A stretch of 64,000 nucleotides of DNA from NCBI GenBank assembly GCA_963796955.1, contig CAWCNJ010000008.1, forward strand, positions 32,001-96,000, written 5' to 3'. This stretch comes from Endomicrobiales bacterium. Lineage in GTDB: Bacteria; Elusimicrobiota; Endomicrobiia; Endomicrobiales; JALOBY01. Position 1 is the first letter of the stretch. Each line of letters opens with the position of its first letter. This document shows, in pieces, positions 1 through 64,000 of the stretch. The notes below the pieces were generated by a model. It was not told the origin of the DNA and did no database searches. It saw only the letters and a program-made list of their open reading frames with translations. A program made the position numbers and the translations under genes.

Positions 1-894
1 GTGCCGGGTTCCGTTACCTATCAAGGCAGGCTGAAGGAGGGCGGAAGCCCGGTAGAGGGGACCAGGAAAATGCAATTTCATATTTTTAACGATGCATCCG
101 TGGAAGTTTGGGGTACACCTGCTGACATCGCTGTACCGGTCGTTTCCGGAAGCTTTTCTGTTCAGATGTCTCCGGTCGTTGACTGGACAAGCAGCACCAG
201 GTGGTATTTAGAGACATGGGTAGGGCAATTAAGCGCCGATAAGAAATTATCTCCCCGCGAAGAGATCACATCACAATTCTTTGCTCTTTACGCCCAGTCG
301 GCTGAAAATTTAAAATCCAGCTCTACCGTAACGATCATTGCCGCAACTACGACTGTGACAGGCGCTTTCGCAATAAATGGTAATCTTACCGTTTCTGGCA
401 GTAACAGTATTATTCCCGCTGGGTCAATTATAGCCTATGGAGGAACAACTGCTCCCACTGGTTGGTTTATTTGTGATGGATCTTCAAAAGATTCAACGTT
501 ATACCATGATCTATACCTGGCTATCGGAAGCAATTTTGGTGGAAGCGGTAGTAATTTTAATCTTCCTGATCTGAGAGGTCGATTTATTCGAGGACAAGAT
601 TCTGGTTCCGGACATGATCCAGATGCAGCATCTCGAACAGCAGGATTCGCGGGTGGCAACACAGGCGATCATGTTGGTTCATTACAAGATGACGCATTTA
701 AGAGTCATGTTCATGATATTGTTGCTGGTCAGTCAATTATTGAAGGTGGATCATCTTGTGGAACAATCAGAGGTTATTATACTACAGCTCGAAATTATGT
801 TTATATCCAAAATGCAGAATATGGTGTGCAGGCGTCTGGCGGTGCTGAAACCCGTCCAAAAAATGTTACCGTGAATTACATAATCAAATACTGA
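1..894 (+). CDS. Phage tail-collar domain / tail-fibre-like protein, 5' partial
   Basis: Collar motif IPAGSIIAYGG..APTGWFICDGS..Y.DLYLAIG..FGG....FNLPDLRGRFIRG and C-terminal ETRPKNVTVNYIIKY. Begins at the VPGS(V/I)TYQGRL motif that follows the signal peptide in paralog 2065-2991, so the true start lies upstream of the window. Confidence 0.85.
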   Translation: MPGSVTYQGRLKEGGSPVEGTRKMQFHIFNDASVEVWGTPADIAVPVVSGSFSVQMSPVVDWTSSTRWYLETWVGQLSADKKLSPREEITSQFFALYAQSAENLKSSSTVTIIAATTTVTGAFAINGNLTVSGSNSIIPAGSIIAYGGTTAPTGWFICDGSSKDSTLYHDLYLAIGSNFGGSGSNFNLPDLRGRFIRGQDSGSGHDPDAASRTAGFAGGNTGDHVGSLQDDAFKSHVHDIVAGQSIIEGGSSCGTIRGYYTTARNYVYIQNAEYGVQASGGAETRPKNVTVNYIIKY

Positions 895-901
895 GAAGAC
901 T

Positions 902-2056
902 ATGAAGAAAGTTATTGTTTTGACTCTTGTTTTATTCATTAATGCTTCCGCTTATGCCTGGATATCTTCATACTCAGACGCGAGTGTTTCTATGGATTTA
1001 TATACATCTTTTGGACCGTTCACTATTTATGGCGCTACACTACCAATAACTGATATGGATTCTATGGTAGCCATGGTCAGTACCTCGACTTTAACGCACA
1101 CATCCGGTATCGAGATGGATCTTGGGTATTACGCTTTCACTGATTTTGGCGCGAATGCCACACCCGTTTTACTTGCCAAATGTCAAAGCGGATATTTTGT
1201 TAATGTACCGAATGAGGCGCCCGTTACATTTTCAGTTTACTATATTAATTCCAGCGGTGTGGAACCTCTGCCCGGGTATCCGTGTGTAAGTTTCTGGAAG
1301 GACGGAACCTCCTCTACAGTTTCTGTAGTTCTGGACAAGTTCAGCACCGATGCGACCGGCGCTCTTTACAAAAAGTCAGTCGCTATAGACCCCGGTGTAT
1401 ACTGCTACACCTACACCGTTAAAAATTCCCAATATGCCGGCGGCTATACCCTTGCCCAAAGTTCTTTTGTTGTAACAGGCCGGCCAGCAGGTGTAGCTGA
1501 TACAAGCCTTCCAGACGCAAAAGTTGTTACCAGCGGCAAAATACAACTATCATGGACTGTTAGTGATACACAACCCGTCTCATTTAAAGTTTATGCGGGT
1601 AAAGATCAAAATAATCTAACGCTTGTTTACACCGGCTCATTGCCAACCTGCCTATTAACTTCACTGGATGCCGGCAGCAATTACTACTGGCAGGTAGAAA
1701 CAATTAATCAGTATGGCGTTTCTTCAAGAAGCCCTATTCACAATTTCACCACCCTCGGCAAAATGACAAAATCATTTAACTACCCCAATCCCTTCAGCCC
1801 GCCGGGCCAACACACTAATTTCGTAGTTGATATGGCAGAAGCCGGCTCCGCCGAGGTTACCGTCTATTCAGAGTTCGGTGACAAAACCTGGAACCAATCC
1901 TTTAACAACCTGCCTATGGGACAAAATGAGCTGTCATATAACGGTACTGACGGCAATGGAAAGGTTCTATACAACGGAACATACGTCGCTATTATTAAAA
2001 AGCATTATTCGGGCCGCGAAGAACAAGACCACGTGCGTATAATGGTCGTTAAATAG
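902..2056 (+). CDS. Secreted protein with FN3-like domain and C-terminal T9SS type A-like / FlgD Ig-like domain
   Basis: Signal peptide (MKKVIVLTLVLFINASAYA); FN3 pattern LSW...YYWQVETINQYG; C-terminus NYPNPF...VTVYSEFG...YNGTDGNG..LYNGTY...RIMVVK. Confidence 0.75.
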   Translation: MKKVIVLTLVLFINASAYAWISSYSDASVSMDLYTSFGPFTIYGATLPITDMDSMVAMVSTSTLTHTSGIEMDLGYYAFTDFGANATPVLLAKCQSGYFVNVPNEAPVTFSVYYINSSGVEPLPGYPCVSFWKDGTSSTVSVVLDKFSTDATGALYKKSVAIDPGVYCYTYTVKNSQYAGGYTLAQSSFVVTGRPAGVADTSLPDAKVVTSGKIQLSWTVSDTQPVSFKVYAGKDQNNLTLVYTGSLPTCLLTSLDAGSNYYWQVETINQYGVSSRSPIHNFTTLGKMTKSFNYPNPFSPPGQHTNFVVDMAEAGSAEVTVYSEFGDKTWNQSFNNLPMGQNELSYNGTDGNGKVLYNGTYVAIIKKHYSGREEQDHVRIMVVK

Positions 2057-2064
2057 GGGTTAAA

Positions 2065-2991
2065 ATGCGCAAGAAAGTATCGTTAAAACTAATCGTGATA
2101 ATGTTTCTCGCTTCACTAGCATATGCTGGTGTGCCGGGCTCTATCACGTATCAAGGCAGATTAAAAGAAGGCGGAAGCCCTGTAACAGCTACCCGCATAA
2201 TGAAGTTTTTGATATACAAAGATAGTAAGGCAAGTCCTGAGTGGGTCACCACACCAGATATGTCTGTAAATGTCAGCTCCGGTATTTTTTCTGTTGAGCT
2301 AACCCCGTCTGTAGACTGGACGACAGGAACAGACTGGTATTTGGAAACGATGATAGGTATAACAACCCCGGACAAAACCCTGAGCCCCAAAGAGAAGATA
2401 ACTTCACAATTCTTTGCACTCCATTCAAAATCCTCCGAAGATATGGAACAATCTACGGGCAACTCGATACACTTTGCCATAGGTGGAAGCACAATTGCGA
2501 CAATTACTTCAACAGGAAATTTTGGCCTAACCCCACCGGGAGTTGTCGTTGCATACATGGGCGTAACCATACCAAACGGCTGGCTGTCATGCGATGGGTC
2601 AACTGTTACTGTGACTCAATACCTGGGTTTATTTAATGCCATTGGTTACACATATGGGGGAAGTGGCGCCAGTTTTAGTGTTCCTAATCTAAATGGTATG
2701 TTCTTGAGGGGAAGGGCCACTGACACAACTAACGATCCTGATGGTCCAAGATCTTTAGGTTCGAATCAAATTGACACTTTTCAAGGACATCATCACTCAC
2801 CAGCAATGAGCGTAAATGCTAATACGACTGGTGTGGGACCGAGCTATACTTTGTCGACCGCTACAGGAGGTGGTCCATGGGCTGGAATTCCAGCCCTTGA
2901 TCCGAGTCCAGATTTTATTAATGGTTCACCACGTACTGGATCCGAAACTCGCCCAAAAAACATGGCTGTAAATTATATTATTAAATACTGA
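2065..2991 (+). CDS. Secreted phage tail-collar domain / tail-fibre-like protein
   Basis: Signal peptide ending LAYA; N-terminal domain paralogous to 1-894; collar motif PPGVVVAYMG..IPNGWLSCDGS...FSVPNLNGMFLRG; ends ETRPKNMAVNYIIKY. Confidence 0.85.
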   Translation: MRKKVSLKLIVIMFLASLAYAGVPGSITYQGRLKEGGSPVTATRIMKFLIYKDSKASPEWVTTPDMSVNVSSGIFSVELTPSVDWTTGTDWYLETMIGITTPDKTLSPKEKITSQFFALHSKSSEDMEQSTGNSIHFAIGGSTIATITSTGNFGLTPPGVVVAYMGVTIPNGWLSCDGSTVTVTQYLGLFNAIGYTYGGSGASFSVPNLNGMFLRGRATDTTNDPDGPRSLGSNQIDTFQGHHHSPAMSVNANTTGVGPSYTLSTATGGGPWAGIPALDPSPDFINGSPRTGSETRPKNMAVNYIIKY

Positions 2992-3039
2992 AATATTTTA
3001 CTATTTTATTGACACTAATCTTAAAGATAGGAGCAATTA

Positions 3040-3585
3040 ATGCCTTTCACTTTCAATACGCTTGTAGTACCAGACGTAATTGCGATTCAACCCAAAGTCT
3101 TCAGTGATGAACGCGGGTACTTCGCTGAGATATTTAAAAATACAGACTTTATAGCTGCTGGTATAACTAAACCATTTGTCCAGATCAATCAGTCAAAATC
3201 TTCTAATGGTGTTATCAGGGGCTTGCATTTTCAGAAGGCTCCTAAAGCACAAGGGAAACTTGTTCGTGCGCTTAGCGGTGTTATATTTGATGTGGCTGTT
3301 GACATTCGCAAGGCTTCAGCGACATATGGTAAATGGGTCGGTATTGAATTAAGTTCTGAAACTAAAAACATGGTCTACGTGCCTGAAGGCTTTGCTCATG
3401 GTTTTTCTGTTCTCTCAGAAACGGCTGAAATTGAGTACTTCTGTACTAATGTTTACGCCCCGGAATGTGAGGTTGGTATAGCCTATAACGACCCTGTTCT
3501 GAATATTGATTGGAAGGTAAAAACGGCGATCGTTTCAGCCCGTGACCAGTCCCACAAAAAACTTTCAGAAATATTGACATTTTAA
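3040..3585 (+). CDS. rfbC: dTDP-4-dehydrorhamnose 3,5-epimerase family
   Basis: FSDERGYFAE, QINQSKS, RGLHFQ, DVAVDIR, VPEGFAHGF motifs; AGGAG RBS upstream. Confidence 0.92.
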   Translation: MPFTFNTLVVPDVIAIQPKVFSDERGYFAEIFKNTDFIAAGITKPFVQINQSKSSNGVIRGLHFQKAPKAQGKLVRALSGVIFDVAVDIRKASATYGKWVGIELSSETKNMVYVPEGFAHGFSVLSETAEIEYFCTNVYAPECEVGIAYNDPVLNIDWKVKTAIVSARDQSHKKLSEILTF

Positions 3586-3660
3586 GTCCATTTAGCTAAA
3601 CTGTTCAATAAGTGAACGGAGTCGTTGGCTTACCTTAACCTAAGTCGTTTAGGAGCGTTT

Positions 3661-4407
3661 GTGTTAAAAAGACCATATGGTTGGCAACCCGATTTCCCTG
3701 ATCAGAGAGATTTTCTGTTTTCAGAGATAGTGAAAATCTCAAAGGTTTTGCCAGAGTTGGTGGATTTGAGAAGAGAATGTTCAGCTGTTGAAGACCAGGG
3801 TCAACTAGGCAGCTGCACTGCCAACGCCCTTGCCGGCGCGCTGGAATTCCTGGAAAACCAGGAAAAGACAGCTTTTGTGGACAAAAGTCGCCTATTCATT
3901 TATTATAACGAACGTGCCATAGAGCATAAAGTTAGCTCTGATTCCGGCGCAATGATACGCGACGGTATAAAAACCCTTGCAACATTTGGGTGCTGTTCAG
4001 AAACCCTGTGGCCCTACAATATTTTGACATTTACTAATAAACCAACCGCCAAGTGTTACACTCAAGCAAAAGATCATAAAATTAATTCATACCACAGAAT
4101 ATGTTCGCTGGACGAGATGAAGGCGTGTCTCGCCTCCGGCTTCCCTTTTGTATTTGGTTTCACGGTTTATGAGAGTTTTGAATCCCAAACTGTTGCCAAA
4201 ACCGGCAAAGTAAATATGCCAAAAAGTTCTGAGCGTGCCATAGGCGGCCACGCAGTAATGGCGGTAGGCTATAATGAAAAACAAAAACGCTTTATAGTCC
4301 GCAATTCCTGGGGACCCAACTGGGGAATAGACGGCTATTTCACAATGCCTTACGCATACCTTGACAGCCGCAACCTCTCCGACGACTTTTGGACAATAAG
4401 GAAATAA
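3661..4407 (+). CDS. Papain-like C1 family cysteine peptidase
   Basis: QGQLGSCTANA (Cys), GGHAV (His), RNSWG (Asn). Start placed at GTG 3661 after AGGAG at 3651-3655. No signal peptide. Confidence 0.9.
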   Translation: MLKRPYGWQPDFPDQRDFLFSEIVKISKVLPELVDLRRECSAVEDQGQLGSCTANALAGALEFLENQEKTAFVDKSRLFIYYNERAIEHKVSSDSGAMIRDGIKTLATFGCCSETLWPYNILTFTNKPTAKCYTQAKDHKINSYHRICSLDEMKACLASGFPFVFGFTVYESFESQTVAKTGKVNMPKSSERAIGGHAVMAVGYNEKQKRFIVRNSWGPNWGIDGYFTMPYAYLDSRNLSDDFWTIRK

Positions 4408-4408
4408 A

Positions 4409-4930
4409 GTGGAAGTTACTGAGAAAGAGTTTGCAGTTATACAGGAAATTCATAAAAACGAGATGCCGGATCAGCGCACTATTGCGCATAAAACCGGCAT
4501 TTCTCTAGGTATGACGAATTTGATCATTCAGCGTCTTATCGAGCGCGGATACATAAAAGCCCGCCAGTTGAACCGTAAAAAGATACAGTATATTCTTACC
4601 CCGGAAGGCTTCGCCGAGAAAGCCCGTAAATCCTATGCCTTTACCCTTAAAACCGTCAATCATTTAAGAACTATCAAACATATCCTTCATGAAGTAATAG
4701 AAGCAGGTATACGGGACGGCTACACCACATTTTCATTCTCAGGAAATAGTGAAGTAAATGAGCTTGCGGAGCTTATTGCGATGCGGCTGAAATCAAAAAA
4801 CATACAATTCAGATTTGATAAAGAAACAAATATTAATGCCGATTCGTCGAGTCTGATCATGGAATCAACTGACAATAGAAAAAACGAAATTGATCTTATG
4901 ACCTATCTGTCAGAGCAGGGGATTGCTTAG
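4409..4930 (+). CDS. Winged-helix MarR-like (EPS-associated) transcriptional regulator
   Basis: QRTIAHKTGISLGMTNLIIQRLIERGYIK...YILTPEGFAEK pattern; lies at the head of the sugar operon. Confidence 0.8.
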   Translation: MEVTEKEFAVIQEIHKNEMPDQRTIAHKTGISLGMTNLIIQRLIERGYIKARQLNRKKIQYILTPEGFAEKARKSYAFTLKTVNHLRTIKHILHEVIEAGIRDGYTTFSFSGNSEVNELAELIAMRLKSKNIQFRFDKETNINADSSSLIMESTDNRKNEIDLMTYLSEQGIA

Positions 4931-4946
4931 TAAAAAGGATACGCAA

Positions 4947-5723
4947 ATGAAAGTCGTAATTCTTGCAGGTGGAATGGGAACAAGGATCAGTGAAGAAACA
5001 AGTGTTATCCCAAAGCCTATGATAGAGATAGGCGGCAAGCCGATCCTGTGGCACATTCTTAAGATCTATTCACACTATGGCTTCAACGATTTCGTAATTT
5101 GTCTGGGCTATAAGTCGTATGTTGTCAAAGAATATTTCTCTCATTATTTCCTTCATATGAGCGATGTAACTATTGATATGGCAAACAATCAAACTGAGAT
5201 CCATTCTTCCGCTTCTGAGCCCTGGAAGATAACTTTGGTTGATACCGGCAATGAAACAATGACAGGCGGCAGGATCAAAAGAATACAAAAATACCTGAAC
5301 AATGAGCCTTTCATGCTCACCTATGGTGACGGCGTAGCTGATGTAAATATAAAAGATCTGGTAGCAAAACATACAAATTCAAAAAAACTTGCGACATTGA
5401 CGACCGTAAAGGACGCTGGAAGGTTTGGCGTTATTGATATCGGTGTGGACGATTCCGTAAGGTCTTTCCTTGAAAAACCGGTAAGCGAAGGCTCATCCAT
5501 AAATGCTGGGTTCTTCGTGCTTGAGCCTAAAGTGCTCGATTATATCGACCAGGGAGATTCCTCGATCTGGGAGAGAAAACCTCTTGAAAAGCTCGCGAAG
5601 GACGGACAATTGAATGCCTACAGGCACACAGGGTTCTGGAAGCCTATGGATACCCTTAGGGACAAGGTTGAACTCGAAAAACTATGGCAGAATAATAACG
5701 CCCCATGGAAGGTATGGAAATGA
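4947..5723 (+). CDS. rfbF: Glucose-1-phosphate cytidylyltransferase
   Basis: ILAGGMGTRISEET..PKPMIEIG, TMTGGRIKR, LTYGDG, FWKPMDTLRDK, APWKVW. Confidence 0.95.
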   Translation: MKVVILAGGMGTRISEETSVIPKPMIEIGGKPILWHILKIYSHYGFNDFVICLGYKSYVVKEYFSHYFLHMSDVTIDMANNQTEIHSSASEPWKITLVDTGNETMTGGRIKRIQKYLNNEPFMLTYGDGVADVNIKDLVAKHTNSKKLATLTTVKDAGRFGVIDIGVDDSVRSFLEKPVSEGSSINAGFFVLEPKVLDYIDQGDSSIWERKPLEKLAKDGQLNAYRHTGFWKPMDTLRDKVELEKLWQNNNAPWKVWK

Positions 5724-6697
5724 ACAGGTTCTGGAAAAACAAAAGCGTTTTGATCACCGGCGGTGAAGGTTTCCTTGGAAGCAACCTTACAAGAAGGATG
5801 ATCGGTCTCGGAGCAAAAGTTGTCGTTATTGACCCTCTGGTTAAGCGTAAACAGACATTGTTTACTAAAGATGACTACAGTAAATTTACATCGGTCAAGG
5901 GGTCAGTGGCAAATTACGAACTAATCAGCAAAGTGCTGAAAAATAACCGAGTCGAGTATGTTTTTCATCTTGGCGCTGAGGCCATTGTCGGCAAATGTAA
6001 TGCTGACCCGCTGGGATGTTTTTCTTCAAATATTGAAGGTACCTGGAAGCTGCTCGAGGCCTGCAGGCAATATGGGAAAGTCAAGTCTATTGTCGTAGCC
6101 TCCAGCGATAAAGCCTATGGCAGTCATAAGGTCCTTCCTTATAAGGAAGAAGCCCCGTTGATAGGCAATCATCCGTATGATGTTTCTAAGAGCTGCGCGG
6201 ACTTGATATGTTATACATATTTTCATACATACGGCCTTCCTGTCTCAGTTACCCGGTGCGGCAATATTTACGGGCCCGGTGACTTCAATTTTTCCAGAAT
6301 AGTACCCGATGCGATTAGGTGTGCCATAACCGGCGGAACACTTTCGATCCGGAGCGACGGAAAATTTACTCGCGATTACGTTTACGTTGATGATATTGTT
6401 AATGGGTACATATTGATCGCTGAGCAAATGCTAAGTAAGAAACTTGCCGGCGAAGCTTTCAATTTTAGTGATGAAAACCCTATTACTGTGTTGGAATTTG
6501 TTAACAGGATATTTAAAGCTGCTGGCAGTGTTCCTGCGTACAAAGTCCTCAATACTGCCAAATATGAGATCAAGCACCAATATCTTGCTTCTGGAAAGGC
6601 CAGGAAGATACTTGGGTGGAAACCGGGAAACTCTTTGAAAACCGGTGTCAAGAACACGATTTCCTGGTATAAAACATATCTTAGCAGAGGGAAATAA
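5720..6697 (+). CDS. CDP-glucose 4,6-dehydratase-like NAD-dependent epimerase/dehydratase
   Basis: FWKNKSVLITGGEGFLG, SSDKAYG, PYDVSKSCADL, RCGNIYGPGD; ATGA-coupled to rfbF, in the usual rfbG position. Confidence 0.8.
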   Translation: MNRFWKNKSVLITGGEGFLGSNLTRRMIGLGAKVVVIDPLVKRKQTLFTKDDYSKFTSVKGSVANYELISKVLKNNRVEYVFHLGAEAIVGKCNADPLGCFSSNIEGTWKLLEACRQYGKVKSIVVASSDKAYGSHKVLPYKEEAPLIGNHPYDVSKSCADLICYTYFHTYGLPVSVTRCGNIYGPGDFNFSRIVPDAIRCAITGGTLSIRSDGKFTRDYVYVDDIVNGYILIAEQMLSKKLAGEAFNFSDENPITVLEFVNRIFKAAGSVPAYKVLNTAKYEIKHQYLASGKARKILGWKPGNSLKTGVKNTISWYKTYLSRGK

Positions 6698-7626
6698 TGG
6701 CTTTTATAAGCGTTGTCACACCTTGCTATAACGAAGAGGCAAATGTTGCCGGCCTTTACAAAGCTGTTAAGTCTGTATTCTCAGAACTTGAGGGTCTGAC
6801 TTATGAACATATCTTTATAGACAACTCCTCACGGGATAATACGGTACGTATCCTCAAAGATATTGCTAAAACCGATAAAACGTTGAAGATCATTGTAAAT
6901 TCTAGGAATTTTGGCCATATTCGGTCGCCTTACTACGCTCTTTTACAGGCCAATGGCGACGCTGCTGTACTTTTAGCATCTGATTTTCAAGACCCACCGG
7001 AACTTATTAAAGACTTTATCAAAAAATGGCAGGAAGGTTTCAGGATAGTAATTGGAGTTAAACATAAGAGCGAAGAAAACAAACTTATGTTCGCAGCGCG
7101 AAAGATCTATTATCATCTGATCTCCAGGATCTCTGATACCGAGCAGGTCAAAAATTTCACAGGTTTCGGTTTATACGATAAAAGTTTCGTAGATGTGTTG
7201 AAAAAGCTGGATGAACCATATCCATATTTCAGGGGATTGATCGCGGAATTGGGCCCGGAGCGAGCTGAGATCGAATTTACGCAGCCGAAAAGAAAAGTTG
7301 GCAAGACAAAGAATAATTTCTACACTCTTTATGATATCGCCATGCTAGGGTTGGTAAGTTACTCAAAACTTCCCTTGCGTATTGCAACATTCGTAGGATT
7401 CATTTCTTCTTTTATAAGTATTGGTGTGGCTTTTATATATCTTATTTACAAAATTTTATTTTGGAATCGATTTTCCGCTGGGTCCGCTCCCATCGCTATT
7501 GGGTTGTTCTTCTTCGCTTCGGTACAATTATTCTTCGTAGGCATTCTGGGGGAATACATCGGTGCGATCTATACACAAGTCAAGAACAGGCCATTGGTAG
7601 TAGAAAAAGAGCGAATTAATTTCTAA
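6697..7626 (+). CDS. GT2 polyprenol-phosphate glycosyltransferase (GtrB/DPM1-like) with two C-terminal TM helices
   Basis: VVTPCYNEE, NSRNFGH, SDFQDPPELI, hydrophobic C-terminus ending GILGEYIGAIY..VKNRP. Confidence 0.85.
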   Translation: MAFISVVTPCYNEEANVAGLYKAVKSVFSELEGLTYEHIFIDNSSRDNTVRILKDIAKTDKTLKIIVNSRNFGHIRSPYYALLQANGDAAVLLASDFQDPPELIKDFIKKWQEGFRIVIGVKHKSEENKLMFAARKIYYHLISRISDTEQVKNFTGFGLYDKSFVDVLKKLDEPYPYFRGLIAELGPERAEIEFTQPKRKVGKTKNNFYTLYDIAMLGLVSYSKLPLRIATFVGFISSFISIGVAFIYLIYKILFWNRFSAGSAPIAIGLFFFASVQLFFVGILGEYIGAIYTQVKNRPLVVEKERINF

Positions 7627-7650
7627 ATTATTATTCGAGGGCAAAAGACC

Positions 7651-9456
7651 ATGAAAATTAGAGTTGCTGATTACATTACGCAAAAACTTCACGAAGCCGG
7701 TGCCGATTATGTGTTCATGATCACCGGCGGTATGATAATGCATTTGACGGATGCTCTTACTAAGAACAAGAAAATGAAATATATTTGCTTCCAGCATGAG
7801 CAGGCCGCCGCTATGGCTGCCGACGCATACGGGCGTTATACCGGCAAACTTGGGGTTGCCTATGTAACCGCGGGGCCGGGTGTTTTAAACACCATAACAG
7901 GCGTCGTTGGCGCTTATGTTGATTCGGCCCCATGCATTATCGTTGGCGGCCAATCTAAAGTTTCGCTGGCGAAAGTTGTCGGCCCAAGACAGTTCCCGTT
8001 ACAGGGTTACAATAATATACCTATATTCAAACATATCACTAAATACGCCGTAATGCTCGATGATCTGTCCAGAGTGAGGTATGAAGTAGAGAAATGCATC
8101 CACATAGCGCAACAGCCCAGGGTTGGCCCAGTCTATCTTGAATGCCCGGTAGATATACAGGGCGCGACCTTTGACCCTGATGAATGTGCCGGCTATGTGC
8201 CGCAAAACGATAAAGAGGCGGTAAATAAAAAGGCTTTGAACAAGCAGATAACAGCGGTTAAACAGGCTCTTCTAAATAGCCGGCGGCCATTGATCCTTGC
8301 TGGAGCAGGGGTCAGGCTTTCAGGTTGTATCGGCCAACTGCACAAATTTATCGAAAAAACTAACATTCCAATTGTCACATCCCGCCTAGGCATGGACCTT
8401 ATTGGACATGATCACCGTCTTTTTGTCGGAAGACCCGGCACCTACGGCGATCGCGCTGCCAATTTCGCCGTGCAGAAATGCGATCTTCTAATAGTTCTCG
8501 GCTGCAGAATGGGCATAGGGCTTGTTGGTTATGATTTCCAGAATTTTGCTCAATCTGCAAAAAAAGTTATGGTAGATGTTGACGAGGAAGAATTGAAAAA
8601 GCCTTCAGTTGTGCCTGATATAGCTATAAAGGCCGATGCCGGCGAATTCCTTGGTAAGTTGTCTGAACAGCTGAACGGTTACCGTAATAACAATACGCCA
8701 TGGGTCGAGAAAACTCAATATTGGAAGGAACATTACCCTGTAGACTTGCCGGAATACGCAAAAGAAAAACACGGTATCAACTCCTATCATTTTACCCGGG
8801 TATTCTCGGAAAGTATGCCCAAAGATAGTTTGTTCGTTGTTGACACCGGCTCGTGCTTCCACGTGTATGCCCAGGCATTTAAAGTAAAATATGGGCAGCG
8901 GCACATAATTACGGGCGGCCTTTCGACGATGGGCTATGTACCGGCGGTTATCGGTGTTGCGGCAATCGACAGAAAGAAAGATGTTTATTGCATAACTGGC
9001 GACGGTTCCGTACAGATGAATCTACAGGAACTACAGACTATAATCTACAACAAACTGCCCGTTAAGCTCATTATTTTCAATAACAATGGTTATTTGTTAA
9101 TACGTCATACCCAAATAAACTTCTGTGACGGCAGGCTTATCGGTGAAAGCCCGGAAACTGGTGTTGGTTTCCCTGATATGAAAAAGATAGCGGGCGCGTA
9201 TGGAATTAAATATATGCGAATAGCAAAGGCCTCTGAAATGGATGGCAAGATCAAGGAACTTAAGAAGATAAAAGGCCCCGTGATCTGCGAAGTAATGACA
9301 CCGAAAAACCAATTCCTTATTCCCAGGGTCGCTTCAAAGAAACTTGAAGATGGCCGGATGGTCTCAATGCCTTACGACGATATGTTCCCATTCATGCCCA
9401 GGGAAGAGTATCAAAGCAACCAAATACAGGATCAAGAGAACAAAAAAAATGGCTAA
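7651..9456 (+). CDS. Thiamine-diphosphate-dependent enzyme (acetolactate synthase-like, YerE-like by context)
   Basis: HEQAAAMAADAY, TAGPG, ThDP motif GDGS...NNNGY; located in a CDP-dideoxysugar operon. Confidence 0.88.
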   Translation: MKIRVADYITQKLHEAGADYVFMITGGMIMHLTDALTKNKKMKYICFQHEQAAAMAADAYGRYTGKLGVAYVTAGPGVLNTITGVVGAYVDSAPCIIVGGQSKVSLAKVVGPRQFPLQGYNNIPIFKHITKYAVMLDDLSRVRYEVEKCIHIAQQPRVGPVYLECPVDIQGATFDPDECAGYVPQNDKEAVNKKALNKQITAVKQALLNSRRPLILAGAGVRLSGCIGQLHKFIEKTNIPIVTSRLGMDLIGHDHRLFVGRPGTYGDRAANFAVQKCDLLIVLGCRMGIGLVGYDFQNFAQSAKKVMVDVDEEELKKPSVVPDIAIKADAGEFLGKLSEQLNGYRNNNTPWVEKTQYWKEHYPVDLPEYAKEKHGINSYHFTRVFSESMPKDSLFVVDTGSCFHVYAQAFKVKYGQRHIITGGLSTMGYVPAVIGVAAIDRKKDVYCITGDGSVQMNLQELQTIIYNKLPVKLIIFNNNGYLLIRHTQINFCDGRLIGESPETGVGFPDMKKIAGAYGIKYMRIAKASEMDGKIKELKKIKGPVICEVMTPKNQFLIPRVASKKLEDGRMVSMPYDDMFPFMPREEYQSNQIQDQENKKNG

Positions 9457-10333
9457 TAAAAAAATGAAGGTGGCAATACTTGGCAGCGGGTTGATAGGCA
9501 CCGACTTGTTGATAAAGATCCGGAGGTCAAAATACCTTGATTGTACGCTTTTTGTTGGCCGGAACCTGCAGTCCCAGGGGATGTCGAAGGCCGTGAGCCT
9601 TGGAGTGCCGGTATCTGACAGGAGTATCGAAGCTATTTCTGATAACCCGGAGAATTGCGAGCTGGTTTTCGACGCTACATCGGCGCATTTTCATCAAATC
9701 CACGCCCCGATCTTGAAAAAACTCGGGATAATGGCGATAGACATGACGCCGGCCCAGGTTGGCAGTATGTGTATACCAGCCGTTAACCTGCAAGAATGCC
9801 TCGGAAAAGATAATGTCAACATGGTAACCTGCGGCGGTCAGGCTTCAACCCCGATAGCATACGCGATAGGCCAGGTTCATAAAGATGTTGAGTATATAGA
9901 GGTAATTTCAACTATCGCTTCACGCAGCGCCGGGCCTGCCACGCGCGCGAACCTTGATGAGTATATTGAGACGACTGAGAGAGCCGTTAAAACTTTTTCC
10001 GGCGCCAGGAAGACAAAAGCGGTTCTGGTTTTAAATCCCGCTCAACCATGCATCAATATGCAGACAACCGTCTTCGCAAAAATAGCCAACCCCAAGATGG
10101 ATCAAATAAGCGCTGCCGTTAATGATATTGTGAAAAGAATACAAAAATATGTACCGGGCTATAATCTGGAAATCCCGCCGACCTTTGAGAACAACAGGGT
10201 AATAACAATGGTTCGCGTCCAGGGTATAGGAGACTATTTGCCCAGTTACGCGGGGAACCTTGACATAATTAACTGCGCGGCAGTCGCGACTGCTGAAGAG
10301 TACGCAAAATTAAAATACGGTATAAAAGATTAG
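9449..10333 (+). CDS. mhpF: Acetaldehyde dehydrogenase (acetylating), DmpF/MhpF family
   Basis: KVAILGSGLIGTDL, VFDATSA, NVNMVTCGGQAS, SAGPATRANLDEY, YAGNLDI. Confidence 0.92.
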   Translation: MANKKMKVAILGSGLIGTDLLIKIRRSKYLDCTLFVGRNLQSQGMSKAVSLGVPVSDRSIEAISDNPENCELVFDATSAHFHQIHAPILKKLGIMAIDMTPAQVGSMCIPAVNLQECLGKDNVNMVTCGGQASTPIAYAIGQVHKDVEYIEVISTIASRSAGPATRANLDEYIETTERAVKTFSGARKTKAVLVLNPAQPCINMQTTVFAKIANPKMDQISAAVNDIVKRIQKYVPGYNLEIPPTFENNRVITMVRVQGIGDYLPSYAGNLDIINCAAVATAEEYAKLKYGIKD

Positions 10334-10346
10334 CAGAGGGGCCTTA

Positions 10347-11357
10347 ATGAAAAATATTCTTATCACTGATCCGACATTAAGAGATGGTTCTCACGCTGTA
10401 GGGCATCAGCTTAGCGCGGCCCAGATAGCCACTTATTGTAAAGCCGCGGAAGCAGCCGGTATCCCGATAGTTGAGGTCGGACATGGCAATGGCCTCGGGG
10501 CGTCGTCCCTTCAGGTAGGCTTAAGCCTTATCGATGACGCACAGATGCTGAAAGTAGCGAGAGAAAACCTGAAAAAGAGCAAGCTCGAGATCTTTGTTAT
10601 TCCGGGCTTTGCGACTATAAACAAAGATTTAGAACCGGCGCTGGAGGCCGGTGTTGATGCGGTACGGGTTGCCTCTCATTGTACGGAGGCCGACCTGACC
10701 GAACGCCATATCAGTTTTGTGAGGAAAAAGGGGAAGCTCGCTTACGGGTGTCTGATGATGACACACATGGCTTCCAAAGAAACCCTTCTGGAAGAAGCAC
10801 GCAAAATGGAATCATACGGCGCTCAGGGTGTGATATTAATGGATTCAGCTGGCGCCTACCTGCCGATGGATGTACGGGAAAAAGTGGGTATACTCGCCGA
10901 AAACCTGAACATCCCTGTTGGCTTTCACGCGCACAATAATCTTAGTATGGCTGTTGCCAATTCAATAACGGCCGTAGAAGCCGGGGCTTCGATCCTGGAC
11001 GGTACAGCCAAAGGATTCGGCGCCGGAGCGGGTAATACCCCTATAGAGATCATGGTGGCTGTTCTGGGGAAGTTAGGCTACTCTACCGGCATAGACCTTT
11101 ATAAGATCCTTGATGCCAGTGATATCGCGGAAAAGGAACTGATGAAGATCCTCCCCAGTATTAAATCTGTCAGCGTAGTCAGCGGCCTTGCTGGAGTTTT
11201 TTCCGGCTTTTCCAAGCATGTCGAACGAGTTGCAAACGAATATAAACTTGATCCAAGAGACATTTTCTTTGAGCTTGGCAAACGAAAAGTTGTCGGTGGC
11301 CAGGAAGATATTATCGTTGAAGTAGCTATACAATTATCCCAAAAAGGGAGAAAATAA
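10347..11357 (+). CDS. dmpG: 4-hydroxy-2-oxovalerate aldolase, DmpG/MhpE family
   Basis: DPTLRDGSHA, EVGHGNGLGASS, HCTEAD, GFHAHNNL, GAGAGN, VVGGQED. Confidence 0.92.
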   Translation: MKNILITDPTLRDGSHAVGHQLSAAQIATYCKAAEAAGIPIVEVGHGNGLGASSLQVGLSLIDDAQMLKVARENLKKSKLEIFVIPGFATINKDLEPALEAGVDAVRVASHCTEADLTERHISFVRKKGKLAYGCLMMTHMASKETLLEEARKMESYGAQGVILMDSAGAYLPMDVREKVGILAENLNIPVGFHAHNNLSMAVANSITAVEAGASILDGTAKGFGAGAGNTPIEIMVAVLGKLGYSTGIDLYKILDASDIAEKELMKILPSIKSVSVVSGLAGVFSGFSKHVERVANEYKLDPRDIFFELGKRKVVGGQEDIIVEVAIQLSQKGRK

Positions 11358-12412
11358 TGCCAAAGCAGATAAACAACCTCATCATAAATGATTGTGAAGA
11401 AGCAGTAGGAAATTCACCGGAAATGCTGCAGGCGCTGAAAAATGAAACTATTTTCATATCCGGCGGCACAGGTTTCACGGGCACGTGGCTCGCTGAATTA
11501 ATATCTTTTTTGAACGACCGGCATTCGTTCAATACAAAAATGATACTTCTGTCAGAGCACGCCTTCAGTTTTAGTTCCAAAGCCCCTCATTTAGCCACAC
11601 GTAAGGATATCACATTAATAGAAAAGGATGTTCGGAACCTGGTTGAGATCTCTCAGGAAGTTACGTATATAATACACGCTGCCGCTAATCCGGACAACCG
11701 TCAGCATTCGTCAGACCCTCTTAAGGTTATGGACGTGATATCTAAGGGGACGAACACGGTACTAAACGCCGCCAGCCGCCTGCCGAATATAAAAAAGATA
11801 CTTAATGTCAGTTCAGGGCTTATATACGGTCCTCAGCCGCAGGAGTTGGAACGGATCCCCGAAATAGCGCATGGCGGGCCGGATTGTGATTCAATACTCT
11901 CCATATACTCCGAAGCAAAGAGATACGCCGAAACTCTTTGCACAGCCTTCAGGAACCAATTCAAACTGCCAATAGTCACCGCGAGGCCTTTTGCGTTTAT
12001 CGGCCCCTACCAGCTTTTGGATAAACCGTGGGCAATTAACAATTTCATCAGGGACAGCTTGCTGGGCGGACCTATCAGGATACTGGGTGATGAAAATACG
12101 GTCAGAAGCTATATGTACGCGAGCGATATGGCTGTTTGGCTCCTGAAAATGCTTGTTGATGGTAAACCAGGACAGGCTTATAATGTTGGTAGCCCTGACG
12201 GGATCACACTTAAACAGCTATCTGAACGCATAGCCTCCCATTTTCCAGCAGCGCCGGAGATAGTCCACGTGCCTGTAAGCAGGTCGGTCTCAAGATCCAG
12301 GTTCGTGCCGGATGTAGCTCTGGCTCGGAATTCTCTGGGTTTGACCGTTAAGGTGGATATTGACGAAGCCATAAAGCGTACGATGATGTGGCACAAGTCC
12401 AAGGGAATATAG
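11357..12412 (+). CDS. NAD-dependent epimerase/dehydratase (extended SDR)
   Basis: ISGGTGFTG, YSEAKRYAE (YxxxK), RPFAFIGP. Confidence 0.85.
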   Translation: MPKQINNLIINDCEEAVGNSPEMLQALKNETIFISGGTGFTGTWLAELISFLNDRHSFNTKMILLSEHAFSFSSKAPHLATRKDITLIEKDVRNLVEISQEVTYIIHAAANPDNRQHSSDPLKVMDVISKGTNTVLNAASRLPNIKKILNVSSGLIYGPQPQELERIPEIAHGGPDCDSILSIYSEAKRYAETLCTAFRNQFKLPIVTARPFAFIGPYQLLDKPWAINNFIRDSLLGGPIRILGDENTVRSYMYASDMAVWLLKMLVDGKPGQAYNVGSPDGITLKQLSERIASHFPAAPEIVHVPVSRSVSRSRFVPDVALARNSLGLTVKVDIDEAIKRTMMWHKSKGI

Positions 12413-12420
12413 CTCTCTAA

Positions 12421-13356
12421 ATGAAAAATGAGAAAAGAATTTTTATAACCGGAGCCCGCGGCTTCATAGGAAGATCATTAGTCGAATACTATAGCGCTTA
12501 CTGCTCCGATAAATACGATTTGTTCTTTCCCTATCATAACGAACTGGAACTTACAAATCCTATCGCTGTCAGGGAGTATATTAAAGAGAACAATATAGAC
12601 ACGGTCATTCATACCGCGAACGTCGGTGGGTCTAGAAAAACCCAGTACGACACAGGCAAAACCGACGTTGTTACAGCGAACCTTGGGATGTTTTTTAATA
12701 TTGTCCGATGCAGTGATCTGGTAAAGAAAATTATTTATTACGGTAGCGGCGCGGAATACTCCTGTCTTAATTATGTGCCATCAATGGTTGAAGGCTATTT
12801 TGATACTTTTGTTCCTTCCGATTCGTATGGGTTTTCAAAATATGTTTGTTCGAAATACGCTGAAAAAAACAATAAGATAACGAATCTGAGGCTTTTCGGC
12901 GTTTTCGGGAAGAATGAGGACCATTCCATCCGGTTCATATCAAATGCTATTTTGAAAAACTTATTCGGACTACCCATTGTTGTTAATCAAAACGTGCGCT
13001 TTGATTACCTTTATATAGACGACCTTGCTCGAATAACTATGCATTTCATAGAGAATGACAGTAAATGCAATGTCTTTAATACGTGTACGGGTAATCCTAT
13101 CGACCTGGTTACGATCGCGGAAATGATAAATTCTATTAGCGATAACAAGTCTGCCATTATTGTCAAGAATCAGGGAATGAACAGGGAATACAGCGGTGAT
13201 AACAGCAGGCTTGCGGAAGAACTGGGCAAATTCAATTTCACATCCATGGAGAAGGCGCTCAAAGAATTGTACGGCTACTTCAAACTCAATTTAGATAAGT
13301 TCGATAAAAAGATATTCACTGACGATGAATATATTAAATACTGTAAGAAATGCTGA
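12421..13356 (+). CDS. NAD-dependent epimerase/reductase (extended SDR)
   Basis: ITGARGFIG, GSGAEY, YGFSK, LRLFGVFG. Confidence 0.85.
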   Translation: MKNEKRIFITGARGFIGRSLVEYYSAYCSDKYDLFFPYHNELELTNPIAVREYIKENNIDTVIHTANVGGSRKTQYDTGKTDVVTANLGMFFNIVRCSDLVKKIIYYGSGAEYSCLNYVPSMVEGYFDTFVPSDSYGFSKYVCSKYAEKNNKITNLRLFGVFGKNEDHSIRFISNAILKNLFGLPIVVNQNVRFDYLYIDDLARITMHFIENDSKCNVFNTCTGNPIDLVTIAEMINSISDNKSAIIVKNQGMNREYSGDNSRLAEELGKFNFTSMEKALKELYGYFKLNLDKFDKKIFTDDEYIKYCKKC

Positions 13357-13445
13357 AGATCGACCAGTTTCGTATTTTAAGAATCAAAAATCTGTTTCTT
13401 CGTTCATGGCTCCATTCTTGGCAGGTTTTCAGCCTGTAATCTGAT

Positions 13446-15113
13446 GTGTTGTTGATTATTCAAAGGATGTCTTTAATGCATTTACTCTCGATTCTCATGT
13501 GGTTCATTGTCTTACTTGTTTCCGTCAAAGTTATCAGAGAGAATCGATATCTGTTTACGGCTGACAATGCGCAAATTAATAAATTCATGCTTATACCAGT
13601 ATCCTTGTTCGTAACCTGTTCTCTTTATTACTTGTACCTGCATATTTACTACATACCGGGTCGTGATACTTCATATGCTGTGTTTCTTGCTCCAAGATTT
13701 TATGGTTCAATGAATGATATGCCATCTGCTATCTTCAGTCAGTGGAAGGAATTGTCCGTGATTTTTCCCGCTCTTATGATAATTATCAGTTGTGCTTTCT
13801 GGTCAGGGCTGATTAAGAATATCTCTTTTAAGAGCTTCCTGGTCTTTATATATTTCTCAGCGCTTTTGTCTGAATTTTTATTTGTCTTTTTTACCGGGCA
13901 CGGGATCCAGCATATTGCAATGCAGGCTAGCTCTATAAATAATGGTATTTGGTATTCGATCACGTTATTGCAAAGCCAATTCGCGGGAATGCATGATTTG
14001 GATAAATTGAGATACATTTTCCAGGTTCTATGTGCTAATTATTCTCCCTACACGATCCCCGGGACCACACATCCCGCAGGTATGTTCATTATAACATTCG
14101 CGATACATAAGATGTCTTATTTACTCGCAATGGATCTCTTTCATGATATTCGCTTTATGCAATACTTTTGGGGATTTATTGTGTCTGCTGTTGGTACACT
14201 GATTATTCCCGTTACAATGCTTGTAGCGCGAGAACTTTACAATGAAAAATCTGCGCGGTTAACAGGGATCATGATGATCGCCGTTCCGTCAGTGTGTATG
14301 CATTTTTGTTCTGTGATAGATGTTGTTGCATCTTTCTTCATAGCAGCGGGAATTCTCGGGATGGTTTCATATTTAAAAAATATTGGTAAGTCGAAAAATA
14401 GTAAAAGTCTCAGGTCTTTCGTATACGGGTTGGCCGCGGGTACCTCTTTCACACTTGCCGCACAGATAACATTCGGACATGCTATTCCTATTTTTGCCTT
14501 ATTGGCGGCTTTCATTTATATGTCTTGGGGGACAGGTACGAGAAGACTACTTGTTTTTTTGAGTGGGCTGATAATACCGGCAATGTTGTATTTTGTATTT
14601 GAGTATTATATAAGCAACGGAAAACTGTTCTACATTGTCAGAGCTTTTACTATAACAAAAATCGTCGAGACCGGGCTTGAAGGATTCCGTCCTTACCCTG
14701 TGTCTCAAATCGCCAATTTCATCGTAATGTTCATAATGGGTGGGATCTTGTTCCTGCCGGTGCTTTTCCACACTACTATTTCCTTTTTTTCTCAGCTAAT
14801 TATGCATTTCAAAAATCGCGTTACTATCATAAACAATAAACAACGGATCAAAAATTTCCTGACAGCTGCAACATTTATAATGTTCGTAATGCTCGCCAGT
14901 CAGAAAACGGTACGATTAGAGACGGAGAGAACATGGCACTGGTTCTTCGTTCCGGTTTGGATGTTGTCGTCCGTTTTCTTTAACAGCATTTATGAAACAT
15001 TTAGGCGTTTGTTCAATATTGAAAAAGATACACTTTATCCGGCGTATTTTTTCGTTTGCTTTCAAATGGTACTCACGGTGGTTCTGGCAATGTGCATTCA
15101 AGATTACTATTAA
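13446..15113 (+). CDS. Polytopic membrane protein, possible GT-C fold glycosyltransferase
   Basis: More than 10 hydrophobic segments with an extracytoplasmic-looking loop carrying THPAG and a late ETERTW motif. Start codon uncertain. Confidence 0.5.
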   Translation: MLLIIQRMSLMHLLSILMWFIVLLVSVKVIRENRYLFTADNAQINKFMLIPVSLFVTCSLYYLYLHIYYIPGRDTSYAVFLAPRFYGSMNDMPSAIFSQWKELSVIFPALMIIISCAFWSGLIKNISFKSFLVFIYFSALLSEFLFVFFTGHGIQHIAMQASSINNGIWYSITLLQSQFAGMHDLDKLRYIFQVLCANYSPYTIPGTTHPAGMFIITFAIHKMSYLLAMDLFHDIRFMQYFWGFIVSAVGTLIIPVTMLVARELYNEKSARLTGIMMIAVPSVCMHFCSVIDVVASFFIAAGILGMVSYLKNIGKSKNSKSLRSFVYGLAAGTSFTLAAQITFGHAIPIFALLAAFIYMSWGTGTRRLLVFLSGLIIPAMLYFVFEYYISNGKLFYIVRAFTITKIVETGLEGFRPYPVSQIANFIVMFIMGGILFLPVLFHTTISFFSQLIMHFKNRVTIINNKQRIKNFLTAATFIMFVMLASQKTVRLETERTWHWFFVPVWMLSSVFFNSIYETFRRLFNIEKDTLYPAYFFVCFQMVLTVVLAMCIQDYY

Positions 15114-15131
15114 TAGCTAAGGAGAGAAAAC

Positions 15132-16448
15132 ATGATTTTTGAAAACAAATTGAGATCGGAGATCCTGAGTAAGGTTGTTAGCTATTATAAAAAAACTAGA
15201 AAAGCTGATAGATTCATTCCCGGCAAAGATTATATTAACTACGCTGGAAGAGTTTATGACGATAAAGAATTGGTCAACCTGGTCGACTCGTCCCTTGATT
15301 TCTGGCTTACTACGGGAAGATATGCACAAGAGTTCGAAAAAAGACTTTCTGAATTCATTGGCGCTAACTACAGTCTTCTAACCAATTCGGGTTCATCGGC
15401 AAATCTCTTGGCAGTGACTGCCTTAACATCTCCGTTGCTAAAGGAACGGCGTCTTAAACCTGGCGATGAAGTGATCACAACCGCTTGCGGCTTTCCTACA
15501 ACATTAAATCCTATAATACAGAATAATGCTGTTCCTGTATTTGTTGATATAGAACTCGGCACTTATAACATAGACGTCAAGAAGCTGCAAAAAGCGATCA
15601 CAAATAAGACAAAAGCTGTCGTAGTGGCACATACCCTCGGGAACCCTGTGAATATCGACGCTATAACCAAGATCTGCGATAAATATAAGCTGTGGTACAT
15701 AGAAGATAATTGCGATGCACTTGGATCTAGATACAGAGGGAAATATACAGGAACATTCGGGCATATCGCCACCTGCAGTTTCTATCCTGCCCATCACATT
15801 ACGATGGGAGAGGGCGGCGCGCTTCTGACAAACGATCCGCTGCTTCGCCGTATCATCATGTCGTTCAGGGACTGGGGCAGGGACTGCTGGTGTGAGGGGG
15901 GGCGCGACAATACATGCAATAACAGGTTCACTCAACAATTTGGCGAACTACCATTGGGCTATGATCACAAGTATGTCTACTCGCATATAGGATACAACCT
16001 GAAGGTAACTGATATGCAGGCCGCTATCGGTTGTGCCCAGATGAATAAACTGCCCAAGTTCATTAAGGCTAGGAAAGATAATTTTAACTTTTTAATGAAA
16101 AGCCTAGCGAAATACAGCAAATATCTTGTATTGCCTGAAGCAACGGATGGTTCTGACCCGAGCTGGTTTGGATTTACGATAATGGTGAAACCGGGTTGCC
16201 CGTTTTCAAGGGCTGATATAGTAAAATATCTTGAAGAGCACAAAGTAGCCACTAGAATGCTTTTCGGAGGTAATTTGACGAAGCAGCCTGCGTATCGTGA
16301 TATCAAATCAAGAATATCTGGCGGGTTGGTTAACACCGATATTGTTATGAATAACCTGTTTTGGATAGGGGTTTATCCAGGGATAACAAAAGATAAACTG
16401 TCATACATAAGTAAAACACTCGACAACTTTATGAGCAAATACACATGA
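15132..16448 (+). CDS. rfbH: CDP-4-keto-6-deoxy-D-glucose 3-dehydrase (E1, RfbH/DdhC)
   Basis: SFYPAHHITMGEGG (His in place of the PLP lysine), DWGRDCWC...NTC Fe-S cysteines, YDHKYVYSHIGYNLK. Confidence 0.95.
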   Translation: MIFENKLRSEILSKVVSYYKKTRKADRFIPGKDYINYAGRVYDDKELVNLVDSSLDFWLTTGRYAQEFEKRLSEFIGANYSLLTNSGSSANLLAVTALTSPLLKERRLKPGDEVITTACGFPTTLNPIIQNNAVPVFVDIELGTYNIDVKKLQKAITNKTKAVVVAHTLGNPVNIDAITKICDKYKLWYIEDNCDALGSRYRGKYTGTFGHIATCSFYPAHHITMGEGGALLTNDPLLRRIIMSFRDWGRDCWCEGGRDNTCNNRFTQQFGELPLGYDHKYVYSHIGYNLKVTDMQAAIGCAQMNKLPKFIKARKDNFNFLMKSLAKYSKYLVLPEATDGSDPSWFGFTIMVKPGCPFSRADIVKYLEEHKVATRMLFGGNLTKQPAYRDIKSRISGGLVNTDIVMNNLFWIGVYPGITKDKLSYISKTLDNFMSKYT

Positions 16449-17443
16449 AAATTGCGGCTATATTGCTTCGCTATGACTATGGCGACAAGGCCAGAGGGGA
16501 GTCTCTAGAAGCTAGAGGTATTTATCCGGCGCTAGAGAAAACAGGGATGGATATACATCCTTTCTGGTTCGACGAGTATCTTGCCGACAAGGAATCATTA
16601 CAAAAAGCCGTGATAAATTTCGTTGACAATGTTAAACCGGATTATGTATATTTCACCCTCATTCATGACGAATTCAGTTTTGAAACACTTGATTATCTGA
16701 AAGACAAGTATATCACAATTAACTGGTTCGCAGATGATAAATTCCGTTTTGATAGTTTTACCAGGCACTATGCACCTCATTTCACTTACTCTGTTACAAC
16801 AGACCGGTTTTCATTAAGAATGTATAAACAGATTGATTATAAGAATGTACTGTTGACCCAATGGGCCGCGTTTGAGACTGCCGACGCTTCAAACATTGAT
16901 AAAACAGAGTATCAATATGATGTCTCATTCGTCGGAATGGCGACAGGATATCGTAAATGGATAATTAAAGAACTTTCTAAGGCTGGAATTGAAGTCGCTT
17001 GTTTCGGACACGGGTGGCCTAAAGGTCGCGTGTCTTTTGAACAGTTCAAAAATATTATCAAACTTTCCAGGATAAACCTGAATATTTCTAACAGCGTTTC
17101 ATATGATATCAGATATATAGTTTCAAGTATCGGCAGTTTCAAGGAATTTCTGAGATGTCCGAAAAGATCCGAAGATATAAAAGCTCGCAATTATGAGATC
17201 CCTGCATTGGGAGGGTTTGAATTAACGAACTATGTCCTTGGTTTGGAGCAATATTTTGTCATCGGATCCGAGATAGCTGTTTATGGCAATATAGAGGAAT
17301 TGACGGTCCAGATCAATTATTACCTTGAGAATGAAGATGAAAGGCAGAAAATATTACAGTGCGGTTACAATAAGGCGGTAGTTAACAATACATATTACAA
17401 CAGATTAAACGACATATTCACTGCAATTGGAAAATGCAAATGA
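16445..17443 (+). CDS. Glycosyltransferase, CgeB-like
   Basis: NWFADD, YDVSFVG, SRINLNIS, IKARNYEIP..GGF. Confidence 0.75.
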   Translation: MKIAAILLRYDYGDKARGESLEARGIYPALEKTGMDIHPFWFDEYLADKESLQKAVINFVDNVKPDYVYFTLIHDEFSFETLDYLKDKYITINWFADDKFRFDSFTRHYAPHFTYSVTTDRFSLRMYKQIDYKNVLLTQWAAFETADASNIDKTEYQYDVSFVGMATGYRKWIIKELSKAGIEVACFGHGWPKGRVSFEQFKNIIKLSRINLNISNSVSYDIRYIVSSIGSFKEFLRCPKRSEDIKARNYEIPALGGFELTNYVLGLEQYFVIGSEIAVYGNIEELTVQINYYLENEDERQKILQCGYNKAVVNNTYYNRLNDIFTAIGKCK

Positions 17444-18447
17444 TAAAAGCGGCGTTCTTTACAAGTAAACCATTCCTCAACAACAAACAGTTTAATATTT
17501 TCGACAAAGATTTCAATAGAGATAACTGTTTATACCCATTATATGCTCTTAAAGAAGGATTGAAGGCAAGAGGTGTTGATCTTAGTACCCAAGACATAAA
17601 CACACTTGAAGAAAGCGAGATAGTAATATTTAATGATATGCCTGATAAACTGCCGACTAAGAAAAGAGGTCAAAGATATTATCTGATAGCATTGGAAAGT
17701 ATCGCTGTAAACCAGCGCAACTATGATCGCTCTTTGTACGGTAATTTTGATAAAGTCTTTACTTGGCATGACGACCTTGTGGATGGCGTTGACGTTATCA
17801 AGATCAATTATTCGTTTTTGTTTGATCCCACTGACGATCTCGTTCCTGAAGAGAGACATAAACTGGTATGTCTGATAGCGAACAATAAGAACTCTGACTA
17901 CCCGAATGAACTATATTCAGAACGATTGAAAGCGATCCGCTGGTTCGAAAATAATCACCCAGAAGACTTTGATCTTTATGGTATTGGGTGGGACAAACAT
18001 ACGTTTAAAGGGCTCTTTGCGCCTCTTAACAGGTCAAAGTTCCTGAGGAACCTTTTTAAGGAAAAATATCCTTCGTATCGCGGGCAGATCAAGGTAAAAA
18101 AGGATGTTTTGTCTAAATACCGTTTTTCCATATGTTATGAAAACATAAAGGATATCCCAGGGTATATCACTGAGAAGATCTTTGACAGCTTTTTTGCCGC
18201 CTGTGTACCGATTTACTGCGGAGCCAACAATATTCAAGATTATGTCCCAAAACAATGCTTCATTGATAAAAACGATTTTAATACATATGAACAGCTGCAC
18301 ACATTTATTAAAAGCATGTCTGTAACAGAATATAAGTGCATGAGGGACGAGATAAAGTCATATTTAAATGGCAGGCAAAGTGTTGCTTTTCAGGCGAAAT
18401 ACTTTGCTGAGACGATAGTTAATTCCATTTGTCAATCAACCTTATGA
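17440..18447 (+). CDS. Glycosyltransferase family 10 (alpha-1,3-fucosyltransferase-like)
   Basis: YRFSICYEN...GYITEKIFD.F.A.CVPIYCG motif. Confidence 0.85.
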   Translation: MIKAAFFTSKPFLNNKQFNIFDKDFNRDNCLYPLYALKEGLKARGVDLSTQDINTLEESEIVIFNDMPDKLPTKKRGQRYYLIALESIAVNQRNYDRSLYGNFDKVFTWHDDLVDGVDVIKINYSFLFDPTDDLVPEERHKLVCLIANNKNSDYPNELYSERLKAIRWFENNHPEDFDLYGIGWDKHTFKGLFAPLNRSKFLRNLFKEKYPSYRGQIKVKKDVLSKYRFSICYENIKDIPGYITEKIFDSFFAACVPIYCGANNIQDYVPKQCFIDKNDFNTYEQLHTFIKSMSVTEYKCMRDEIKSYLNGRQSVAFQAKYFAETIVNSICQSTL

Positions 18448-19334
18448 AGAATACTAAAATTGTGCTGACCATCGCCATACCGACATATAACAGGTGTGAA
18501 TATCTCAAAGAACTGCTGCCGACAGTTATTGAACAGGTAAATAAGCTTGGTGTGAATAGTGAGAATATCGAAATTCTTATTAGTGATAACGCATCAACTG
18601 ATTCGACAAGCGAGTATGTCTCAATATACACTGATCCCAGAATAAGTTACTATTGCAACGAAGTAAACATTGGCGGCGATAAAAACTTTATAGAATGCGT
18701 TCGCAGAGCAAAGGGGAAATACGTATGGTTGTTCGGTGATGATGAGATACTGTTAAATAATGCCTTAAGCACGATATTTGATATAGTCAATCGCGCTGAT
18801 CCGGTGTTAATAACGGTCGGCAACGGAAGATACGGTGATATAAATAAAACACGAACATTTGAAGATTATAGTGCGTTTTTGTGTCATGTCCTTAAGGCGC
18901 AGCCGAATTATTTGATAGCAAATACGCTTATAACAAGTAATATTTTCGCAAAAGATGTCTTTGATCTTGAAGTAGCAACTCGCTATTTAAACACAAACTA
19001 CGGGCATATGTACGCCATTGTCGGCAATCTATCCAAAGGCGGTAAGGTACATTTATCTATTGAAAATATATTCAAGGTTCGTGATCAACGAGCCCCATTT
19101 TCAACTAAGCTAAGATTCCTGAGATTCAAGTTGGTTGGTTATTTGTGGCAATTGGGTAGAATTTATAAAGATTCTCCAGTTGAACACTACTGTTACAGGT
19201 TCCTTATAGAATGTATAATTGACGATATGTTTTTCAAAGTGCCTAGAATGTTGTTTTCTGAGACCAATTATAATAAATACTTTAATTTTATACGGAAATG
19301 CTATCGGATCGTTAAGGGCAAAGGAAATAAATGA
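18444..19334 (+). CDS. GT2 glycosyltransferase
   Basis: LTIAIPTYNR, ISDNASTD, WLFGDDE. Confidence 0.85.
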   Translation: MKNTKIVLTIAIPTYNRCEYLKELLPTVIEQVNKLGVNSENIEILISDNASTDSTSEYVSIYTDPRISYYCNEVNIGGDKNFIECVRRAKGKYVWLFGDDEILLNNALSTIFDIVNRADPVLITVGNGRYGDINKTRTFEDYSAFLCHVLKAQPNYLIANTLITSNIFAKDVFDLEVATRYLNTNYGHMYAIVGNLSKGGKVHLSIENIFKVRDQRAPFSTKLRFLRFKLVGYLWQLGRIYKDSPVEHYCYRFLIECIIDDMFFKVPRMLFSETNYNKYFNFIRKCYRIVKGKGNK

Positions 19335-20908
19335 GCACTTTAAGCAATAAAAAGAATTATCTTTTGACATTGTTCTCTGGTCTTGGCGGAGTGGTTTTTG
19401 CGAATATCGTAGGGTTCATTTCGGTACCTATCGCGTTAAATTATTGGAAAGTGGAAAGGTATGGTTTATGGGCTCTTATAACTTCTATGTTGGTTTATTT
19501 AAGTGTCAGCAACCTAGGGCTGAATTTCTCGGCTACGACTTTAATGACAAAAAACCCAAACATCGCAAATAAATTTAAGATATTGAAAAGAACGCTCAAG
19601 ATTCTTTCTTTAAGCCTGCTGGTCGGTTGTGCTATCTTTGTTGCTGTAAATCTCGTAGATAAAAACTGGATAAACGTGCTTGGCAAAATACCTGATTATA
19701 TGAGGACGGAAACCTACTATGCGGTGTTCGTGCTCGGAGTATTCTTTTTCATCAATACACCATTTTCACTTTTGTCTTCATTGTTCAGCGCTTTTCAGAA
19801 AGCCTATATCGATAACGTGTTCGCACTGGTTGTCAATTTAATAAACTTCGCCACATTGTTGACAGTTATTTGGTTAAAAGGCAACCTTATGACTTATGCT
19901 TTGATCAATGGCGTTGGAAACCTGATCCTGAACATCGCTAAGCTGATGATCTTTTATCATTGGATATATAAAAAGATTCCGAAAGAAGATTTAGTTGAAC
20001 AAAATGATAATGATGAAGAAACATCGGCAAAAAGCATATTTATAACAGGATTAAGGTTTTTTCTTATAGGTTTGGCGGCCATGGTTGTTTGGAATACGGA
20101 TAACATCGTTATTTCTAACCTTCTGAGTATAAAACAGATAACGCCATACTCGATCACACTTAAACCTTTCTTTATCTTATTCAACATAATATTTACAATT
20201 AATCTTTCACTCCTGCCTATATTGGGTAAAGAGATCGGTAACAAGAACTGGGAGTGGATAAACAGGACATATCAAAAATTTATTGTTATCATGGCGGTGC
20301 TCGGCGGCGGTATGTGGCTGGGTGGTATTCTCTTTTCACGTGATTTTATAACATTATGGACCAATAAGGATAGTTATGCTGGACTGTTGACTGTTTGTGC
20401 GTTCGGAGGGTATGCATATTTGTTGAGCATGATCAATCTGAATTCGAATATCGTCAACACTTTCAACTATCTTGAGAATGTCGCTTTTGTGGGTTGGATG
20501 GAAGCTCTTGTAAAAATTGCTTCCTCAATAATACTTCTCCATTATTTCGGTATTGCAGGTGTGGCGTTAGGGACATTTGTAGGAGCTTTGCTTGTTCCAA
20601 CATGGGTTCTCCCGAAGATATTATCAACTAGAAGCGGTCATAAACTGCATTACAATCTGGATTTTGTCCTAAAGAATATTGGTTTGACATTAATCCCTCT
20701 GCTTATCGGGTCCATAGCTGTGCAATTACTTATTCATCAAATGATAATGAGGATAACTGCCGGTCTCTCTATAATGATCATTTACGCCGTTCTTAATTAC
20801 TTAATAATCCCGGATGATGTTAAGGAGTTTGTGAAGAAGAATGGTCTAATAGTAGTCAGAAGATTATTTCCAGGAACTCAGAAGGTCTCACCTATACAAA
20901 ATCCATAG
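19331..20908 (+). CDS. wzx: Oligosaccharide flippase (Wzx/MOP family)
   Basis: About 12-14 TM segments, ERYGLW, NLGL, NTDNIVIS motifs; polysaccharide cluster context. Confidence 0.8.
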   Translation: MSTLSNKKNYLLTLFSGLGGVVFANIVGFISVPIALNYWKVERYGLWALITSMLVYLSVSNLGLNFSATTLMTKNPNIANKFKILKRTLKILSLSLLVGCAIFVAVNLVDKNWINVLGKIPDYMRTETYYAVFVLGVFFFINTPFSLLSSLFSAFQKAYIDNVFALVVNLINFATLLTVIWLKGNLMTYALINGVGNLILNIAKLMIFYHWIYKKIPKEDLVEQNDNDEETSAKSIFITGLRFFLIGLAAMVVWNTDNIVISNLLSIKQITPYSITLKPFFILFNIIFTINLSLLPILGKEIGNKNWEWINRTYQKFIVIMAVLGGGMWLGGILFSRDFITLWTNKDSYAGLLTVCAFGGYAYLLSMINLNSNIVNTFNYLENVAFVGWMEALVKIASSIILLHYFGIAGVALGTFVGALLVPTWVLPKILSTRSGHKLHYNLDFVLKNIGLTLIPLLIGSIAVQLLIHQMIMRITAGLSIMIIYAVLNYLIIPDDVKEFVKKNGLIVVRRLFPGTQKVSPIQNP

Positions 20909-20915
20909 GAAAAGT

Positions 20916-21947
20916 ATGCTAATAAGTGTGTGCGTGCCAACTTACAATAACGCAAAATATATCGCAAAGACCTTACATTCGATATGCAACCAGAGTTATG
21001 GCAAAATAGAGATAATTATATGCGACAACGCATCGACAGATGAAACAGAGCGTATTGTTAAGTCAATAAAAGATAAAAGAATACATTATTATAGAAGCTT
21101 AGAGAATATTGGTGCTGCTGAAAACTTTAATAAATGTATTCAACTGTCCGGCGGGCAGCTAATATCAGTTTATCATTCTGACGACGTGTATGATCCTCGG
21201 ATCGTCGAAAAAGAGGCTGATCTGCTAATGAGCGATCCGTGCGCGGGTGCTGTCTTTGCCCTGGATACGCTTATAGACGAAAATGATAGAATACTTGGCA
21301 GCGGGGTTTCACTACCCAAACAATTTGCTGGTAAATCGCTATTTGGTTTCAATCAGCTTTATCCGGCGCTGTTGCAGGGAACATCTAATTTTCTGGTCTG
21401 TCCCACATTCATGGCCTGGAAAAAGGTATTCGAACCCTGCGGTATATTCAATAGCTCCGGCAAATATGGTGATTGGATCGGTGGGGCTGCTGATACAGAG
21501 CTGTGGCTAAGGATATGTGAGCAATTCAAGATCGGTATCGTCAATGAAAGGCTTATTTTCCGCCGCATTTCCAGCAAAAGCGGGTCTGGTCGTTATAACA
21601 CAACTTATACTACACGTTCGAATCACTTCATTGCTCTGGATTCGTTCTTGAATTCCAAAGCACTATTGGAACCGATTGATGAGAAGATATTGAAGCAATA
21701 TGAATTCAATAAGTTCTGGGACGATGTGAATATCGCTAATAATCTTATCTTAAGTAACATGAACAATCGACCAATTCTCCACCTGGCAAAAACACTCTCT
21801 TTTCAAAGACTAGTTACAGGCTTTAGAAGCGTTAAAAACATCGAAAAGCTAATATTCTATTTTGGATTGATGCTTGCATCGTGCATGTCGATGGGCGGTT
21901 CGGTTGCCCGTTTATTGCCAAAAATAAAGAGAGGGAATGAGATATGA
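20916..21947 (+). CDS. GT2 glycosyltransferase
   Basis: ISVCVPTYN, CDNASTD, HSDD. Confidence 0.87.
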   Translation: MLISVCVPTYNNAKYIAKTLHSICNQSYGKIEIIICDNASTDETERIVKSIKDKRIHYYRSLENIGAAENFNKCIQLSGGQLISVYHSDDVYDPRIVEKEADLLMSDPCAGAVFALDTLIDENDRILGSGVSLPKQFAGKSLFGFNQLYPALLQGTSNFLVCPTFMAWKKVFEPCGIFNSSGKYGDWIGGAADTELWLRICEQFKIGIVNERLIFRRISSKSGSGRYNTTYTTRSNHFIALDSFLNSKALLEPIDEKILKQYEFNKFWDDVNIANNLILSNMNNRPILHLAKTLSFQRLVTGFRSVKNIEKLIFYFGLMLASCMSMGGSVARLLPKIKRGNEI

Positions 21948-22720
21948 CAATTAATTCGTCAAAACGAAAACAGATGTTCTCAGCGGTCGGGAAGTTCATT
22001 AACGCTGTTTGCGATCCGAGAACCTTAAAAACGATACCAAGCTATATCGGATATTTCAAAGATCTGGCCAGGTACAAAAAAATGAATAATGCAGAAAATA
22101 TAGAGTTTGTAAACATGTATCCGAGGCTTAGAGATAAAACTGAAACCTCGAATCCAACGGATTGGCATTATTTTTATCAAGGACAGTGGGCATTTAAGCT
22201 CATTAAAAATTCCGGAGCTGCACAACACGTCGATGTGGGATCAGCTATTGATTTTATCGGTTACTTAACAACTATAATCAAGGTTGTCTTTATAGATATA
22301 CGTCCTTTTGTCATAAAAATGGACAATATTGAGTCTAAGCCAGGTACGATCCTCAAAATGCCATTTGACGACAGTTCCATTAAGTCACTCTCAAGTCTGC
22401 ATGTGGTAGAACACATAGGTTTAGGGCGTTATGGAGATCCGTTGGATCCTGAAGGTTCTATAAAGGCCGCGAAGGAATTGTCCAGAGTTCTTTCCAAGGG
22501 TGGACATCTTTACTTTTCAATGCCAATCGGAAAACCTCGAGTTTGCTTCAATGCCCATCGTATACACACGCCGAAGCAGATAGTCTCCATGTTCCCACTG
22601 CTGCAATTAGTTGAATATTCGGCTGTGAGTGATAACGGTGAGTATTACGAGAATATAGGGCTTGAGAAGTTTTCTGACTCTGAATATTCATGCGGAATGT
22701 TCCATTTTACAAAACAGTAA
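21944..22720 (+). CDS. DUF268-like / SAM-dependent methyltransferase-like protein
   Basis: HYFYQ..WA, HVDVGS, SLHVVEHIGLGRYGDPLDP, FNAHRI. Confidence 0.7.
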   Translation: MTINSSKRKQMFSAVGKFINAVCDPRTLKTIPSYIGYFKDLARYKKMNNAENIEFVNMYPRLRDKTETSNPTDWHYFYQGQWAFKLIKNSGAAQHVDVGSAIDFIGYLTTIIKVVFIDIRPFVIKMDNIESKPGTILKMPFDDSSIKSLSSLHVVEHIGLGRYGDPLDPEGSIKAAKELSRVLSKGGHLYFSMPIGKPRVCFNAHRIHTPKQIVSMFPLLQLVEYSAVSDNGEYYENIGLEKFSDSEYSCGMFHFTKQ

Positions 22721-22760
22721 TTTTTGTTCCTAAATCGTAGCTGATATAAATACTTGTTGA

Positions 22761-23714
<954 letters not shown>

Positions 23715-23733
23715 GCCTGCCACTGAGATTAAA

Positions 23734-24840
23734 ATGAAAAGAATTCTCATTGTCGACCACTCATCGTTCGTGGGGGGGGCTGAAATATACGCGACGGAAA
23801 TAGCTCGACAAAATCTGTGCGGACAGTATGAGTATGTGTTTGCGGTTACTACACCTGATATTTTGGAAGGGACTGATCTGGACTATGAAATATTCCACAG
23901 CTCACAAATAAAAACACGCAACATCTTCAGGATTCTTGTTTCCGCTTTAAGCAGCATTAAACAATTGCTGGCTATTATTAAAAAAAGGCAGGTTCAAATA
24001 GTTCAGACAAATACTGTAAGGATGCATTTAATTGGCGTTATCGTAGCGATCGTATCACATAAACCACTTGTTTGGGTTATACATTCGTATGATTTTCCAA
24101 TAATGCTTTTTACGTTCCTGTCGTTCATACCTGTAAAAATTGTTTTCGTATCGGAAACTATTAAAACGTATTATGCTTCATTCATGCTAAGCAAGGATAA
24201 GGCTGTTGTAGTATTAAATGGTTTCGATTTCAAAAAAGATGCAACGGCCTCGGGGATACCGGTGGAACTGAACGAAACGTTCTCATGTCAAGGTGAAAAA
24301 GTAGGAATAATCGGGAGAATAGAACATCCAAAGGGTCAGGAATGTTTAATTAAAAGTTTCTCCGTTGTCATTAAATCTTTCCCGAGAGCTAAACTATATA
24401 TTGTTGGAGATATAGGGCCGGGATCTAAAAAGTACTATGAAGATCTAATCTCTTTAATTAAAACACTTAATCTTGAATCAAATGTTGAATTCCTCGGCTA
24501 TGTCGCAAATGTTGCCTATGTTATAGATAGACTCGACTTGATAGTACAATGCTCGGTAATTCCTGAATCATTCGGGAGAGTGATTTGTGAGTCAATGGCG
24601 CAAGGGAAAGCTGTTGTTGCAACCAGAATAGGCGGTTTTTGCGAGCTAATTGACGATAATGAAAATGGGGTGCTTGTGACCCCTGATAATTCGACAGAAT
24701 TGGCAAATGTGATAGTTGATTTGCTCTCGAACAGCGAAAAAATCAAAAGAATGGGCGAATCTGGTATGCGAAAAGTCACCCAAAAATATCAAATACAAAA
24801 TACAATATGTGCGTTTAATAACTTATATGAAAACATTTGA
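23734..24840 (+). CDS. GT4 glycosyltransferase
   Basis: GGAE, GRIEHPKG, PESFGRVICESMAQGKAVVAT. Confidence 0.87.
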   Translation: MKRILIVDHSSFVGGAEIYATEIARQNLCGQYEYVFAVTTPDILEGTDLDYEIFHSSQIKTRNIFRILVSALSSIKQLLAIIKKRQVQIVQTNTVRMHLIGVIVAIVSHKPLVWVIHSYDFPIMLFTFLSFIPVKIVFVSETIKTYYASFMLSKDKAVVVLNGFDFKKDATASGIPVELNETFSCQGEKVGIIGRIEHPKGQECLIKSFSVVIKSFPRAKLYIVGDIGPGSKKYYEDLISLIKTLNLESNVEFLGYVANVAYVIDRLDLIVQCSVIPESFGRVICESMAQGKAVVATRIGGFCELIDDNENGVLVTPDNSTELANVIVDLLSNSEKIKRMGESGMRKVTQKYQIQNTICAFNNLYENI

Positions 24841-26323
24841 TCTTCTAGAAAGGCAGTTGAGATCATCCTGTACCGGTTTTTTATCCAATGGATATTTAAT
24901 ATTCATTATAATAACCGTTATGATACTGGCAATATTCTATCCTTCATACATAGCTGCGTTGTTGGTCGTTGTATTGTTTACATGTGTTCTTACATTAAAC
25001 ACGAAATGGAATTTCTTCTTGTTAATATTTGCTATGCCTTTGACGGTGGTAAGCTATTATATCGGGTTTACGTTTAAGCTCTGGATGTATATCTTATTCG
25101 TTATGTGCATGATTTGGATAAAGGGACTATTAACAGATAGGAAACGTATTCATTATAGTTTTTTGAACTATCTATTGGCAGCACTTTTGTTTGTCGATGT
25201 GTTTTCGATATTTAATGCGGTAAATTTCGCGAGAGCTGAGAAAATCTTAGTTCAATACGCGATGCTTATATTCTTAACCGTGTTTGTTATAAATAATGTA
25301 TGCACTGCTGATAAAATCAATCGCGTCATTAGATACCTGCTGATTTCCGGTGTGATACTTGCGCTTTATGGAGTGCTTCAGTGGTTAGCTCTTATGTACG
25401 GCTACGATTTAAAATTACCGATCGAGCGAATGAATATTTACAGCAGAGATGTGGCTGAAACGTTAAGGCCCGGAGCTGTCTATATCGGAAATATGTTAAT
25501 ACCCCGGGCAAGAGCCACTTTTACTGATCCGAATGTGTTCGGGGGATACATAAATTCATTCCTTCCGCTCATATTCAGCCTGCTTTTGTATAAACTGATT
25601 AAAGGCGGCAAAATAAAAATCTATCTTTTAGGATTGATCATCGCGTTCTTAGCGGTAATCAGCACTGTATCACGTACTGCAATTGGCGGTGCATGTGTTG
25701 GTTTATCAATTGTCGGTGCCTACTGGTTCTTAAAATTACCCATAAAGAGAGTCGCTTCGATATTCGTTGGCGTTATAGTCGTCTTGTCAACATTTCAACT
25801 AATCGCTCCATCTAGGATCACAAAATATATGGATTACAACATATTCATAGGCAGGATATCACAGACGTTCTCGAAAGGTGACGGCTCTACGGCATTGCAC
25901 AGAAAACTTGCGGAAAACGCTTTAATTATGTGGAATGATCATCCATTTATCGGAGTAGGTATCGGTAATTACGGAGCATATTTCGATCCTTCCGGTCCCG
26001 GCAATGGGTCCAGTCATTCTGCCGTGCTGAATTTCTTTGCTGAAACCGGTGCTATTGGCGGCCTAATAAACGTTAGTATAATATTATTCCTTATTTTATT
26101 ATTGTTAGTTAATATTAGAAAATTAAAAAAGTATTCATATTGGTATTCAATAAATGTTGGATTGCTTGCGTCTTATATAATAACAATACTCGGGAATGTA
26201 ACATATATCTATTACAATGAAGCCTTTATTTGGTTCCTTATGGGCCTTATTGTCGTTGTAGTAAGATATGGTAAAGATAATCCTGGTGGAGTGTTAGTCA
26301 CTCCTGCTGAGAGAAAGATCTAA
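24827..26323 (+). CDS. O-antigen ligase/polymerase-like (Wzy_C domain) membrane protein
   Basis: RARATFTDPNVFG, STVSR, HPFIGVGIGNY, HS..LNFFAETG; many TM segments. Confidence 0.8.
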   Translation: MKTFDLLERQLRSSCTGFLSNGYLIFIIITVMILAIFYPSYIAALLVVVLFTCVLTLNTKWNFFLLIFAMPLTVVSYYIGFTFKLWMYILFVMCMIWIKGLLTDRKRIHYSFLNYLLAALLFVDVFSIFNAVNFARAEKILVQYAMLIFLTVFVINNVCTADKINRVIRYLLISGVILALYGVLQWLALMYGYDLKLPIERMNIYSRDVAETLRPGAVYIGNMLIPRARATFTDPNVFGGYINSFLPLIFSLLLYKLIKGGKIKIYLLGLIIAFLAVISTVSRTAIGGACVGLSIVGAYWFLKLPIKRVASIFVGVIVVLSTFQLIAPSRITKYMDYNIFIGRISQTFSKGDGSTALHRKLAENALIMWNDHPFIGVGIGNYGAYFDPSGPGNGSSHSAVLNFFAETGAIGGLINVSIILFLILLLLVNIRKLKKYSYWYSINVGLLASYIITILGNVTYIYYNEAFIWFLMGLIVVVVRYGKDNPGGVLVTPAERKI

Positions 26324-27456
26324 TGCGTATAGCCATTGATTGTAGAATGCTTTTAGACAGACCAACCGGAATTGGGAAATATATTTCAAATCTAGTTTCC
26401 AGTTTATTAATCGTTGATAAAAAAAATACTTATATTATGCTTGTTAATAATAAAAAGATAATAGAACCCCTTCTCAAAGAATGTAATAATGTCTCTTTAA
26501 TTAGATTGCGCTCAAAACCCTTGTCGTTAATGGAACAATTCGAGATACCATTCTTTTGTCGAAACAGCAAAATCGATATATTTCACTCGCCCTCTTTTGT
26601 GATCCCTAGATTCATGAAAACAAAAGTCGTGGTCACAATACATGATCTTATACACGTTTTATTCAAAAGTGAATTTTCTTTCATTGTTCAATTATATTAC
26701 AAACTTATAGTGAGGCCGGCCATAAGGAATTCAAATATAGTTATAACGGACTCGAAGAGCTCGGAAAGTGATATTGTCGATTGGGCGAATATCGACGGAT
26801 CGAGGATCAGAGTGGTCTCTCTGGCTTGCGACAGTATCTTCAAAAAACATAGTGATAACAACGCTATGCAGGCAGTAAGGTCAAAATATGGTGTGGATGG
26901 TAAATATATTATGTACAACGGGAACAAGAAAGCGCATAAAAACGTTGAGGCTTTGATCGAGGCTTTTGCGATCTTGAAATCACGGTTGAAAGAACCATGC
27001 ACTTTGGTAGTTGTCGGCAAACGGGACAATAATACCACTGAAACGAATTGTGCGGGCATCGATTCGCTTATAGCTAAACGAAAGCTAAGCGATTCCGTAG
27101 TCTTTACAGGCCACGTATCAGAATATGACCTGGTGGGGCTCTATAACTCAGCGCAGTTGCTTGTTATGCCTTCCTTGTATGAGGGTTTTGGATTCCCTGT
27201 CCTTGAGGCTATGCAATGTGGTTGTCCCGTGGTTTGCTCAAATATATCTTCTTTACCAAATGTTTGTGATGATGCCGCGTTTTACATTGATCCTTACAGC
27301 ATCGAAAGTATAGCTGAAGGCCTGCATCGCGTTTTTACTGATGAAGACCTGCGCAGGGAATTAGCAGACAAAGGTCTTGAGAGAGCAAAAGCGTTTAGCT
27401 GGGACAAATGCGCGAACGAAACGTTGAATATATATAATGAGGTGTATTGTTTATGA
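26323..27456 (+). CDS. GT4 glycosyltransferase (mannosyltransferase-like)
   Basis: TGIGKY, TIHDL, PSLYEGFGFPVLEAMQCGCPVV. Confidence 0.88.
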   Translation: MRIAIDCRMLLDRPTGIGKYISNLVSSLLIVDKKNTYIMLVNNKKIIEPLLKECNNVSLIRLRSKPLSLMEQFEIPFFCRNSKIDIFHSPSFVIPRFMKTKVVVTIHDLIHVLFKSEFSFIVQLYYKLIVRPAIRNSNIVITDSKSSESDIVDWANIDGSRIRVVSLACDSIFKKHSDNNAMQAVRSKYGVDGKYIMYNGNKKAHKNVEALIEAFAILKSRLKEPCTLVVVGKRDNNTTETNCAGIDSLIAKRKLSDSVVFTGHVSEYDLVGLYNSAQLLVMPSLYEGFGFPVLEAMQCGCPVVCSNISSLPNVCDDAAFYIDPYSIESIAEGLHRVFTDEDLRRELADKGLERAKAFSWDKCANETLNIYNEVYCL

Positions 27457-28553
27457 AACTGGCCATAGTACATGACTTCCTTAATCAATATGGTGGTGCA
27501 GAGAGATGCGTTGAAGCTTTTCATGAGATCTTCCCGGAAGCACCGATATACACATCAATTTATTTACCTGAGAACTTGCCCGATAGCTTTAAGAGCATGG
27601 ATATAAGAGTGTCGTTCATGCAGAAGTTCCCGTTTCTGAAGAAACATTTCAAAAAGTATCTTATGTTTTATCCTGGAGCCATAGAATCATTCGATCTAAA
27701 AGAATACGACGTCATCTTAAGCAGTAGCAGCGCATTTGCTAAAGGTATTACAAAAGGCGCCCGGACCTGTCATATTTGTTATTGCTACACGCCCCCAAGG
27801 TTCATCTGGAATTTCAAAGGATACGTCGAGAAAGAGAAGTTTGGCGCTCTTGGTTCTCTGCTAATGCCTCCTATTCTTCGTATATTAAAAAAATGGGATT
27901 TAGCAGCTAACAACGGAGTGGATAATTTCGTTGCGATCTCAAAGGCAGTTGAAAAACGAATAACGAATATTTATTCCAGGGATAGTGATGTGATCTATCC
28001 ACCGGTAAACACAGCTGTTTTCAATGTGTCAGACAGATCGGAAGATTATTTTTTAGTCGCCTCCAGGCTTAATGCATATAAGCGCATTGATCTTGTCATT
28101 GACGCTTTCAATAAATTGAATTTACCTTTAAGAGTGATCGGCGACGGACCTTGCCGGAAAAAATTGCAGGAACAGGCGAATAAGAACATTACATTTATGG
28201 GCAGAGTGGATGAATCAACTCTGAAAGAAAATTATTCCCATTGCAGGGCGAATATTTTCCCGGGAGAGGAAGATTTTGGTATCGTGCCGTTAGAAGCACA
28301 GGCATCAGGAAGGCCTGTTATCGCATTAGCCGCGGGCGGCGCGTTAGAAACTGTAATAGACGGGACGACCGGCATTTTCTTTAATACTCAAACAGCTGAT
28401 TCGCTGATCGATGCCGTAAATAGATTTATAGCTATGGAAATCAGCTTTGACAGTGCGGTCATCAGAAAAAATGCCCTTAAGTTCGACAAAGAAGTTTTTA
28501 AGAGCGCAATTCAGATGTATGTTTCCAGAAAATACAGGAATATGACCGCTTAG
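27453..28553 (+). CDS. GT4 glycosyltransferase
   Basis: HDFLNQYGGAER, YCYTPPR, EEDFGIVPLEAQASGRPVIA. Confidence 0.88.
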   Translation: MKLAIVHDFLNQYGGAERCVEAFHEIFPEAPIYTSIYLPENLPDSFKSMDIRVSFMQKFPFLKKHFKKYLMFYPGAIESFDLKEYDVILSSSSAFAKGITKGARTCHICYCYTPPRFIWNFKGYVEKEKFGALGSLLMPPILRILKKWDLAANNGVDNFVAISKAVEKRITNIYSRDSDVIYPPVNTAVFNVSDRSEDYFLVASRLNAYKRIDLVIDAFNKLNLPLRVIGDGPCRKKLQEQANKNITFMGRVDESTLKENYSHCRANIFPGEEDFGIVPLEAQASGRPVIALAAGGALETVIDGTTGIFFNTQTADSLIDAVNRFIAMEISFDSAVIRKNALKFDKEVFKSAIQMYVSRKYRNMTA

Positions 28554-28569
28554 ATAGAAGAGGGTTTTG

Positions 28570-29871
28570 ATGCAATACGCTTTATATACACTTATCTTGA
28601 TAATACCCTTCCAGGGATATTTTAATTTATACAACCATCTCTCTATCTCTATAGCACAGATAATGGCAATTTTGTTGTTCGTGATTTTGCTATTTCAGCA
28701 AGGTGTGAGGAAACTTATTTTTAATCAAGACATGGGCTTGAGTCTTGCTGTTTTTGTGTTTTGTGTAGCCATGTTGTTTAGTGTTTTTGTTGCCAATAAT
28801 AAAGTTATTGCCATTCAATTCTTTTTAAAATGGATAAGCTTCATATCTCTTTATTTCAGTACAATTTCTATAATTCAGCATTACCAAGATATCAGAAAAT
28901 GTATATTAGTATCTCTTGGTTCCGCCGGATTGATCAGTGTAATTGCTATATATGAATATTTCCAGGGCTTTGAAAAAGTTTTGACTTGGTTCGCAAACAA
29001 ACCGTTGGCTTACAGGATAATGGAACCCGACACGTTAAGAGAGAAAATAGCGCATAATGGAACTAATTGGACGATATCGTCAGGCAGAGGCTTCAACCTA
29101 AGAGCTTTTGGGACGTTTGAAGATGTAATTTCATATAGTGCTTATCTCGGTTTAATTTTGCCATTTGGCCTCCTGTCGTTCGTAGTCAAGCAGGGTAAAA
29201 AAATATTTATTCTGATGTGCGTCGTTCTTGTTTTGATCTCTCTGTTCCTTACATTCACTAGAAGTGCCTATTTAGCTTTTATTATAGCAATGATAGCAAC
29301 CGTTTTTTTGGTTAAGGATATTCTTTTTCATCGGAAATATCTGTTCGTTTTAATCTCGTTCGCGGCTATACTAATGGGGATCGTTGTTTCGAATAAACAA
29401 GTACATGATACATTGGTTTTTCGTTTCGATAAGCCTGTCGTCGAACAGTTTGACCGAAGAGTCTTGTGGGATTGCGCGTTGAAGATAATAAAAGCAAAGC
29501 CGGTGACGGGTGTGGGTTTATCAAATTATGATAGCGGTATAAAAAAATATTGCGCGGTTGATGCACCAGTTTTACCTGCTCATAATCAGTACCTTCAAAT
29601 CGCTGCTGAGTCCGGAATAATCGGGCTGATTTCGTACATGTTCATTCTTTTAGTCGCTTTCAGATATTCCATATATATTTATGTTCATTCAAGAGATCCG
29701 GAATTTAAATTGATCGGAGTTTCGTTTGTCGTCTTGTGTTCTTGGTATTGCGTACAAAGTTTGTTTACTAATTATTTATTTGGGGATAAGTTTTCTATGA
29801 TGTTCTGGATCATGATAGGTCTTATTGGCAGTTCATACAGAGTTTGCAGAAATATGGCTAATGTTATATAA
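28570..29871 (+). CDS. O-antigen ligase-like membrane protein
   Basis: RAFGTF, LTFTRSA, PVTGVGLSNY, AHNQYLQIAAESGIIG. Confidence 0.82.
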   Translation: MQYALYTLILIIPFQGYFNLYNHLSISIAQIMAILLFVILLFQQGVRKLIFNQDMGLSLAVFVFCVAMLFSVFVANNKVIAIQFFLKWISFISLYFSTISIIQHYQDIRKCILVSLGSAGLISVIAIYEYFQGFEKVLTWFANKPLAYRIMEPDTLREKIAHNGTNWTISSGRGFNLRAFGTFEDVISYSAYLGLILPFGLLSFVVKQGKKIFILMCVVLVLISLFLTFTRSAYLAFIIAMIATVFLVKDILFHRKYLFVLISFAAILMGIVVSNKQVHDTLVFRFDKPVVEQFDRRVLWDCALKIIKAKPVTGVGLSNYDSGIKKYCAVDAPVLPAHNQYLQIAAESGIIGLISYMFILLVAFRYSIYIYVHSRDPEFKLIGVSFVVLCSWYCVQSLFTNYLFGDKFSMMFWIMIGLIGSSYRVCRNMANVI

Positions 29872-29902
29872 TCTAACAATTGTTCATAAGGGTAGGATTA
29901 TA

Positions 29903-31286
<1,384 letters not shown>

Positions 31287-31291
31287 CGACC

Positions 31292-32347
31292 ATGAAAGCT
31301 CTCATTCTAATAGGCGGGCTAGGGACTCGCCTTCGGCCGTTAACCTGTTCAACCCCTAAACCGTTGTTGCCGATCGTCAATAAACCGTTTCTTGAGTATC
31401 AGATAGACCTACTGAAGAAGCACGGGATAAGTGATATCATCCTGTGCATATCCTATCTTTCTCATACATTCGAAAATTACTTCGGTGATGGTAAAAAATG
31501 GGGCGTGAAGATACAGTATGTTCATGAGAAAGATCCTCTCGGGACTGGTGGGGCAATACGCAATGCGATCCATATGGTAGAGGATCAATTGCTGGTTTTG
31601 AATGGTGACATTCTTACCGATATTGATGTAACGCAATTTATAAATTGTCACAAAAAGAACAAAGCCTCTGTTACTATCGCCCTGGCGCGTGTAAAGGATC
31701 CGACAGCGTACGGCCTTGTTATGGTTGATAAGACGGGACGGATAGAGAATTTCCTGGAAAAACCATCCTGGGACGAAGTTACCTGTAACACAATAAACGC
31801 AGGGATCTATGTATTGTCAAAAGATGCTATAAACCAGATACCGGAAGGCATCAATTATTCTGTTGAGCGCGGGTTGTTCCCTACGCTGCTCGCGAAAAGA
31901 AAACGGGTATACGGGTTTTCAAAACCAAGCTATTGGATGGATATAGGTGCGATCGATAAATACCTGCAGGCTCATACAGATGTGATGACGCATCAGATCA
32001 AAGTCAATATAAATGAAAAGCTGCACTCGCCCAAGCTCTATTCTGGTAAGAAGTGTAAGCTGGGAGAACATATACAAATTGACGGCACTTTGGTGTGCGG
32101 CGATAATTCAAACATTGGGGATACCACAACCTTTACCGGTTCGGTTTGTTTAGGAAAAAACGTCGTTATCGGTAAAGGAACAACAATACGTAACTCGGTT
32201 ATCCTTGATAACACCCGTATCGCCGAAGGTGTAAGAATAGATCAGTCCGTTATAGGCAAACGATGCCGGATTGATGCAAATTCTTCCCTGCGCGCCGGTA
32301 CTGTCCTTGGTGATGGTACAACACTGAGTAAATACTCCAGGTTATAA
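31292..32347 (+). CDS. NDP-sugar synthase (mannose-1-phosphate guanylyltransferase-like) with left-handed beta-helix
   Basis: GGLGTRLRPLT..PKPL, PLGTGGA, FLEKP, C-terminal hexapeptide repeats. Confidence 0.87.
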   Translation: MKALILIGGLGTRLRPLTCSTPKPLLPIVNKPFLEYQIDLLKKHGISDIILCISYLSHTFENYFGDGKKWGVKIQYVHEKDPLGTGGAIRNAIHMVEDQLLVLNGDILTDIDVTQFINCHKKNKASVTIALARVKDPTAYGLVMVDKTGRIENFLEKPSWDEVTCNTINAGIYVLSKDAINQIPEGINYSVERGLFPTLLAKRKRVYGFSKPSYWMDIGAIDKYLQAHTDVMTHQIKVNINEKLHSPKLYSGKKCKLGEHIQIDGTLVCGDNSNIGDTTTFTGSVCLGKNVVIGKGTTIRNSVILDNTRIAEGVRIDQSVIGKRCRIDANSSLRAGTVLGDGTTLSKYSRL

Positions 32348-32348
32348 A

Positions 32349-33755
32349 ATGAATATACGTTTTGGCACAGACGGTTGGCGGGCCGTAATAGCTGAGCAAT
32401 TTACTTTTGATAATGTGCGAAAGGTTGCGTATGCGATCGCCGAGTATGCTGTTTCAACGGTCGCTGCACCCACGATAGTAGTAGGCTATGATACCAGGTT
32501 CCAGTCAAAGGACTTTGCCCGGGCTGTCGCTGATGTTCTTGCCGGTGCTGGTTGCAAGGTTGTCCTGAGCAGATCGGTCGTTTCTACTCCTGCTGTCTCA
32601 TCGGCTGTCGTATCAATGAAAGCTTTTGGTGGAGTAGTGATCTCGGCAAGCCATAACCCTGCTGCATTTAACGGGATAAAATTTAAAACCTCCGACGGCT
32701 GTTCAGCCCCTGAAACCGTAACAGCAATATTTGAGAAATTGCTAAAATCCGACCATCACCCGCGTACTAAAAGAACTTCGTGTGCCATTCAGGAAACCGA
32801 TCTTACCGCTGCCTACCTGAAACATCTTACTTCGATCGTCGATATGTCTCTTATTAAACGGCACCCTGCAACAGTCGTAGTAGACCCTTTATACGGCGCG
32901 GCAATCGGGTATATGAAGACCCTTCTTGCCGGGTCGCGCGTGAAGGTTATAGAAATTCACGGAAAACCGGACCCCATGTTCGGCGGTATTCACCCGGAGC
33001 CAATAGAGCATAATCTTGACGATTTGAAGACCATGGTTAAACAGAATGGAGCCGCGGCCGGTCTTTCCACCGACGGTGATGCGGATCGCATAGGTGTGGT
33101 TGATGACAAAGGAAGATATTTAACCCCTCACCAGATCTTTCCGCTTCTCGTATATTACCTTTGCAAATATAAAGGCATGAAGGGTAAGGTGGTTCAGGCT
33201 ATATCGCTTGGCGTTCTTAGTGAGCGTATTGCGGCAGATTTTTCTTTGCCGTTTGAGGAAGTGCCCATAGGTTTTAAATACATAGCCGGTCGTATCATGA
33301 GCGGGGATGTCCTTATAGGCGGCGAAGAGAGTGGTGGTTATGGCTACGGTAACTATCTCCCTGAGCGTGACGGCATACTTAACTCACTAATGGTACTTGA
33401 AATGCTGGCGCATACAAAAAAACCGTTATCGGCGCTGCTTGATGAAATGCAAAAGAGATATGGAACATCTTGTTATGAACGCACTGACTTTATCAATCCC
33501 GGGATACCGAAGGATCGGCTGGTGGCAATACTAAGGGATTCTGCTCCCAAAATGATAAGCGGCCAAAAGGTAGTGCAGATAAAAGACTACGATGGCATTG
33601 AGTTCGTGCTTGCTGACGGTTCTTGGCTTTTATTACGGCCATCTGGAACGGAGCCGGTCATAAGGGTCTATGCTGAGTCTGATTGCGAAAAATCGACAAA
33701 ATCAATTATCAAATGGGGTAATAATATGATAAAATCACTGGTGTCAAAAGCTTGA
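32349..33755 (+). CDS. Phosphoglucomutase/phosphomannomutase
   Basis: FGTDGWR, SASHNP, DGDADR, GEESGG, RPSGTEP. Confidence 0.93.
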   Translation: MNIRFGTDGWRAVIAEQFTFDNVRKVAYAIAEYAVSTVAAPTIVVGYDTRFQSKDFARAVADVLAGAGCKVVLSRSVVSTPAVSSAVVSMKAFGGVVISASHNPAAFNGIKFKTSDGCSAPETVTAIFEKLLKSDHHPRTKRTSCAIQETDLTAAYLKHLTSIVDMSLIKRHPATVVVDPLYGAAIGYMKTLLAGSRVKVIEIHGKPDPMFGGIHPEPIEHNLDDLKTMVKQNGAAAGLSTDGDADRIGVVDDKGRYLTPHQIFPLLVYYLCKYKGMKGKVVQAISLGVLSERIAADFSLPFEEVPIGFKYIAGRIMSGDVLIGGEESGGYGYGNYLPERDGILNSLMVLEMLAHTKKPLSALLDEMQKRYGTSCYERTDFINPGIPKDRLVAILRDSAPKMISGQKVVQIKDYDGIEFVLADGSWLLLRPSGTEPVIRVYAESDCEKSTKSIIKWGNNMIKSLVSKA

Positions 33756-33770
33756 TAAACTGGAGGATGA

Positions 33771-34826
33771 ATGTCATCTACTGAGAAGCTTAAAGCATTG
33801 GACCTGGCGTTGACGCAGATCGAAAAAGACTACGGTAAAGAAGCTATCATGCGTCTTGGTGAGCGGCATACCAAATCTCCGGTCGAGTTCATTTCTACCG
33901 GGGCTTTGCCGCTTGATATAGCTATTGGTGTAGGCGGTATCCCTCGCGGACGCGTAGTTGAGATATATGGCCCTGAATCCTCGGGCAAAACAACTCTTGC
34001 GCTGTGTGTCGTCGCTGAAACACAGAAGGCCGGCGGTATTGCGGCCTATATTGACGCTGAACATGCGATGGATCCGGATTACGCGACTAAGCTTGGTGTT
34101 AAGATAGATGATCTATATATTTCTCAGCCGGATTCAGGTGAGCAGGCCCTGGAGATAACTGAGAAATTAGTTCGGTCCGGTGCTATTGATACCATCGTTA
34201 TCGACTCAGTTGCAGCTTTGGTTCCGAAGGCTGAGATTGAAGGCGAGATGGGCGACTCACACATGGGCTTGCAGGCCAGGCTCATGAGCCAGGCGCTGAG
34301 AAAGCTTACGTCAACGATATCGAAATCCAAGACATCAATTATCTTTATAAATCAGATCCGTCAAAAGATCGGTGTTATGTGGGGAAACCCGGAAACCACG
34401 CCCGGCGGTATGGCGCTGAAATTTTACGCCTCTGTGAGGCTTGATATTAGACGTGTTGAATCTATCAAGAAGGGCGAGGAAGTAATAGGCAATAAGGTTC
34501 GTGTTAAAGTAGTGAAAAATAAAGTTGCGCCACCATTCAAGAACGCTGAATTCGATCTGTTGTTCGGTATAGGTATAGACAAGACCGGTTACTTGATTGA
34601 TATGGGCGTGAACGAAGGTTTTGTTGAGAAAGCAGGAGCATTCTTCTCATACAATGGCGAAAAGATCGGCCAGGGCCGGGACAACGCTAAGCAGTATCTA
34701 AGCGATCACCCGGAGACATATCAGTCAATTGAGGCGGCTCTTCGCAAGAAATTCTTTACTCCTGATGAAAATGGACAGGTACCTACGGTCACAAGAGAAG
34801 TTAAACCTCCGAAAACAAAGAAGTAA
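33771..34826 (+). CDS. recA: Recombinase RecA
   Basis: [53 protein letters not shown]. Confidence 0.98.
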
Positions 34827-34843
34827 TTTGTGAATTCCCATTA

Positions 34844-34870
34844 TACCCCTCTTTTGTTAAAGAGGGGGTA
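34844..34870. repeat. REP-like imperfect palindrome downstream of recA
   Basis: TACCCCTCTTT-TGTT-AAAGAGGGGGTA followed by GGGGAG. Confidence 0.45.
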
Positions 34871-34884
34871 GGGGAGTTCCTCAA

Positions 34885-34924
34885 CAGAAAAAAGGGTAAA
34901 GGCCTAGGCTTTTACCCTTTTCTG
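34885..34924 (+). terminator. Rho-independent (likely bidirectional) terminator after recA
   Basis: AAAAGGGTAAAGGCC-TA-GGCTTTTACCCTTTT inverted repeat with A-tract before and T-tract after. Confidence 0.7.
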
Positions 34925-34939
34925 ACAACTGGGAACGGC

Positions 34940-36130
34940 ATGATCAACGGCGAGAACATTATTTGTTTTGGGTTTGCTGAGTGGGATAACCCGTACAAAA
35001 CCAACCAGCACCATATTATGAGCCGGCTGTCTTTGAACAATAAAGTATTGTTCATAGAATCGCTTGGTTTGCGTCAGCCTGTTTTTCAGGGACGGGACCT
35101 GCGCAGAATGGTTTGCAGGATCGTGAAATTTTTTAAAGGTCCCCGTAGAATGTCGGATAATCTCTTTGTTTACGCCCCCCTCGTTTTACCTTTTCATAAA
35201 TTCGCGATGGTTCGTTGGTTCAATAGACACTTTCTGAAGGTTCAGCTAAGCTCGGTCGTGAAAACACTTCACTTGTCAGACCCGGTAATTTGGAGCTATA
35301 TTCCAAATGCTGTTGATTTACTTGGTATCTGGAAAGAAAAGCTTAGTGTATATCACTGTGTTGATGACCTAAGCGCTAACCCGCGTATTGATACCAAGTC
35401 GTTGATCGAACAGGAAGATCGTTTTCTTAAGCGAGTTTCATTGGTATTTACCACGGCTAAAGCTCTGTTCGAAGAAAAAAGGAAACATAATCCGCATACC
35501 TATTATCTTCCCAACGTTGCTGATTACGAACATTTCCATAAGGCCGTTGATACAAATCTCGTGCTTCCCGCGGACTTGGCGGGCATACAAAGCGCGATCA
35601 TTGGCTTTATAGGTGCGATAAGCGACTACAAGCTTGATTTTTCTTTGATCGCCGCAATAGCTTCAAGCCATCCTGAATGGTGCATTGTGCTGGTAGGTGT
35701 CACCGGTGAGGGGGAAAAGAAAGCTGACCTTTCCATTCTATTCGCATATAAGAACATTCGCATTGTGGGGGGACGGCCATATTCTGTATTACCGGCCTAT
35801 TTAAAAGCGTTCGACGTTTGCATACTTCCGAACAAGATAAATGATTACACGCGGAATATGTTCCCTATGAAATTTTATGAATATCTATCTGCGGGTAAGC
35901 CCGTCGTCTCAACACCCTTGCCGGCGCTCTCAGAACACACCGACCTGTATTACCTCGCGAATAATTACGATGAGTTTGTAAAAAATATTGAAACCGCGTT
36001 AACGGAATCAGACAGCAATTTGAAAGAAAGGCGGTTCGCTGCCGCGCGGAAAAACACCTGGGATGTCCGTATACAGTCGATGTCAGAAATAATAGATAGT
36101 TACAGGAAAGGTGTTCCCTATGCGCGGTAA
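34940..36130 (+). CDS. Glycosyltransferase (GT4-like, TuaH-like)
   Basis: NQHHIMSRL, VYHCVDD, IGFIGAI, FPMKFYEYLSAGKPVVST. Confidence 0.82.
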   Translation: MINGENIICFGFAEWDNPYKTNQHHIMSRLSLNNKVLFIESLGLRQPVFQGRDLRRMVCRIVKFFKGPRRMSDNLFVYAPLVLPFHKFAMVRWFNRHFLKVQLSSVVKTLHLSDPVIWSYIPNAVDLLGIWKEKLSVYHCVDDLSANPRIDTKSLIEQEDRFLKRVSLVFTTAKALFEEKRKHNPHTYYLPNVADYEHFHKAVDTNLVLPADLAGIQSAIIGFIGAISDYKLDFSLIAAIASSHPEWCIVLVGVTGEGEKKADLSILFAYKNIRIVGGRPYSVLPAYLKAFDVCILPNKINDYTRNMFPMKFYEYLSAGKPVVSTPLPALSEHTDLYYLANNYDEFVKNIETALTESDSNLKERRFAAARKNTWDVRIQSMSEIIDSYRKGVPYAR

Positions 36131-37253
36131 TCAATTGCTGAAATATCTGGATAAATTTGCTGGCTCGCTTTTGCTGTGGATACTTGGTTCGCTGCGAAGC
36201 AAAAATACCGTATTGCCAACCGATCCCCGGCGAATTATCATCGTAAAACTATCAGCAATTGGCGATACTTTATTGCTATATCCATCCCTGAGAGCACTGA
36301 AGGCAAAATATCCGAAGGCTGAGATAGCAGCCGTGTGTACTAAGATCAATCAGGAAATATTTTATAGATGCAGATATATCGATAAAGTGATCGCGGTTAA
36401 CCTGAAGGATTTGTTAATCAATCCTGTCTCAGTGTTGAAGCCGTTGTGGTCAGTTAGACCTGATCTGGCGGTCGATTTTGATCAGTGGACAAGGCTCCCG
36501 GCAATTCTGGCTCTGGCTACAAGACCGAAATATCTCCTTGGTTTTTCAACAGAAGGACAAAAACGTCATTATGCATTCGATCTAGTTGTGCCGCATAGCC
36601 GTACAGAACACGAAATTGATTGTTTCTTAGGGCTGGCCGGTGCGGCGGGAGCAATGTCGTCTGACACAGGTCTTGAATTCTCGGCCACAGATCGGGAAAA
36701 CAAAGACGTGGAAATATTCCTTAATAAAAATGGGATCGCACCGAAGGGATTCATTGTTATGCATCCCGAGACACCCATCCATGGACGTCAGCGCCACTGG
36801 CCGGCCCACAGTTTCATAGAGTTGGGAAGAATGATCATTTCTCAAACTGATAAACATATTTTATTAACCGGCACTAAAACTGAATTATCGTCAAACTTAA
36901 ATATTAAAAATGCTCTTGGCGAAAGAGTTATCTGCGTTCCCCCGGTAACCATAGGCTTTTTGGCGGCTCTGTACGCGAAAGCCTCCGCCCTTATTTGCGG
37001 GAATACGGGTATTATGCATCTTGCCTGCGCAATGGATACCCCCATAGTAGCGCTTCATGGACCAACGAGCCCTCTGAAGTGGGGCCCGCGCACAAGATCC
37101 TCGCGATCCTTCGCGTTGAAATCGCCCATGGCCTGCAGCCCGTGTCTGTATCTGGGATTCGAATATGGATGTAATGACAACGCCTGCATGAGAAGCATAA
37201 CGGCTGAATTGGTGTTTGAGAATGTTAAAAACCTTTTGCAAAACCAATCCTAA
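36120..37253 (+). CDS. GT9 glycosyltransferase (heptosyltransferase-like)
   Basis: KLSAIGD.LL..P, NTGIMHLA.A...P.VALHGPT, Cys-rich C-terminus. Confidence 0.85.
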   Translation: MRGNQLLKYLDKFAGSLLLWILGSLRSKNTVLPTDPRRIIIVKLSAIGDTLLLYPSLRALKAKYPKAEIAAVCTKINQEIFYRCRYIDKVIAVNLKDLLINPVSVLKPLWSVRPDLAVDFDQWTRLPAILALATRPKYLLGFSTEGQKRHYAFDLVVPHSRTEHEIDCFLGLAGAAGAMSSDTGLEFSATDRENKDVEIFLNKNGIAPKGFIVMHPETPIHGRQRHWPAHSFIELGRMIISQTDKHILLTGTKTELSSNLNIKNALGERVICVPPVTIGFLAALYAKASALICGNTGIMHLACAMDTPIVALHGPTSPLKWGPRTRSSRSFALKSPMACSPCLYLGFEYGCNDNACMRSITAELVFENVKNLLQNQS

Positions 37254-37264
37254 ATTGATAATAT
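37236..37264 (+). promoter_or_regulatory. Putative sigma70 promoter for the sugar transferase gene
   Basis: TTGCAA (37236-41), 17-nt spacer ending in TGn, TAATAT (37259-64). Confidence 0.5.
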
Positions 37265-37274
37265 TTATCCACTT

Positions 37275-38654
37275 ATGAAGATAAATAAAACCCGCACCCT
37301 GGTTTTTCTGACGCTATTGTTCTCAGATATATTTTGCATAGTTCTGTCTCTGTATCTTGCCTATAATTTTCGCTTTCATTCAGCATTCGTAACGGTATTG
37401 CCTGTAACGAAAGGGCTCCCGGAATATTTGTTTTACCAACATCTGCTGTATTTTATAGTTCCCCTTTGGCTTTTGATCTTTTATCACCACAAACTCTATA
37501 GGACTTTTTTTCTGCCTCCTCTTGACGATCTGATCCGCGTTGTCAGAGCAGTCTCTCTTAGTGTGATCTTTACGTTGCTTGCGATATTCTTTTACCGTGA
37601 ATTTTCTTATTCCCGTGGGGTATTAGCGTTGTTCTGGTGTTACTCCATTTTGTTGATCTTTTTATCCCGGCAATTGGTACGTTATTTCGTTAAGTATGCC
37701 TTCAGGTCACTTCTTGAACGTGAAAGCATACTTGTTGTTGGTGTCAATAACAAGATGATCAAGGATATCCTTAAACAGTATCATTACAAGAAATGTTTCT
37801 TTTTTCCTAACGACGACGAAACGTATGTTGAAGATATAAAAGCGATGTGCCGGCAAAGGGATATCAAAGAGGTTATACTAACAAACTATGGTTGGGCACA
37901 AAATGCACTGCTCTCCTTTTATGACTGGTGTGAAACAGAAGGTATTGACCTGAGATTTATACCTGATATCGTGCAACTTTGCAGAGGCGAGGTAGTCATC
38001 GATTCATCACTGGGCATTCCGACATTTCGTTTAAGGCCGATCTCTTTAAGCGGCTTCGATTTTTATTTCAAGAGAGTTATTGATCTGATCATCTCGACAG
38101 CGATACTGTCATTTATCTGGCCGCTACTTTGGTTTATCTCTATTCTTATAAAACTTGATTCAACTGGACCTTCTTTGTATCATCATAAGCGCGTTGGATA
38201 CCGTGGACAGACATTTGATTTCTTCAAATTCCGATCAATGGTCATAAACGCGGATGAATTGCTTGAAAAATTCAAAAATCAGAGCGAACGCAAAGGTCCT
38301 GTTTTCAAGATGAAAAATGATCCAAGAATAACGATAATAGGTAAATTCTTACGCAGATTCAGTATAGATGAGTTACCTCAACTGCTTAACGTTCTTCGCG
38401 GAGACATGAGTTTGGTAGGTCCCCGTCCTCAAGTGCTTTGGGAAGCAGCGGCTTATGACGATTGGGCAAAACGTCGTTTAAGAGTATTACCCGGTATCAC
38501 AGGACTGTGGCAGGTTTCAGGGCGTGCCGACCTAAGCTACGAGGAAATGATAGAGCTTGATATTTTTTATATTGAAAACTGGTCATTGGGGCTTGATGTA
38601 TCAATTTTAACAAGAACACTGCCGGCGATATTCAGTAAAAAAGGGGCATGCTGA
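37275..38654 (+). CDS. Polyprenyl-phosphate hexose-1-phosphate transferase (initiating sugar transferase, WcaJ/WbaP family)
   Basis: N-terminal TMs; KRVIDL, FKFRSM, DPRIT..GKFLRRFSIDELPQL.NV..GDMSLVGPRP, PGITGLWQVSGR. Confidence 0.92.
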   Translation: MKINKTRTLVFLTLLFSDIFCIVLSLYLAYNFRFHSAFVTVLPVTKGLPEYLFYQHLLYFIVPLWLLIFYHHKLYRTFFLPPLDDLIRVVRAVSLSVIFTLLAIFFYREFSYSRGVLALFWCYSILLIFLSRQLVRYFVKYAFRSLLERESILVVGVNNKMIKDILKQYHYKKCFFFPNDDETYVEDIKAMCRQRDIKEVILTNYGWAQNALLSFYDWCETEGIDLRFIPDIVQLCRGEVVIDSSLGIPTFRLRPISLSGFDFYFKRVIDLIISTAILSFIWPLLWFISILIKLDSTGPSLYHHKRVGYRGQTFDFFKFRSMVINADELLEKFKNQSERKGPVFKMKNDPRITIIGKFLRRFSIDELPQLLNVLRGDMSLVGPRPQVLWEAAAYDDWAKRRLRVLPGITGLWQVSGRADLSYEEMIELDIFYIENWSLGLDVSILTRTLPAIFSKKGAC

Positions 38655-38718
38655 ACGGATAGTTCAGTGTGTAGCGTAGAGAAATTTAATTTCAAGACAA
38701 GAATACGGGAGAAAATAC

Positions 38719-39645
38719 ATGAAAATACTTATTACAGGCGGGGCGGGCTTTATCGGATCAAATATCGCTGATAAGATGCTGGAAGAAGGCCATAGCGTAG
38801 TAATAATTGACAATCTGTCATCGGGACAGAAAAAGAATATTCCGTCAAAGGCAAAGTTCTATAAGGCGGATATCACTGATGTCAAACTTGTAGATTCAGT
38901 TATAAAGAAGGAAAGGCCGCAAGTTATCTGCCATCATGCGGCTCAGATAGATGTGCGTAAATCCGTTGAAGACCCTGCCTTTGATGCTAAGGTGAACGTA
39001 TTGGGCGCCTTGAACGTTTTCGAGGCTGCAAGAAAACATGGTGTTAAAAAAATAGTATTTGCCTCTTCCGGTGGGACTATTTATGGTGAGGTTGGTAAAG
39101 TGCCGCCTACGGAATTGTCTCCCGGTAACCCGCTTTCACCGTATGGAATCACAAAATATACCGTTGAACATTATCTCAAATTTTATAGTTTGATCTATGG
39201 CTTGAAATATACGGTGTTGAGATACGCCAATGTTTATGGCCCCCGGCAGGACCCGCATGGGGAGGCCGGGGTTGTCTCTATCTTCACCGGCCGCATGCTC
39301 ACCGGTGAAGGACTTGTTATTTTTGGCGATGGAAATCAGACCCGGGATTATGTGTTCGTGGCGGATGTCGTTGCGGCGAACGTTGCTGCTCTTACCAAGG
39401 GCGATAATCAGATAATTAATATCGGCACAGGCTGCGCTACCTCGGTTAATACGCTTTTTAACACAATGGCTAAGATCGCCCAATATAAACGCAAGCCGGT
39501 TTATAAGGCTGCCCGCCCCGGTGAGCTGGGAAGAAGTTTGTTGGACGCCTCGAAGGCTAAAAAGTTGCTTGGGTGGGAACCCAAAGTCTGCCTTGCCGAG
39601 GGTTTACAGCTGACTATCGGTTATTTCAGGAACGAGATAAAATGA
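38719..39645 (+). CDS. UDP-glucose 4-epimerase-like NAD-dependent epimerase
   Basis: ITGGAGFIGS, HAAQIDVRKSV.DP, SPYGITK, RYANVYGPRQDPHGEAGVV. Confidence 0.88.
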   Translation: MKILITGGAGFIGSNIADKMLEEGHSVVIIDNLSSGQKKNIPSKAKFYKADITDVKLVDSVIKKERPQVICHHAAQIDVRKSVEDPAFDAKVNVLGALNVFEAARKHGVKKIVFASSGGTIYGEVGKVPPTELSPGNPLSPYGITKYTVEHYLKFYSLIYGLKYTVLRYANVYGPRQDPHGEAGVVSIFTGRMLTGEGLVIFGDGNQTRDYVFVADVVAANVAALTKGDNQIINIGTGCATSVNTLFNTMAKIAQYKRKPVYKAARPGELGRSLLDASKAKKLLGWEPKVCLAEGLQLTIGYFRNEIK

Positions 39646-40670
39646 AAGCATTTATTATGGCAGCAGGCGCGGGCACCAGGCTGCGTCCCCTTACCTACGA
39701 GATACCAAAGCCGATGGTGCCGGTAGTCAATAAGCCTACCATTGAACATACGCTTGAGAACCTTAAGCGCCACGGGATATTGCAGGTCGCGATGAACCTT
39801 AACTACTATCCTGAAACTATCCGTAACTATTTTGGCGACGGGACGAAGTTTGGCATGAAGATAACTTATTCCCTGGAAAAAGAATTGATGGGTACGGCCG
39901 GCGGCGTTAAGAAGATGGAAAAGTTTTTTGATTCAACATTCGTTGTTATGTCAGGTGATGGTTTGACGGATATAGATATCACAAAAGCTCTGAAATTCCA
40001 TAAGAGCCACAAATCAATGGCCACAATGGTGCTTAAGCCGATAGACGCGAAATTTGATTACGGTGTGACCATTACTGATAAAACCGGTCGTATAAGCAAA
40101 TTTATTGAAAAGCCCAGCTGGAGCGATGTGTTCGCGAACACCGTCAATACCGGTATATATATTTTTGAACCGGAAATATTTTCGTTTATTCCCAAAGATA
40201 AATTTTATGATTTTGGCATGAATGTGTGGCCTGCACTGCTTAAGAAAAAAGAGCGGATATTCGGCTACGTTATGGATGAGTACTGGACCGATGTAGGGAA
40301 TCTTGCGGAATACAGAAAAGGCGTTGCAGACGCCCTGGACCGTAAGCTGACCGTACGCATACCGGGCGAGCAGGTGAGCCCCGGTATCTGGATAGGTAAA
40401 GGCACGAAGATACAGACAGGCGCAGTACTTAACGCTCCTTGCGTTATCGGCAGTGGCTGTTTTATAGGTAAATCTGCTATAATTAACGAGTACACGACCA
40501 TCGGAAATAATTCGCACATCGGCGAAAAAGCGCGTATCAGCAATTCTATATTATGGGAACGTGTGCGGGTGGAAAAAAATGTGCGTCTTACCAACTGCAT
40601 TATCGGCCATGGCGCCAAAGTTTCTGAGGATATTTCCGTCTTTGACGGAGCTGTCATAAACATAGATTAA
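39642..40670 (+). CDS. NDP-sugar synthase (second mannose-1-phosphate guanylyltransferase-like paralog)
   Basis: AAGAGTRLRPLT..PKPM, GTAGGVK, FIEKP, hexapeptide tail. Confidence 0.87.
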   Translation: MKAFIMAAGAGTRLRPLTYEIPKPMVPVVNKPTIEHTLENLKRHGILQVAMNLNYYPETIRNYFGDGTKFGMKITYSLEKELMGTAGGVKKMEKFFDSTFVVMSGDGLTDIDITKALKFHKSHKSMATMVLKPIDAKFDYGVTITDKTGRISKFIEKPSWSDVFANTVNTGIYIFEPEIFSFIPKDKFYDFGMNVWPALLKKKERIFGYVMDEYWTDVGNLAEYRKGVADALDRKLTVRIPGEQVSPGIWIGKGTKIQTGAVLNAPCVIGSGCFIGKSAIINEYTTIGNNSHIGEKARISNSILWERVRVEKNVRLTNCIIGHGAKVSEDISVFDGAVINID

Positions 40671-40688
40671 CATAAGGAGCAGATATTT

Positions 40689-41852
40689 ATGAGCAAAGAC
40701 TTTGTGTTTACGTCGGAATCAGTAACAGAAGGACACCCCGATAAAGTTTGCGACCAGATATCAGATGCAGTTTTGGACGAAGTTCTCAGACAAGATCCAA
40801 TGGGCCGCGTAGCCTGCGAAACCTTTGTCACCATGGGTTTAGTGATCGTCGGCGGGGAGATAACGACGAAAGCTTTTGTAGATGTGCATAAAATAGTGCG
40901 CAAAGTGGTCAATGAGATCGGCTATAATCACCCGAAATTCGGTTTTGATTTCGAGACCTGCGCCATATTGAACGCGATACACACACAGTCACCGGACATC
41001 GCCCAGGGCGTGAATGTCGGCGGCGCCGGCGACCAGGGCCTGATGATAGGCTATGCCTGCAAAGAAACTCCAGAACTAATGCCGTTGCCCATAGCCCTCT
41101 CGCACCGCCTTGCACTGCGCCTTGCCGAAGTTAGAAAAAAGAATATCCTTGATTATCTTGGCCCTGACGGCAAATCCCAGGTCACCGTTGAATACCGCGA
41201 TGGCAAGCCCTACCGCGTTGACACCGTCGTTGTTTCCAGCCAGCACACGGAAGACATCCTTGATAAAACCGGGATGAAGATAACCGAAAAATCCCGCAAA
41301 GAAATGATCGATGCCATTATCCGCCCGATCTGTGGAAAATGGATCGATAATAAGACCAAGTTCTTTATAAACCCGACCGGTAAATTCGTGGTCGGCGGGC
41401 CGCAGTCCGATACCGGCATGACCGGCCGCAAGATCATTGTCGATACCTACGGCGGTATGGCTGCCCACGGCGGCGGCGCTTTCTCCGGCAAAGATCCCAC
41501 GAAGGTAGACCGCAGCGCCTGCTATATGGCCCGCCACATCGCCAAGAACATTGTCGCGGCCGGCATAGCAGAAAAATGCACGGTAGAACTTGCCTACGCG
41601 ATCGGCGTGGCAGACCCCGTTTCCGTGATGGTAGACACGCACAATACCTCGAAGATTTCCGACAAAGAAATAAGCCGCCTTGTTTACAAACACTTTCCGA
41701 TGACGCCCAAAGGAATAATCGACTATCTTAAGCTCCGCAGGCCAATTTACCGTAAGACCGCATCATACGGTCACTTTGGACGTAAAGGCCCCGAGTTCAC
41801 ATGGGAAGAAACGAACAAAGTTGCGGCACTGCGCAAAGACACCAAAATATAA
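40689..41852 (+). CDS. metK: S-adenosylmethionine synthetase
   Basis: [46 protein letters not shown]. Confidence 0.98.
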
Positions 41853-43124
<1,272 letters not shown>

Positions 43125-43136
43125 CTGCGGAAAGTC

Positions 43137-43183
43137 GAAAACCGTCTTCTGAAAAATACTTTGTTTTTCCGAAGACGGTTTTC
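43137..43183 (+). terminator. Long hairpin / probable terminator after ahcY
   Basis: GAAAACCGTCTTC...GAAGACGGTTTTC inverted repeat; only a short U-tract. Confidence 0.55.
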
Positions 43184-43206
43184 ATGACGCGACATGGGAG
43201 GTCTTT

Positions 43207-44058
43207 GTGAAAAAGTGCGCCTGGCTGTGTGTGCCACTGCTGGTTAGTGTTGTGATGTTTACCGGATGCGGCAAGGGGAATATATTTTCCTGGGCCCATT
43301 CCGCCGGAGACACAAAGAACCTTGATTCCATGAACTCGGACGCGTCAGCCGCCCTGCAGGCCAAGGATTACGTCAAGGCCCTTGACTACTACACTAAACT
43401 GATCGCCGCCGATCCCTCCAACTCTGAAGCGATATATGGCTATGCAGTCGCCGAACTTGCGAACTCGGGCCTGGATGTCGGTGACCTGATAGCAAACCTG
43501 ATAAAGCAACAAAATTCAAATACCCCGGAATACAGGAACCTTGCCCCTGCGATCGCGACGCTGGCGGCCCGTTCAAGTAGTTCATCGCAAAACCTTTTAC
43601 CGCAAAGTATCATCGATAATATTGTCAAGCTGAAGAACGCGATCAACGCGGTGCTTGACATGAGCAAACTGCCGAAGATCATTCTCGGCAGGGCGGATTC
43701 TCGTATCAGCCCGGACAATGTTGATGTTAACATTAACGTTGCCTTCTGTCTGCTGCTTCGCGCCGCAATGACTGTGGAGACCGTCATTAAGTTTGACACT
43801 GACTATAATGCAACCGTTATAACTACTGATAAAGTAGCATTGCAGACGGCGGCTGTTTCAGCCCTTAAGGATATTGCGAGCGCATACGCCAGATTCAACG
43901 TTGTGGTGAAAGCGCTTAACATATCCGGCGACAACTCAATAGTAAAGATCAGGGGGAATATCAGCGATCTATTCAATTCAGCTCAGACAGCCTTGAGAGG
44001 TCAGGGAATTGATTGCAGTGGCGTTAAACTGGATACGGACTATTTGTCTCAGCAGTAA
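43207..44058 (+). CDS. Alpha-helical lipoprotein with TPR-like repeat
   Basis: Lipobox VMFTG-C; DYVKALDYYTKLIAADPSNSEAIYG TPR-like segment; GGGAGG RBS. Confidence 0.75.
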   Translation: MKKCAWLCVPLLVSVVMFTGCGKGNIFSWAHSAGDTKNLDSMNSDASAALQAKDYVKALDYYTKLIAADPSNSEAIYGYAVAELANSGLDVGDLIANLIKQQNSNTPEYRNLAPAIATLAARSSSSSQNLLPQSIIDNIVKLKNAINAVLDMSKLPKIILGRADSRISPDNVDVNINVAFCLLLRAAMTVETVIKFDTDYNATVITTDKVALQTAAVSALKDIASAYARFNVVVKALNISGDNSIVKIRGNISDLFNSAQTALRGQGIDCSGVKLDTDYLSQQ

Positions 44059-44114
44059 CTGGAGCTATTTCCACTAAGCTGGAAGCAGCTGAAACACAAC
44101 TATGAGGTGTTTAA

Positions 44115-45458
44115 ATGAATTTTGCGAAAAAGTTGACAGTTATTGCCGGAGTTGTTGTCCTGTTCAATCTTTCCTTGTTATGTGCCGCTGAAGATCCGGT
44201 GTTCATAAGAGGAACGCGTGTGTTGGGTATGGGCGGCGCGTTCACCGCCATTTCAGACGATCAGAATGCAATGTTCTTCAATCCCGCGGGCTTAACTCAG
44301 CGGCAGGCCGGCCAGTTCACGATGTTTGAAGTGCAGACGACCATCAGCGAAGATACGATGAATTTTTATCAGTTCTATCAGGATAACCAGGATAAGCTGA
44401 AGGATTTTGAAAACCTGAGCAACACTGACAAGGCCGATCTCATCACCAAGATCAACGATACGGTTACCAAATACAAAACACGCATCCGGCTGAGCTTTCC
44501 CGAACCGAGCTATGTTTCCGGTCCCGGCTTTATCAGCTGGGGTGCAGGGATCTTTGATCAGGCTGACATCGGCTTTAAGATGAATCGCGGCGTATTGTTC
44601 CCTACAATAGATATATGGGGAAATGTCGATGTTGTTTGTGCCGTTCCATTGGCTCATCGCTTTGACACGGTGCCGTACATACCGGGCACGCTTTCAGTCG
44701 GCATTACACCTAAGTTCATAGACCGCGGCAAGATCGCTGAATACGGAAAATCCATTCTTGAGTTCAGCGATTTCAGCCCGATAATCCAGCAGGGGCAGGG
44801 ATATGGGTTAGACTTTGGCGCGCTGTACCAGCCAACCGGGCGGTGGAACGCAGGTGTAACGGTCAATGATATCGGCGGCACGCCCATTAGTTACGCCAGC
44901 GTCGATACGACAAAGGATAAAGTAGAAACAAAGATAGACGCAACAACCGGCGTGATCATGCCCAGGCTGAACGTCGGCGCGGCCTATGTGCCGTCAAAAA
45001 TTTGCTATTGGCCCGGAAAGTCTTTCAGCACCAAAGATCGCCTTGTTTTCGCCGCTGATGTTGACGATATGGTGAATGATAAGGAACCGCTTACGGATGA
45101 GTCTGTCTGGAAGAAGGTGCATTTGGGTGCTGAATTCCGTTTTTACACGCTGTCGCTGCGCGGTGGTTATAACTCCGGCTATCCCAGCTTCGGCGTCGGC
45201 TTTGGCATACCGTACATAGGTCTTAACATTGATTACGCCTACTGGGCCGATGAGCTGGGCCGTTTTGCCGGCCAGCAGCCTGAGTGGAACCACCAGATAA
45301 ACCTGTCCATGAAATGGGGCGGCATGTGCGGCCGCGCGTATGGCAGCGATATAAAACAAAAGTGCGAGACCAAAGAAAAGACGACTGATAAACCAATAGC
45401 TCCGAAAGCTTCCAGTCCGACAGAAACGCCCAAAACAAGCGAGCCGACAACCAAATGA
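44115..45458 (+). CDS. Outer-membrane beta-barrel, PorV/TraF-like (FadL superfamily)
   Basis: Signal peptide; GTRVLGMGGAFTAISDDQNAMFFNPAGL plug motif; amphipathic strands (HLGAEF, LRGGY, IDYAY); Pro/Thr/Lys-rich tail. Confidence 0.75.
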   Translation: MNFAKKLTVIAGVVVLFNLSLLCAAEDPVFIRGTRVLGMGGAFTAISDDQNAMFFNPAGLTQRQAGQFTMFEVQTTISEDTMNFYQFYQDNQDKLKDFENLSNTDKADLITKINDTVTKYKTRIRLSFPEPSYVSGPGFISWGAGIFDQADIGFKMNRGVLFPTIDIWGNVDVVCAVPLAHRFDTVPYIPGTLSVGITPKFIDRGKIAEYGKSILEFSDFSPIIQQGQGYGLDFGALYQPTGRWNAGVTVNDIGGTPISYASVDTTKDKVETKIDATTGVIMPRLNVGAAYVPSKICYWPGKSFSTKDRLVFAADVDDMVNDKEPLTDESVWKKVHLGAEFRFYTLSLRGGYNSGYPSFGVGFGIPYIGLNIDYAYWADELGRFAGQQPEWNHQINLSMKWGGMCGRAYGSDIKQKCETKEKTTDKPIAPKASSPTETPKTSEPTTK

Positions 45459-47164
45459 GAGTTAGAAATATCCTGTTTACGTTAATATCAGTTTGTGTCT
45501 GTAGTGCGCCGGTCTATGCGGTGCCCAGCATTGACGGCAGGCCGGGCCCGCGTGAGCATGTGCGCCGCCATCCTAAACATTTGCTACGGAATGCCCCCAA
45601 TACAACGGCAGCGCCTAATGAAATTATCCATCCGGCGACAGGAACGCAAAAAGTCGCGGTGATCCTGGTACAGTTCGCCAGCTCAGGTGGTGCGACCGGT
45701 GGAGATGCGGCAGCGACCTTAAGCAACATAGATATTATCGGTTTCAATAAAACGTTCAGATACCTGAAAAAGTTCTACGCTGAAGCTTCTTATAATCTGC
45801 TCGACCTTGAGATAACCTTCATTACACAATCCAGCAGTTTGACACTGACGGATGTCAGTGGTCTCAGCGGTTTTGAAGCACCCTATACGTTACCGAGCCC
45901 AATGGCGCACTATGGTTCCGATGATGCAGGCCAGGCGGAACTTATCGCTGATTCGCTTTCCCTTGTCGGTTCGTCCGTAACTGCGCCGGCATTCGACGCG
46001 GTGCTTATCGCGCATGCAGGTTATGGCGAGGAGTCCAACACCGGCAATACTGCCGATATCTGGTCTGCGATGACCGGTTTTGGAACGGACGCTTCAGGTA
46101 ATGAGAAAAAGGTCAACGGATTCACCGACGGGGCTGTTTTTCCTGCCCGTGAAGACGGCACTGCAAGCCCGATCGGTGTAACCTGTCATGAATTCGGTCA
46201 TATTCTCGGATTTCCCGACCTGTATAAGACCGCGACAAGCGCAGATCCGACACAAAGTGTGAAAGTTGGCTATTGGTGCCTTATGGATCAGGGCGCGTGG
46301 CTTGGTGATGGTGCGACACCCGCGCCGCCGTCATTGTGGTGCAGGGCTTTGGAAGGGTGGGTCGTGCCAAAACCGCTCTCAAGCCAGCAGATGTTATCAG
46401 GTGTTATCCAGTCTGAAACGAATAACAGTACTGTCTATCAAATCCCCGTGCTGAACAGTTCATCGGAGTACTTCCTGGTCTGTTATTCATCAAAATCAGC
46501 TTACAATGTTGTTCCGCCGGGTCAGGGGTTTTTGATCTGGCACATAGACGAGGGAACCATCGACGGTACCACCTTCGTTCAGCGCCTGGAAAATAATGTC
46601 ATAGATAACTTCTCTCATAACACTGTCGCGCTGGTCACTGCTTCAAATACCACGCCCGACAAAAGGCCCTTTGGTACGGCCAACGACCCATGGCCGGGCT
46701 TGAAAGGGACTTTTACCACACCGGATTCAGATTCATACTCCGGTCAGAGATCCGGCATCGTGATAAGCAACTTTTTAGGAAGTTCTCTGGACTTATCTAC
46801 CAACAAAATGTCCGACAAGGTCGGTTTTGCAGGACTCTTCAACTATCCGAATCCTGCCGGTGCAGGATATAACTCGGGCGCGTCGGGTATCCTTACCACA
46901 TTCGCAATGCAATATACGCGCCCGCCAAGGACCATGTCTCTGGATATCTATACACTGTCCGGCGAACATGTACGAAGTATCAAAACCGGCGATATAAAAC
47001 CGCCTCAGCGCTCGCTAAATCCGAACAACGATTTTAAGTGGGTTTATGAGTATGGGTGGGACGGTAGAAATGATTCCGGCGACAACGTAGCGCCCGGTGT
47101 ATACATATACCGTGCTACGGGGGACGATGCTATCAAGCTCGGCAGGATGGCGGTGGTTCGTTAG
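45455..47164 (+). CDS. M6 family (immune inhibitor A-like) metalloprotease with C-terminal T9SS type A-like domain
   Basis: Signal peptide; AHAGYGEE, CHEFGHILGFPDLY, WCLMDQGAW; C-terminus NYPNP...IYTLSG...WDGRNDSG..VAPGVYIY...RMAVVR. Confidence 0.85.
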   Translation: MRVRNILFTLISVCVCSAPVYAVPSIDGRPGPREHVRRHPKHLLRNAPNTTAAPNEIIHPATGTQKVAVILVQFASSGGATGGDAAATLSNIDIIGFNKTFRYLKKFYAEASYNLLDLEITFITQSSSLTLTDVSGLSGFEAPYTLPSPMAHYGSDDAGQAELIADSLSLVGSSVTAPAFDAVLIAHAGYGEESNTGNTADIWSAMTGFGTDASGNEKKVNGFTDGAVFPAREDGTASPIGVTCHEFGHILGFPDLYKTATSADPTQSVKVGYWCLMDQGAWLGDGATPAPPSLWCRALEGWVVPKPLSSQQMLSGVIQSETNNSTVYQIPVLNSSSEYFLVCYSSKSAYNVVPPGQGFLIWHIDEGTIDGTTFVQRLENNVIDNFSHNTVALVTASNTTPDKRPFGTANDPWPGLKGTFTTPDSDSYSGQRSGIVISNFLGSSLDLSTNKMSDKVGFAGLFNYPNPAGAGYNSGASGILTTFAMQYTRPPRTMSLDIYTLSGEHVRSIKTGDIKPPQRSLNPNNDFKWVYEYGWDGRNDSGDNVAPGVYIYRATGDDAIKLGRMAVVR

Positions 47165-47170
47165 ATGTGT

Positions 47171-48250
47171 CTAACGCTGTACTCTTTTCAGCATGAATAA
47201 TCCAAAAACCGCGAATATGATATTCGCCAGCCAGGCGGCGAATAGCGGCGAAATGAATTTGTTTTCTCCCAGAGACTGTGCTATCGCCTGAACCCCCCAA
47301 TAAATAAACGCGAAAATAAGAGCGAACGTAAAGCTCAGCACCTTGCTATGCCTGCCGCCCAGGCCTATGGCGAACGGTATGCCTATCATGATCACCACGA
47401 TATGGCTGCACACCGAGGCCCAGCGGGAATAAAATTGTATCTCTTCCTTCTCCGACGGCGCGCCAACCGCTTTTAATTTTTTTATAAGGTCCAGCATCAT
47501 GGGCGAGGTCATCTGCTCGGGGCGCGTTCTGTTGATCGCAAAATCAGCGGGCTTAAAAGATATCGGTATTACTGCATCTATGAACGGCGCTTCGTTCACG
47601 CCGCTTACCGAATAGGTCCGTAGCACGCCGTTATGAGCCGTCCAAACTCCGTTGTTAAGTTCTGCCGATTCAGCAACTACCTGCCTGGTCAAGTGAAAAT
47701 TTTCGTCAAAATAGTCGATCACGATATTGTTGAGCCTGTTTTTGTCCACCAGCAGGGATCCCGCCGTCATCCTGGCGTGTTCCGATGGAAGGGAAACAAC
47801 AAAATCGTAATAATCATTGCGTATTTTCTGCGGTTCCTTGCGTATCGTTGCCCGCACTTGTTCCGCCTTAACTATCGTGAACGGTATCACTGCTTCCCTC
47901 AGCACTATTTCTGTTACGCCGATGCCTACCCCGAGCAGCGAGAATAAAATAAGAATGCGGTACACATTGATGCCGGCCGCTTTTATAGCGGTGATCTCAT
48001 TTTGCTTTGCCAGTTTTCCCAGGGAAAATAAGACGGCAAGCAGCACCGCGACCGGCAGTACCTGAATGATCCACCAGGGCAGGTTCAGCAGAAGATACTG
48101 ACCTACGGACAGAAAAGACGCTTTTGTTTCTATGTAAAAGTTTAGTTCTCGGAAGAATTCAGAGATTAGCACCAGGCCGCCGAATGCTGCCGAGCTTAAG
48201 GCAAGCGGTTTAAGGAACTCCATGATAAGGTACCGGTTCAGTATTTTCAT
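47171..48250 (-). CDS. lptG: LPS export ABC transporter permease LptG-like
   Basis: MKILNRYL, LGKLAKQNEITAIKAAG, SPLFAAWLANIIF; LptF/LptG family, overlapping its partner gene. Confidence 0.8.
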   Translation of the reverse strand: MKILNRYLIMEFLKPLALSSAAFGGLVLISEFFRELNFYIETKASFLSVGQYLLLNLPWWIIQVLPVAVLLAVLFSLGKLAKQNEITAIKAAGINVYRILILFSLLGVGIGVTEIVLREAVIPFTIVKAEQVRATIRKEPQKIRNDYYDFVVSLPSEHARMTAGSLLVDKNRLNNIVIDYFDENFHLTRQVVAESAELNNGVWTAHNGVLRTYSVSGVNEAPFIDAVIPISFKPADFAINRTRPEQMTSPMMLDLIKKLKAVGAPSEKEEIQFYSRWASVCSHIVVIMIGIPFAIGLGGRHSKVLSFTFALIFAFIYWGVQAIAQSLGENKFISPLFAAWLANIIFAVFGLFMLKRVQR

Positions 48251-49338
48251 TTTTTCAGCATGATCCGCCACAGGTACCCGGCGAAGACCAGGGTAACGAC
48301 ATCCGGCAGCCACATGACCACCGACGGAGCGGCAAGACCTTTTTCGCTCAGGTTTATGCCGCTTACCAGCAGGATATAGTACACGAACAAGACGATCAGG
48401 CTGATGCCGAAGCCGATGCCCTTACCGCCTTTTTCCAGGATCAGTCCCAATGGGATGGCGATCAGCGCGAACACCAGCGGCGCGGCGGCAAGCACGTAGC
48501 GCATCCAGTACTCGGTCTCAAGAAAATTGGTCGGCATTTTCTTCTGGCGATACGCGTTAATTTCTGCTCTCAGCTCCCGCGCGTTCATTTCTCTCAGGGA
48601 TTGGCCGAACGGCGTATTTTTGTTGTCCATGTCGATGGCAAACCGATAGGTCTGAAAGTTAAGGTTGACCAGGCTTTGCGGTTTTGCCGGGTTCGGCTGC
48701 TGCCAAAAACCGTTGAACAGATTGAAGACCACCGCATTGCCTTCCAGTTCAACGGTCGCCGAGGTGGCGGTTATGCGCCAGGGCATGCCGTTCTCGTTCG
48801 GGGCGAATTTGTAAATATTCAGGTGCTGCAGGGAATTGTCCACTTTGTTGATATGCTCGACATACAGTTTGTAGTCGCTCAGATTAGTAATCACTTTTTC
48901 TTCAAATTTAACCAGCGGGCTCTGGGCCAGTATCTCGCGGTACATGCCGCGGAACTCTCTTTGTGTCGCGGGCGAGACATACTGGTTGAACAGCACCAGA
49001 CAGGCGCTAAGGAGTATTGCGCATACCACTACCGGGCGGGTTACTGTTTTAAACTTCAGGCCGGCCGAACGGATCGCCGTAATTTCGTTGTCTTCGCTGA
49101 GCCTGCCGAAAGAGAGCAGAATAGCCAGCAGAACTGACATCGGTATCGTAAGGGAAAATATATTAGGCAGGGCAAGACAGAAAAGTTTAACAACGGTCAA
49201 TAAATGAACACCCTTGCCAAGCAAAAGGTTCATCAGCTGAAAAAGCTGGTCCAACAGCAAAATACCGGAGAATACCAGCAGGCCAAAAATAAATGATTCA
49301 GCCACCTCACGAATTACGTATCTGTTAAGTATTCTCAT
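48247..49338 (-). CDS. lptF: LPS export ABC transporter permease LptF-like
   Basis: MRILNRYVIRE, FGRLSEDNEITAIRSAG, MWLPD; start placed at the ATG at 49338. Confidence 0.8.
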   Translation of the reverse strand: MRILNRYVIREVAESFIFGLLVFSGILLLDQLFQLMNLLLGKGVHLLTVVKLFCLALPNIFSLTIPMSVLLAILLSFGRLSEDNEITAIRSAGLKFKTVTRPVVVCAILLSACLVLFNQYVSPATQREFRGMYREILAQSPLVKFEEKVITNLSDYKLYVEHINKVDNSLQHLNIYKFAPNENGMPWRITATSATVELEGNAVVFNLFNGFWQQPNPAKPQSLVNLNFQTYRFAIDMDNKNTPFGQSLREMNARELRAEINAYRQKKMPTNFLETEYWMRYVLAAAPLVFALIAIPLGLILEKGGKGIGFGISLIVLFVYYILLVSGINLSEKGLAAPSVVMWLPDVVTLVFAGYLWRIMLKK

Positions 49339-49347
49339 ATTTGAAGT

Positions 49348-49376
49348 ATTATAACTAAATATATATATATTTGCAA
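49348..49376 (-). promoter_or_regulatory. Sigma70 promoter for lptFG
   Basis: On the minus strand TTGCAA (49376-71), 17-nt spacer, TATAAT (49353-48). Confidence 0.65.
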
Positions 49377-49442
49377 AATTAAGTGGTATTTTCAGGCAAA
49401 ATCGTTTATAATTAATAGGCAGGAACAGCATTACCAAATTAC

Positions 49443-52400
49443 ATGAAACGCATTGTATTTATCATTGGTTTCGCATTTGCATTTCTATGGATTTTGTATC
49501 AGTCCGCAGAATCTCAGTTCTACACCGGCCACCGTGCGTTTTCAGTGCTTGGGCCGGGTAAAGATGCGATAATTGAACAGGCTGCTTCCACCTCGACCGT
49601 AGTAGTAACTTCCACGGCTTCGGTGTCTTCACAAGTTCCATCAAGCACTGGCCGTTACGCGATAGATATCCCAACCACGACGTTATCAGACCAGGCCGGC
49701 GACCAATTCCTGAAGTACCTTGATGACAGTAATTTCTTTCATTATTCAACCAAACGCTGGATAAACCTGCGCACAGCGGCCGAAACAGGCAGGAACCCGG
49801 GAGAACAGGTGATCGTTTCATCGGGCACCAGGCGGGCCCCTCCGCAATTACCGCCCGGCCTTTCCGTAGAGCTGCCCTATGAATCCCAGCTTTCAATATC
49901 GGGCAGAAAAACCATCGGCGTCGGTTACAAAACCACTATGTACCGTTTTCCTGATCCGGTTAAACGTATAAACACGAATGCCATGACCATGGACCAGCAG
50001 CTGCAGGTGCGCATTAAGGGACAAGTGGGAAGAAAGATAAACGTTAACGTTGACTTTGACGATACGACCGCGGACAAACGCGATATTTCCGTTGTGTATA
50101 AAGGCGATCCGGAAGAAGTGGTGCAGGAGGCCGCCTTCGGTGATATCACCATGTCGCTGCCATCAACCGAATTCGTCGGTTACTCCAAACAGCTTTTCGG
50201 CGTGAAGATCGATGCGAAACCTACCAAAAACCTGCACACGTGGGGCTTCTTCAGCCGGACCAAAGGTTTTTCAGAAGCAAAGCGTTTCATCGGCAATACA
50301 CAGCTTAACCGTACGCAGATATCTGATACCTCCTATATCCCGATGAAATACTATAATCTGCTGTTCCCCAATATAGGGAAGGTGAAAACCGGCTCCGTTC
50401 GGGTCTTGCGCGACGACCGTATCAGCACGAACAATAATATCACGACTTCTACCGGCACACTTGTTGAAACGTACCCCGGTAATCTCGGTGCGTCAACAAC
50501 CTATTACGTCGGCGATTTTGACCAGCTGGTGCCCGGTCAGGATTTCACCGTTGATTACGAGCGTGGTTTTATTTTCTTCAAGATGCATTTGAACCCGACC
50601 GATGTGATCGCGGTAGATTACCAGAAAGACGACGGTACCTGGCTCAGCGCCGCTGACGGACTGTTAAAAATTATTAAAGATGAGAACAATAATCCCTCCA
50701 TTTCGACGGAAATGAAGACCTTCTATTCGCTGGGGAATATTAAGATCATCAGGGATGACGGCAGAGGCAATTTCCTGCTGAAGATACAAGACCTGAACAA
50801 CAATACGCTTACCGGCAATATGATCGACAACGGTGACGGCACGTTCAAGACGGTCCCCGTGTATCCAGAGACCAATCCGAACGTACCGGGCATAGTCGTC
50901 GATTTCGATTCCGGAATATTCTATCTCGATCCGCCCAATGGCAGGCCGTTCCATGACGCTCTGTATACCCAGGCCTTGCACAAGTACAGTTTCCTGACCG
51001 AATACCATTACCGTAACAAATTCATTACGCTCCGGCCCGGTATCGTGCCTCAGTCGGAGCGTATCACCTTGAACGGGCGGACGATCACGCGCGATCAGGA
51101 CTACTTTATTGACTATGACGCGGGCCTGGTAACCTTCATTAATGATGGCGATATACGTGAAGATACGGTTATCGACATAAATTATGATTATGCTCCGTTC
51201 GGTTCCGCGGGCGGTTCTACGCTGGTCGGTTTGCGCACAGAACTGGCCGCAACAAAAAATATCAGCCTCGGTTCAAGCTATATTTATGATTTCGCAGCCC
51301 AGTCCGTTGCCGTGCCGGATATTCGCACGACACCCTCTTCGTTACAGGTATGGGAGGGAGACGCGAAGGTTGCCAGCACAAAAGTTCCCGGGCTGCCCTT
51401 GACGGCCGCCTTCGGCGGCGAATATGCCAGCAGCAAAAGCAACCCTAATATTATGGGAAAAGCTATCGTGGAATCCATGGAGGGTGTGAAGCTCGAGGAT
51501 GACGTTTCTTTATATGATCAAAATTGGCATCCTGCCAGCAACCCTTCGGGCCTCAGATATTTCCTTGGCCTCGATCCCGCGAACAGCAGCAGGACAAAGG
51601 ATATCTTCTGGCAAAGCGTGAACGTTCCGAAGAAAGAACTATACCCGAACAACGACCGGCTTACCGGGAACGATCAGCAGCAATGCCTGTCCGTTGAATA
51701 CGACCTTACCCGTTCAACGGAAGTCTCCATTATCCAGCCGATCTCTTCGGTCGGCATAGATTACTCCAAGAAATCATTCCTGGAAGTGTGGATAAACGGC
51801 GACGGCAAAGGCGAGCAGCTTCTGATCAGCTACGGATCGTTGAGCGAAGACGTGGATGGTACGGGCGGAGACCATGGCATGCCTAAGACCGAAGACAAGA
51901 ACCTGGACGGAACACTGAACGCGGGCGAAGATGTCGGCTGGAAATTCATCAATCCGGACGGCACATCCTACCAGGTAGGCAATAACAATGCCAAACTCGA
52001 CACCGAGGATCTTGACGGTAACGGTGTGCTTTCTACCGCAGACCAGGTCGCGGGCGAATTCGGTATGGCGCAAAACGATTATTTCCGTACCGCCACAGAT
52101 GAATCCGGCGTCCCCTATACGGCAGTTACCTGGACCGGCTGGAAATATTTTAAAATACCTCTTAATATAACGCCGGATCAGATGCTGGACTGGCGATCCG
52201 TTAAACAGGTCAGGCTGACCTTGAGAGCGAGCGGTGCTGGGCAGGTCGGCGCGATCAGGCTGGCCAAACTGGGCCTGACCGGTAATAAGTTCGACAATCC
52301 TGTGAGTTCGGTGCTGGACAGCACTATCACGGTGACCGCGATCAACACGATCGACGATGCCGCGGTGTATCCCCTGGGCCAGTCACTGCTGGTGAACTCC

Positions 52401-54905
52401 GATTATCAAAGCTTATACGGCATCACCAGCAGCGACGATCTTTCAACCAGAAAAGAACAGGCTCTTTCCATGAAGTACGAGATCAATGCTTCCAGCGCCG
52501 GTGAGGCCTCGACCAGGATACTTTACGGGCAGCCGTACGACTATTCAAATTATCACAACTTCAAATTATTCGTGTACGCGAAAGATTCTTCCGATACTTT
52601 TTTCATCCAGATCGGTAATGATCAGAACTATTTCGAGTATTCGGAGCCCGTTAACTGGGTCGGCTGGAAATTAATAACCATTCAACAGAAAGATCTTACG
52701 GGCGACTCTAAACCTGACCGGTGGATCTCCAACGGAGGCGCTTCTTCCAGCACGGTGGTGGGCAGCCCGTCCTTTCAAAACATAAGCCAGATTAGACTGG
52801 GTGTGCGCACGGGCCCGGGTGTGCGCAAGGGTGAGATCTGGATCGATGAACTTTTTGTGACTGATACCTGGATCAAGGAAGGTTACGCCTGGCGGGCGAA
52901 CGCCGATTTCACCGTGCCTAACTGGGCTGCTTTCGGCATGAAGCGCAAGCTGATGAACCGTAATTTCGAAACGTTTTCCGCGGGAGTTTATAACCGCGAC
53001 AGTTACGAGGATTCCGGCTATTTGAATTTGAACAAGGTGCCGGGCCTGAACCTGCTGGGCATTAATGTCCCCGTCAATTCAACGTTAAGCAGAAGCATCG
53101 TAACGACTCCTTCCGTCGTGCAGAACCAGGGAAACCTTGTTTCCATACAGGACGAAGGCCGCGTTATAAATTATGCCGGGTCAGCTTCCAGCAATTTAAG
53201 CATAAGCCGCTATTTACCGAATGTCGGAGCAAACTACACACAGGCGATAAGCGATGCCCAGGATACCCACATCCTTCAAAATAACCAGACGGCGACAGCG
53301 AACGCGTCGTATTCATTGCCGATGAAGGTCTTTTTCCTTCCGACGGATGTGGCGGGTGATTATTCTATCAACAGATCCTACCTGTGGCAATGGAAGAAGA
53401 TCGGCGGCACCGACGGCTCGCACGATTCTGAGTTCCTGGGCATCAGCGCACTGGGGAATTATCTTTCTGAGTTCAAGACCAATAACTATCAGTTGTTGGA
53501 TACGAACGAAGGCTGGTCGGCGAAAGCGCCGTTCCAGTTCATAAATCTCGGGAATGTCTCAATGAATTTTTCACCTGCCTACAGCTATAAGCAATCCAGG
53601 GAGGACAATAAGCTCATCAATTCGGTGTTCGACAAAAATAAAAGCCAGTCCGTCAGCGCCAGCTCGTCCCTGCGGCTGGCCCGGTGGTTCGCGCCGAACG
53701 TTTCTTTTACCTCCGTGACCAATGAAACCTACGATATAACGTATGATACGACGATAACACCCGCTAAGCTGCCGTCACAAACAAAGGCCATTGACCGCAA
53801 CGCTGCCACGGAAGTATCCCTGAACCTGAACGCCTCCGATCTTTCCAGCAGCCCGTATTTAAAGTCTCTTGGGTTGACCTCTTCCTTCCGTATGCAGGAT
53901 TCCGATTCTTATGACGGTATACCGTCATCATTTACCGCCATCGGATTACGGACAAAAGACCTCTGGATACGTGATAATCGTCTCGATCTGACGAATTCAA
54001 CGACGAATTTTATCGTGAGATCGGTGATCAGGCATGACGAGATCCGCCTTTCAGGCCGGTATAATCCGTTCGAGGCCCTGAACCTGAAAAACAGGCTTGA
54101 GCCCTTGCGCAGCATAACCACCAACATTACGTACAACGGGATCACCGAACAATCGCTTATCACGGGCACCACCAGCGAATCCCGCACTATCGTGTGGCCG
54201 GATATGGTGGTAGGTATGAAGAGATTGGAACGCATGCTGCACTTGGATCCCTGGGTTACCGACTCGAACCTGAACCTTAATTATCGGAAGAAAACCTCCG
54301 AAAGGGTGATGGTAACCCGCACCGATAGCGTTAACTATGGAACGGACCTGCATTTTTTCCTGTTCAAGAAATATGACCTCGGCTTCAACATGAGCTCTGC
54401 CAATGATGAGGACACGGACCTTATACAATCCCTGATAACCCGCACCGCCAGCAACATGGCCTGGGGCGGTCAGGCAGGCGCTAATATCGGCAAATGGCGC
54501 ATGTCCCTGCGCTACGACAACAGCCAGAATTGGAGCGCCGACGGTACCGGCAAGCTTACCGCCGATATGGTCACGAACACCTATACGTCGAATGTGAATC
54601 TTGATACCACCTTCCCGCGCGGTATCCCGATACCGTTCACAAAACGGATGCTCGCGTTGACGAACAGAATAGTTTTCGGCGCGATATTGAAGTACAGCTC
54701 GACCTCTTCAAGTCTGAATGTGGATACCACGAATAAAGACACCTATTCAGCTAACTTTACGACCGATTACGAAGTGTCGGCTAATTTCCGCGCATCGTTC
54801 GGCCTCGGCTGGAGCATGGTCAAGAACAGGGTGGTTACGGACCCGGTCAACAACGACGACCTGCAGACCCTGGATGTTTCCGGCCGTCTGACGATACAGT
54901 TTTGA
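49443..54905 (+). CDS. SprA/Sov-like large outer-membrane translocon (type IX secretion translocon homolog)
   Basis: Signal peptide; MDQQLQVRIKGQVGRKINVNVDFDD and YKGDPEEVVQEAAFGDITMSLP...QLFGVK resemble the SprA N-terminal region; repeated DY.IDY..G motifs; EDxDxDG motifs; long amphipathic C-terminus ending in Phe (RLTIQF). Confidence 0.75.
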   Translation: MKRIVFIIGFAFAFLWILYQSAESQFYTGHRAFSVLGPGKDAIIEQAASTSTVVVTSTASVSSQVPSSTGRYAIDIPTTTLSDQAGDQFLKYLDDSNFFHYSTKRWINLRTAAETGRNPGEQVIVSSGTRRAPPQLPPGLSVELPYESQLSISGRKTIGVGYKTTMYRFPDPVKRINTNAMTMDQQLQVRIKGQVGRKINVNVDFDDTTADKRDISVVYKGDPEEVVQEAAFGDITMSLPSTEFVGYSKQLFGVKIDAKPTKNLHTWGFFSRTKGFSEAKRFIGNTQLNRTQISDTSYIPMKYYNLLFPNIGKVKTGSVRVLRDDRISTNNNITTSTGTLVETYPGNLGASTTYYVGDFDQLVPGQDFTVDYERGFIFFKMHLNPTDVIAVDYQKDDGTWLSAADGLLKIIKDENNNPSISTEMKTFYSLGNIKIIRDDGRGNFLLKIQDLNNNTLTGNMIDNGDGTFKTVPVYPETNPNVPGIVVDFDSGIFYLDPPNGRPFHDALYTQALHKYSFLTEYHYRNKFITLRPGIVPQSERITLNGRTITRDQDYFIDYDAGLVTFINDGDIREDTVIDINYDYAPFGSAGGSTLVGLRTELAATKNISLGSSYIYDFAAQSVAVPDIRTTPSSLQVWEGDAKVASTKVPGLPLTAAFGGEYASSKSNPNIMGKAIVESMEGVKLEDDVSLYDQNWHPASNPSGLRYFLGLDPANSSRTKDIFWQSVNVPKKELYPNNDRLTGNDQQQCLSVEYDLTRSTEVSIIQPISSVGIDYSKKSFLEVWINGDGKGEQLLISYGSLSEDVDGTGGDHGMPKTEDKNLDGTLNAGEDVGWKFINPDGTSYQVGNNNAKLDTEDLDGNGVLSTADQVAGEFGMAQNDYFRTATDESGVPYTAVTWTGWKYFKIPLNITPDQMLDWRSVKQVRLTLRASGAGQVGAIRLAKLGLTGNKFDNPVSSVLDSTITVTAINTIDDAAVYPLGQSLLVNSDYQSLYGITSSDDLSTRKEQALSMKYEINASSAGEASTRILYGQPYDYSNYHNFKLFVYAKDSSDTFFIQIGNDQNYFEYSEPVNWVGWKLITIQQKDLTGDSKPDRWISNGGASSSTVVGSPSFQNISQIRLGVRTGPGVRKGEIWIDELFVTDTWIKEGYAWRANADFTVPNWAAFGMKRKLMNRNFETFSAGVYNRDSYEDSGYLNLNKVPGLNLLGINVPVNSTLSRSIVTTPSVVQNQGNLVSIQDEGRVINYAGSASSNLSISRYLPNVGANYTQAISDAQDTHILQNNQTATANASYSLPMKVFFLPTDVAGDYSINRSYLWQWKKIGGTDGSHDSEFLGISALGNYLSEFKTNNYQLLDTNEGWSAKAPFQFINLGNVSMNFSPAYSYKQSREDNKLINSVFDKNKSQSVSASSSLRLARWFAPNVSFTSVTNETYDITYDTTITPAKLPSQTKAIDRNAATEVSLNLNASDLSSSPYLKSLGLTSSFRMQDSDSYDGIPSSFTAIGLRTKDLWIRDNRLDLTNSTTNFIVRSVIRHDEIRLSGRYNPFEALNLKNRLEPLRSITTNITYNGITEQSLITGTTSESRTIVWPDMVVGMKRLERMLHLDPWVTDSNLNLNYRKKTSERVMVTRTDSVNYGTDLHFFLFKKYDLGFNMSSANDEDTDLIQSLITRTASNMAWGGQAGANIGKWRMSLRYDNSQNWSADGTGKLTADMVTNTYTSNVNLDTTFPRGIPIPFTKRMLALTNRIVFGAILKYSSTSSSLNVDTTNKDTYSANFTTDYEVSANFRASFGLGWSMVKNRVVTDPVNNDDLQTLDVSGRLTIQF

Positions 54906-54907
54906 TC

Positions 54908-55603
54908 ATGTTAAAACATATCGCTGCCTTATTATTCCCAATCAAATGCGCTGTCTGCGGCAAGCTTATGCCTGCTGACGATACGTACCGGCTCTGCTCT
55001 TCCTGTTTTGACCGCATACGCCCGCTGGGGGAATTTCAGTGTAAGGGCTGCGGGCGCGCGCTTCCGGACGTGCAAAAGTTTTGTTTTGACTGCCTGAAGA
55101 CCCGGCCGGCGCTTATTATCCGGTCATACACACAGTTCAGCGAACCGGTCCGACCGCTGATCCATAAATTCAAATACGGCCGGCAGCCGTACCTGTCGCG
55201 CATTTTGGCCAGATTCATGTTCATCGCGTTCCAGGCGAATGATTGCTTTGCCGGTGTCGATACCATCGTACCGGTCCCCAGCCATTGGAGTCGGCGATTC
55301 GGGCGCGGCTACGACCATGTACAGTTGCTGGCCCGTGAATTTTCGGTCGTTTCCGGTCTTCCTACCCATGATCTGCTGCTCAAGAAACGCCGCACACCGC
55401 CGCAAGCCAAACTCACCCGTGAAAAGCGCCTGAAAAACCTTACGGATGCGTTCTCCGTCCGTGATGGCGGACTGGTTTCGGGAAAGTCTATCGTACTGAT
55501 AGACGATGTCTGCACTACCGGCGCAACGCTCTCAGCGTGCGCAAGAACCCTCCTTTCAGCCGGCGCCGATTCTGTCGTAGGTCTTTCTGCCGCCAGAGAT
55601 TAG
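54908..55603 (+). CDS. comF: ComF family protein (double zinc ribbon + phosphoribosyltransferase)
   Basis: Four CxxC pairs, VPVPSH..R...RGY, LIDDVCTTGATL. Confidence 0.88.
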   Translation: MLKHIAALLFPIKCAVCGKLMPADDTYRLCSSCFDRIRPLGEFQCKGCGRALPDVQKFCFDCLKTRPALIIRSYTQFSEPVRPLIHKFKYGRQPYLSRILARFMFIAFQANDCFAGVDTIVPVPSHWSRRFGRGYDHVQLLAREFSVVSGLPTHDLLLKKRRTPPQAKLTREKRLKNLTDAFSVRDGGLVSGKSIVLIDDVCTTGATLSACARTLLSAGADSVVGLSAARD

Positions 55604-55618
55604 CCGGCTACATTAAAT

Positions 55619-55647
55619 TTGAAATTCTTGAATAAATGTAGTACTAT
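55619..55647 (+). promoter_or_regulatory. Putative sigma70 promoter for gap
   Basis: TTGAAA (55619-24), 17-nt spacer, TACTAT (55642-47); GGGAGG RBS before ATG 55705. Confidence 0.55.
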
Positions 55648-55686
55648 ACATATTCAATATCCGCAACGATGCGGTATAATTATTAA

Positions 55687-56756
<1,070 letters not shown>

Positions 56757-56766
56757 TCGTTTATAC

Positions 56767-56813
56767 ACGTGGCGGCTGAAACAACAATTGTTTCAGCCGC
56801 CGCGTTTTCTTTT
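56767..56813 (+). terminator. Rho-independent terminator after gap
   Basis: GGCGGCTGAAACAA-CAA-TTGTTTCAGCCGCC perfect 14-bp stem followed by TTTTCTTTT. Confidence 0.85.
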
Positions 56814-57752
56814 ATGAGTACTCAAAAGAAAATACTGGTAGTTGATGATGATGACGACATAGCAGACCTGATCAGGCTCACTCTTGAGACTGAGGGTTAT
56901 GAAGTTATTCGCGCGTACGACGGGTTGGATGCGCTTGAAAAGGCCAAACTGCATAAGCCGGCCCTGATCGTTTCAGATGTCGATATGCCCCGCATGGACG
57001 GTCTGGAACTGTTACAGGAGTTAAGAAAAGATCAGTTGTTCCGCCTGCTTCCCGTAATAATTCTCTCCGGCTCAAGAACAGGTCCTCAGGACCGGATATC
57101 GGGCCTGGAAACAGGGGCCGACGATTACATACTCAAACCTTTCCTTCCGCCCGAACTATCTATCCGCGTTAAACGCCTTATCGACCGTACCGAAGAACAG
57201 CTTTCTGTCAGTCCGCTCACCCGGCTGCCGGGGAGCCTTACATTGGAAGCAGAGGTAACGCGCCGGATCAGTGACAGCGATCTTGCCGTGTGTTATTTCG
57301 ACCTCGATCATTTTAAGGCCTATAACGATTGTTACGGTTATAAAAAAGGCGACGAAATAATCAAGGCTGTCGCCAATATCATCGCGCAAGCAAGTGCTGT
57401 GGTCGGGGGACAAAACGATCTGCTCACTCATATCGGCGGAGACGACTTCATATTGATCACGACAAAAAATGCGGCGCAGAATATTTGCGTGACGGTCATA
57501 GAAGAATTCGCCCGGATGGTGCCCGGTATGTACTCCGCCGAAGACGTCAAGAACGGATACATCTCTTCAACAAACAGGAAAAATGAAAAACAAAATTTTC
57601 CGTTAATGACGATCTCGATCGGGATCGTTACGACCGAAAATAGAAAATTCGATCATTATGCACAGCTGGTGGATGTGCTGGCCGAGATCAAGAGATTTGC
57701 AAAAACCATTAAAGGCAATGTCTGGATAAAAGACCGCAGAAAAGATAATTAA
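56814..57752 (+). CDS. Response regulator receiver + GGDEF (GGDDF) diguanylate cyclase-like protein
   Basis: ILVVDDD, VSDVDMPRMDG, GADDYILKPF, DLDHFKAYNDCYG..KGD, HIGGDDF. Confidence 0.9.
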   Translation: MSTQKKILVVDDDDDIADLIRLTLETEGYEVIRAYDGLDALEKAKLHKPALIVSDVDMPRMDGLELLQELRKDQLFRLLPVIILSGSRTGPQDRISGLETGADDYILKPFLPPELSIRVKRLIDRTEEQLSVSPLTRLPGSLTLEAEVTRRISDSDLAVCYFDLDHFKAYNDCYGYKKGDEIIKAVANIIAQASAVVGGQNDLLTHIGGDDFILITTKNAAQNICVTVIEEFARMVPGMYSAEDVKNGYISSTNRKNEKQNFPLMTISIGIVTTENRKFDHYAQLVDVLAEIKRFAKTIKGNVWIKDRRKDN

Positions 57753-57758
57753 TGAAAA

Positions 57759-57786
57759 GTAGGGGCGAACGGACGTTCGCCCGTAC
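57759..57786. repeat. GTAG-type REP-like palindrome
   Basis: GTAGGGGCGAAC-GGAC-GTTCGCCCGTAC. Confidence 0.6.
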
Positions 57787-57807
57787 AAATATTCCAAGAG
57801 GTGCTCA

Positions 57808-59013
57808 ATGAAAAAAGTAATTACCGATGTGGACGTTGCCGGAAAAAAAGTTCTTGTACGCGTGGACTACAATGCGCCGCTTGATGAAAATCTGAATATA
57901 ACGAACGATAAAAGAATAGTTGCGACCCTTCCTACTATTAAATATCTTCTGGAAAAGAAATGCGCGATAATCCTGATGTCTCATTTGGGCAGGCCAAAGG
58001 GTAAAGTCGTTGCATCAATGAGCCTGAAGCCTGTTGCCAAACGCCTTGGCGAACTTCTTGGACTGACGGTAAAAATGGCCCCGGACTGCATCGGCGGCGA
58101 AGTAAAGAAGATGGCAGCCGATCTGAAGCCCGGTGAAATACTGCTGCTTGAAAACCTTCGTTTCCATCCTGAAGAAGAAAAGAATGATGATACATTCGCC
58201 GCTGAACTCGGTTCTCTCGGCGAGGTGTTCATCCAGGATGCCTTCGGTACCGTTCATCGCGCTCACGCTTCCACCTCAGGTATTGCAAAATACGTGAAAG
58301 TTACAGCCGCGGGGTTCCTTGTTGAAAAAGAACTTAAATTCCTTGGCGAGGCTCTTGCCAATCCTAAACGTCCGTTCCTGGCGATACTGGGCGGCGCAAA
58401 GGTTTCCGACAAGATCGCCGTGATAGAAAACCTTCTTTCTAAAGTTGATTCACTTATTATCGGCGGCGCCATGGCCTATACGTTCCTTAAGGCCAAGGGC
58501 ATCGAAGTAGGTAAATCGCTGGTAGAAGAAGATAAGCTCGATGTGGCTAAGAACCTTATGAAGATCGCCGATGAAAAGAAAGTGCCTATTTTCCTGCCTA
58601 TCGATCATGTGGTGACCGACAAAGTTGATTTCGCCAACAAAAAAGCAGGCGACGGCGCCAAGATCTACGACACGAACGGCGCGGAGATCGAACCCGGATT
58701 CATGGGTGTTGATATCGGCCCTATGACCCTTCAGCGTATCGCCCCGGTAGTAACAAATGCCAAGACGATCGTTTGGAACGGACCTCTTGGAATATTTGAA
58801 ATAGACGCCTTCTCCAAGGGCACGGTAGAGATCGCCAAACTCGTCGCCCAGGCGACCGACAATGGCGCCATCTCAGTTGTTGGCGGCGGCGATTCAGTAT
58901 CGGCGGTAAAAAAAGCCGGCGTTGACAAGAGAATATCGCACATTTCCACCGGCGGCGGTGCTTCTCTTGAATTCCTTGAAGGTAAAGAGTTGCCCGGTAT
59001 CGCTGTTCTCTAA
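57808..59013 (+). CDS. pgk: Phosphoglycerate kinase
   Basis: RVDYNAP, SHLGRPKG, LENLRF, GGAKVSDK, STGGGASLEFLEG. Confidence 0.98.
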   Translation: MKKVITDVDVAGKKVLVRVDYNAPLDENLNITNDKRIVATLPTIKYLLEKKCAIILMSHLGRPKGKVVASMSLKPVAKRLGELLGLTVKMAPDCIGGEVKKMAADLKPGEILLLENLRFHPEEEKNDDTFAAELGSLGEVFIQDAFGTVHRAHASTSGIAKYVKVTAAGFLVEKELKFLGEALANPKRPFLAILGGAKVSDKIAVIENLLSKVDSLIIGGAMAYTFLKAKGIEVGKSLVEEDKLDVAKNLMKIADEKKVPIFLPIDHVVTDKVDFANKKAGDGAKIYDTNGAEIEPGFMGVDIGPMTLQRIAPVVTNAKTIVWNGPLGIFEIDAFSKGTVEIAKLVAQATDNGAISVVGGGDSVSAVKKAGVDKRISHISTGGGASLEFLEGKELPGIAVL

Positions 59014-59038
59014 TAAAATATTCATAAAGGAAAATACT

Positions 59039-60247
59039 ATGGTTGACCAGGAATTTGTCAGCAAACTAGTTACAAAAAACGATTCAAAGATCGTTATGCT
59101 TGTTTTCGACGGCCTTGGCGGCCTGCCGCATCCCGTGACCGGTAAGACCGAACTTGAAACTGCCGTTCATCCCAACCTGGACAAGCTTGCCTCCAGCGGT
59201 GTTTGCGGCCTTTCGTATCCCATCGCTCCCGGCATAACACCGGGTTCGGGTCCCGCGCACGAATCGCTGTTCGGCTATGATCCTCTTAAATATGTCATAG
59301 GACGCGGCTTGCTTGACACGCTCGGTATTGATTTTGAATTCGCTAATGGAGACCTGGCCGCAAGAGGGAACTTCTGTACCCTTGATACCAAGGGCATTAT
59401 CACGGACCGACGCGCAGGCCGCATCGCCTCAGATAAGGCCAACCAACTGTGCTCTGAGATTCTCAACGGCATAGAGATAGAGGGTATAAAAACCTTCGTG
59501 CTTCCCGTAAAAGAACACCGTTTCTCCGTAATATTCCGCGGAGCGGGCCTGGGCGATAAGTTGAATGATTCCGACCCTCAGCACGAAGGCTTGAACGCTC
59601 ACGAAGTAAAGGCGCAGGCTGCGGACTCAGCCTTCGCCGCGAAAATAGTAAATGCTTTTATCCTTGAAGCCAATAAGCGTCTGAGCAAAGAGGTGCCTGC
59701 TAACGGCATACTGCTGCGCGGATTCTCAAAGATGATAGATATGCCTTCCTTCGACGAAATATATCAGCTTAACGCCGCCGCCATCGCGCTGTATCCGATG
59801 TATCGCGGACTTGCCTGCCTGGTGGGAATGAAAGTGTTGAAGACCGGCACAACACTTCAAAGCGAATTCGTTACGCTTAAAGAACAGTTCTCCAATTTCG
59901 ATTTCTTTTATATTCATATCAAATACACGGATTCCGCCGGTGAAGACGGCGACTTCGACCGCAAGGTAAAAGTTATCGAAGAAGTCGACGGCTACCTTTC
60001 AGTGCTGAACGAATTGAAGCCTGATGTCGTGATAGTTACCGGCGATCATTCCACGCCCGCTGTCATGAAGGGCCATTCATGGCATCCGGTTCCATTGCTG
60101 ATAAACTCGGCTCTCTGCCGCGCCGATAAGGCAACCCAGTTCAACGAGACCCAGTGCCTTTCCGGCGGTCTTGGACATATTTCGGCGCAAAGCATTATGC
60201 CGATCGCGCTGGCGAACGCGGGAAGACTAATTAAGTACGGCGCGTAA
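59039..60247 (+). CDS. apgM: 2,3-bisphosphoglycerate-independent phosphoglycerate mutase, ApgM type
   Basis: FDGLGG, TPGSGPAH.SLFGY, DRRAGR, TDSAGEDG, TGDHSTP, HSWHPVP. Confidence 0.88.
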   Translation: MVDQEFVSKLVTKNDSKIVMLVFDGLGGLPHPVTGKTELETAVHPNLDKLASSGVCGLSYPIAPGITPGSGPAHESLFGYDPLKYVIGRGLLDTLGIDFEFANGDLAARGNFCTLDTKGIITDRRAGRIASDKANQLCSEILNGIEIEGIKTFVLPVKEHRFSVIFRGAGLGDKLNDSDPQHEGLNAHEVKAQAADSAFAAKIVNAFILEANKRLSKEVPANGILLRGFSKMIDMPSFDEIYQLNAAAIALYPMYRGLACLVGMKVLKTGTTLQSEFVTLKEQFSNFDFFYIHIKYTDSAGEDGDFDRKVKVIEEVDGYLSVLNELKPDVVIVTGDHSTPAVMKGHSWHPVPLLINSALCRADKATQFNETQCLSGGLGHISAQSIMPIALANAGRLIKYGA

Positions 60248-60254
60248 AATTTTC

Positions 60255-60283
60255 TTGACAATAAAAGGATTCTTAAGTATAAT
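60255..60283 (+). promoter_or_regulatory. Consensus sigma70 promoter for secG-tRNA operon
   Basis: TTGACA (60255-60), 17-nt spacer, TATAAT (60278-83). Confidence 0.85.
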
Positions 60284-60292
60284 CTTTCAACA

Positions 60293-60592
60293 ATGTATTA
60301 TTTCTTTGTAGTACTTCATGTCATCGCATGTGTAGGACTTATACTGGTAGTGCTTATGCAGTCCGGAAAAGGCGGCGGTTTGTCGGGCCTGACGGGCGGC
60401 GGCAGCAGCGGCGGGGAACAACTCTTCGGCGCGGCGGCCGGTGTAAGTTTCGTAAAAAAAGTAACCGTAGGTTTTGTGCTGGTCTTTCTATTTACTTCAC
60501 TTGTCCTTACCCTGGTTGCCTCAAGGCGCGGATTAAGATCGGTAACCAGCCAATACCCGATGGCCCCGATGTCCGGGCCAGGACAGCAATAA
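60293..60592 (+). CDS. secG: Preprotein translocase subunit SecG
   Basis: LILVVLMQSGKGGGLSG..GG....LFG, two TM helices, followed by tRNA-Leu. Confidence 0.92.
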   Translation: MYYFFVVLHVIACVGLILVVLMQSGKGGGLSGLTGGGSSGGEQLFGAAAGVSFVKKVTVGFVLVFLFTSLVLTLVASRRGLRSVTSQYPMAPMSGPGQQ

Positions 60593-60604
60593 ATAAAGTA
60601 TAAT

Positions 60605-60686
60605 GCTGGGGTGGCGGAACTGGCAGACGCGCACGTTTGAGGGGCGTGTACCGAAAGGTATGCGGGTTCAATTCCCGCCCCCAGCA
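60605..60686 (+). tRNA. tRNA-Leu(GAG)
   Basis: Cloverleaf GCTGGGG...CCCCAGC-A, anticodon loop TTGAGGG, long variable arm; CCA not encoded. Confidence 0.93.
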
Positions 60687-60847
60687 TAATAGTTAGCGGG
60701 AATTGAAGCCAACCCGAGCGCCGCCGCGTAGGCGGATGAAGCGAGCGGTGGCCGGCTTCGAAGGAGCCCGACAGGGCGGGTGAGAAGAATTCCCGCCCTT
60801 AAATAGATTCTTTCGAAAATGTGTTGAAGTTTTGACTGTATAGAAAC

Positions 60848-60922
60848 GCGGGAGTAGTTCAGTGGTAGAACGTCTCGTTGCCAACGAGAAGGTCGAGGGT
60901 TCAAGCCCCTTCTCCCGCTCCA
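60848..60922 (+). tRNA. tRNA-Gly(GCC)
   Basis: GCGGGAG...CTCCCGC-TCCA, anticodon loop TTGCCAA. Confidence 0.95.
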
Positions 60923-60941
60923 AATATGACTGCAACAAGAG

Positions 60942-60973
60942 GAGATTAGGTCTCTAAGATCTAATCTCTTTTT
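60942..60973 (+). terminator. Terminator after tRNA-Gly
   Basis: GAGATTAGGTCT-CTA-AGATCTAATCTC stem followed by TTTTT. Confidence 0.7.
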
Positions 60974-61011
60974 AAGTTCAACTCAAGCTAACCTCTAACG
61001 GAGGCATCATT

Positions 61012-63606
61012 ATGTCCAAAGACCTGTTCGACTTCGAAACAGAAAAGTTTACCGCCAGAAACCCCAAATCCTACATAGTTGTCCCATCCCTTCCCGAAAA
61101 ACTTAAGCCGGTCATGGAAATTGCGTATAACCTGTGGTGGGTCTGGAACAGCGATGCCCTGGAATTGTTCCGCCGCATGGACCGCGATGTCTGGGAAACC
61201 AGTTACCACAACCCCATTCAAATGCTTGGTTCCATAAGCCAGGAACGCCTGCAGCAGCTGGCTGAGGACGACAGCTTCCTTGCCCATCTTGACAGGATAC
61301 ACGGCAACCTGAGCCGGTACATGAAAATGCAGACCTGGTTCAATAAGGAATACCCTGAGTCTAAGGATAAAACATTCGCGTATTTTTCCACCGAATTCGG
61401 TCTGCATGAATCGCTGCCTATTTATTCAGGCGGCCTTGGCATTCTTTCCGGCGACCACCTTAAATCGGCCAGCGACATGGGCCTTCCTCTTGTCGGTATG
61501 GGGCTGTTGTACCGCTTCGGTTACTTTAAACAATACCTGAATGTCGACGGCTGGCAGCAGGAAGATTATATTGAGAACCATTTCAATTTATTGCCGTTAC
61601 AGCGTGTTACAGGCTCCGACGGTAAACAGTTGGTCATATCCATTGAATATCCTGAGAGCACGGTGTCGGCCCGTATCTGGAAAGTGCAGGTCGGCCGTAT
61701 CCCGTTATACTTGCTTGATACCGATATAGACCTTAACCGTACGGAAGACCGCGACATAACCGGCCAGTTGTACGGCGGCGATAAAGAAATGCGCATCAAA
61801 CAGGAAATAATGCTGGGTATCGGCGGAACACGCGCCCTGCAGGCGATGGGTATAGAGCCGACCGTCGTCCATATCAACGAAGGGCATTCAGCATTCCTGC
61901 TGCTTGAAAAGATCCGGGTTGAGATGGAAAGTAAGCATGTCTCGTTCGCGGAAGCGGTTGCGTTGGTGAAGCCTTCCTGCGTTTTTACGACCCACACTCC
62001 GGTGCCGGCAGGCAATGAAGTTTTCTCTCTCGATCTGATAGACAGATATTTTTCTAAATATTATAAATCGCTCGGACTGAAGAAAGAGGAATTTCTCGCT
62101 CTGGGCAGGATATCGCCGGAAAATGAAAAAGAACCGTTTTGTATGACGGTGATAGCCCTGAAACTTACCGGCCACGCGAACGGCGTAAGCGTTCTCCACG
62201 GCACCATCTCCCGCGATATGTGGAAAGATATATGGCCTGAGATCCCGCGTTCCGAGATACCTATTACTTCTATAACCAACGGCATTCATGCGAACACCTG
62301 GATATCCTACGAGCTGGCGGGGTTGTTTGACCGCTACCTGGGAAGCACGTGGAAAGATGAGCCTGAGGATCAATCCATCTGGCAGCGCATCGAGCAGATA
62401 CCCGATGCGGAGATTTGGCGCAGCCACGAACGCAGGCGTGAGCGGCTGGTTTCCTTTGCCCGTCAGCGGTTAAAAGAACAGCTGCTGCGACGCGGCGCTT
62501 CGCCCAACGAAGTGAAATTTGCCGACGAAGTTCTTGACCCGGAAGCCCTAACGATCGGATTCGCCAGGCGCTTTGCGTCCTATAAGCGCGGCACACTATT
62601 GTTCAAAGACTATAACCGTATCAAGGCTCTGCTCGGTCAGAAGAACCGTCCCGTTCAACTTATCATTGCCGGTAAATCTCACCCGAACGATAACCTGGGC
62701 AAGGAATTGATCAGACAGATAATCCATATTTGCAACGATCCTGATATGCGCCACAAAGTCGTTTTCCTGGAAGATTATGATATGAACGTGGCCCATTACC
62801 TTGTTCAGGGTTCAGATATCTGGCTTAATAACCCGCGCCGTCCTCTGGAGGCTTCCGGCACCAGCGGCATGAAGGCCGCGGTCAACGGAGTCATGAATTT
62901 CAGCGTGCTCGACGGCTGGTGGTGCGAAGGCTACAAGGGCGATACCGGCTGGGCGATAGGCGCCGGCGAGGAATATTCGGATCAGGGCTATCAGGATGAA
63001 GTGGAAAGTAAGGCGATCTACAACATTCTTGAGAGCGATATCGTACCGATGTTCTACCAGCGCGGACAGGATGGTTTGCCGAGAGAATGGATCAGCAAAA
63101 TGAAGCGTTCCATGATGACGATCTGCCCGATCTTCAATTCCAACCGCATGATCGAAGAATATACACGTCTGTTCTATATGCCCTCGCAGAACGACCACGC
63201 TACCATGGAAGCGAATAACGGACAGGCCGCGAAAACATTTGCCGCCTGGAAAAAGACGCTTGAAGATTCCTGGAAAAACGTGAAAGTCTCGGAAGTAAGC
63301 GATGATTACACGGGTGACCTGAAACTGGGTAACGGTTTCACCGTTAAAGCAAAGATCGCGCTCGGCAACATAAAGCCGGACGATGTCAATGTCGAAATAT
63401 ATTTCGGCAACCTTGATTCGAAGAACCGTCTGCAAAGCGCCAAAGCGAAAAAGATGTCGCTGGTAGAAACGGTATCGAACGGCGTCTATGTTTTTGAGGG
63501 AAAAGTAGAAGGCGACCGTATCGGCCATTGCGGCTACGTGGTACGCGTCCTCGCCCAGCGTGACGGCAAGTCACTGTTCATCCCCGGCCTGGTAGCTTGG
63601 CAGTAA
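61012..63606 (+). CDS. glgP: Alpha-glucan (glycogen/starch) phosphorylase
   Basis: AYNLWW, YSGGLGILSGDHLKSASD, HINEGH, FTTHTPVPAG, GFARRFASYKR, EASGTSGMKA. Confidence 0.94.
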   Translation: MSKDLFDFETEKFTARNPKSYIVVPSLPEKLKPVMEIAYNLWWVWNSDALELFRRMDRDVWETSYHNPIQMLGSISQERLQQLAEDDSFLAHLDRIHGNLSRYMKMQTWFNKEYPESKDKTFAYFSTEFGLHESLPIYSGGLGILSGDHLKSASDMGLPLVGMGLLYRFGYFKQYLNVDGWQQEDYIENHFNLLPLQRVTGSDGKQLVISIEYPESTVSARIWKVQVGRIPLYLLDTDIDLNRTEDRDITGQLYGGDKEMRIKQEIMLGIGGTRALQAMGIEPTVVHINEGHSAFLLLEKIRVEMESKHVSFAEAVALVKPSCVFTTHTPVPAGNEVFSLDLIDRYFSKYYKSLGLKKEEFLALGRISPENEKEPFCMTVIALKLTGHANGVSVLHGTISRDMWKDIWPEIPRSEIPITSITNGIHANTWISYELAGLFDRYLGSTWKDEPEDQSIWQRIEQIPDAEIWRSHERRRERLVSFARQRLKEQLLRRGASPNEVKFADEVLDPEALTIGFARRFASYKRGTLLFKDYNRIKALLGQKNRPVQLIIAGKSHPNDNLGKELIRQIIHICNDPDMRHKVVFLEDYDMNVAHYLVQGSDIWLNNPRRPLEASGTSGMKAAVNGVMNFSVLDGWWCEGYKGDTGWAIGAGEEYSDQGYQDEVESKAIYNILESDIVPMFYQRGQDGLPREWISKMKRSMMTICPIFNSNRMIEEYTRLFYMPSQNDHATMEANNGQAAKTFAAWKKTLEDSWKNVKVSEVSDDYTGDLKLGNGFTVKAKIALGNIKPDDVNVEIYFGNLDSKNRLQSAKAKKMSLVETVSNGVYVFEGKVEGDRIGHCGYVVRVLAQRDGKSLFIPGLVAWQ

Positions 63607-63610
63607 GAAA

Positions 63611-63639
63611 TTGACATTTCCGTTGTTTTTTCGTATATT
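63611..63639 (+). promoter_or_regulatory. Sigma70 promoter for tRNA-Cys/tRNA-Val
   Basis: TTGACA (63611-16), 17-nt spacer, TATATT (63634-39). Confidence 0.8.
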
Positions 63640-63650
63640 CTGTCTTCAAC

Positions 63651-63722
63651 GGCGTGGTACCCAAGTGGTAAGGGAGAGGTCTGCAAAACCTTTATGCGCG
63701 AGTTCAACTCTCGCCCACGCCT
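63651..63722 (+). tRNA. tRNA-Cys(GCA)
   Basis: GGCGTGG...CCACGCC-T, anticodon loop CTGCAAA; CCA not encoded. Confidence 0.93.
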
Positions 63723-63736
63723 ACCTTTTTAGTTGA

Positions 63737-63813
63737 GCCCGGTTAGCTCAGTTGGTTAGAGTACTTCCTTGACATGGAAGGGGTCACAGGTTCGAGTCCT
63801 GTATCGGGCACCA
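63737..63813 (+). tRNA. tRNA-Val(GAC)
   Basis: GCCCGGT...ATCGGGC-ACCA, anticodon arm CTTCC-TTGACAT-GGAAG. Confidence 0.95.
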
Positions 63814-63825
63814 AATATAAGCTGC

Positions 63826-63855
63826 AAATACCTTCCTGAGGGAAGGTATTTTTTT
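63826..63855 (+). terminator. Terminator after tRNA-Val
   Basis: AAATACCTTCC-TGAG-GGAAGGTATTT stem running into a T-tract. Confidence 0.8.
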
Positions 63856-63866
63856 AGGAGAATCAC

Positions 63867-64000
63867 ATGGCTGATGCGATAAAAGATGTTTCAATCCTAA
63901 GGCATTCCACGGCCCATATCCTTGCGGCGGCGGTCGTCGAACTTTTTCCTGAAACCAAGGTCGCAATAGGACCGTCAATAGAAGACGGTTTTTATTATGA
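63867..64000 (+). CDS. thrS: Threonyl-tRNA synthetase, 3' partial (not in the ORF track)
   Basis: AGGAG RBS; ATG 63867 reads [44 protein letters not shown], the ThrRS editing-domain motif. Confidence 0.9.

Follow-up and report, generated by a model that had tools for sequence, protein, structure and literature searches.

In secretion systems of type 9 (T9SS), the outer-membrane translocon is SprA in Flavobacterium johnsoniae and Sov in Porphyromonas gingivalis; the F. johnsoniae SprA structures are PDB 6H3I, 6H3J, 8GL6 and 8GL8. PorV (PDB 6H3I chain F) is the general shuttle for type-A C-terminal domains (CTDs), and the Bacteroidota carriers PorV and PorP/SprF receive the CTD at the channel, then transport the cargo or fix it in the outer membrane. 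The sortase of the T9SS attachment complex is PorU, a C25 peptidase that carries its own CTD and is associated with PorV. The phylum Elusimicrobiota is said to lack type 9 secretion, and no publication on SprA-type secretion in this phylum was found in the literature. Bacteroidota type-B CTD cargo is described as having cognate PorP/SprF-like carriers, as in SprB-SprF (PMC12618676, PMC9143113), and SprF and PorG as disulfide-linked to GldK of the moving track (PMC12635249).

The window (the whole stretch of DNA that was analysed, 64,000 nucleotides) contains a locus that is probably the outer-membrane half of a type-9-like secretion system, with an energy source that is either unrecognised or absent. 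The preliminary description had read it as a divergent, possibly minimal T9SS with a smaller translocon, and this reading stands – the fold is that of SprA, the host lies outside the FCB group, and profile searches of the remaining genome and of the phylum, in which the motor models had no positive control, turned up no canonical T9SS core. Its gene-level statements were all borne out at the coordinates given. The features are:

902..2056, + strand: secreted fn3-domain protein with a CTD, 384 aa (genome CTD HMM); cargo, no adjoining barrel gene
43207..44058, + strand: TPR lipoprotein, 283 aa (TPR_19, 30.9 bits), upstream of the barrel gene
44115..45458, + strand: divergent PorV/PorQ-superfamily outer-membrane barrel, 447 aa (NF033709), with a low-complexity C-terminal tail
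45455..47164, + strand: secreted M6-family zinc metalloprotease with a T9SS-type CTD, 569 aa (TIGR03296)
47171..48313, - strand: lptG (PF03739)
48247..49437, - strand: lptF (PF03739); with lptG (47171-49437) divergent from the SprA-like gene
49443..54905, + strand: SprA-like giant outer-membrane barrel, proposed translocon, 1820 aa (TIGR04189 and Foldseek)
54902..55603, + strand: comF-like phosphoribosyltransferase (TIGR00201, 107.4 bits, below its cut-off; DZR_2, Pribosyltran), overlapping the SprA-like stop

The product of the 1820-aa ORF is, judged by sequence profiles and modelled fold, a true, shortened SprA homologue. It is the only match in the genome to the NCBIfam SprA model TIGR04189 (E 2.4e-46; its 157.7 bits fall short of the 200-bit cut-off). 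The preliminary description had reported a SprA-like protein of this length ending in Phe; its coordinates agree, a signal peptide is found at the N-terminus, and the terminal residue, F1820, is invariant in 20 of 20 homologues. The family profile matched F. johnsoniae SprA and nothing else in the PDB (E 4.3e-37, colinear segments). The protein was modelled with AlphaFold (AF2) as two overlapping halves, and in a Foldseek comparison it modelled as SprA: the four SprA chains were the only strong matches to the first half (E 9e-45 to 7e-32) and to the second (E 1.4e-28 to 1.9e-24), the next-best matches having E-values of 2e-9 and 2e-5 with TM-scores of 0.07–0.08. VIA-align placed model residues 145–1189 on SprA 132–1563 (Z 16.6, 653 aligned) and residues 701–1820 on SprA 892–2401 (Z 14.3–14.6, 868–912 aligned), the two half-models together being colinear with SprA residues 132–2401.

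The earlier suggestion of a non-Bacteroidota genome was confirmed by RecA, for which all named entries among the best 120 matches are from Elusimicrobiota. Every homologue that has a name likewise assigns the genome to this phylum, which NCBI taxonomy puts directly under Pseudomonadati, outside the FCB group. The promoter and ribosome-binding features also cited were not confirmed: the 19 TTGACA/TATAAT promoter-like sites in 43000-56000 are at chance level (14.9 ± 4.0 in shuffled sequences), and there is no canonical Shine-Dalgarno motif directly 5’ of the SprA-like ATG. The genome is only 81% complete. A single-copy SprA-like pore gene is present in 264 of 301 Elusimicrobiota genomes, and in 225 of the 234 of good quality. 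It is scarcely credible that the locus was recently transferred from an FCB bacterium or is a binning contaminant. The low-GC stretch at 12–32 kb in the window points weakly in that direction, but the GC content of the locus is that of the genome (0.49–0.51), its 564-kb contig carries an Elusimicrobiota-type RecA, the orthologues in the phylum share 30–55% identity and conserved synteny, and identity to the closest SprA proteins of canonical type is no more than 21–29%.

The gene order TPR – barrel – M6-CTD – lptG/lptF – SprA-like is repeated in several families and classes. The TPR protein has a lipobox (...FTGC) and is found in 8 of 21 sampled loci, each time immediately 5’ of a PorV-like gene. 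The PorV-type barrel proposed earlier corresponds to the 447-aa ORF, which matches the PorV/PorQ family NF033709 with E 7e-18 and 65.3 bits, below the 90-bit cut-off, and Pfam TraF_2 with 32.9 bits. NCBI names for its orthologues are hypothetical, DUF5723 or TraF. Its family profile (A6) had no match in the PDB, PorV included; hhalign aligned it with the eight barrels of the same genome that pass NF033709 (99.75% probability, E 2.9e-27, 264 columns). In ten relatives such a barrel gene lies on the same strand, 4–6 kb from the SprA-like gene; it is present at 9 of the 21 loci and is unlinked to the pore in one family (f10).

The M6 protease gene, present at 11 of the 21 loci, overlaps the end of the barrel gene by 4 nt, and the barrel is proposed to be the carrier for this neighbour. 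The M6 domain scores 129.1 bits with TIGR03296 (cut-off 110.8), and since it has HEFGH at residue 245 and none of the 10 full-length orthologues has a damaged HExxH, the metalloprotease is predicted to be active. Its CTD (residues ~455–569, nt 46817-47161) matches the CTD region of PorU (E 1.8e-6) and, below cut-off, FlgD_ig (25.0 bits, cut-off 27) and TIGR04183 (17.1 bits, cut-off 23). The enzyme may serve as conserved cargo or, as a substitute for PorU, trim CTDs.

The most constant neighbours of the pore gene are not secretion genes: the lptF/lptG family (242.6 and 283.4 bits with PF03739 for the pair in the window) adjoins it in 18 of the 21 loci, mostly divergently and in many families of the phylum, and the comF-like gene lies downstream in 18 of the 21. 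No secretion role is evident for the latter. The association with lptF/lptG could mean that the giant barrel is non-secretory and serves LPS or outer-membrane biogenesis with LptF/LptG, its SprA ancestry being merely historical. A near-universal, single-copy, housekeeping-like pore gene would fit this, as would the O-antigen/polysaccharide cluster just upstream of the locus in the window and the scarcity of detectable LptD in Elusimicrobiota (9 of 101 genomes, over cut-off in 4). It is nevertheless very unlikely. The genome has a separate 679-aa candidate LptD (contig C8, 23776-25815), with weak LptD-barrel and LptA/LptC-type N-terminal matches that are all under cut-off, and relatives have similar proteins of 676–740 aa that are over it. 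The fold agrees with SprA along the whole length, and the CTD cargo and carriers would be left without a channel. The pore has also been lost together with PorV-family barrels in reduced genomes – two relatives (G017 and G040) have neither family, and a third (G020) keeps both only as stop-interrupted remnants that lie 7 kb from each other.

The preliminary description saw part of the system. It had noted that the 902-2056 and 45455-47164 proteins have a C-terminal domain (NYPNP...GxY...VV(K/R)) in common, and an HMM built from these two recovered 22 proteins in the genome, every match being at the C-terminus or within ~15 residues of it. By a simple heuristic, 16 of the 22 have a signal peptide. 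The 384-aa fn3 protein, which also has one, scores 78 bits with this HMM, while its matches to fn3 (23.4 bits), CHU_C (21.0), FlgD_ig (18.8) and TIGR04183 (13.0) are each below the respective cut-off. Among the 20 CTD proteins outside the window, Pfam models are passed for CHU_C in five, FlgD_ig in three and Por_Secre_tail in one; of eight CTDs tested, TIGR04183 is over cut-off in four and TIGR04131 in one. The genome also has 22 PorV-related barrels, and the two sets mostly form cargo-barrel pairs: for 14 barrels a CTD cargo gene lies no more than 3 kb away, and for 12 of the 14 no more than 13 bp. The PorV/PorQ cut-off is passed by 8 of 20 barrels and the Pfam PorV or PorP_SprF model by five. 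For one paralogue F. johnsoniae PorV is the sole PDB match (E 1.4e-7). A C-terminal TPR domain is present in six barrels, and a LysM domain in one.

The preliminary description had seen neither a GldK/L/M/N nor a PorU gene in the window, and none was detected there or in the genome, where the PorU model matched the CTD region alone. Peptidase_C25, the PorU-type peptidase, was found in only 2 of 101 genomes of the phylum. Even with a threshold of E 0.001, GldM was found in 0 of 151 Elusimicrobiota genomes and GldN in 0 of 101; GldL and GldK were over cut-off in 0 of 101, with a single 24.7-bit match for GldL. Sub-cut-off GldK matches (up to 96 bits) are scattered over 23 of 101 genomes; they are confined to the generic sulfatase-modifying-factor part and are also seen in Bacillus and Methanosarcina control genomes. 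These searches had no positive control, because five Cloacimonadota genomes that encode a canonical SprA of 2053 aa were equally blank for GldM, GldL, Pfam GldM_1st and GldK over cut-off (0 of 5 each). The motor models gave no signal in 14 control genomes either, and may therefore be blind outside Bacteroidota.

An ordinary motorised T9SS, whose PorK/L/M/N homologues have drifted beyond the reach of the TIGRFAM and Pfam models applied, would explain such blanks. The Cloacimonadota that gave them encode full-length PorU (5 of 5 genomes), no genome searched gave a positive GldL/M/N signal, and SprA and PorV themselves fall below curated cut-offs here, so that drift in Elusimicrobiota must be large. 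This explanation is unlikely, given that models from the same source do pick up SprA, PorV-family barrels and CTDs, at E 1e-18 to 1e-46, that GldM and GldN stayed empty at E 0.001, with one GldL match and only generic GldK matches in 101 genomes, and that no conserved inner-membrane or periplasmic gene adjoins the pore in the 21 loci.

Power from another rotor is quite improbable as a general answer. FliG in this genome is confined to three FliF_C-FliG_M-FliG_C fusion genes. Each of them has, within ~6 kb on its upstream side, a CTD cargo gene and a TPR-tailed PorV-family barrel, and behind one come motA and two motB genes as stators. However, FliG_C occurs in only 36 of 101 genomes and is absent from families f10 (0 of 31) and f20 (0 of 32), where the pore persists in 55 of 89 genomes and in 86 of 88, respectively; FliF-FliG is therefore not the general energiser. 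No FliF-FliG gene is near the pore locus, and such rotors serve, at most, particular cargo/carrier pairs in some lineages.

In the outer-membrane half-system that we favour, Sec would export proteins bearing a C-terminal Ig-like sorting domain, and these would pass through the 1820-aa SprA homologue as outer-membrane channel. Barrels of the PorV/PorQ/PorP families would receive the CTD at the channel and then transport the cargo or fix it in the outer membrane, each presumably serving the cargo gene beside which most of them are encoded. The conserved core set by the pore would be the TPR lipoprotein, the divergent barrel and the CTD-bearing M6 metalloprotease, which are near it in many lineages. 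The system would run without a PorL/M (GldL/M) motor, a PorK/N ring and, in most lineages, PorU; release of carrier and cargo would therefore be unenergised or powered by something unrecognised so far.

Compared to SprA/Sov, the Elusimicrobiota pore is homologous and colinear over almost its full length. A signal peptide and a giant all-beta architecture in the outer membrane are common to the two, as is an embedded beta-sandwich (CBM11-like) domain like that of the cap region, and the genome likewise encodes PorV-family barrels and CTD cargo. The pore differs in having 1820 residues rather than 2403, with ~580 missing over several inter-segment stretches (matched coordinates), in scoring below curated SprA cut-offs, in its host phylum, in the absence of detected GldK/L/M/N and rarity of PorU, and in its tie to lptF/lptG and comF. 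The window barrel has the N-terminal motif and barrel body of PorV/PorQ-family proteins, and a paralogue matches PorV directly, but it is under the family cut-off and has a ~35-residue insertion past the motif and a Pro/Lys/Thr-rich tail.

As with Flavobacterium type-B cargo and its PorP-like carriers, a barrel gene directly follows or overlaps its cargo gene (12 cases), CHU_C (type B) is over cut-off in five CTDs, and PorP_SprF is over cut-off in two barrels. In contrast, most barrels here score best as PorV/PorQ family, the CTDs show no clear preference among type A, type B and FlgD_ig models, and some barrels have the additional TPR or LysM domain. The link of SprF and PorG to GldK has no counterpart here, no GldK having been found. 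Like PorU, the M6 enzyme is a CTD-bearing protease co-encoded with a PorV-like barrel, though as a zinc metalloprotease it differs from the cysteine peptidases of family C25, and it may be plain cargo. Cloacimonadota, FCB-group members outside Bacteroidota, resemble this system in that GldL/M are undetectable with the same models, but their SprA is of canonical size with Pfam SprA_N, and it is accompanied by full-length PorU.

On the sequences and structural models compared here, the system encoded in the window is classed as a putative outer-membrane module of type 9 secretion (T9SS), with a smaller pore, in a phylum outside the FCB group (the group that contains the Bacteroidota) and with no detectable motor, ring or sortase. 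The genome that carries the window (G000) is an assembly of 2.10 Mb, 81% complete and ca. 51% GC, and the window lies on a contig of 564 kb. Its RecA (33771–34826) is 73–97% identical to its 120 best matches, and those among them that are named are all Elusimicrobiota, Endomicrobiia, Endomicrobiales or Endomicrobium. NCBI taxonomy places Elusimicrobiota directly under Pseudomonadati, outside the FCB group. An apparently non-Bacteroidota genome, as the preliminary description of this DNA had it, is thus borne out by RecA and by taxonomy. The supporting argument from TTGACA/TATAAT promoters is not – there are 19 such sites, where 14.9 ± 4.0 are expected.

The ORFs reported in that description are all present in the window as described. 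The locus around the giant SprA-like protein, here called the pore, consists of the following genes:

43207–44058, TPR protein of 283 aa with a lipoprotein signal
44115–45458, barrel of 447 aa (the window barrel); 65.3 bits to the PorV/PorQ family model NF033709, cut-off 90
45455–47164, M6 protease of 569 aa, its start overlapping the barrel stop; 129.1 bits to TIGR03296, with a FlgD_ig/PorU-CTD-like tail
47171–49437, lptG and lptF, on the opposite strand
49443–54905, giant protein of 1820 aa; E 2.4e-46 and 157.7 bits to the SprA model TIGR04189, cut-off 200
54902–55603, comF-like gene, overlapping the stop of the giant-protein gene

The M6 peptidase domain of the protease is above its cut-off of 110.8 bits, with the zinc motif HEFGH at residue 245, and HExxH is kept in all ten full-length orthologues. 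Homologues of the pore and the window barrel that have names and match at E 1e-50 or better are from Elusimicrobiota, with few exceptions – a few records named only as "bacterium", and one barrel record labelled Bacteroidota.

The giant protein carries a signal peptide and ends in a Phe that does not vary across 20 homologues. It passes neither of the curated SprA models, falling below the TIGR04189 cut-off and scoring 24.4 bits vs 27 for SprA_N (PF14349). A profile of its family (A1, 20 members), searched against 177,635 distinct PDB sequences, matched only the SprA of F. johnsoniae (6h3i/6h3j; E 4.3e-37). The matched segments, 149–269, 520–596 and 820–1179 of A1, are colinear with SprA 145–267, 701–777 and 1158–1598.

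The giant protein was also modelled (AF2, 31-sequence alignments) as two overlapping halves, 1–1190 and 701–1820, with pLDDT of 73.6 for the N-terminal and 79.7 for the C-terminal half. In Foldseek searches SprA chains held ranks 1–4 for both halves, with TMq of 0.38–0.50 and E-values of 9e-45 to 7e-32 (N-terminal) and 1.4e-28 to 1.9e-24 (C-terminal); the next matches had E-values of 2e-9 and 2e-5 and TMq of 0.07–0.08. VIA-align placed model residues 145–1189 on SprA 132–1563 (Z 16.6, 653 residues) and 701–1820 on SprA 892–2401 (Z 14.3–14.6, 868–912 residues). For the C-terminal half, generic porins and TonB-dependent barrels reach Z scores at least as high as that of SprA, but they align over 215–475 residues and only SprA over more than 860. 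Because of this long alignment, the C-terminal third of the modelled protein is considered SprA-like by fold, though it is invisible to HMMER. DSSP assigned 37 strands of at least 10 residues to the half-models outside an inserted beta-sandwich region at 668–1127, a number that is not a count in three dimensions but is compatible with a barrel of SprA size (36 strands).

By profile and predicted fold together, the giant protein is a real relative of SprA, and the original proposal of a SprA-like translocon smaller than that of Bacteroidota stands on both points. Its 1820 aa are 583 fewer than the 2403 of SprA, and according to the matched coordinates of A1 and SprA the shortening is spread over several stretches. 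NCBI records list the pore as "hypothetical protein", and a search of the ESM Atlas with it returned only clusters that were unnamed or partly labelled SprA_N.

The pore profile is present in 264 of the 301 genomes sampled from the phylum, and in 225 of the 234 of good quality. Genomes that do not have it are mostly small (0.4–1.4 Mb) and from one genus. A search of genome contigs with the single pore sequence found no relative. Among 41 relatives, both genomes without the pore are also without the barrel family. A reduced 1.1-Mb relative (G020) retains only short remnants of pore and barrel, 7 kb apart, at C1:946590–953793; there are two in-frame TAG codons in the SprA-like gene and two in-frame TGA codons in the PorV-like gene, and the locus as a whole seems to be degenerating together.

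Of 21 pore loci from many families, 18 have lptF/lptG beside the pore gene and 18 have comF; 11 include a gene for an M6 protease with a C-terminal Ig-like sorting domain (CTD), 9 include the barrel and 8 the TPR gene. Several classes share the arrangement ahcY – TPR – barrel – M6-CTD – lptG/lptF – pore – comF – gap – pgk. Just downstream of the locus in the window, between gap and pgk, is a fusion of a response-regulator receiver with GGDEF (56769–57752); a gene of similar size is found at this spot in one of 20 related loci.

Such tight linkage to lptF and lptG raises the idea that the giant barrel acts with them in LPS. A separate 679-aa ORF at C8:23776–25815 (L146:1776–3815), ca. 6 kb before the start of the window, is a candidate for LptD. 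It matches the LptD barrel as well as LptA/LptC/LptD_N, in each case sub-threshold, and probably represents a highly diverged LptD. Relatives have similar proteins that are above the Pfam cut-off; with the Pfam LptD model, the family is detectable in no more than 9 of 101 phylum genomes. Given this candidate, the loss of pore and barrels together and the SprA fold predicted over the whole length of the pore, a role in LPS is unlikely.

The preliminary description had also pointed to two CTD-tagged cargo proteins, at 45455–47164 and 902–2056; the first is the M6 protease and the second an fn3 protein. An HMM grown from these two CTDs matches 22 proteins in the genome, every match being at or within ca. 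15 residues of the C-terminus. Curated Pfam models are passed by 9 of the 20 CTDs from outside the window (CHU_C by five, FlgD_ig by three and Por_Secre_tail by one), and among eight CTDs tested, four were above the cut-off of TIGR04183 and one above that of TIGR04131. The window CTDs themselves are below these cut-offs – 17.1 vs 23 bits for TIGR04183 and 25.0 vs 27 for FlgD_ig in the M6 protease, 13.0 bits for TIGR04183 and 21.0 vs 27 for CHU_C in the fn3 protein – and both belong to the one genome-wide family of which other members pass curated models.

Phage-tail-collar proteins (1–894 and 2065–2991) flank the CTD protein at 902–2056, and a third, of 707 aa, precedes a locus on contig C4 with CTD, barrel and FliF-FliG genes. 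An ORF of 8817 aa (C6:114890–141343) has the CTD at its end, and the next gene, 4 bp on, encodes a TPR-tailed barrel of the PorV family whose first 27 residues match those of the barrel at C6:173207–174904.

With the window barrel as query, 22 related barrels were found in the genome, two of them FadL-type and one a weak match. Eight of 20 passed the cut-off of NF033709, three passed Pfam PorV (PF19572) and two PorP_SprF (PF11751). Six barrels have a C-terminal TPR domain and one has LysM. For one barrel, the PorV of F. johnsoniae was the only match in the PDB. The window barrel does not reach the NF033709 cut-off, and its profile had no PorV match in the PDB. Compared by hhalign, its family aligns with the eight members that do pass over 264 columns, the whole barrel, with a probability of 99.75% and E 2.9e-27. 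NCBI records of its homologues are annotated as hypothetical, DUF5723 or TraF.

Barrels and cargo are closely associated in the genome. A CTD gene lies within 3 kb of 14 of the 22 barrels, and within 13 bp for 12 of these, the paired barrel usually being directly downstream of the CTD gene on the same strand. The same pattern of cargo and barrel pairing is described for type-B cargo and their cognate PorP/SprF carriers in Flavobacterium (PMC12618676).

Between 4900 and 33800 the window contains a large polysaccharide/O-antigen cluster, with many glycosyltransferases, a MatE-like flippase, sugar-nucleotide enzymes and two Wzy_C-type proteins (24716–26323 and 28567–29871). GC is 0.375–0.41 at 12–32 kb, compared to ca. 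0.50 elsewhere. The cluster may be a serotype island that has been exchanged horizontally.

That no GldKLMN or PorU gene is visible had been noted for the window, and the same was found on the wider scale, with nothing above cut-off in G000 or in the phylum genomes searched except Peptidase_C25 in 2 of 101. GldM was found in none of 151 phylum genomes, and GldN in none of 101. Neither GldL nor GldK was above cut-off in any of the 101; for GldL there was one match of 24.7 bits, and for GldK generic matches of at most 96 bits in 23 genomes. None of the four was found in G000, where the PorU model matched CTD regions only (12 matches, at most 34 bits).

Five Cloacimonadota genomes with a canonical SprA of 2053 aa, reached via loci L064, L067, L078, L098 and L112, served as controls; a Cloacimonadota-only SprA alignment was used solely for these. 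PorU was full-length and above cut-off in all five, giving the PorU search a positive control. GldL, GldM and Pfam GldM_1st were found in none of the five, and GldK in none above cut-off, so the motor searches have no such control. Since these genomes also gave nothing, either the motor models do not work beyond Bacteroidota, and may simply be blind in Cloacimonadota, or SprA systems lacking a motor are common outside Bacteroidota and may not be limited to one phylum.

One candidate energizer is a FliF-FliG rotor. The genome has three genes with a FliF_C-FliG_M-FliG_C fusion, at C4:176960–178843, C7:7354–8994 and C6:179161–180678 (loci L143, L144 and L145), and no FliG beyond these. In all three cases a CTD cargo gene and a TPR-tailed barrel of the PorV family lie upstream, within ca. 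6 kb. In one locus motA and two motB genes follow; two loci include a PD40+fn3 protein, and one a protein of 1633 aa with a C-terminal TPR match. FliG_C is found in 36 of 101 phylum genomes, with 0 of 31 and 0 of 32 in the two largest families sampled. As both families keep the pore, FliF-FliG was rejected as a general motor; it may serve particular pairs of cargo and carrier.

The T9SS is said to be restricted to Bacteroidota or, at the widest, to the FCB group, and a 2024 paper reports T9SS genes to be absent from non-FCB phyla. A literature search, incomplete for the spelling "Elusimicrobiota", found nothing linking Elusimicrobia or Elusimicrobiota with T9SS or SprA; the texts it found that name both Elusimicrobia and T9SS do so in unrelated passages. 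In current models, a PorLM motor and a PorKN track are needed to draw carrier and cargo away from SprA (PMC10994853, PMC12635249). A phylum-wide pore with carriers and cargo but no detectable motor would mean that the pore can work unpowered or that energy is coupled in another way.

It is conceivable, though in our judgment rather improbable, that SprA pore, CTD cargo and carriers form an old, self-sufficient secretion module that predates PorKLMN and is motor-less in a non-FCB phylum, perhaps also in Cloacimonadota, with some pairs in free-living Elusimicrobiota coupled through the TPR tails of their barrels to a flagellum-derived FliF-FliG/MotAB rotor. If so, coupling of an outer-membrane carrier to a rotary motor would have evolved more than once. 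The putative system would explain the display of many giant surface proteins by Elusimicrobiota, and a translocon of 1820 aa would offer a smaller subject for structural work. Cultured members of the phylum exist and Endomicrobium proavitum is among the names on the RecA matches, so the question of secretion is open to testing.

Compared to the T9SS of Bacteroidota, the putative system has a host outside the FCB group and a genome in which GldL/M, GldK/N and PorU are undetected, but the two share CTD-bearing cargo, barrels of the PorV, PorQ and PorP types, and a homologue of SprA.
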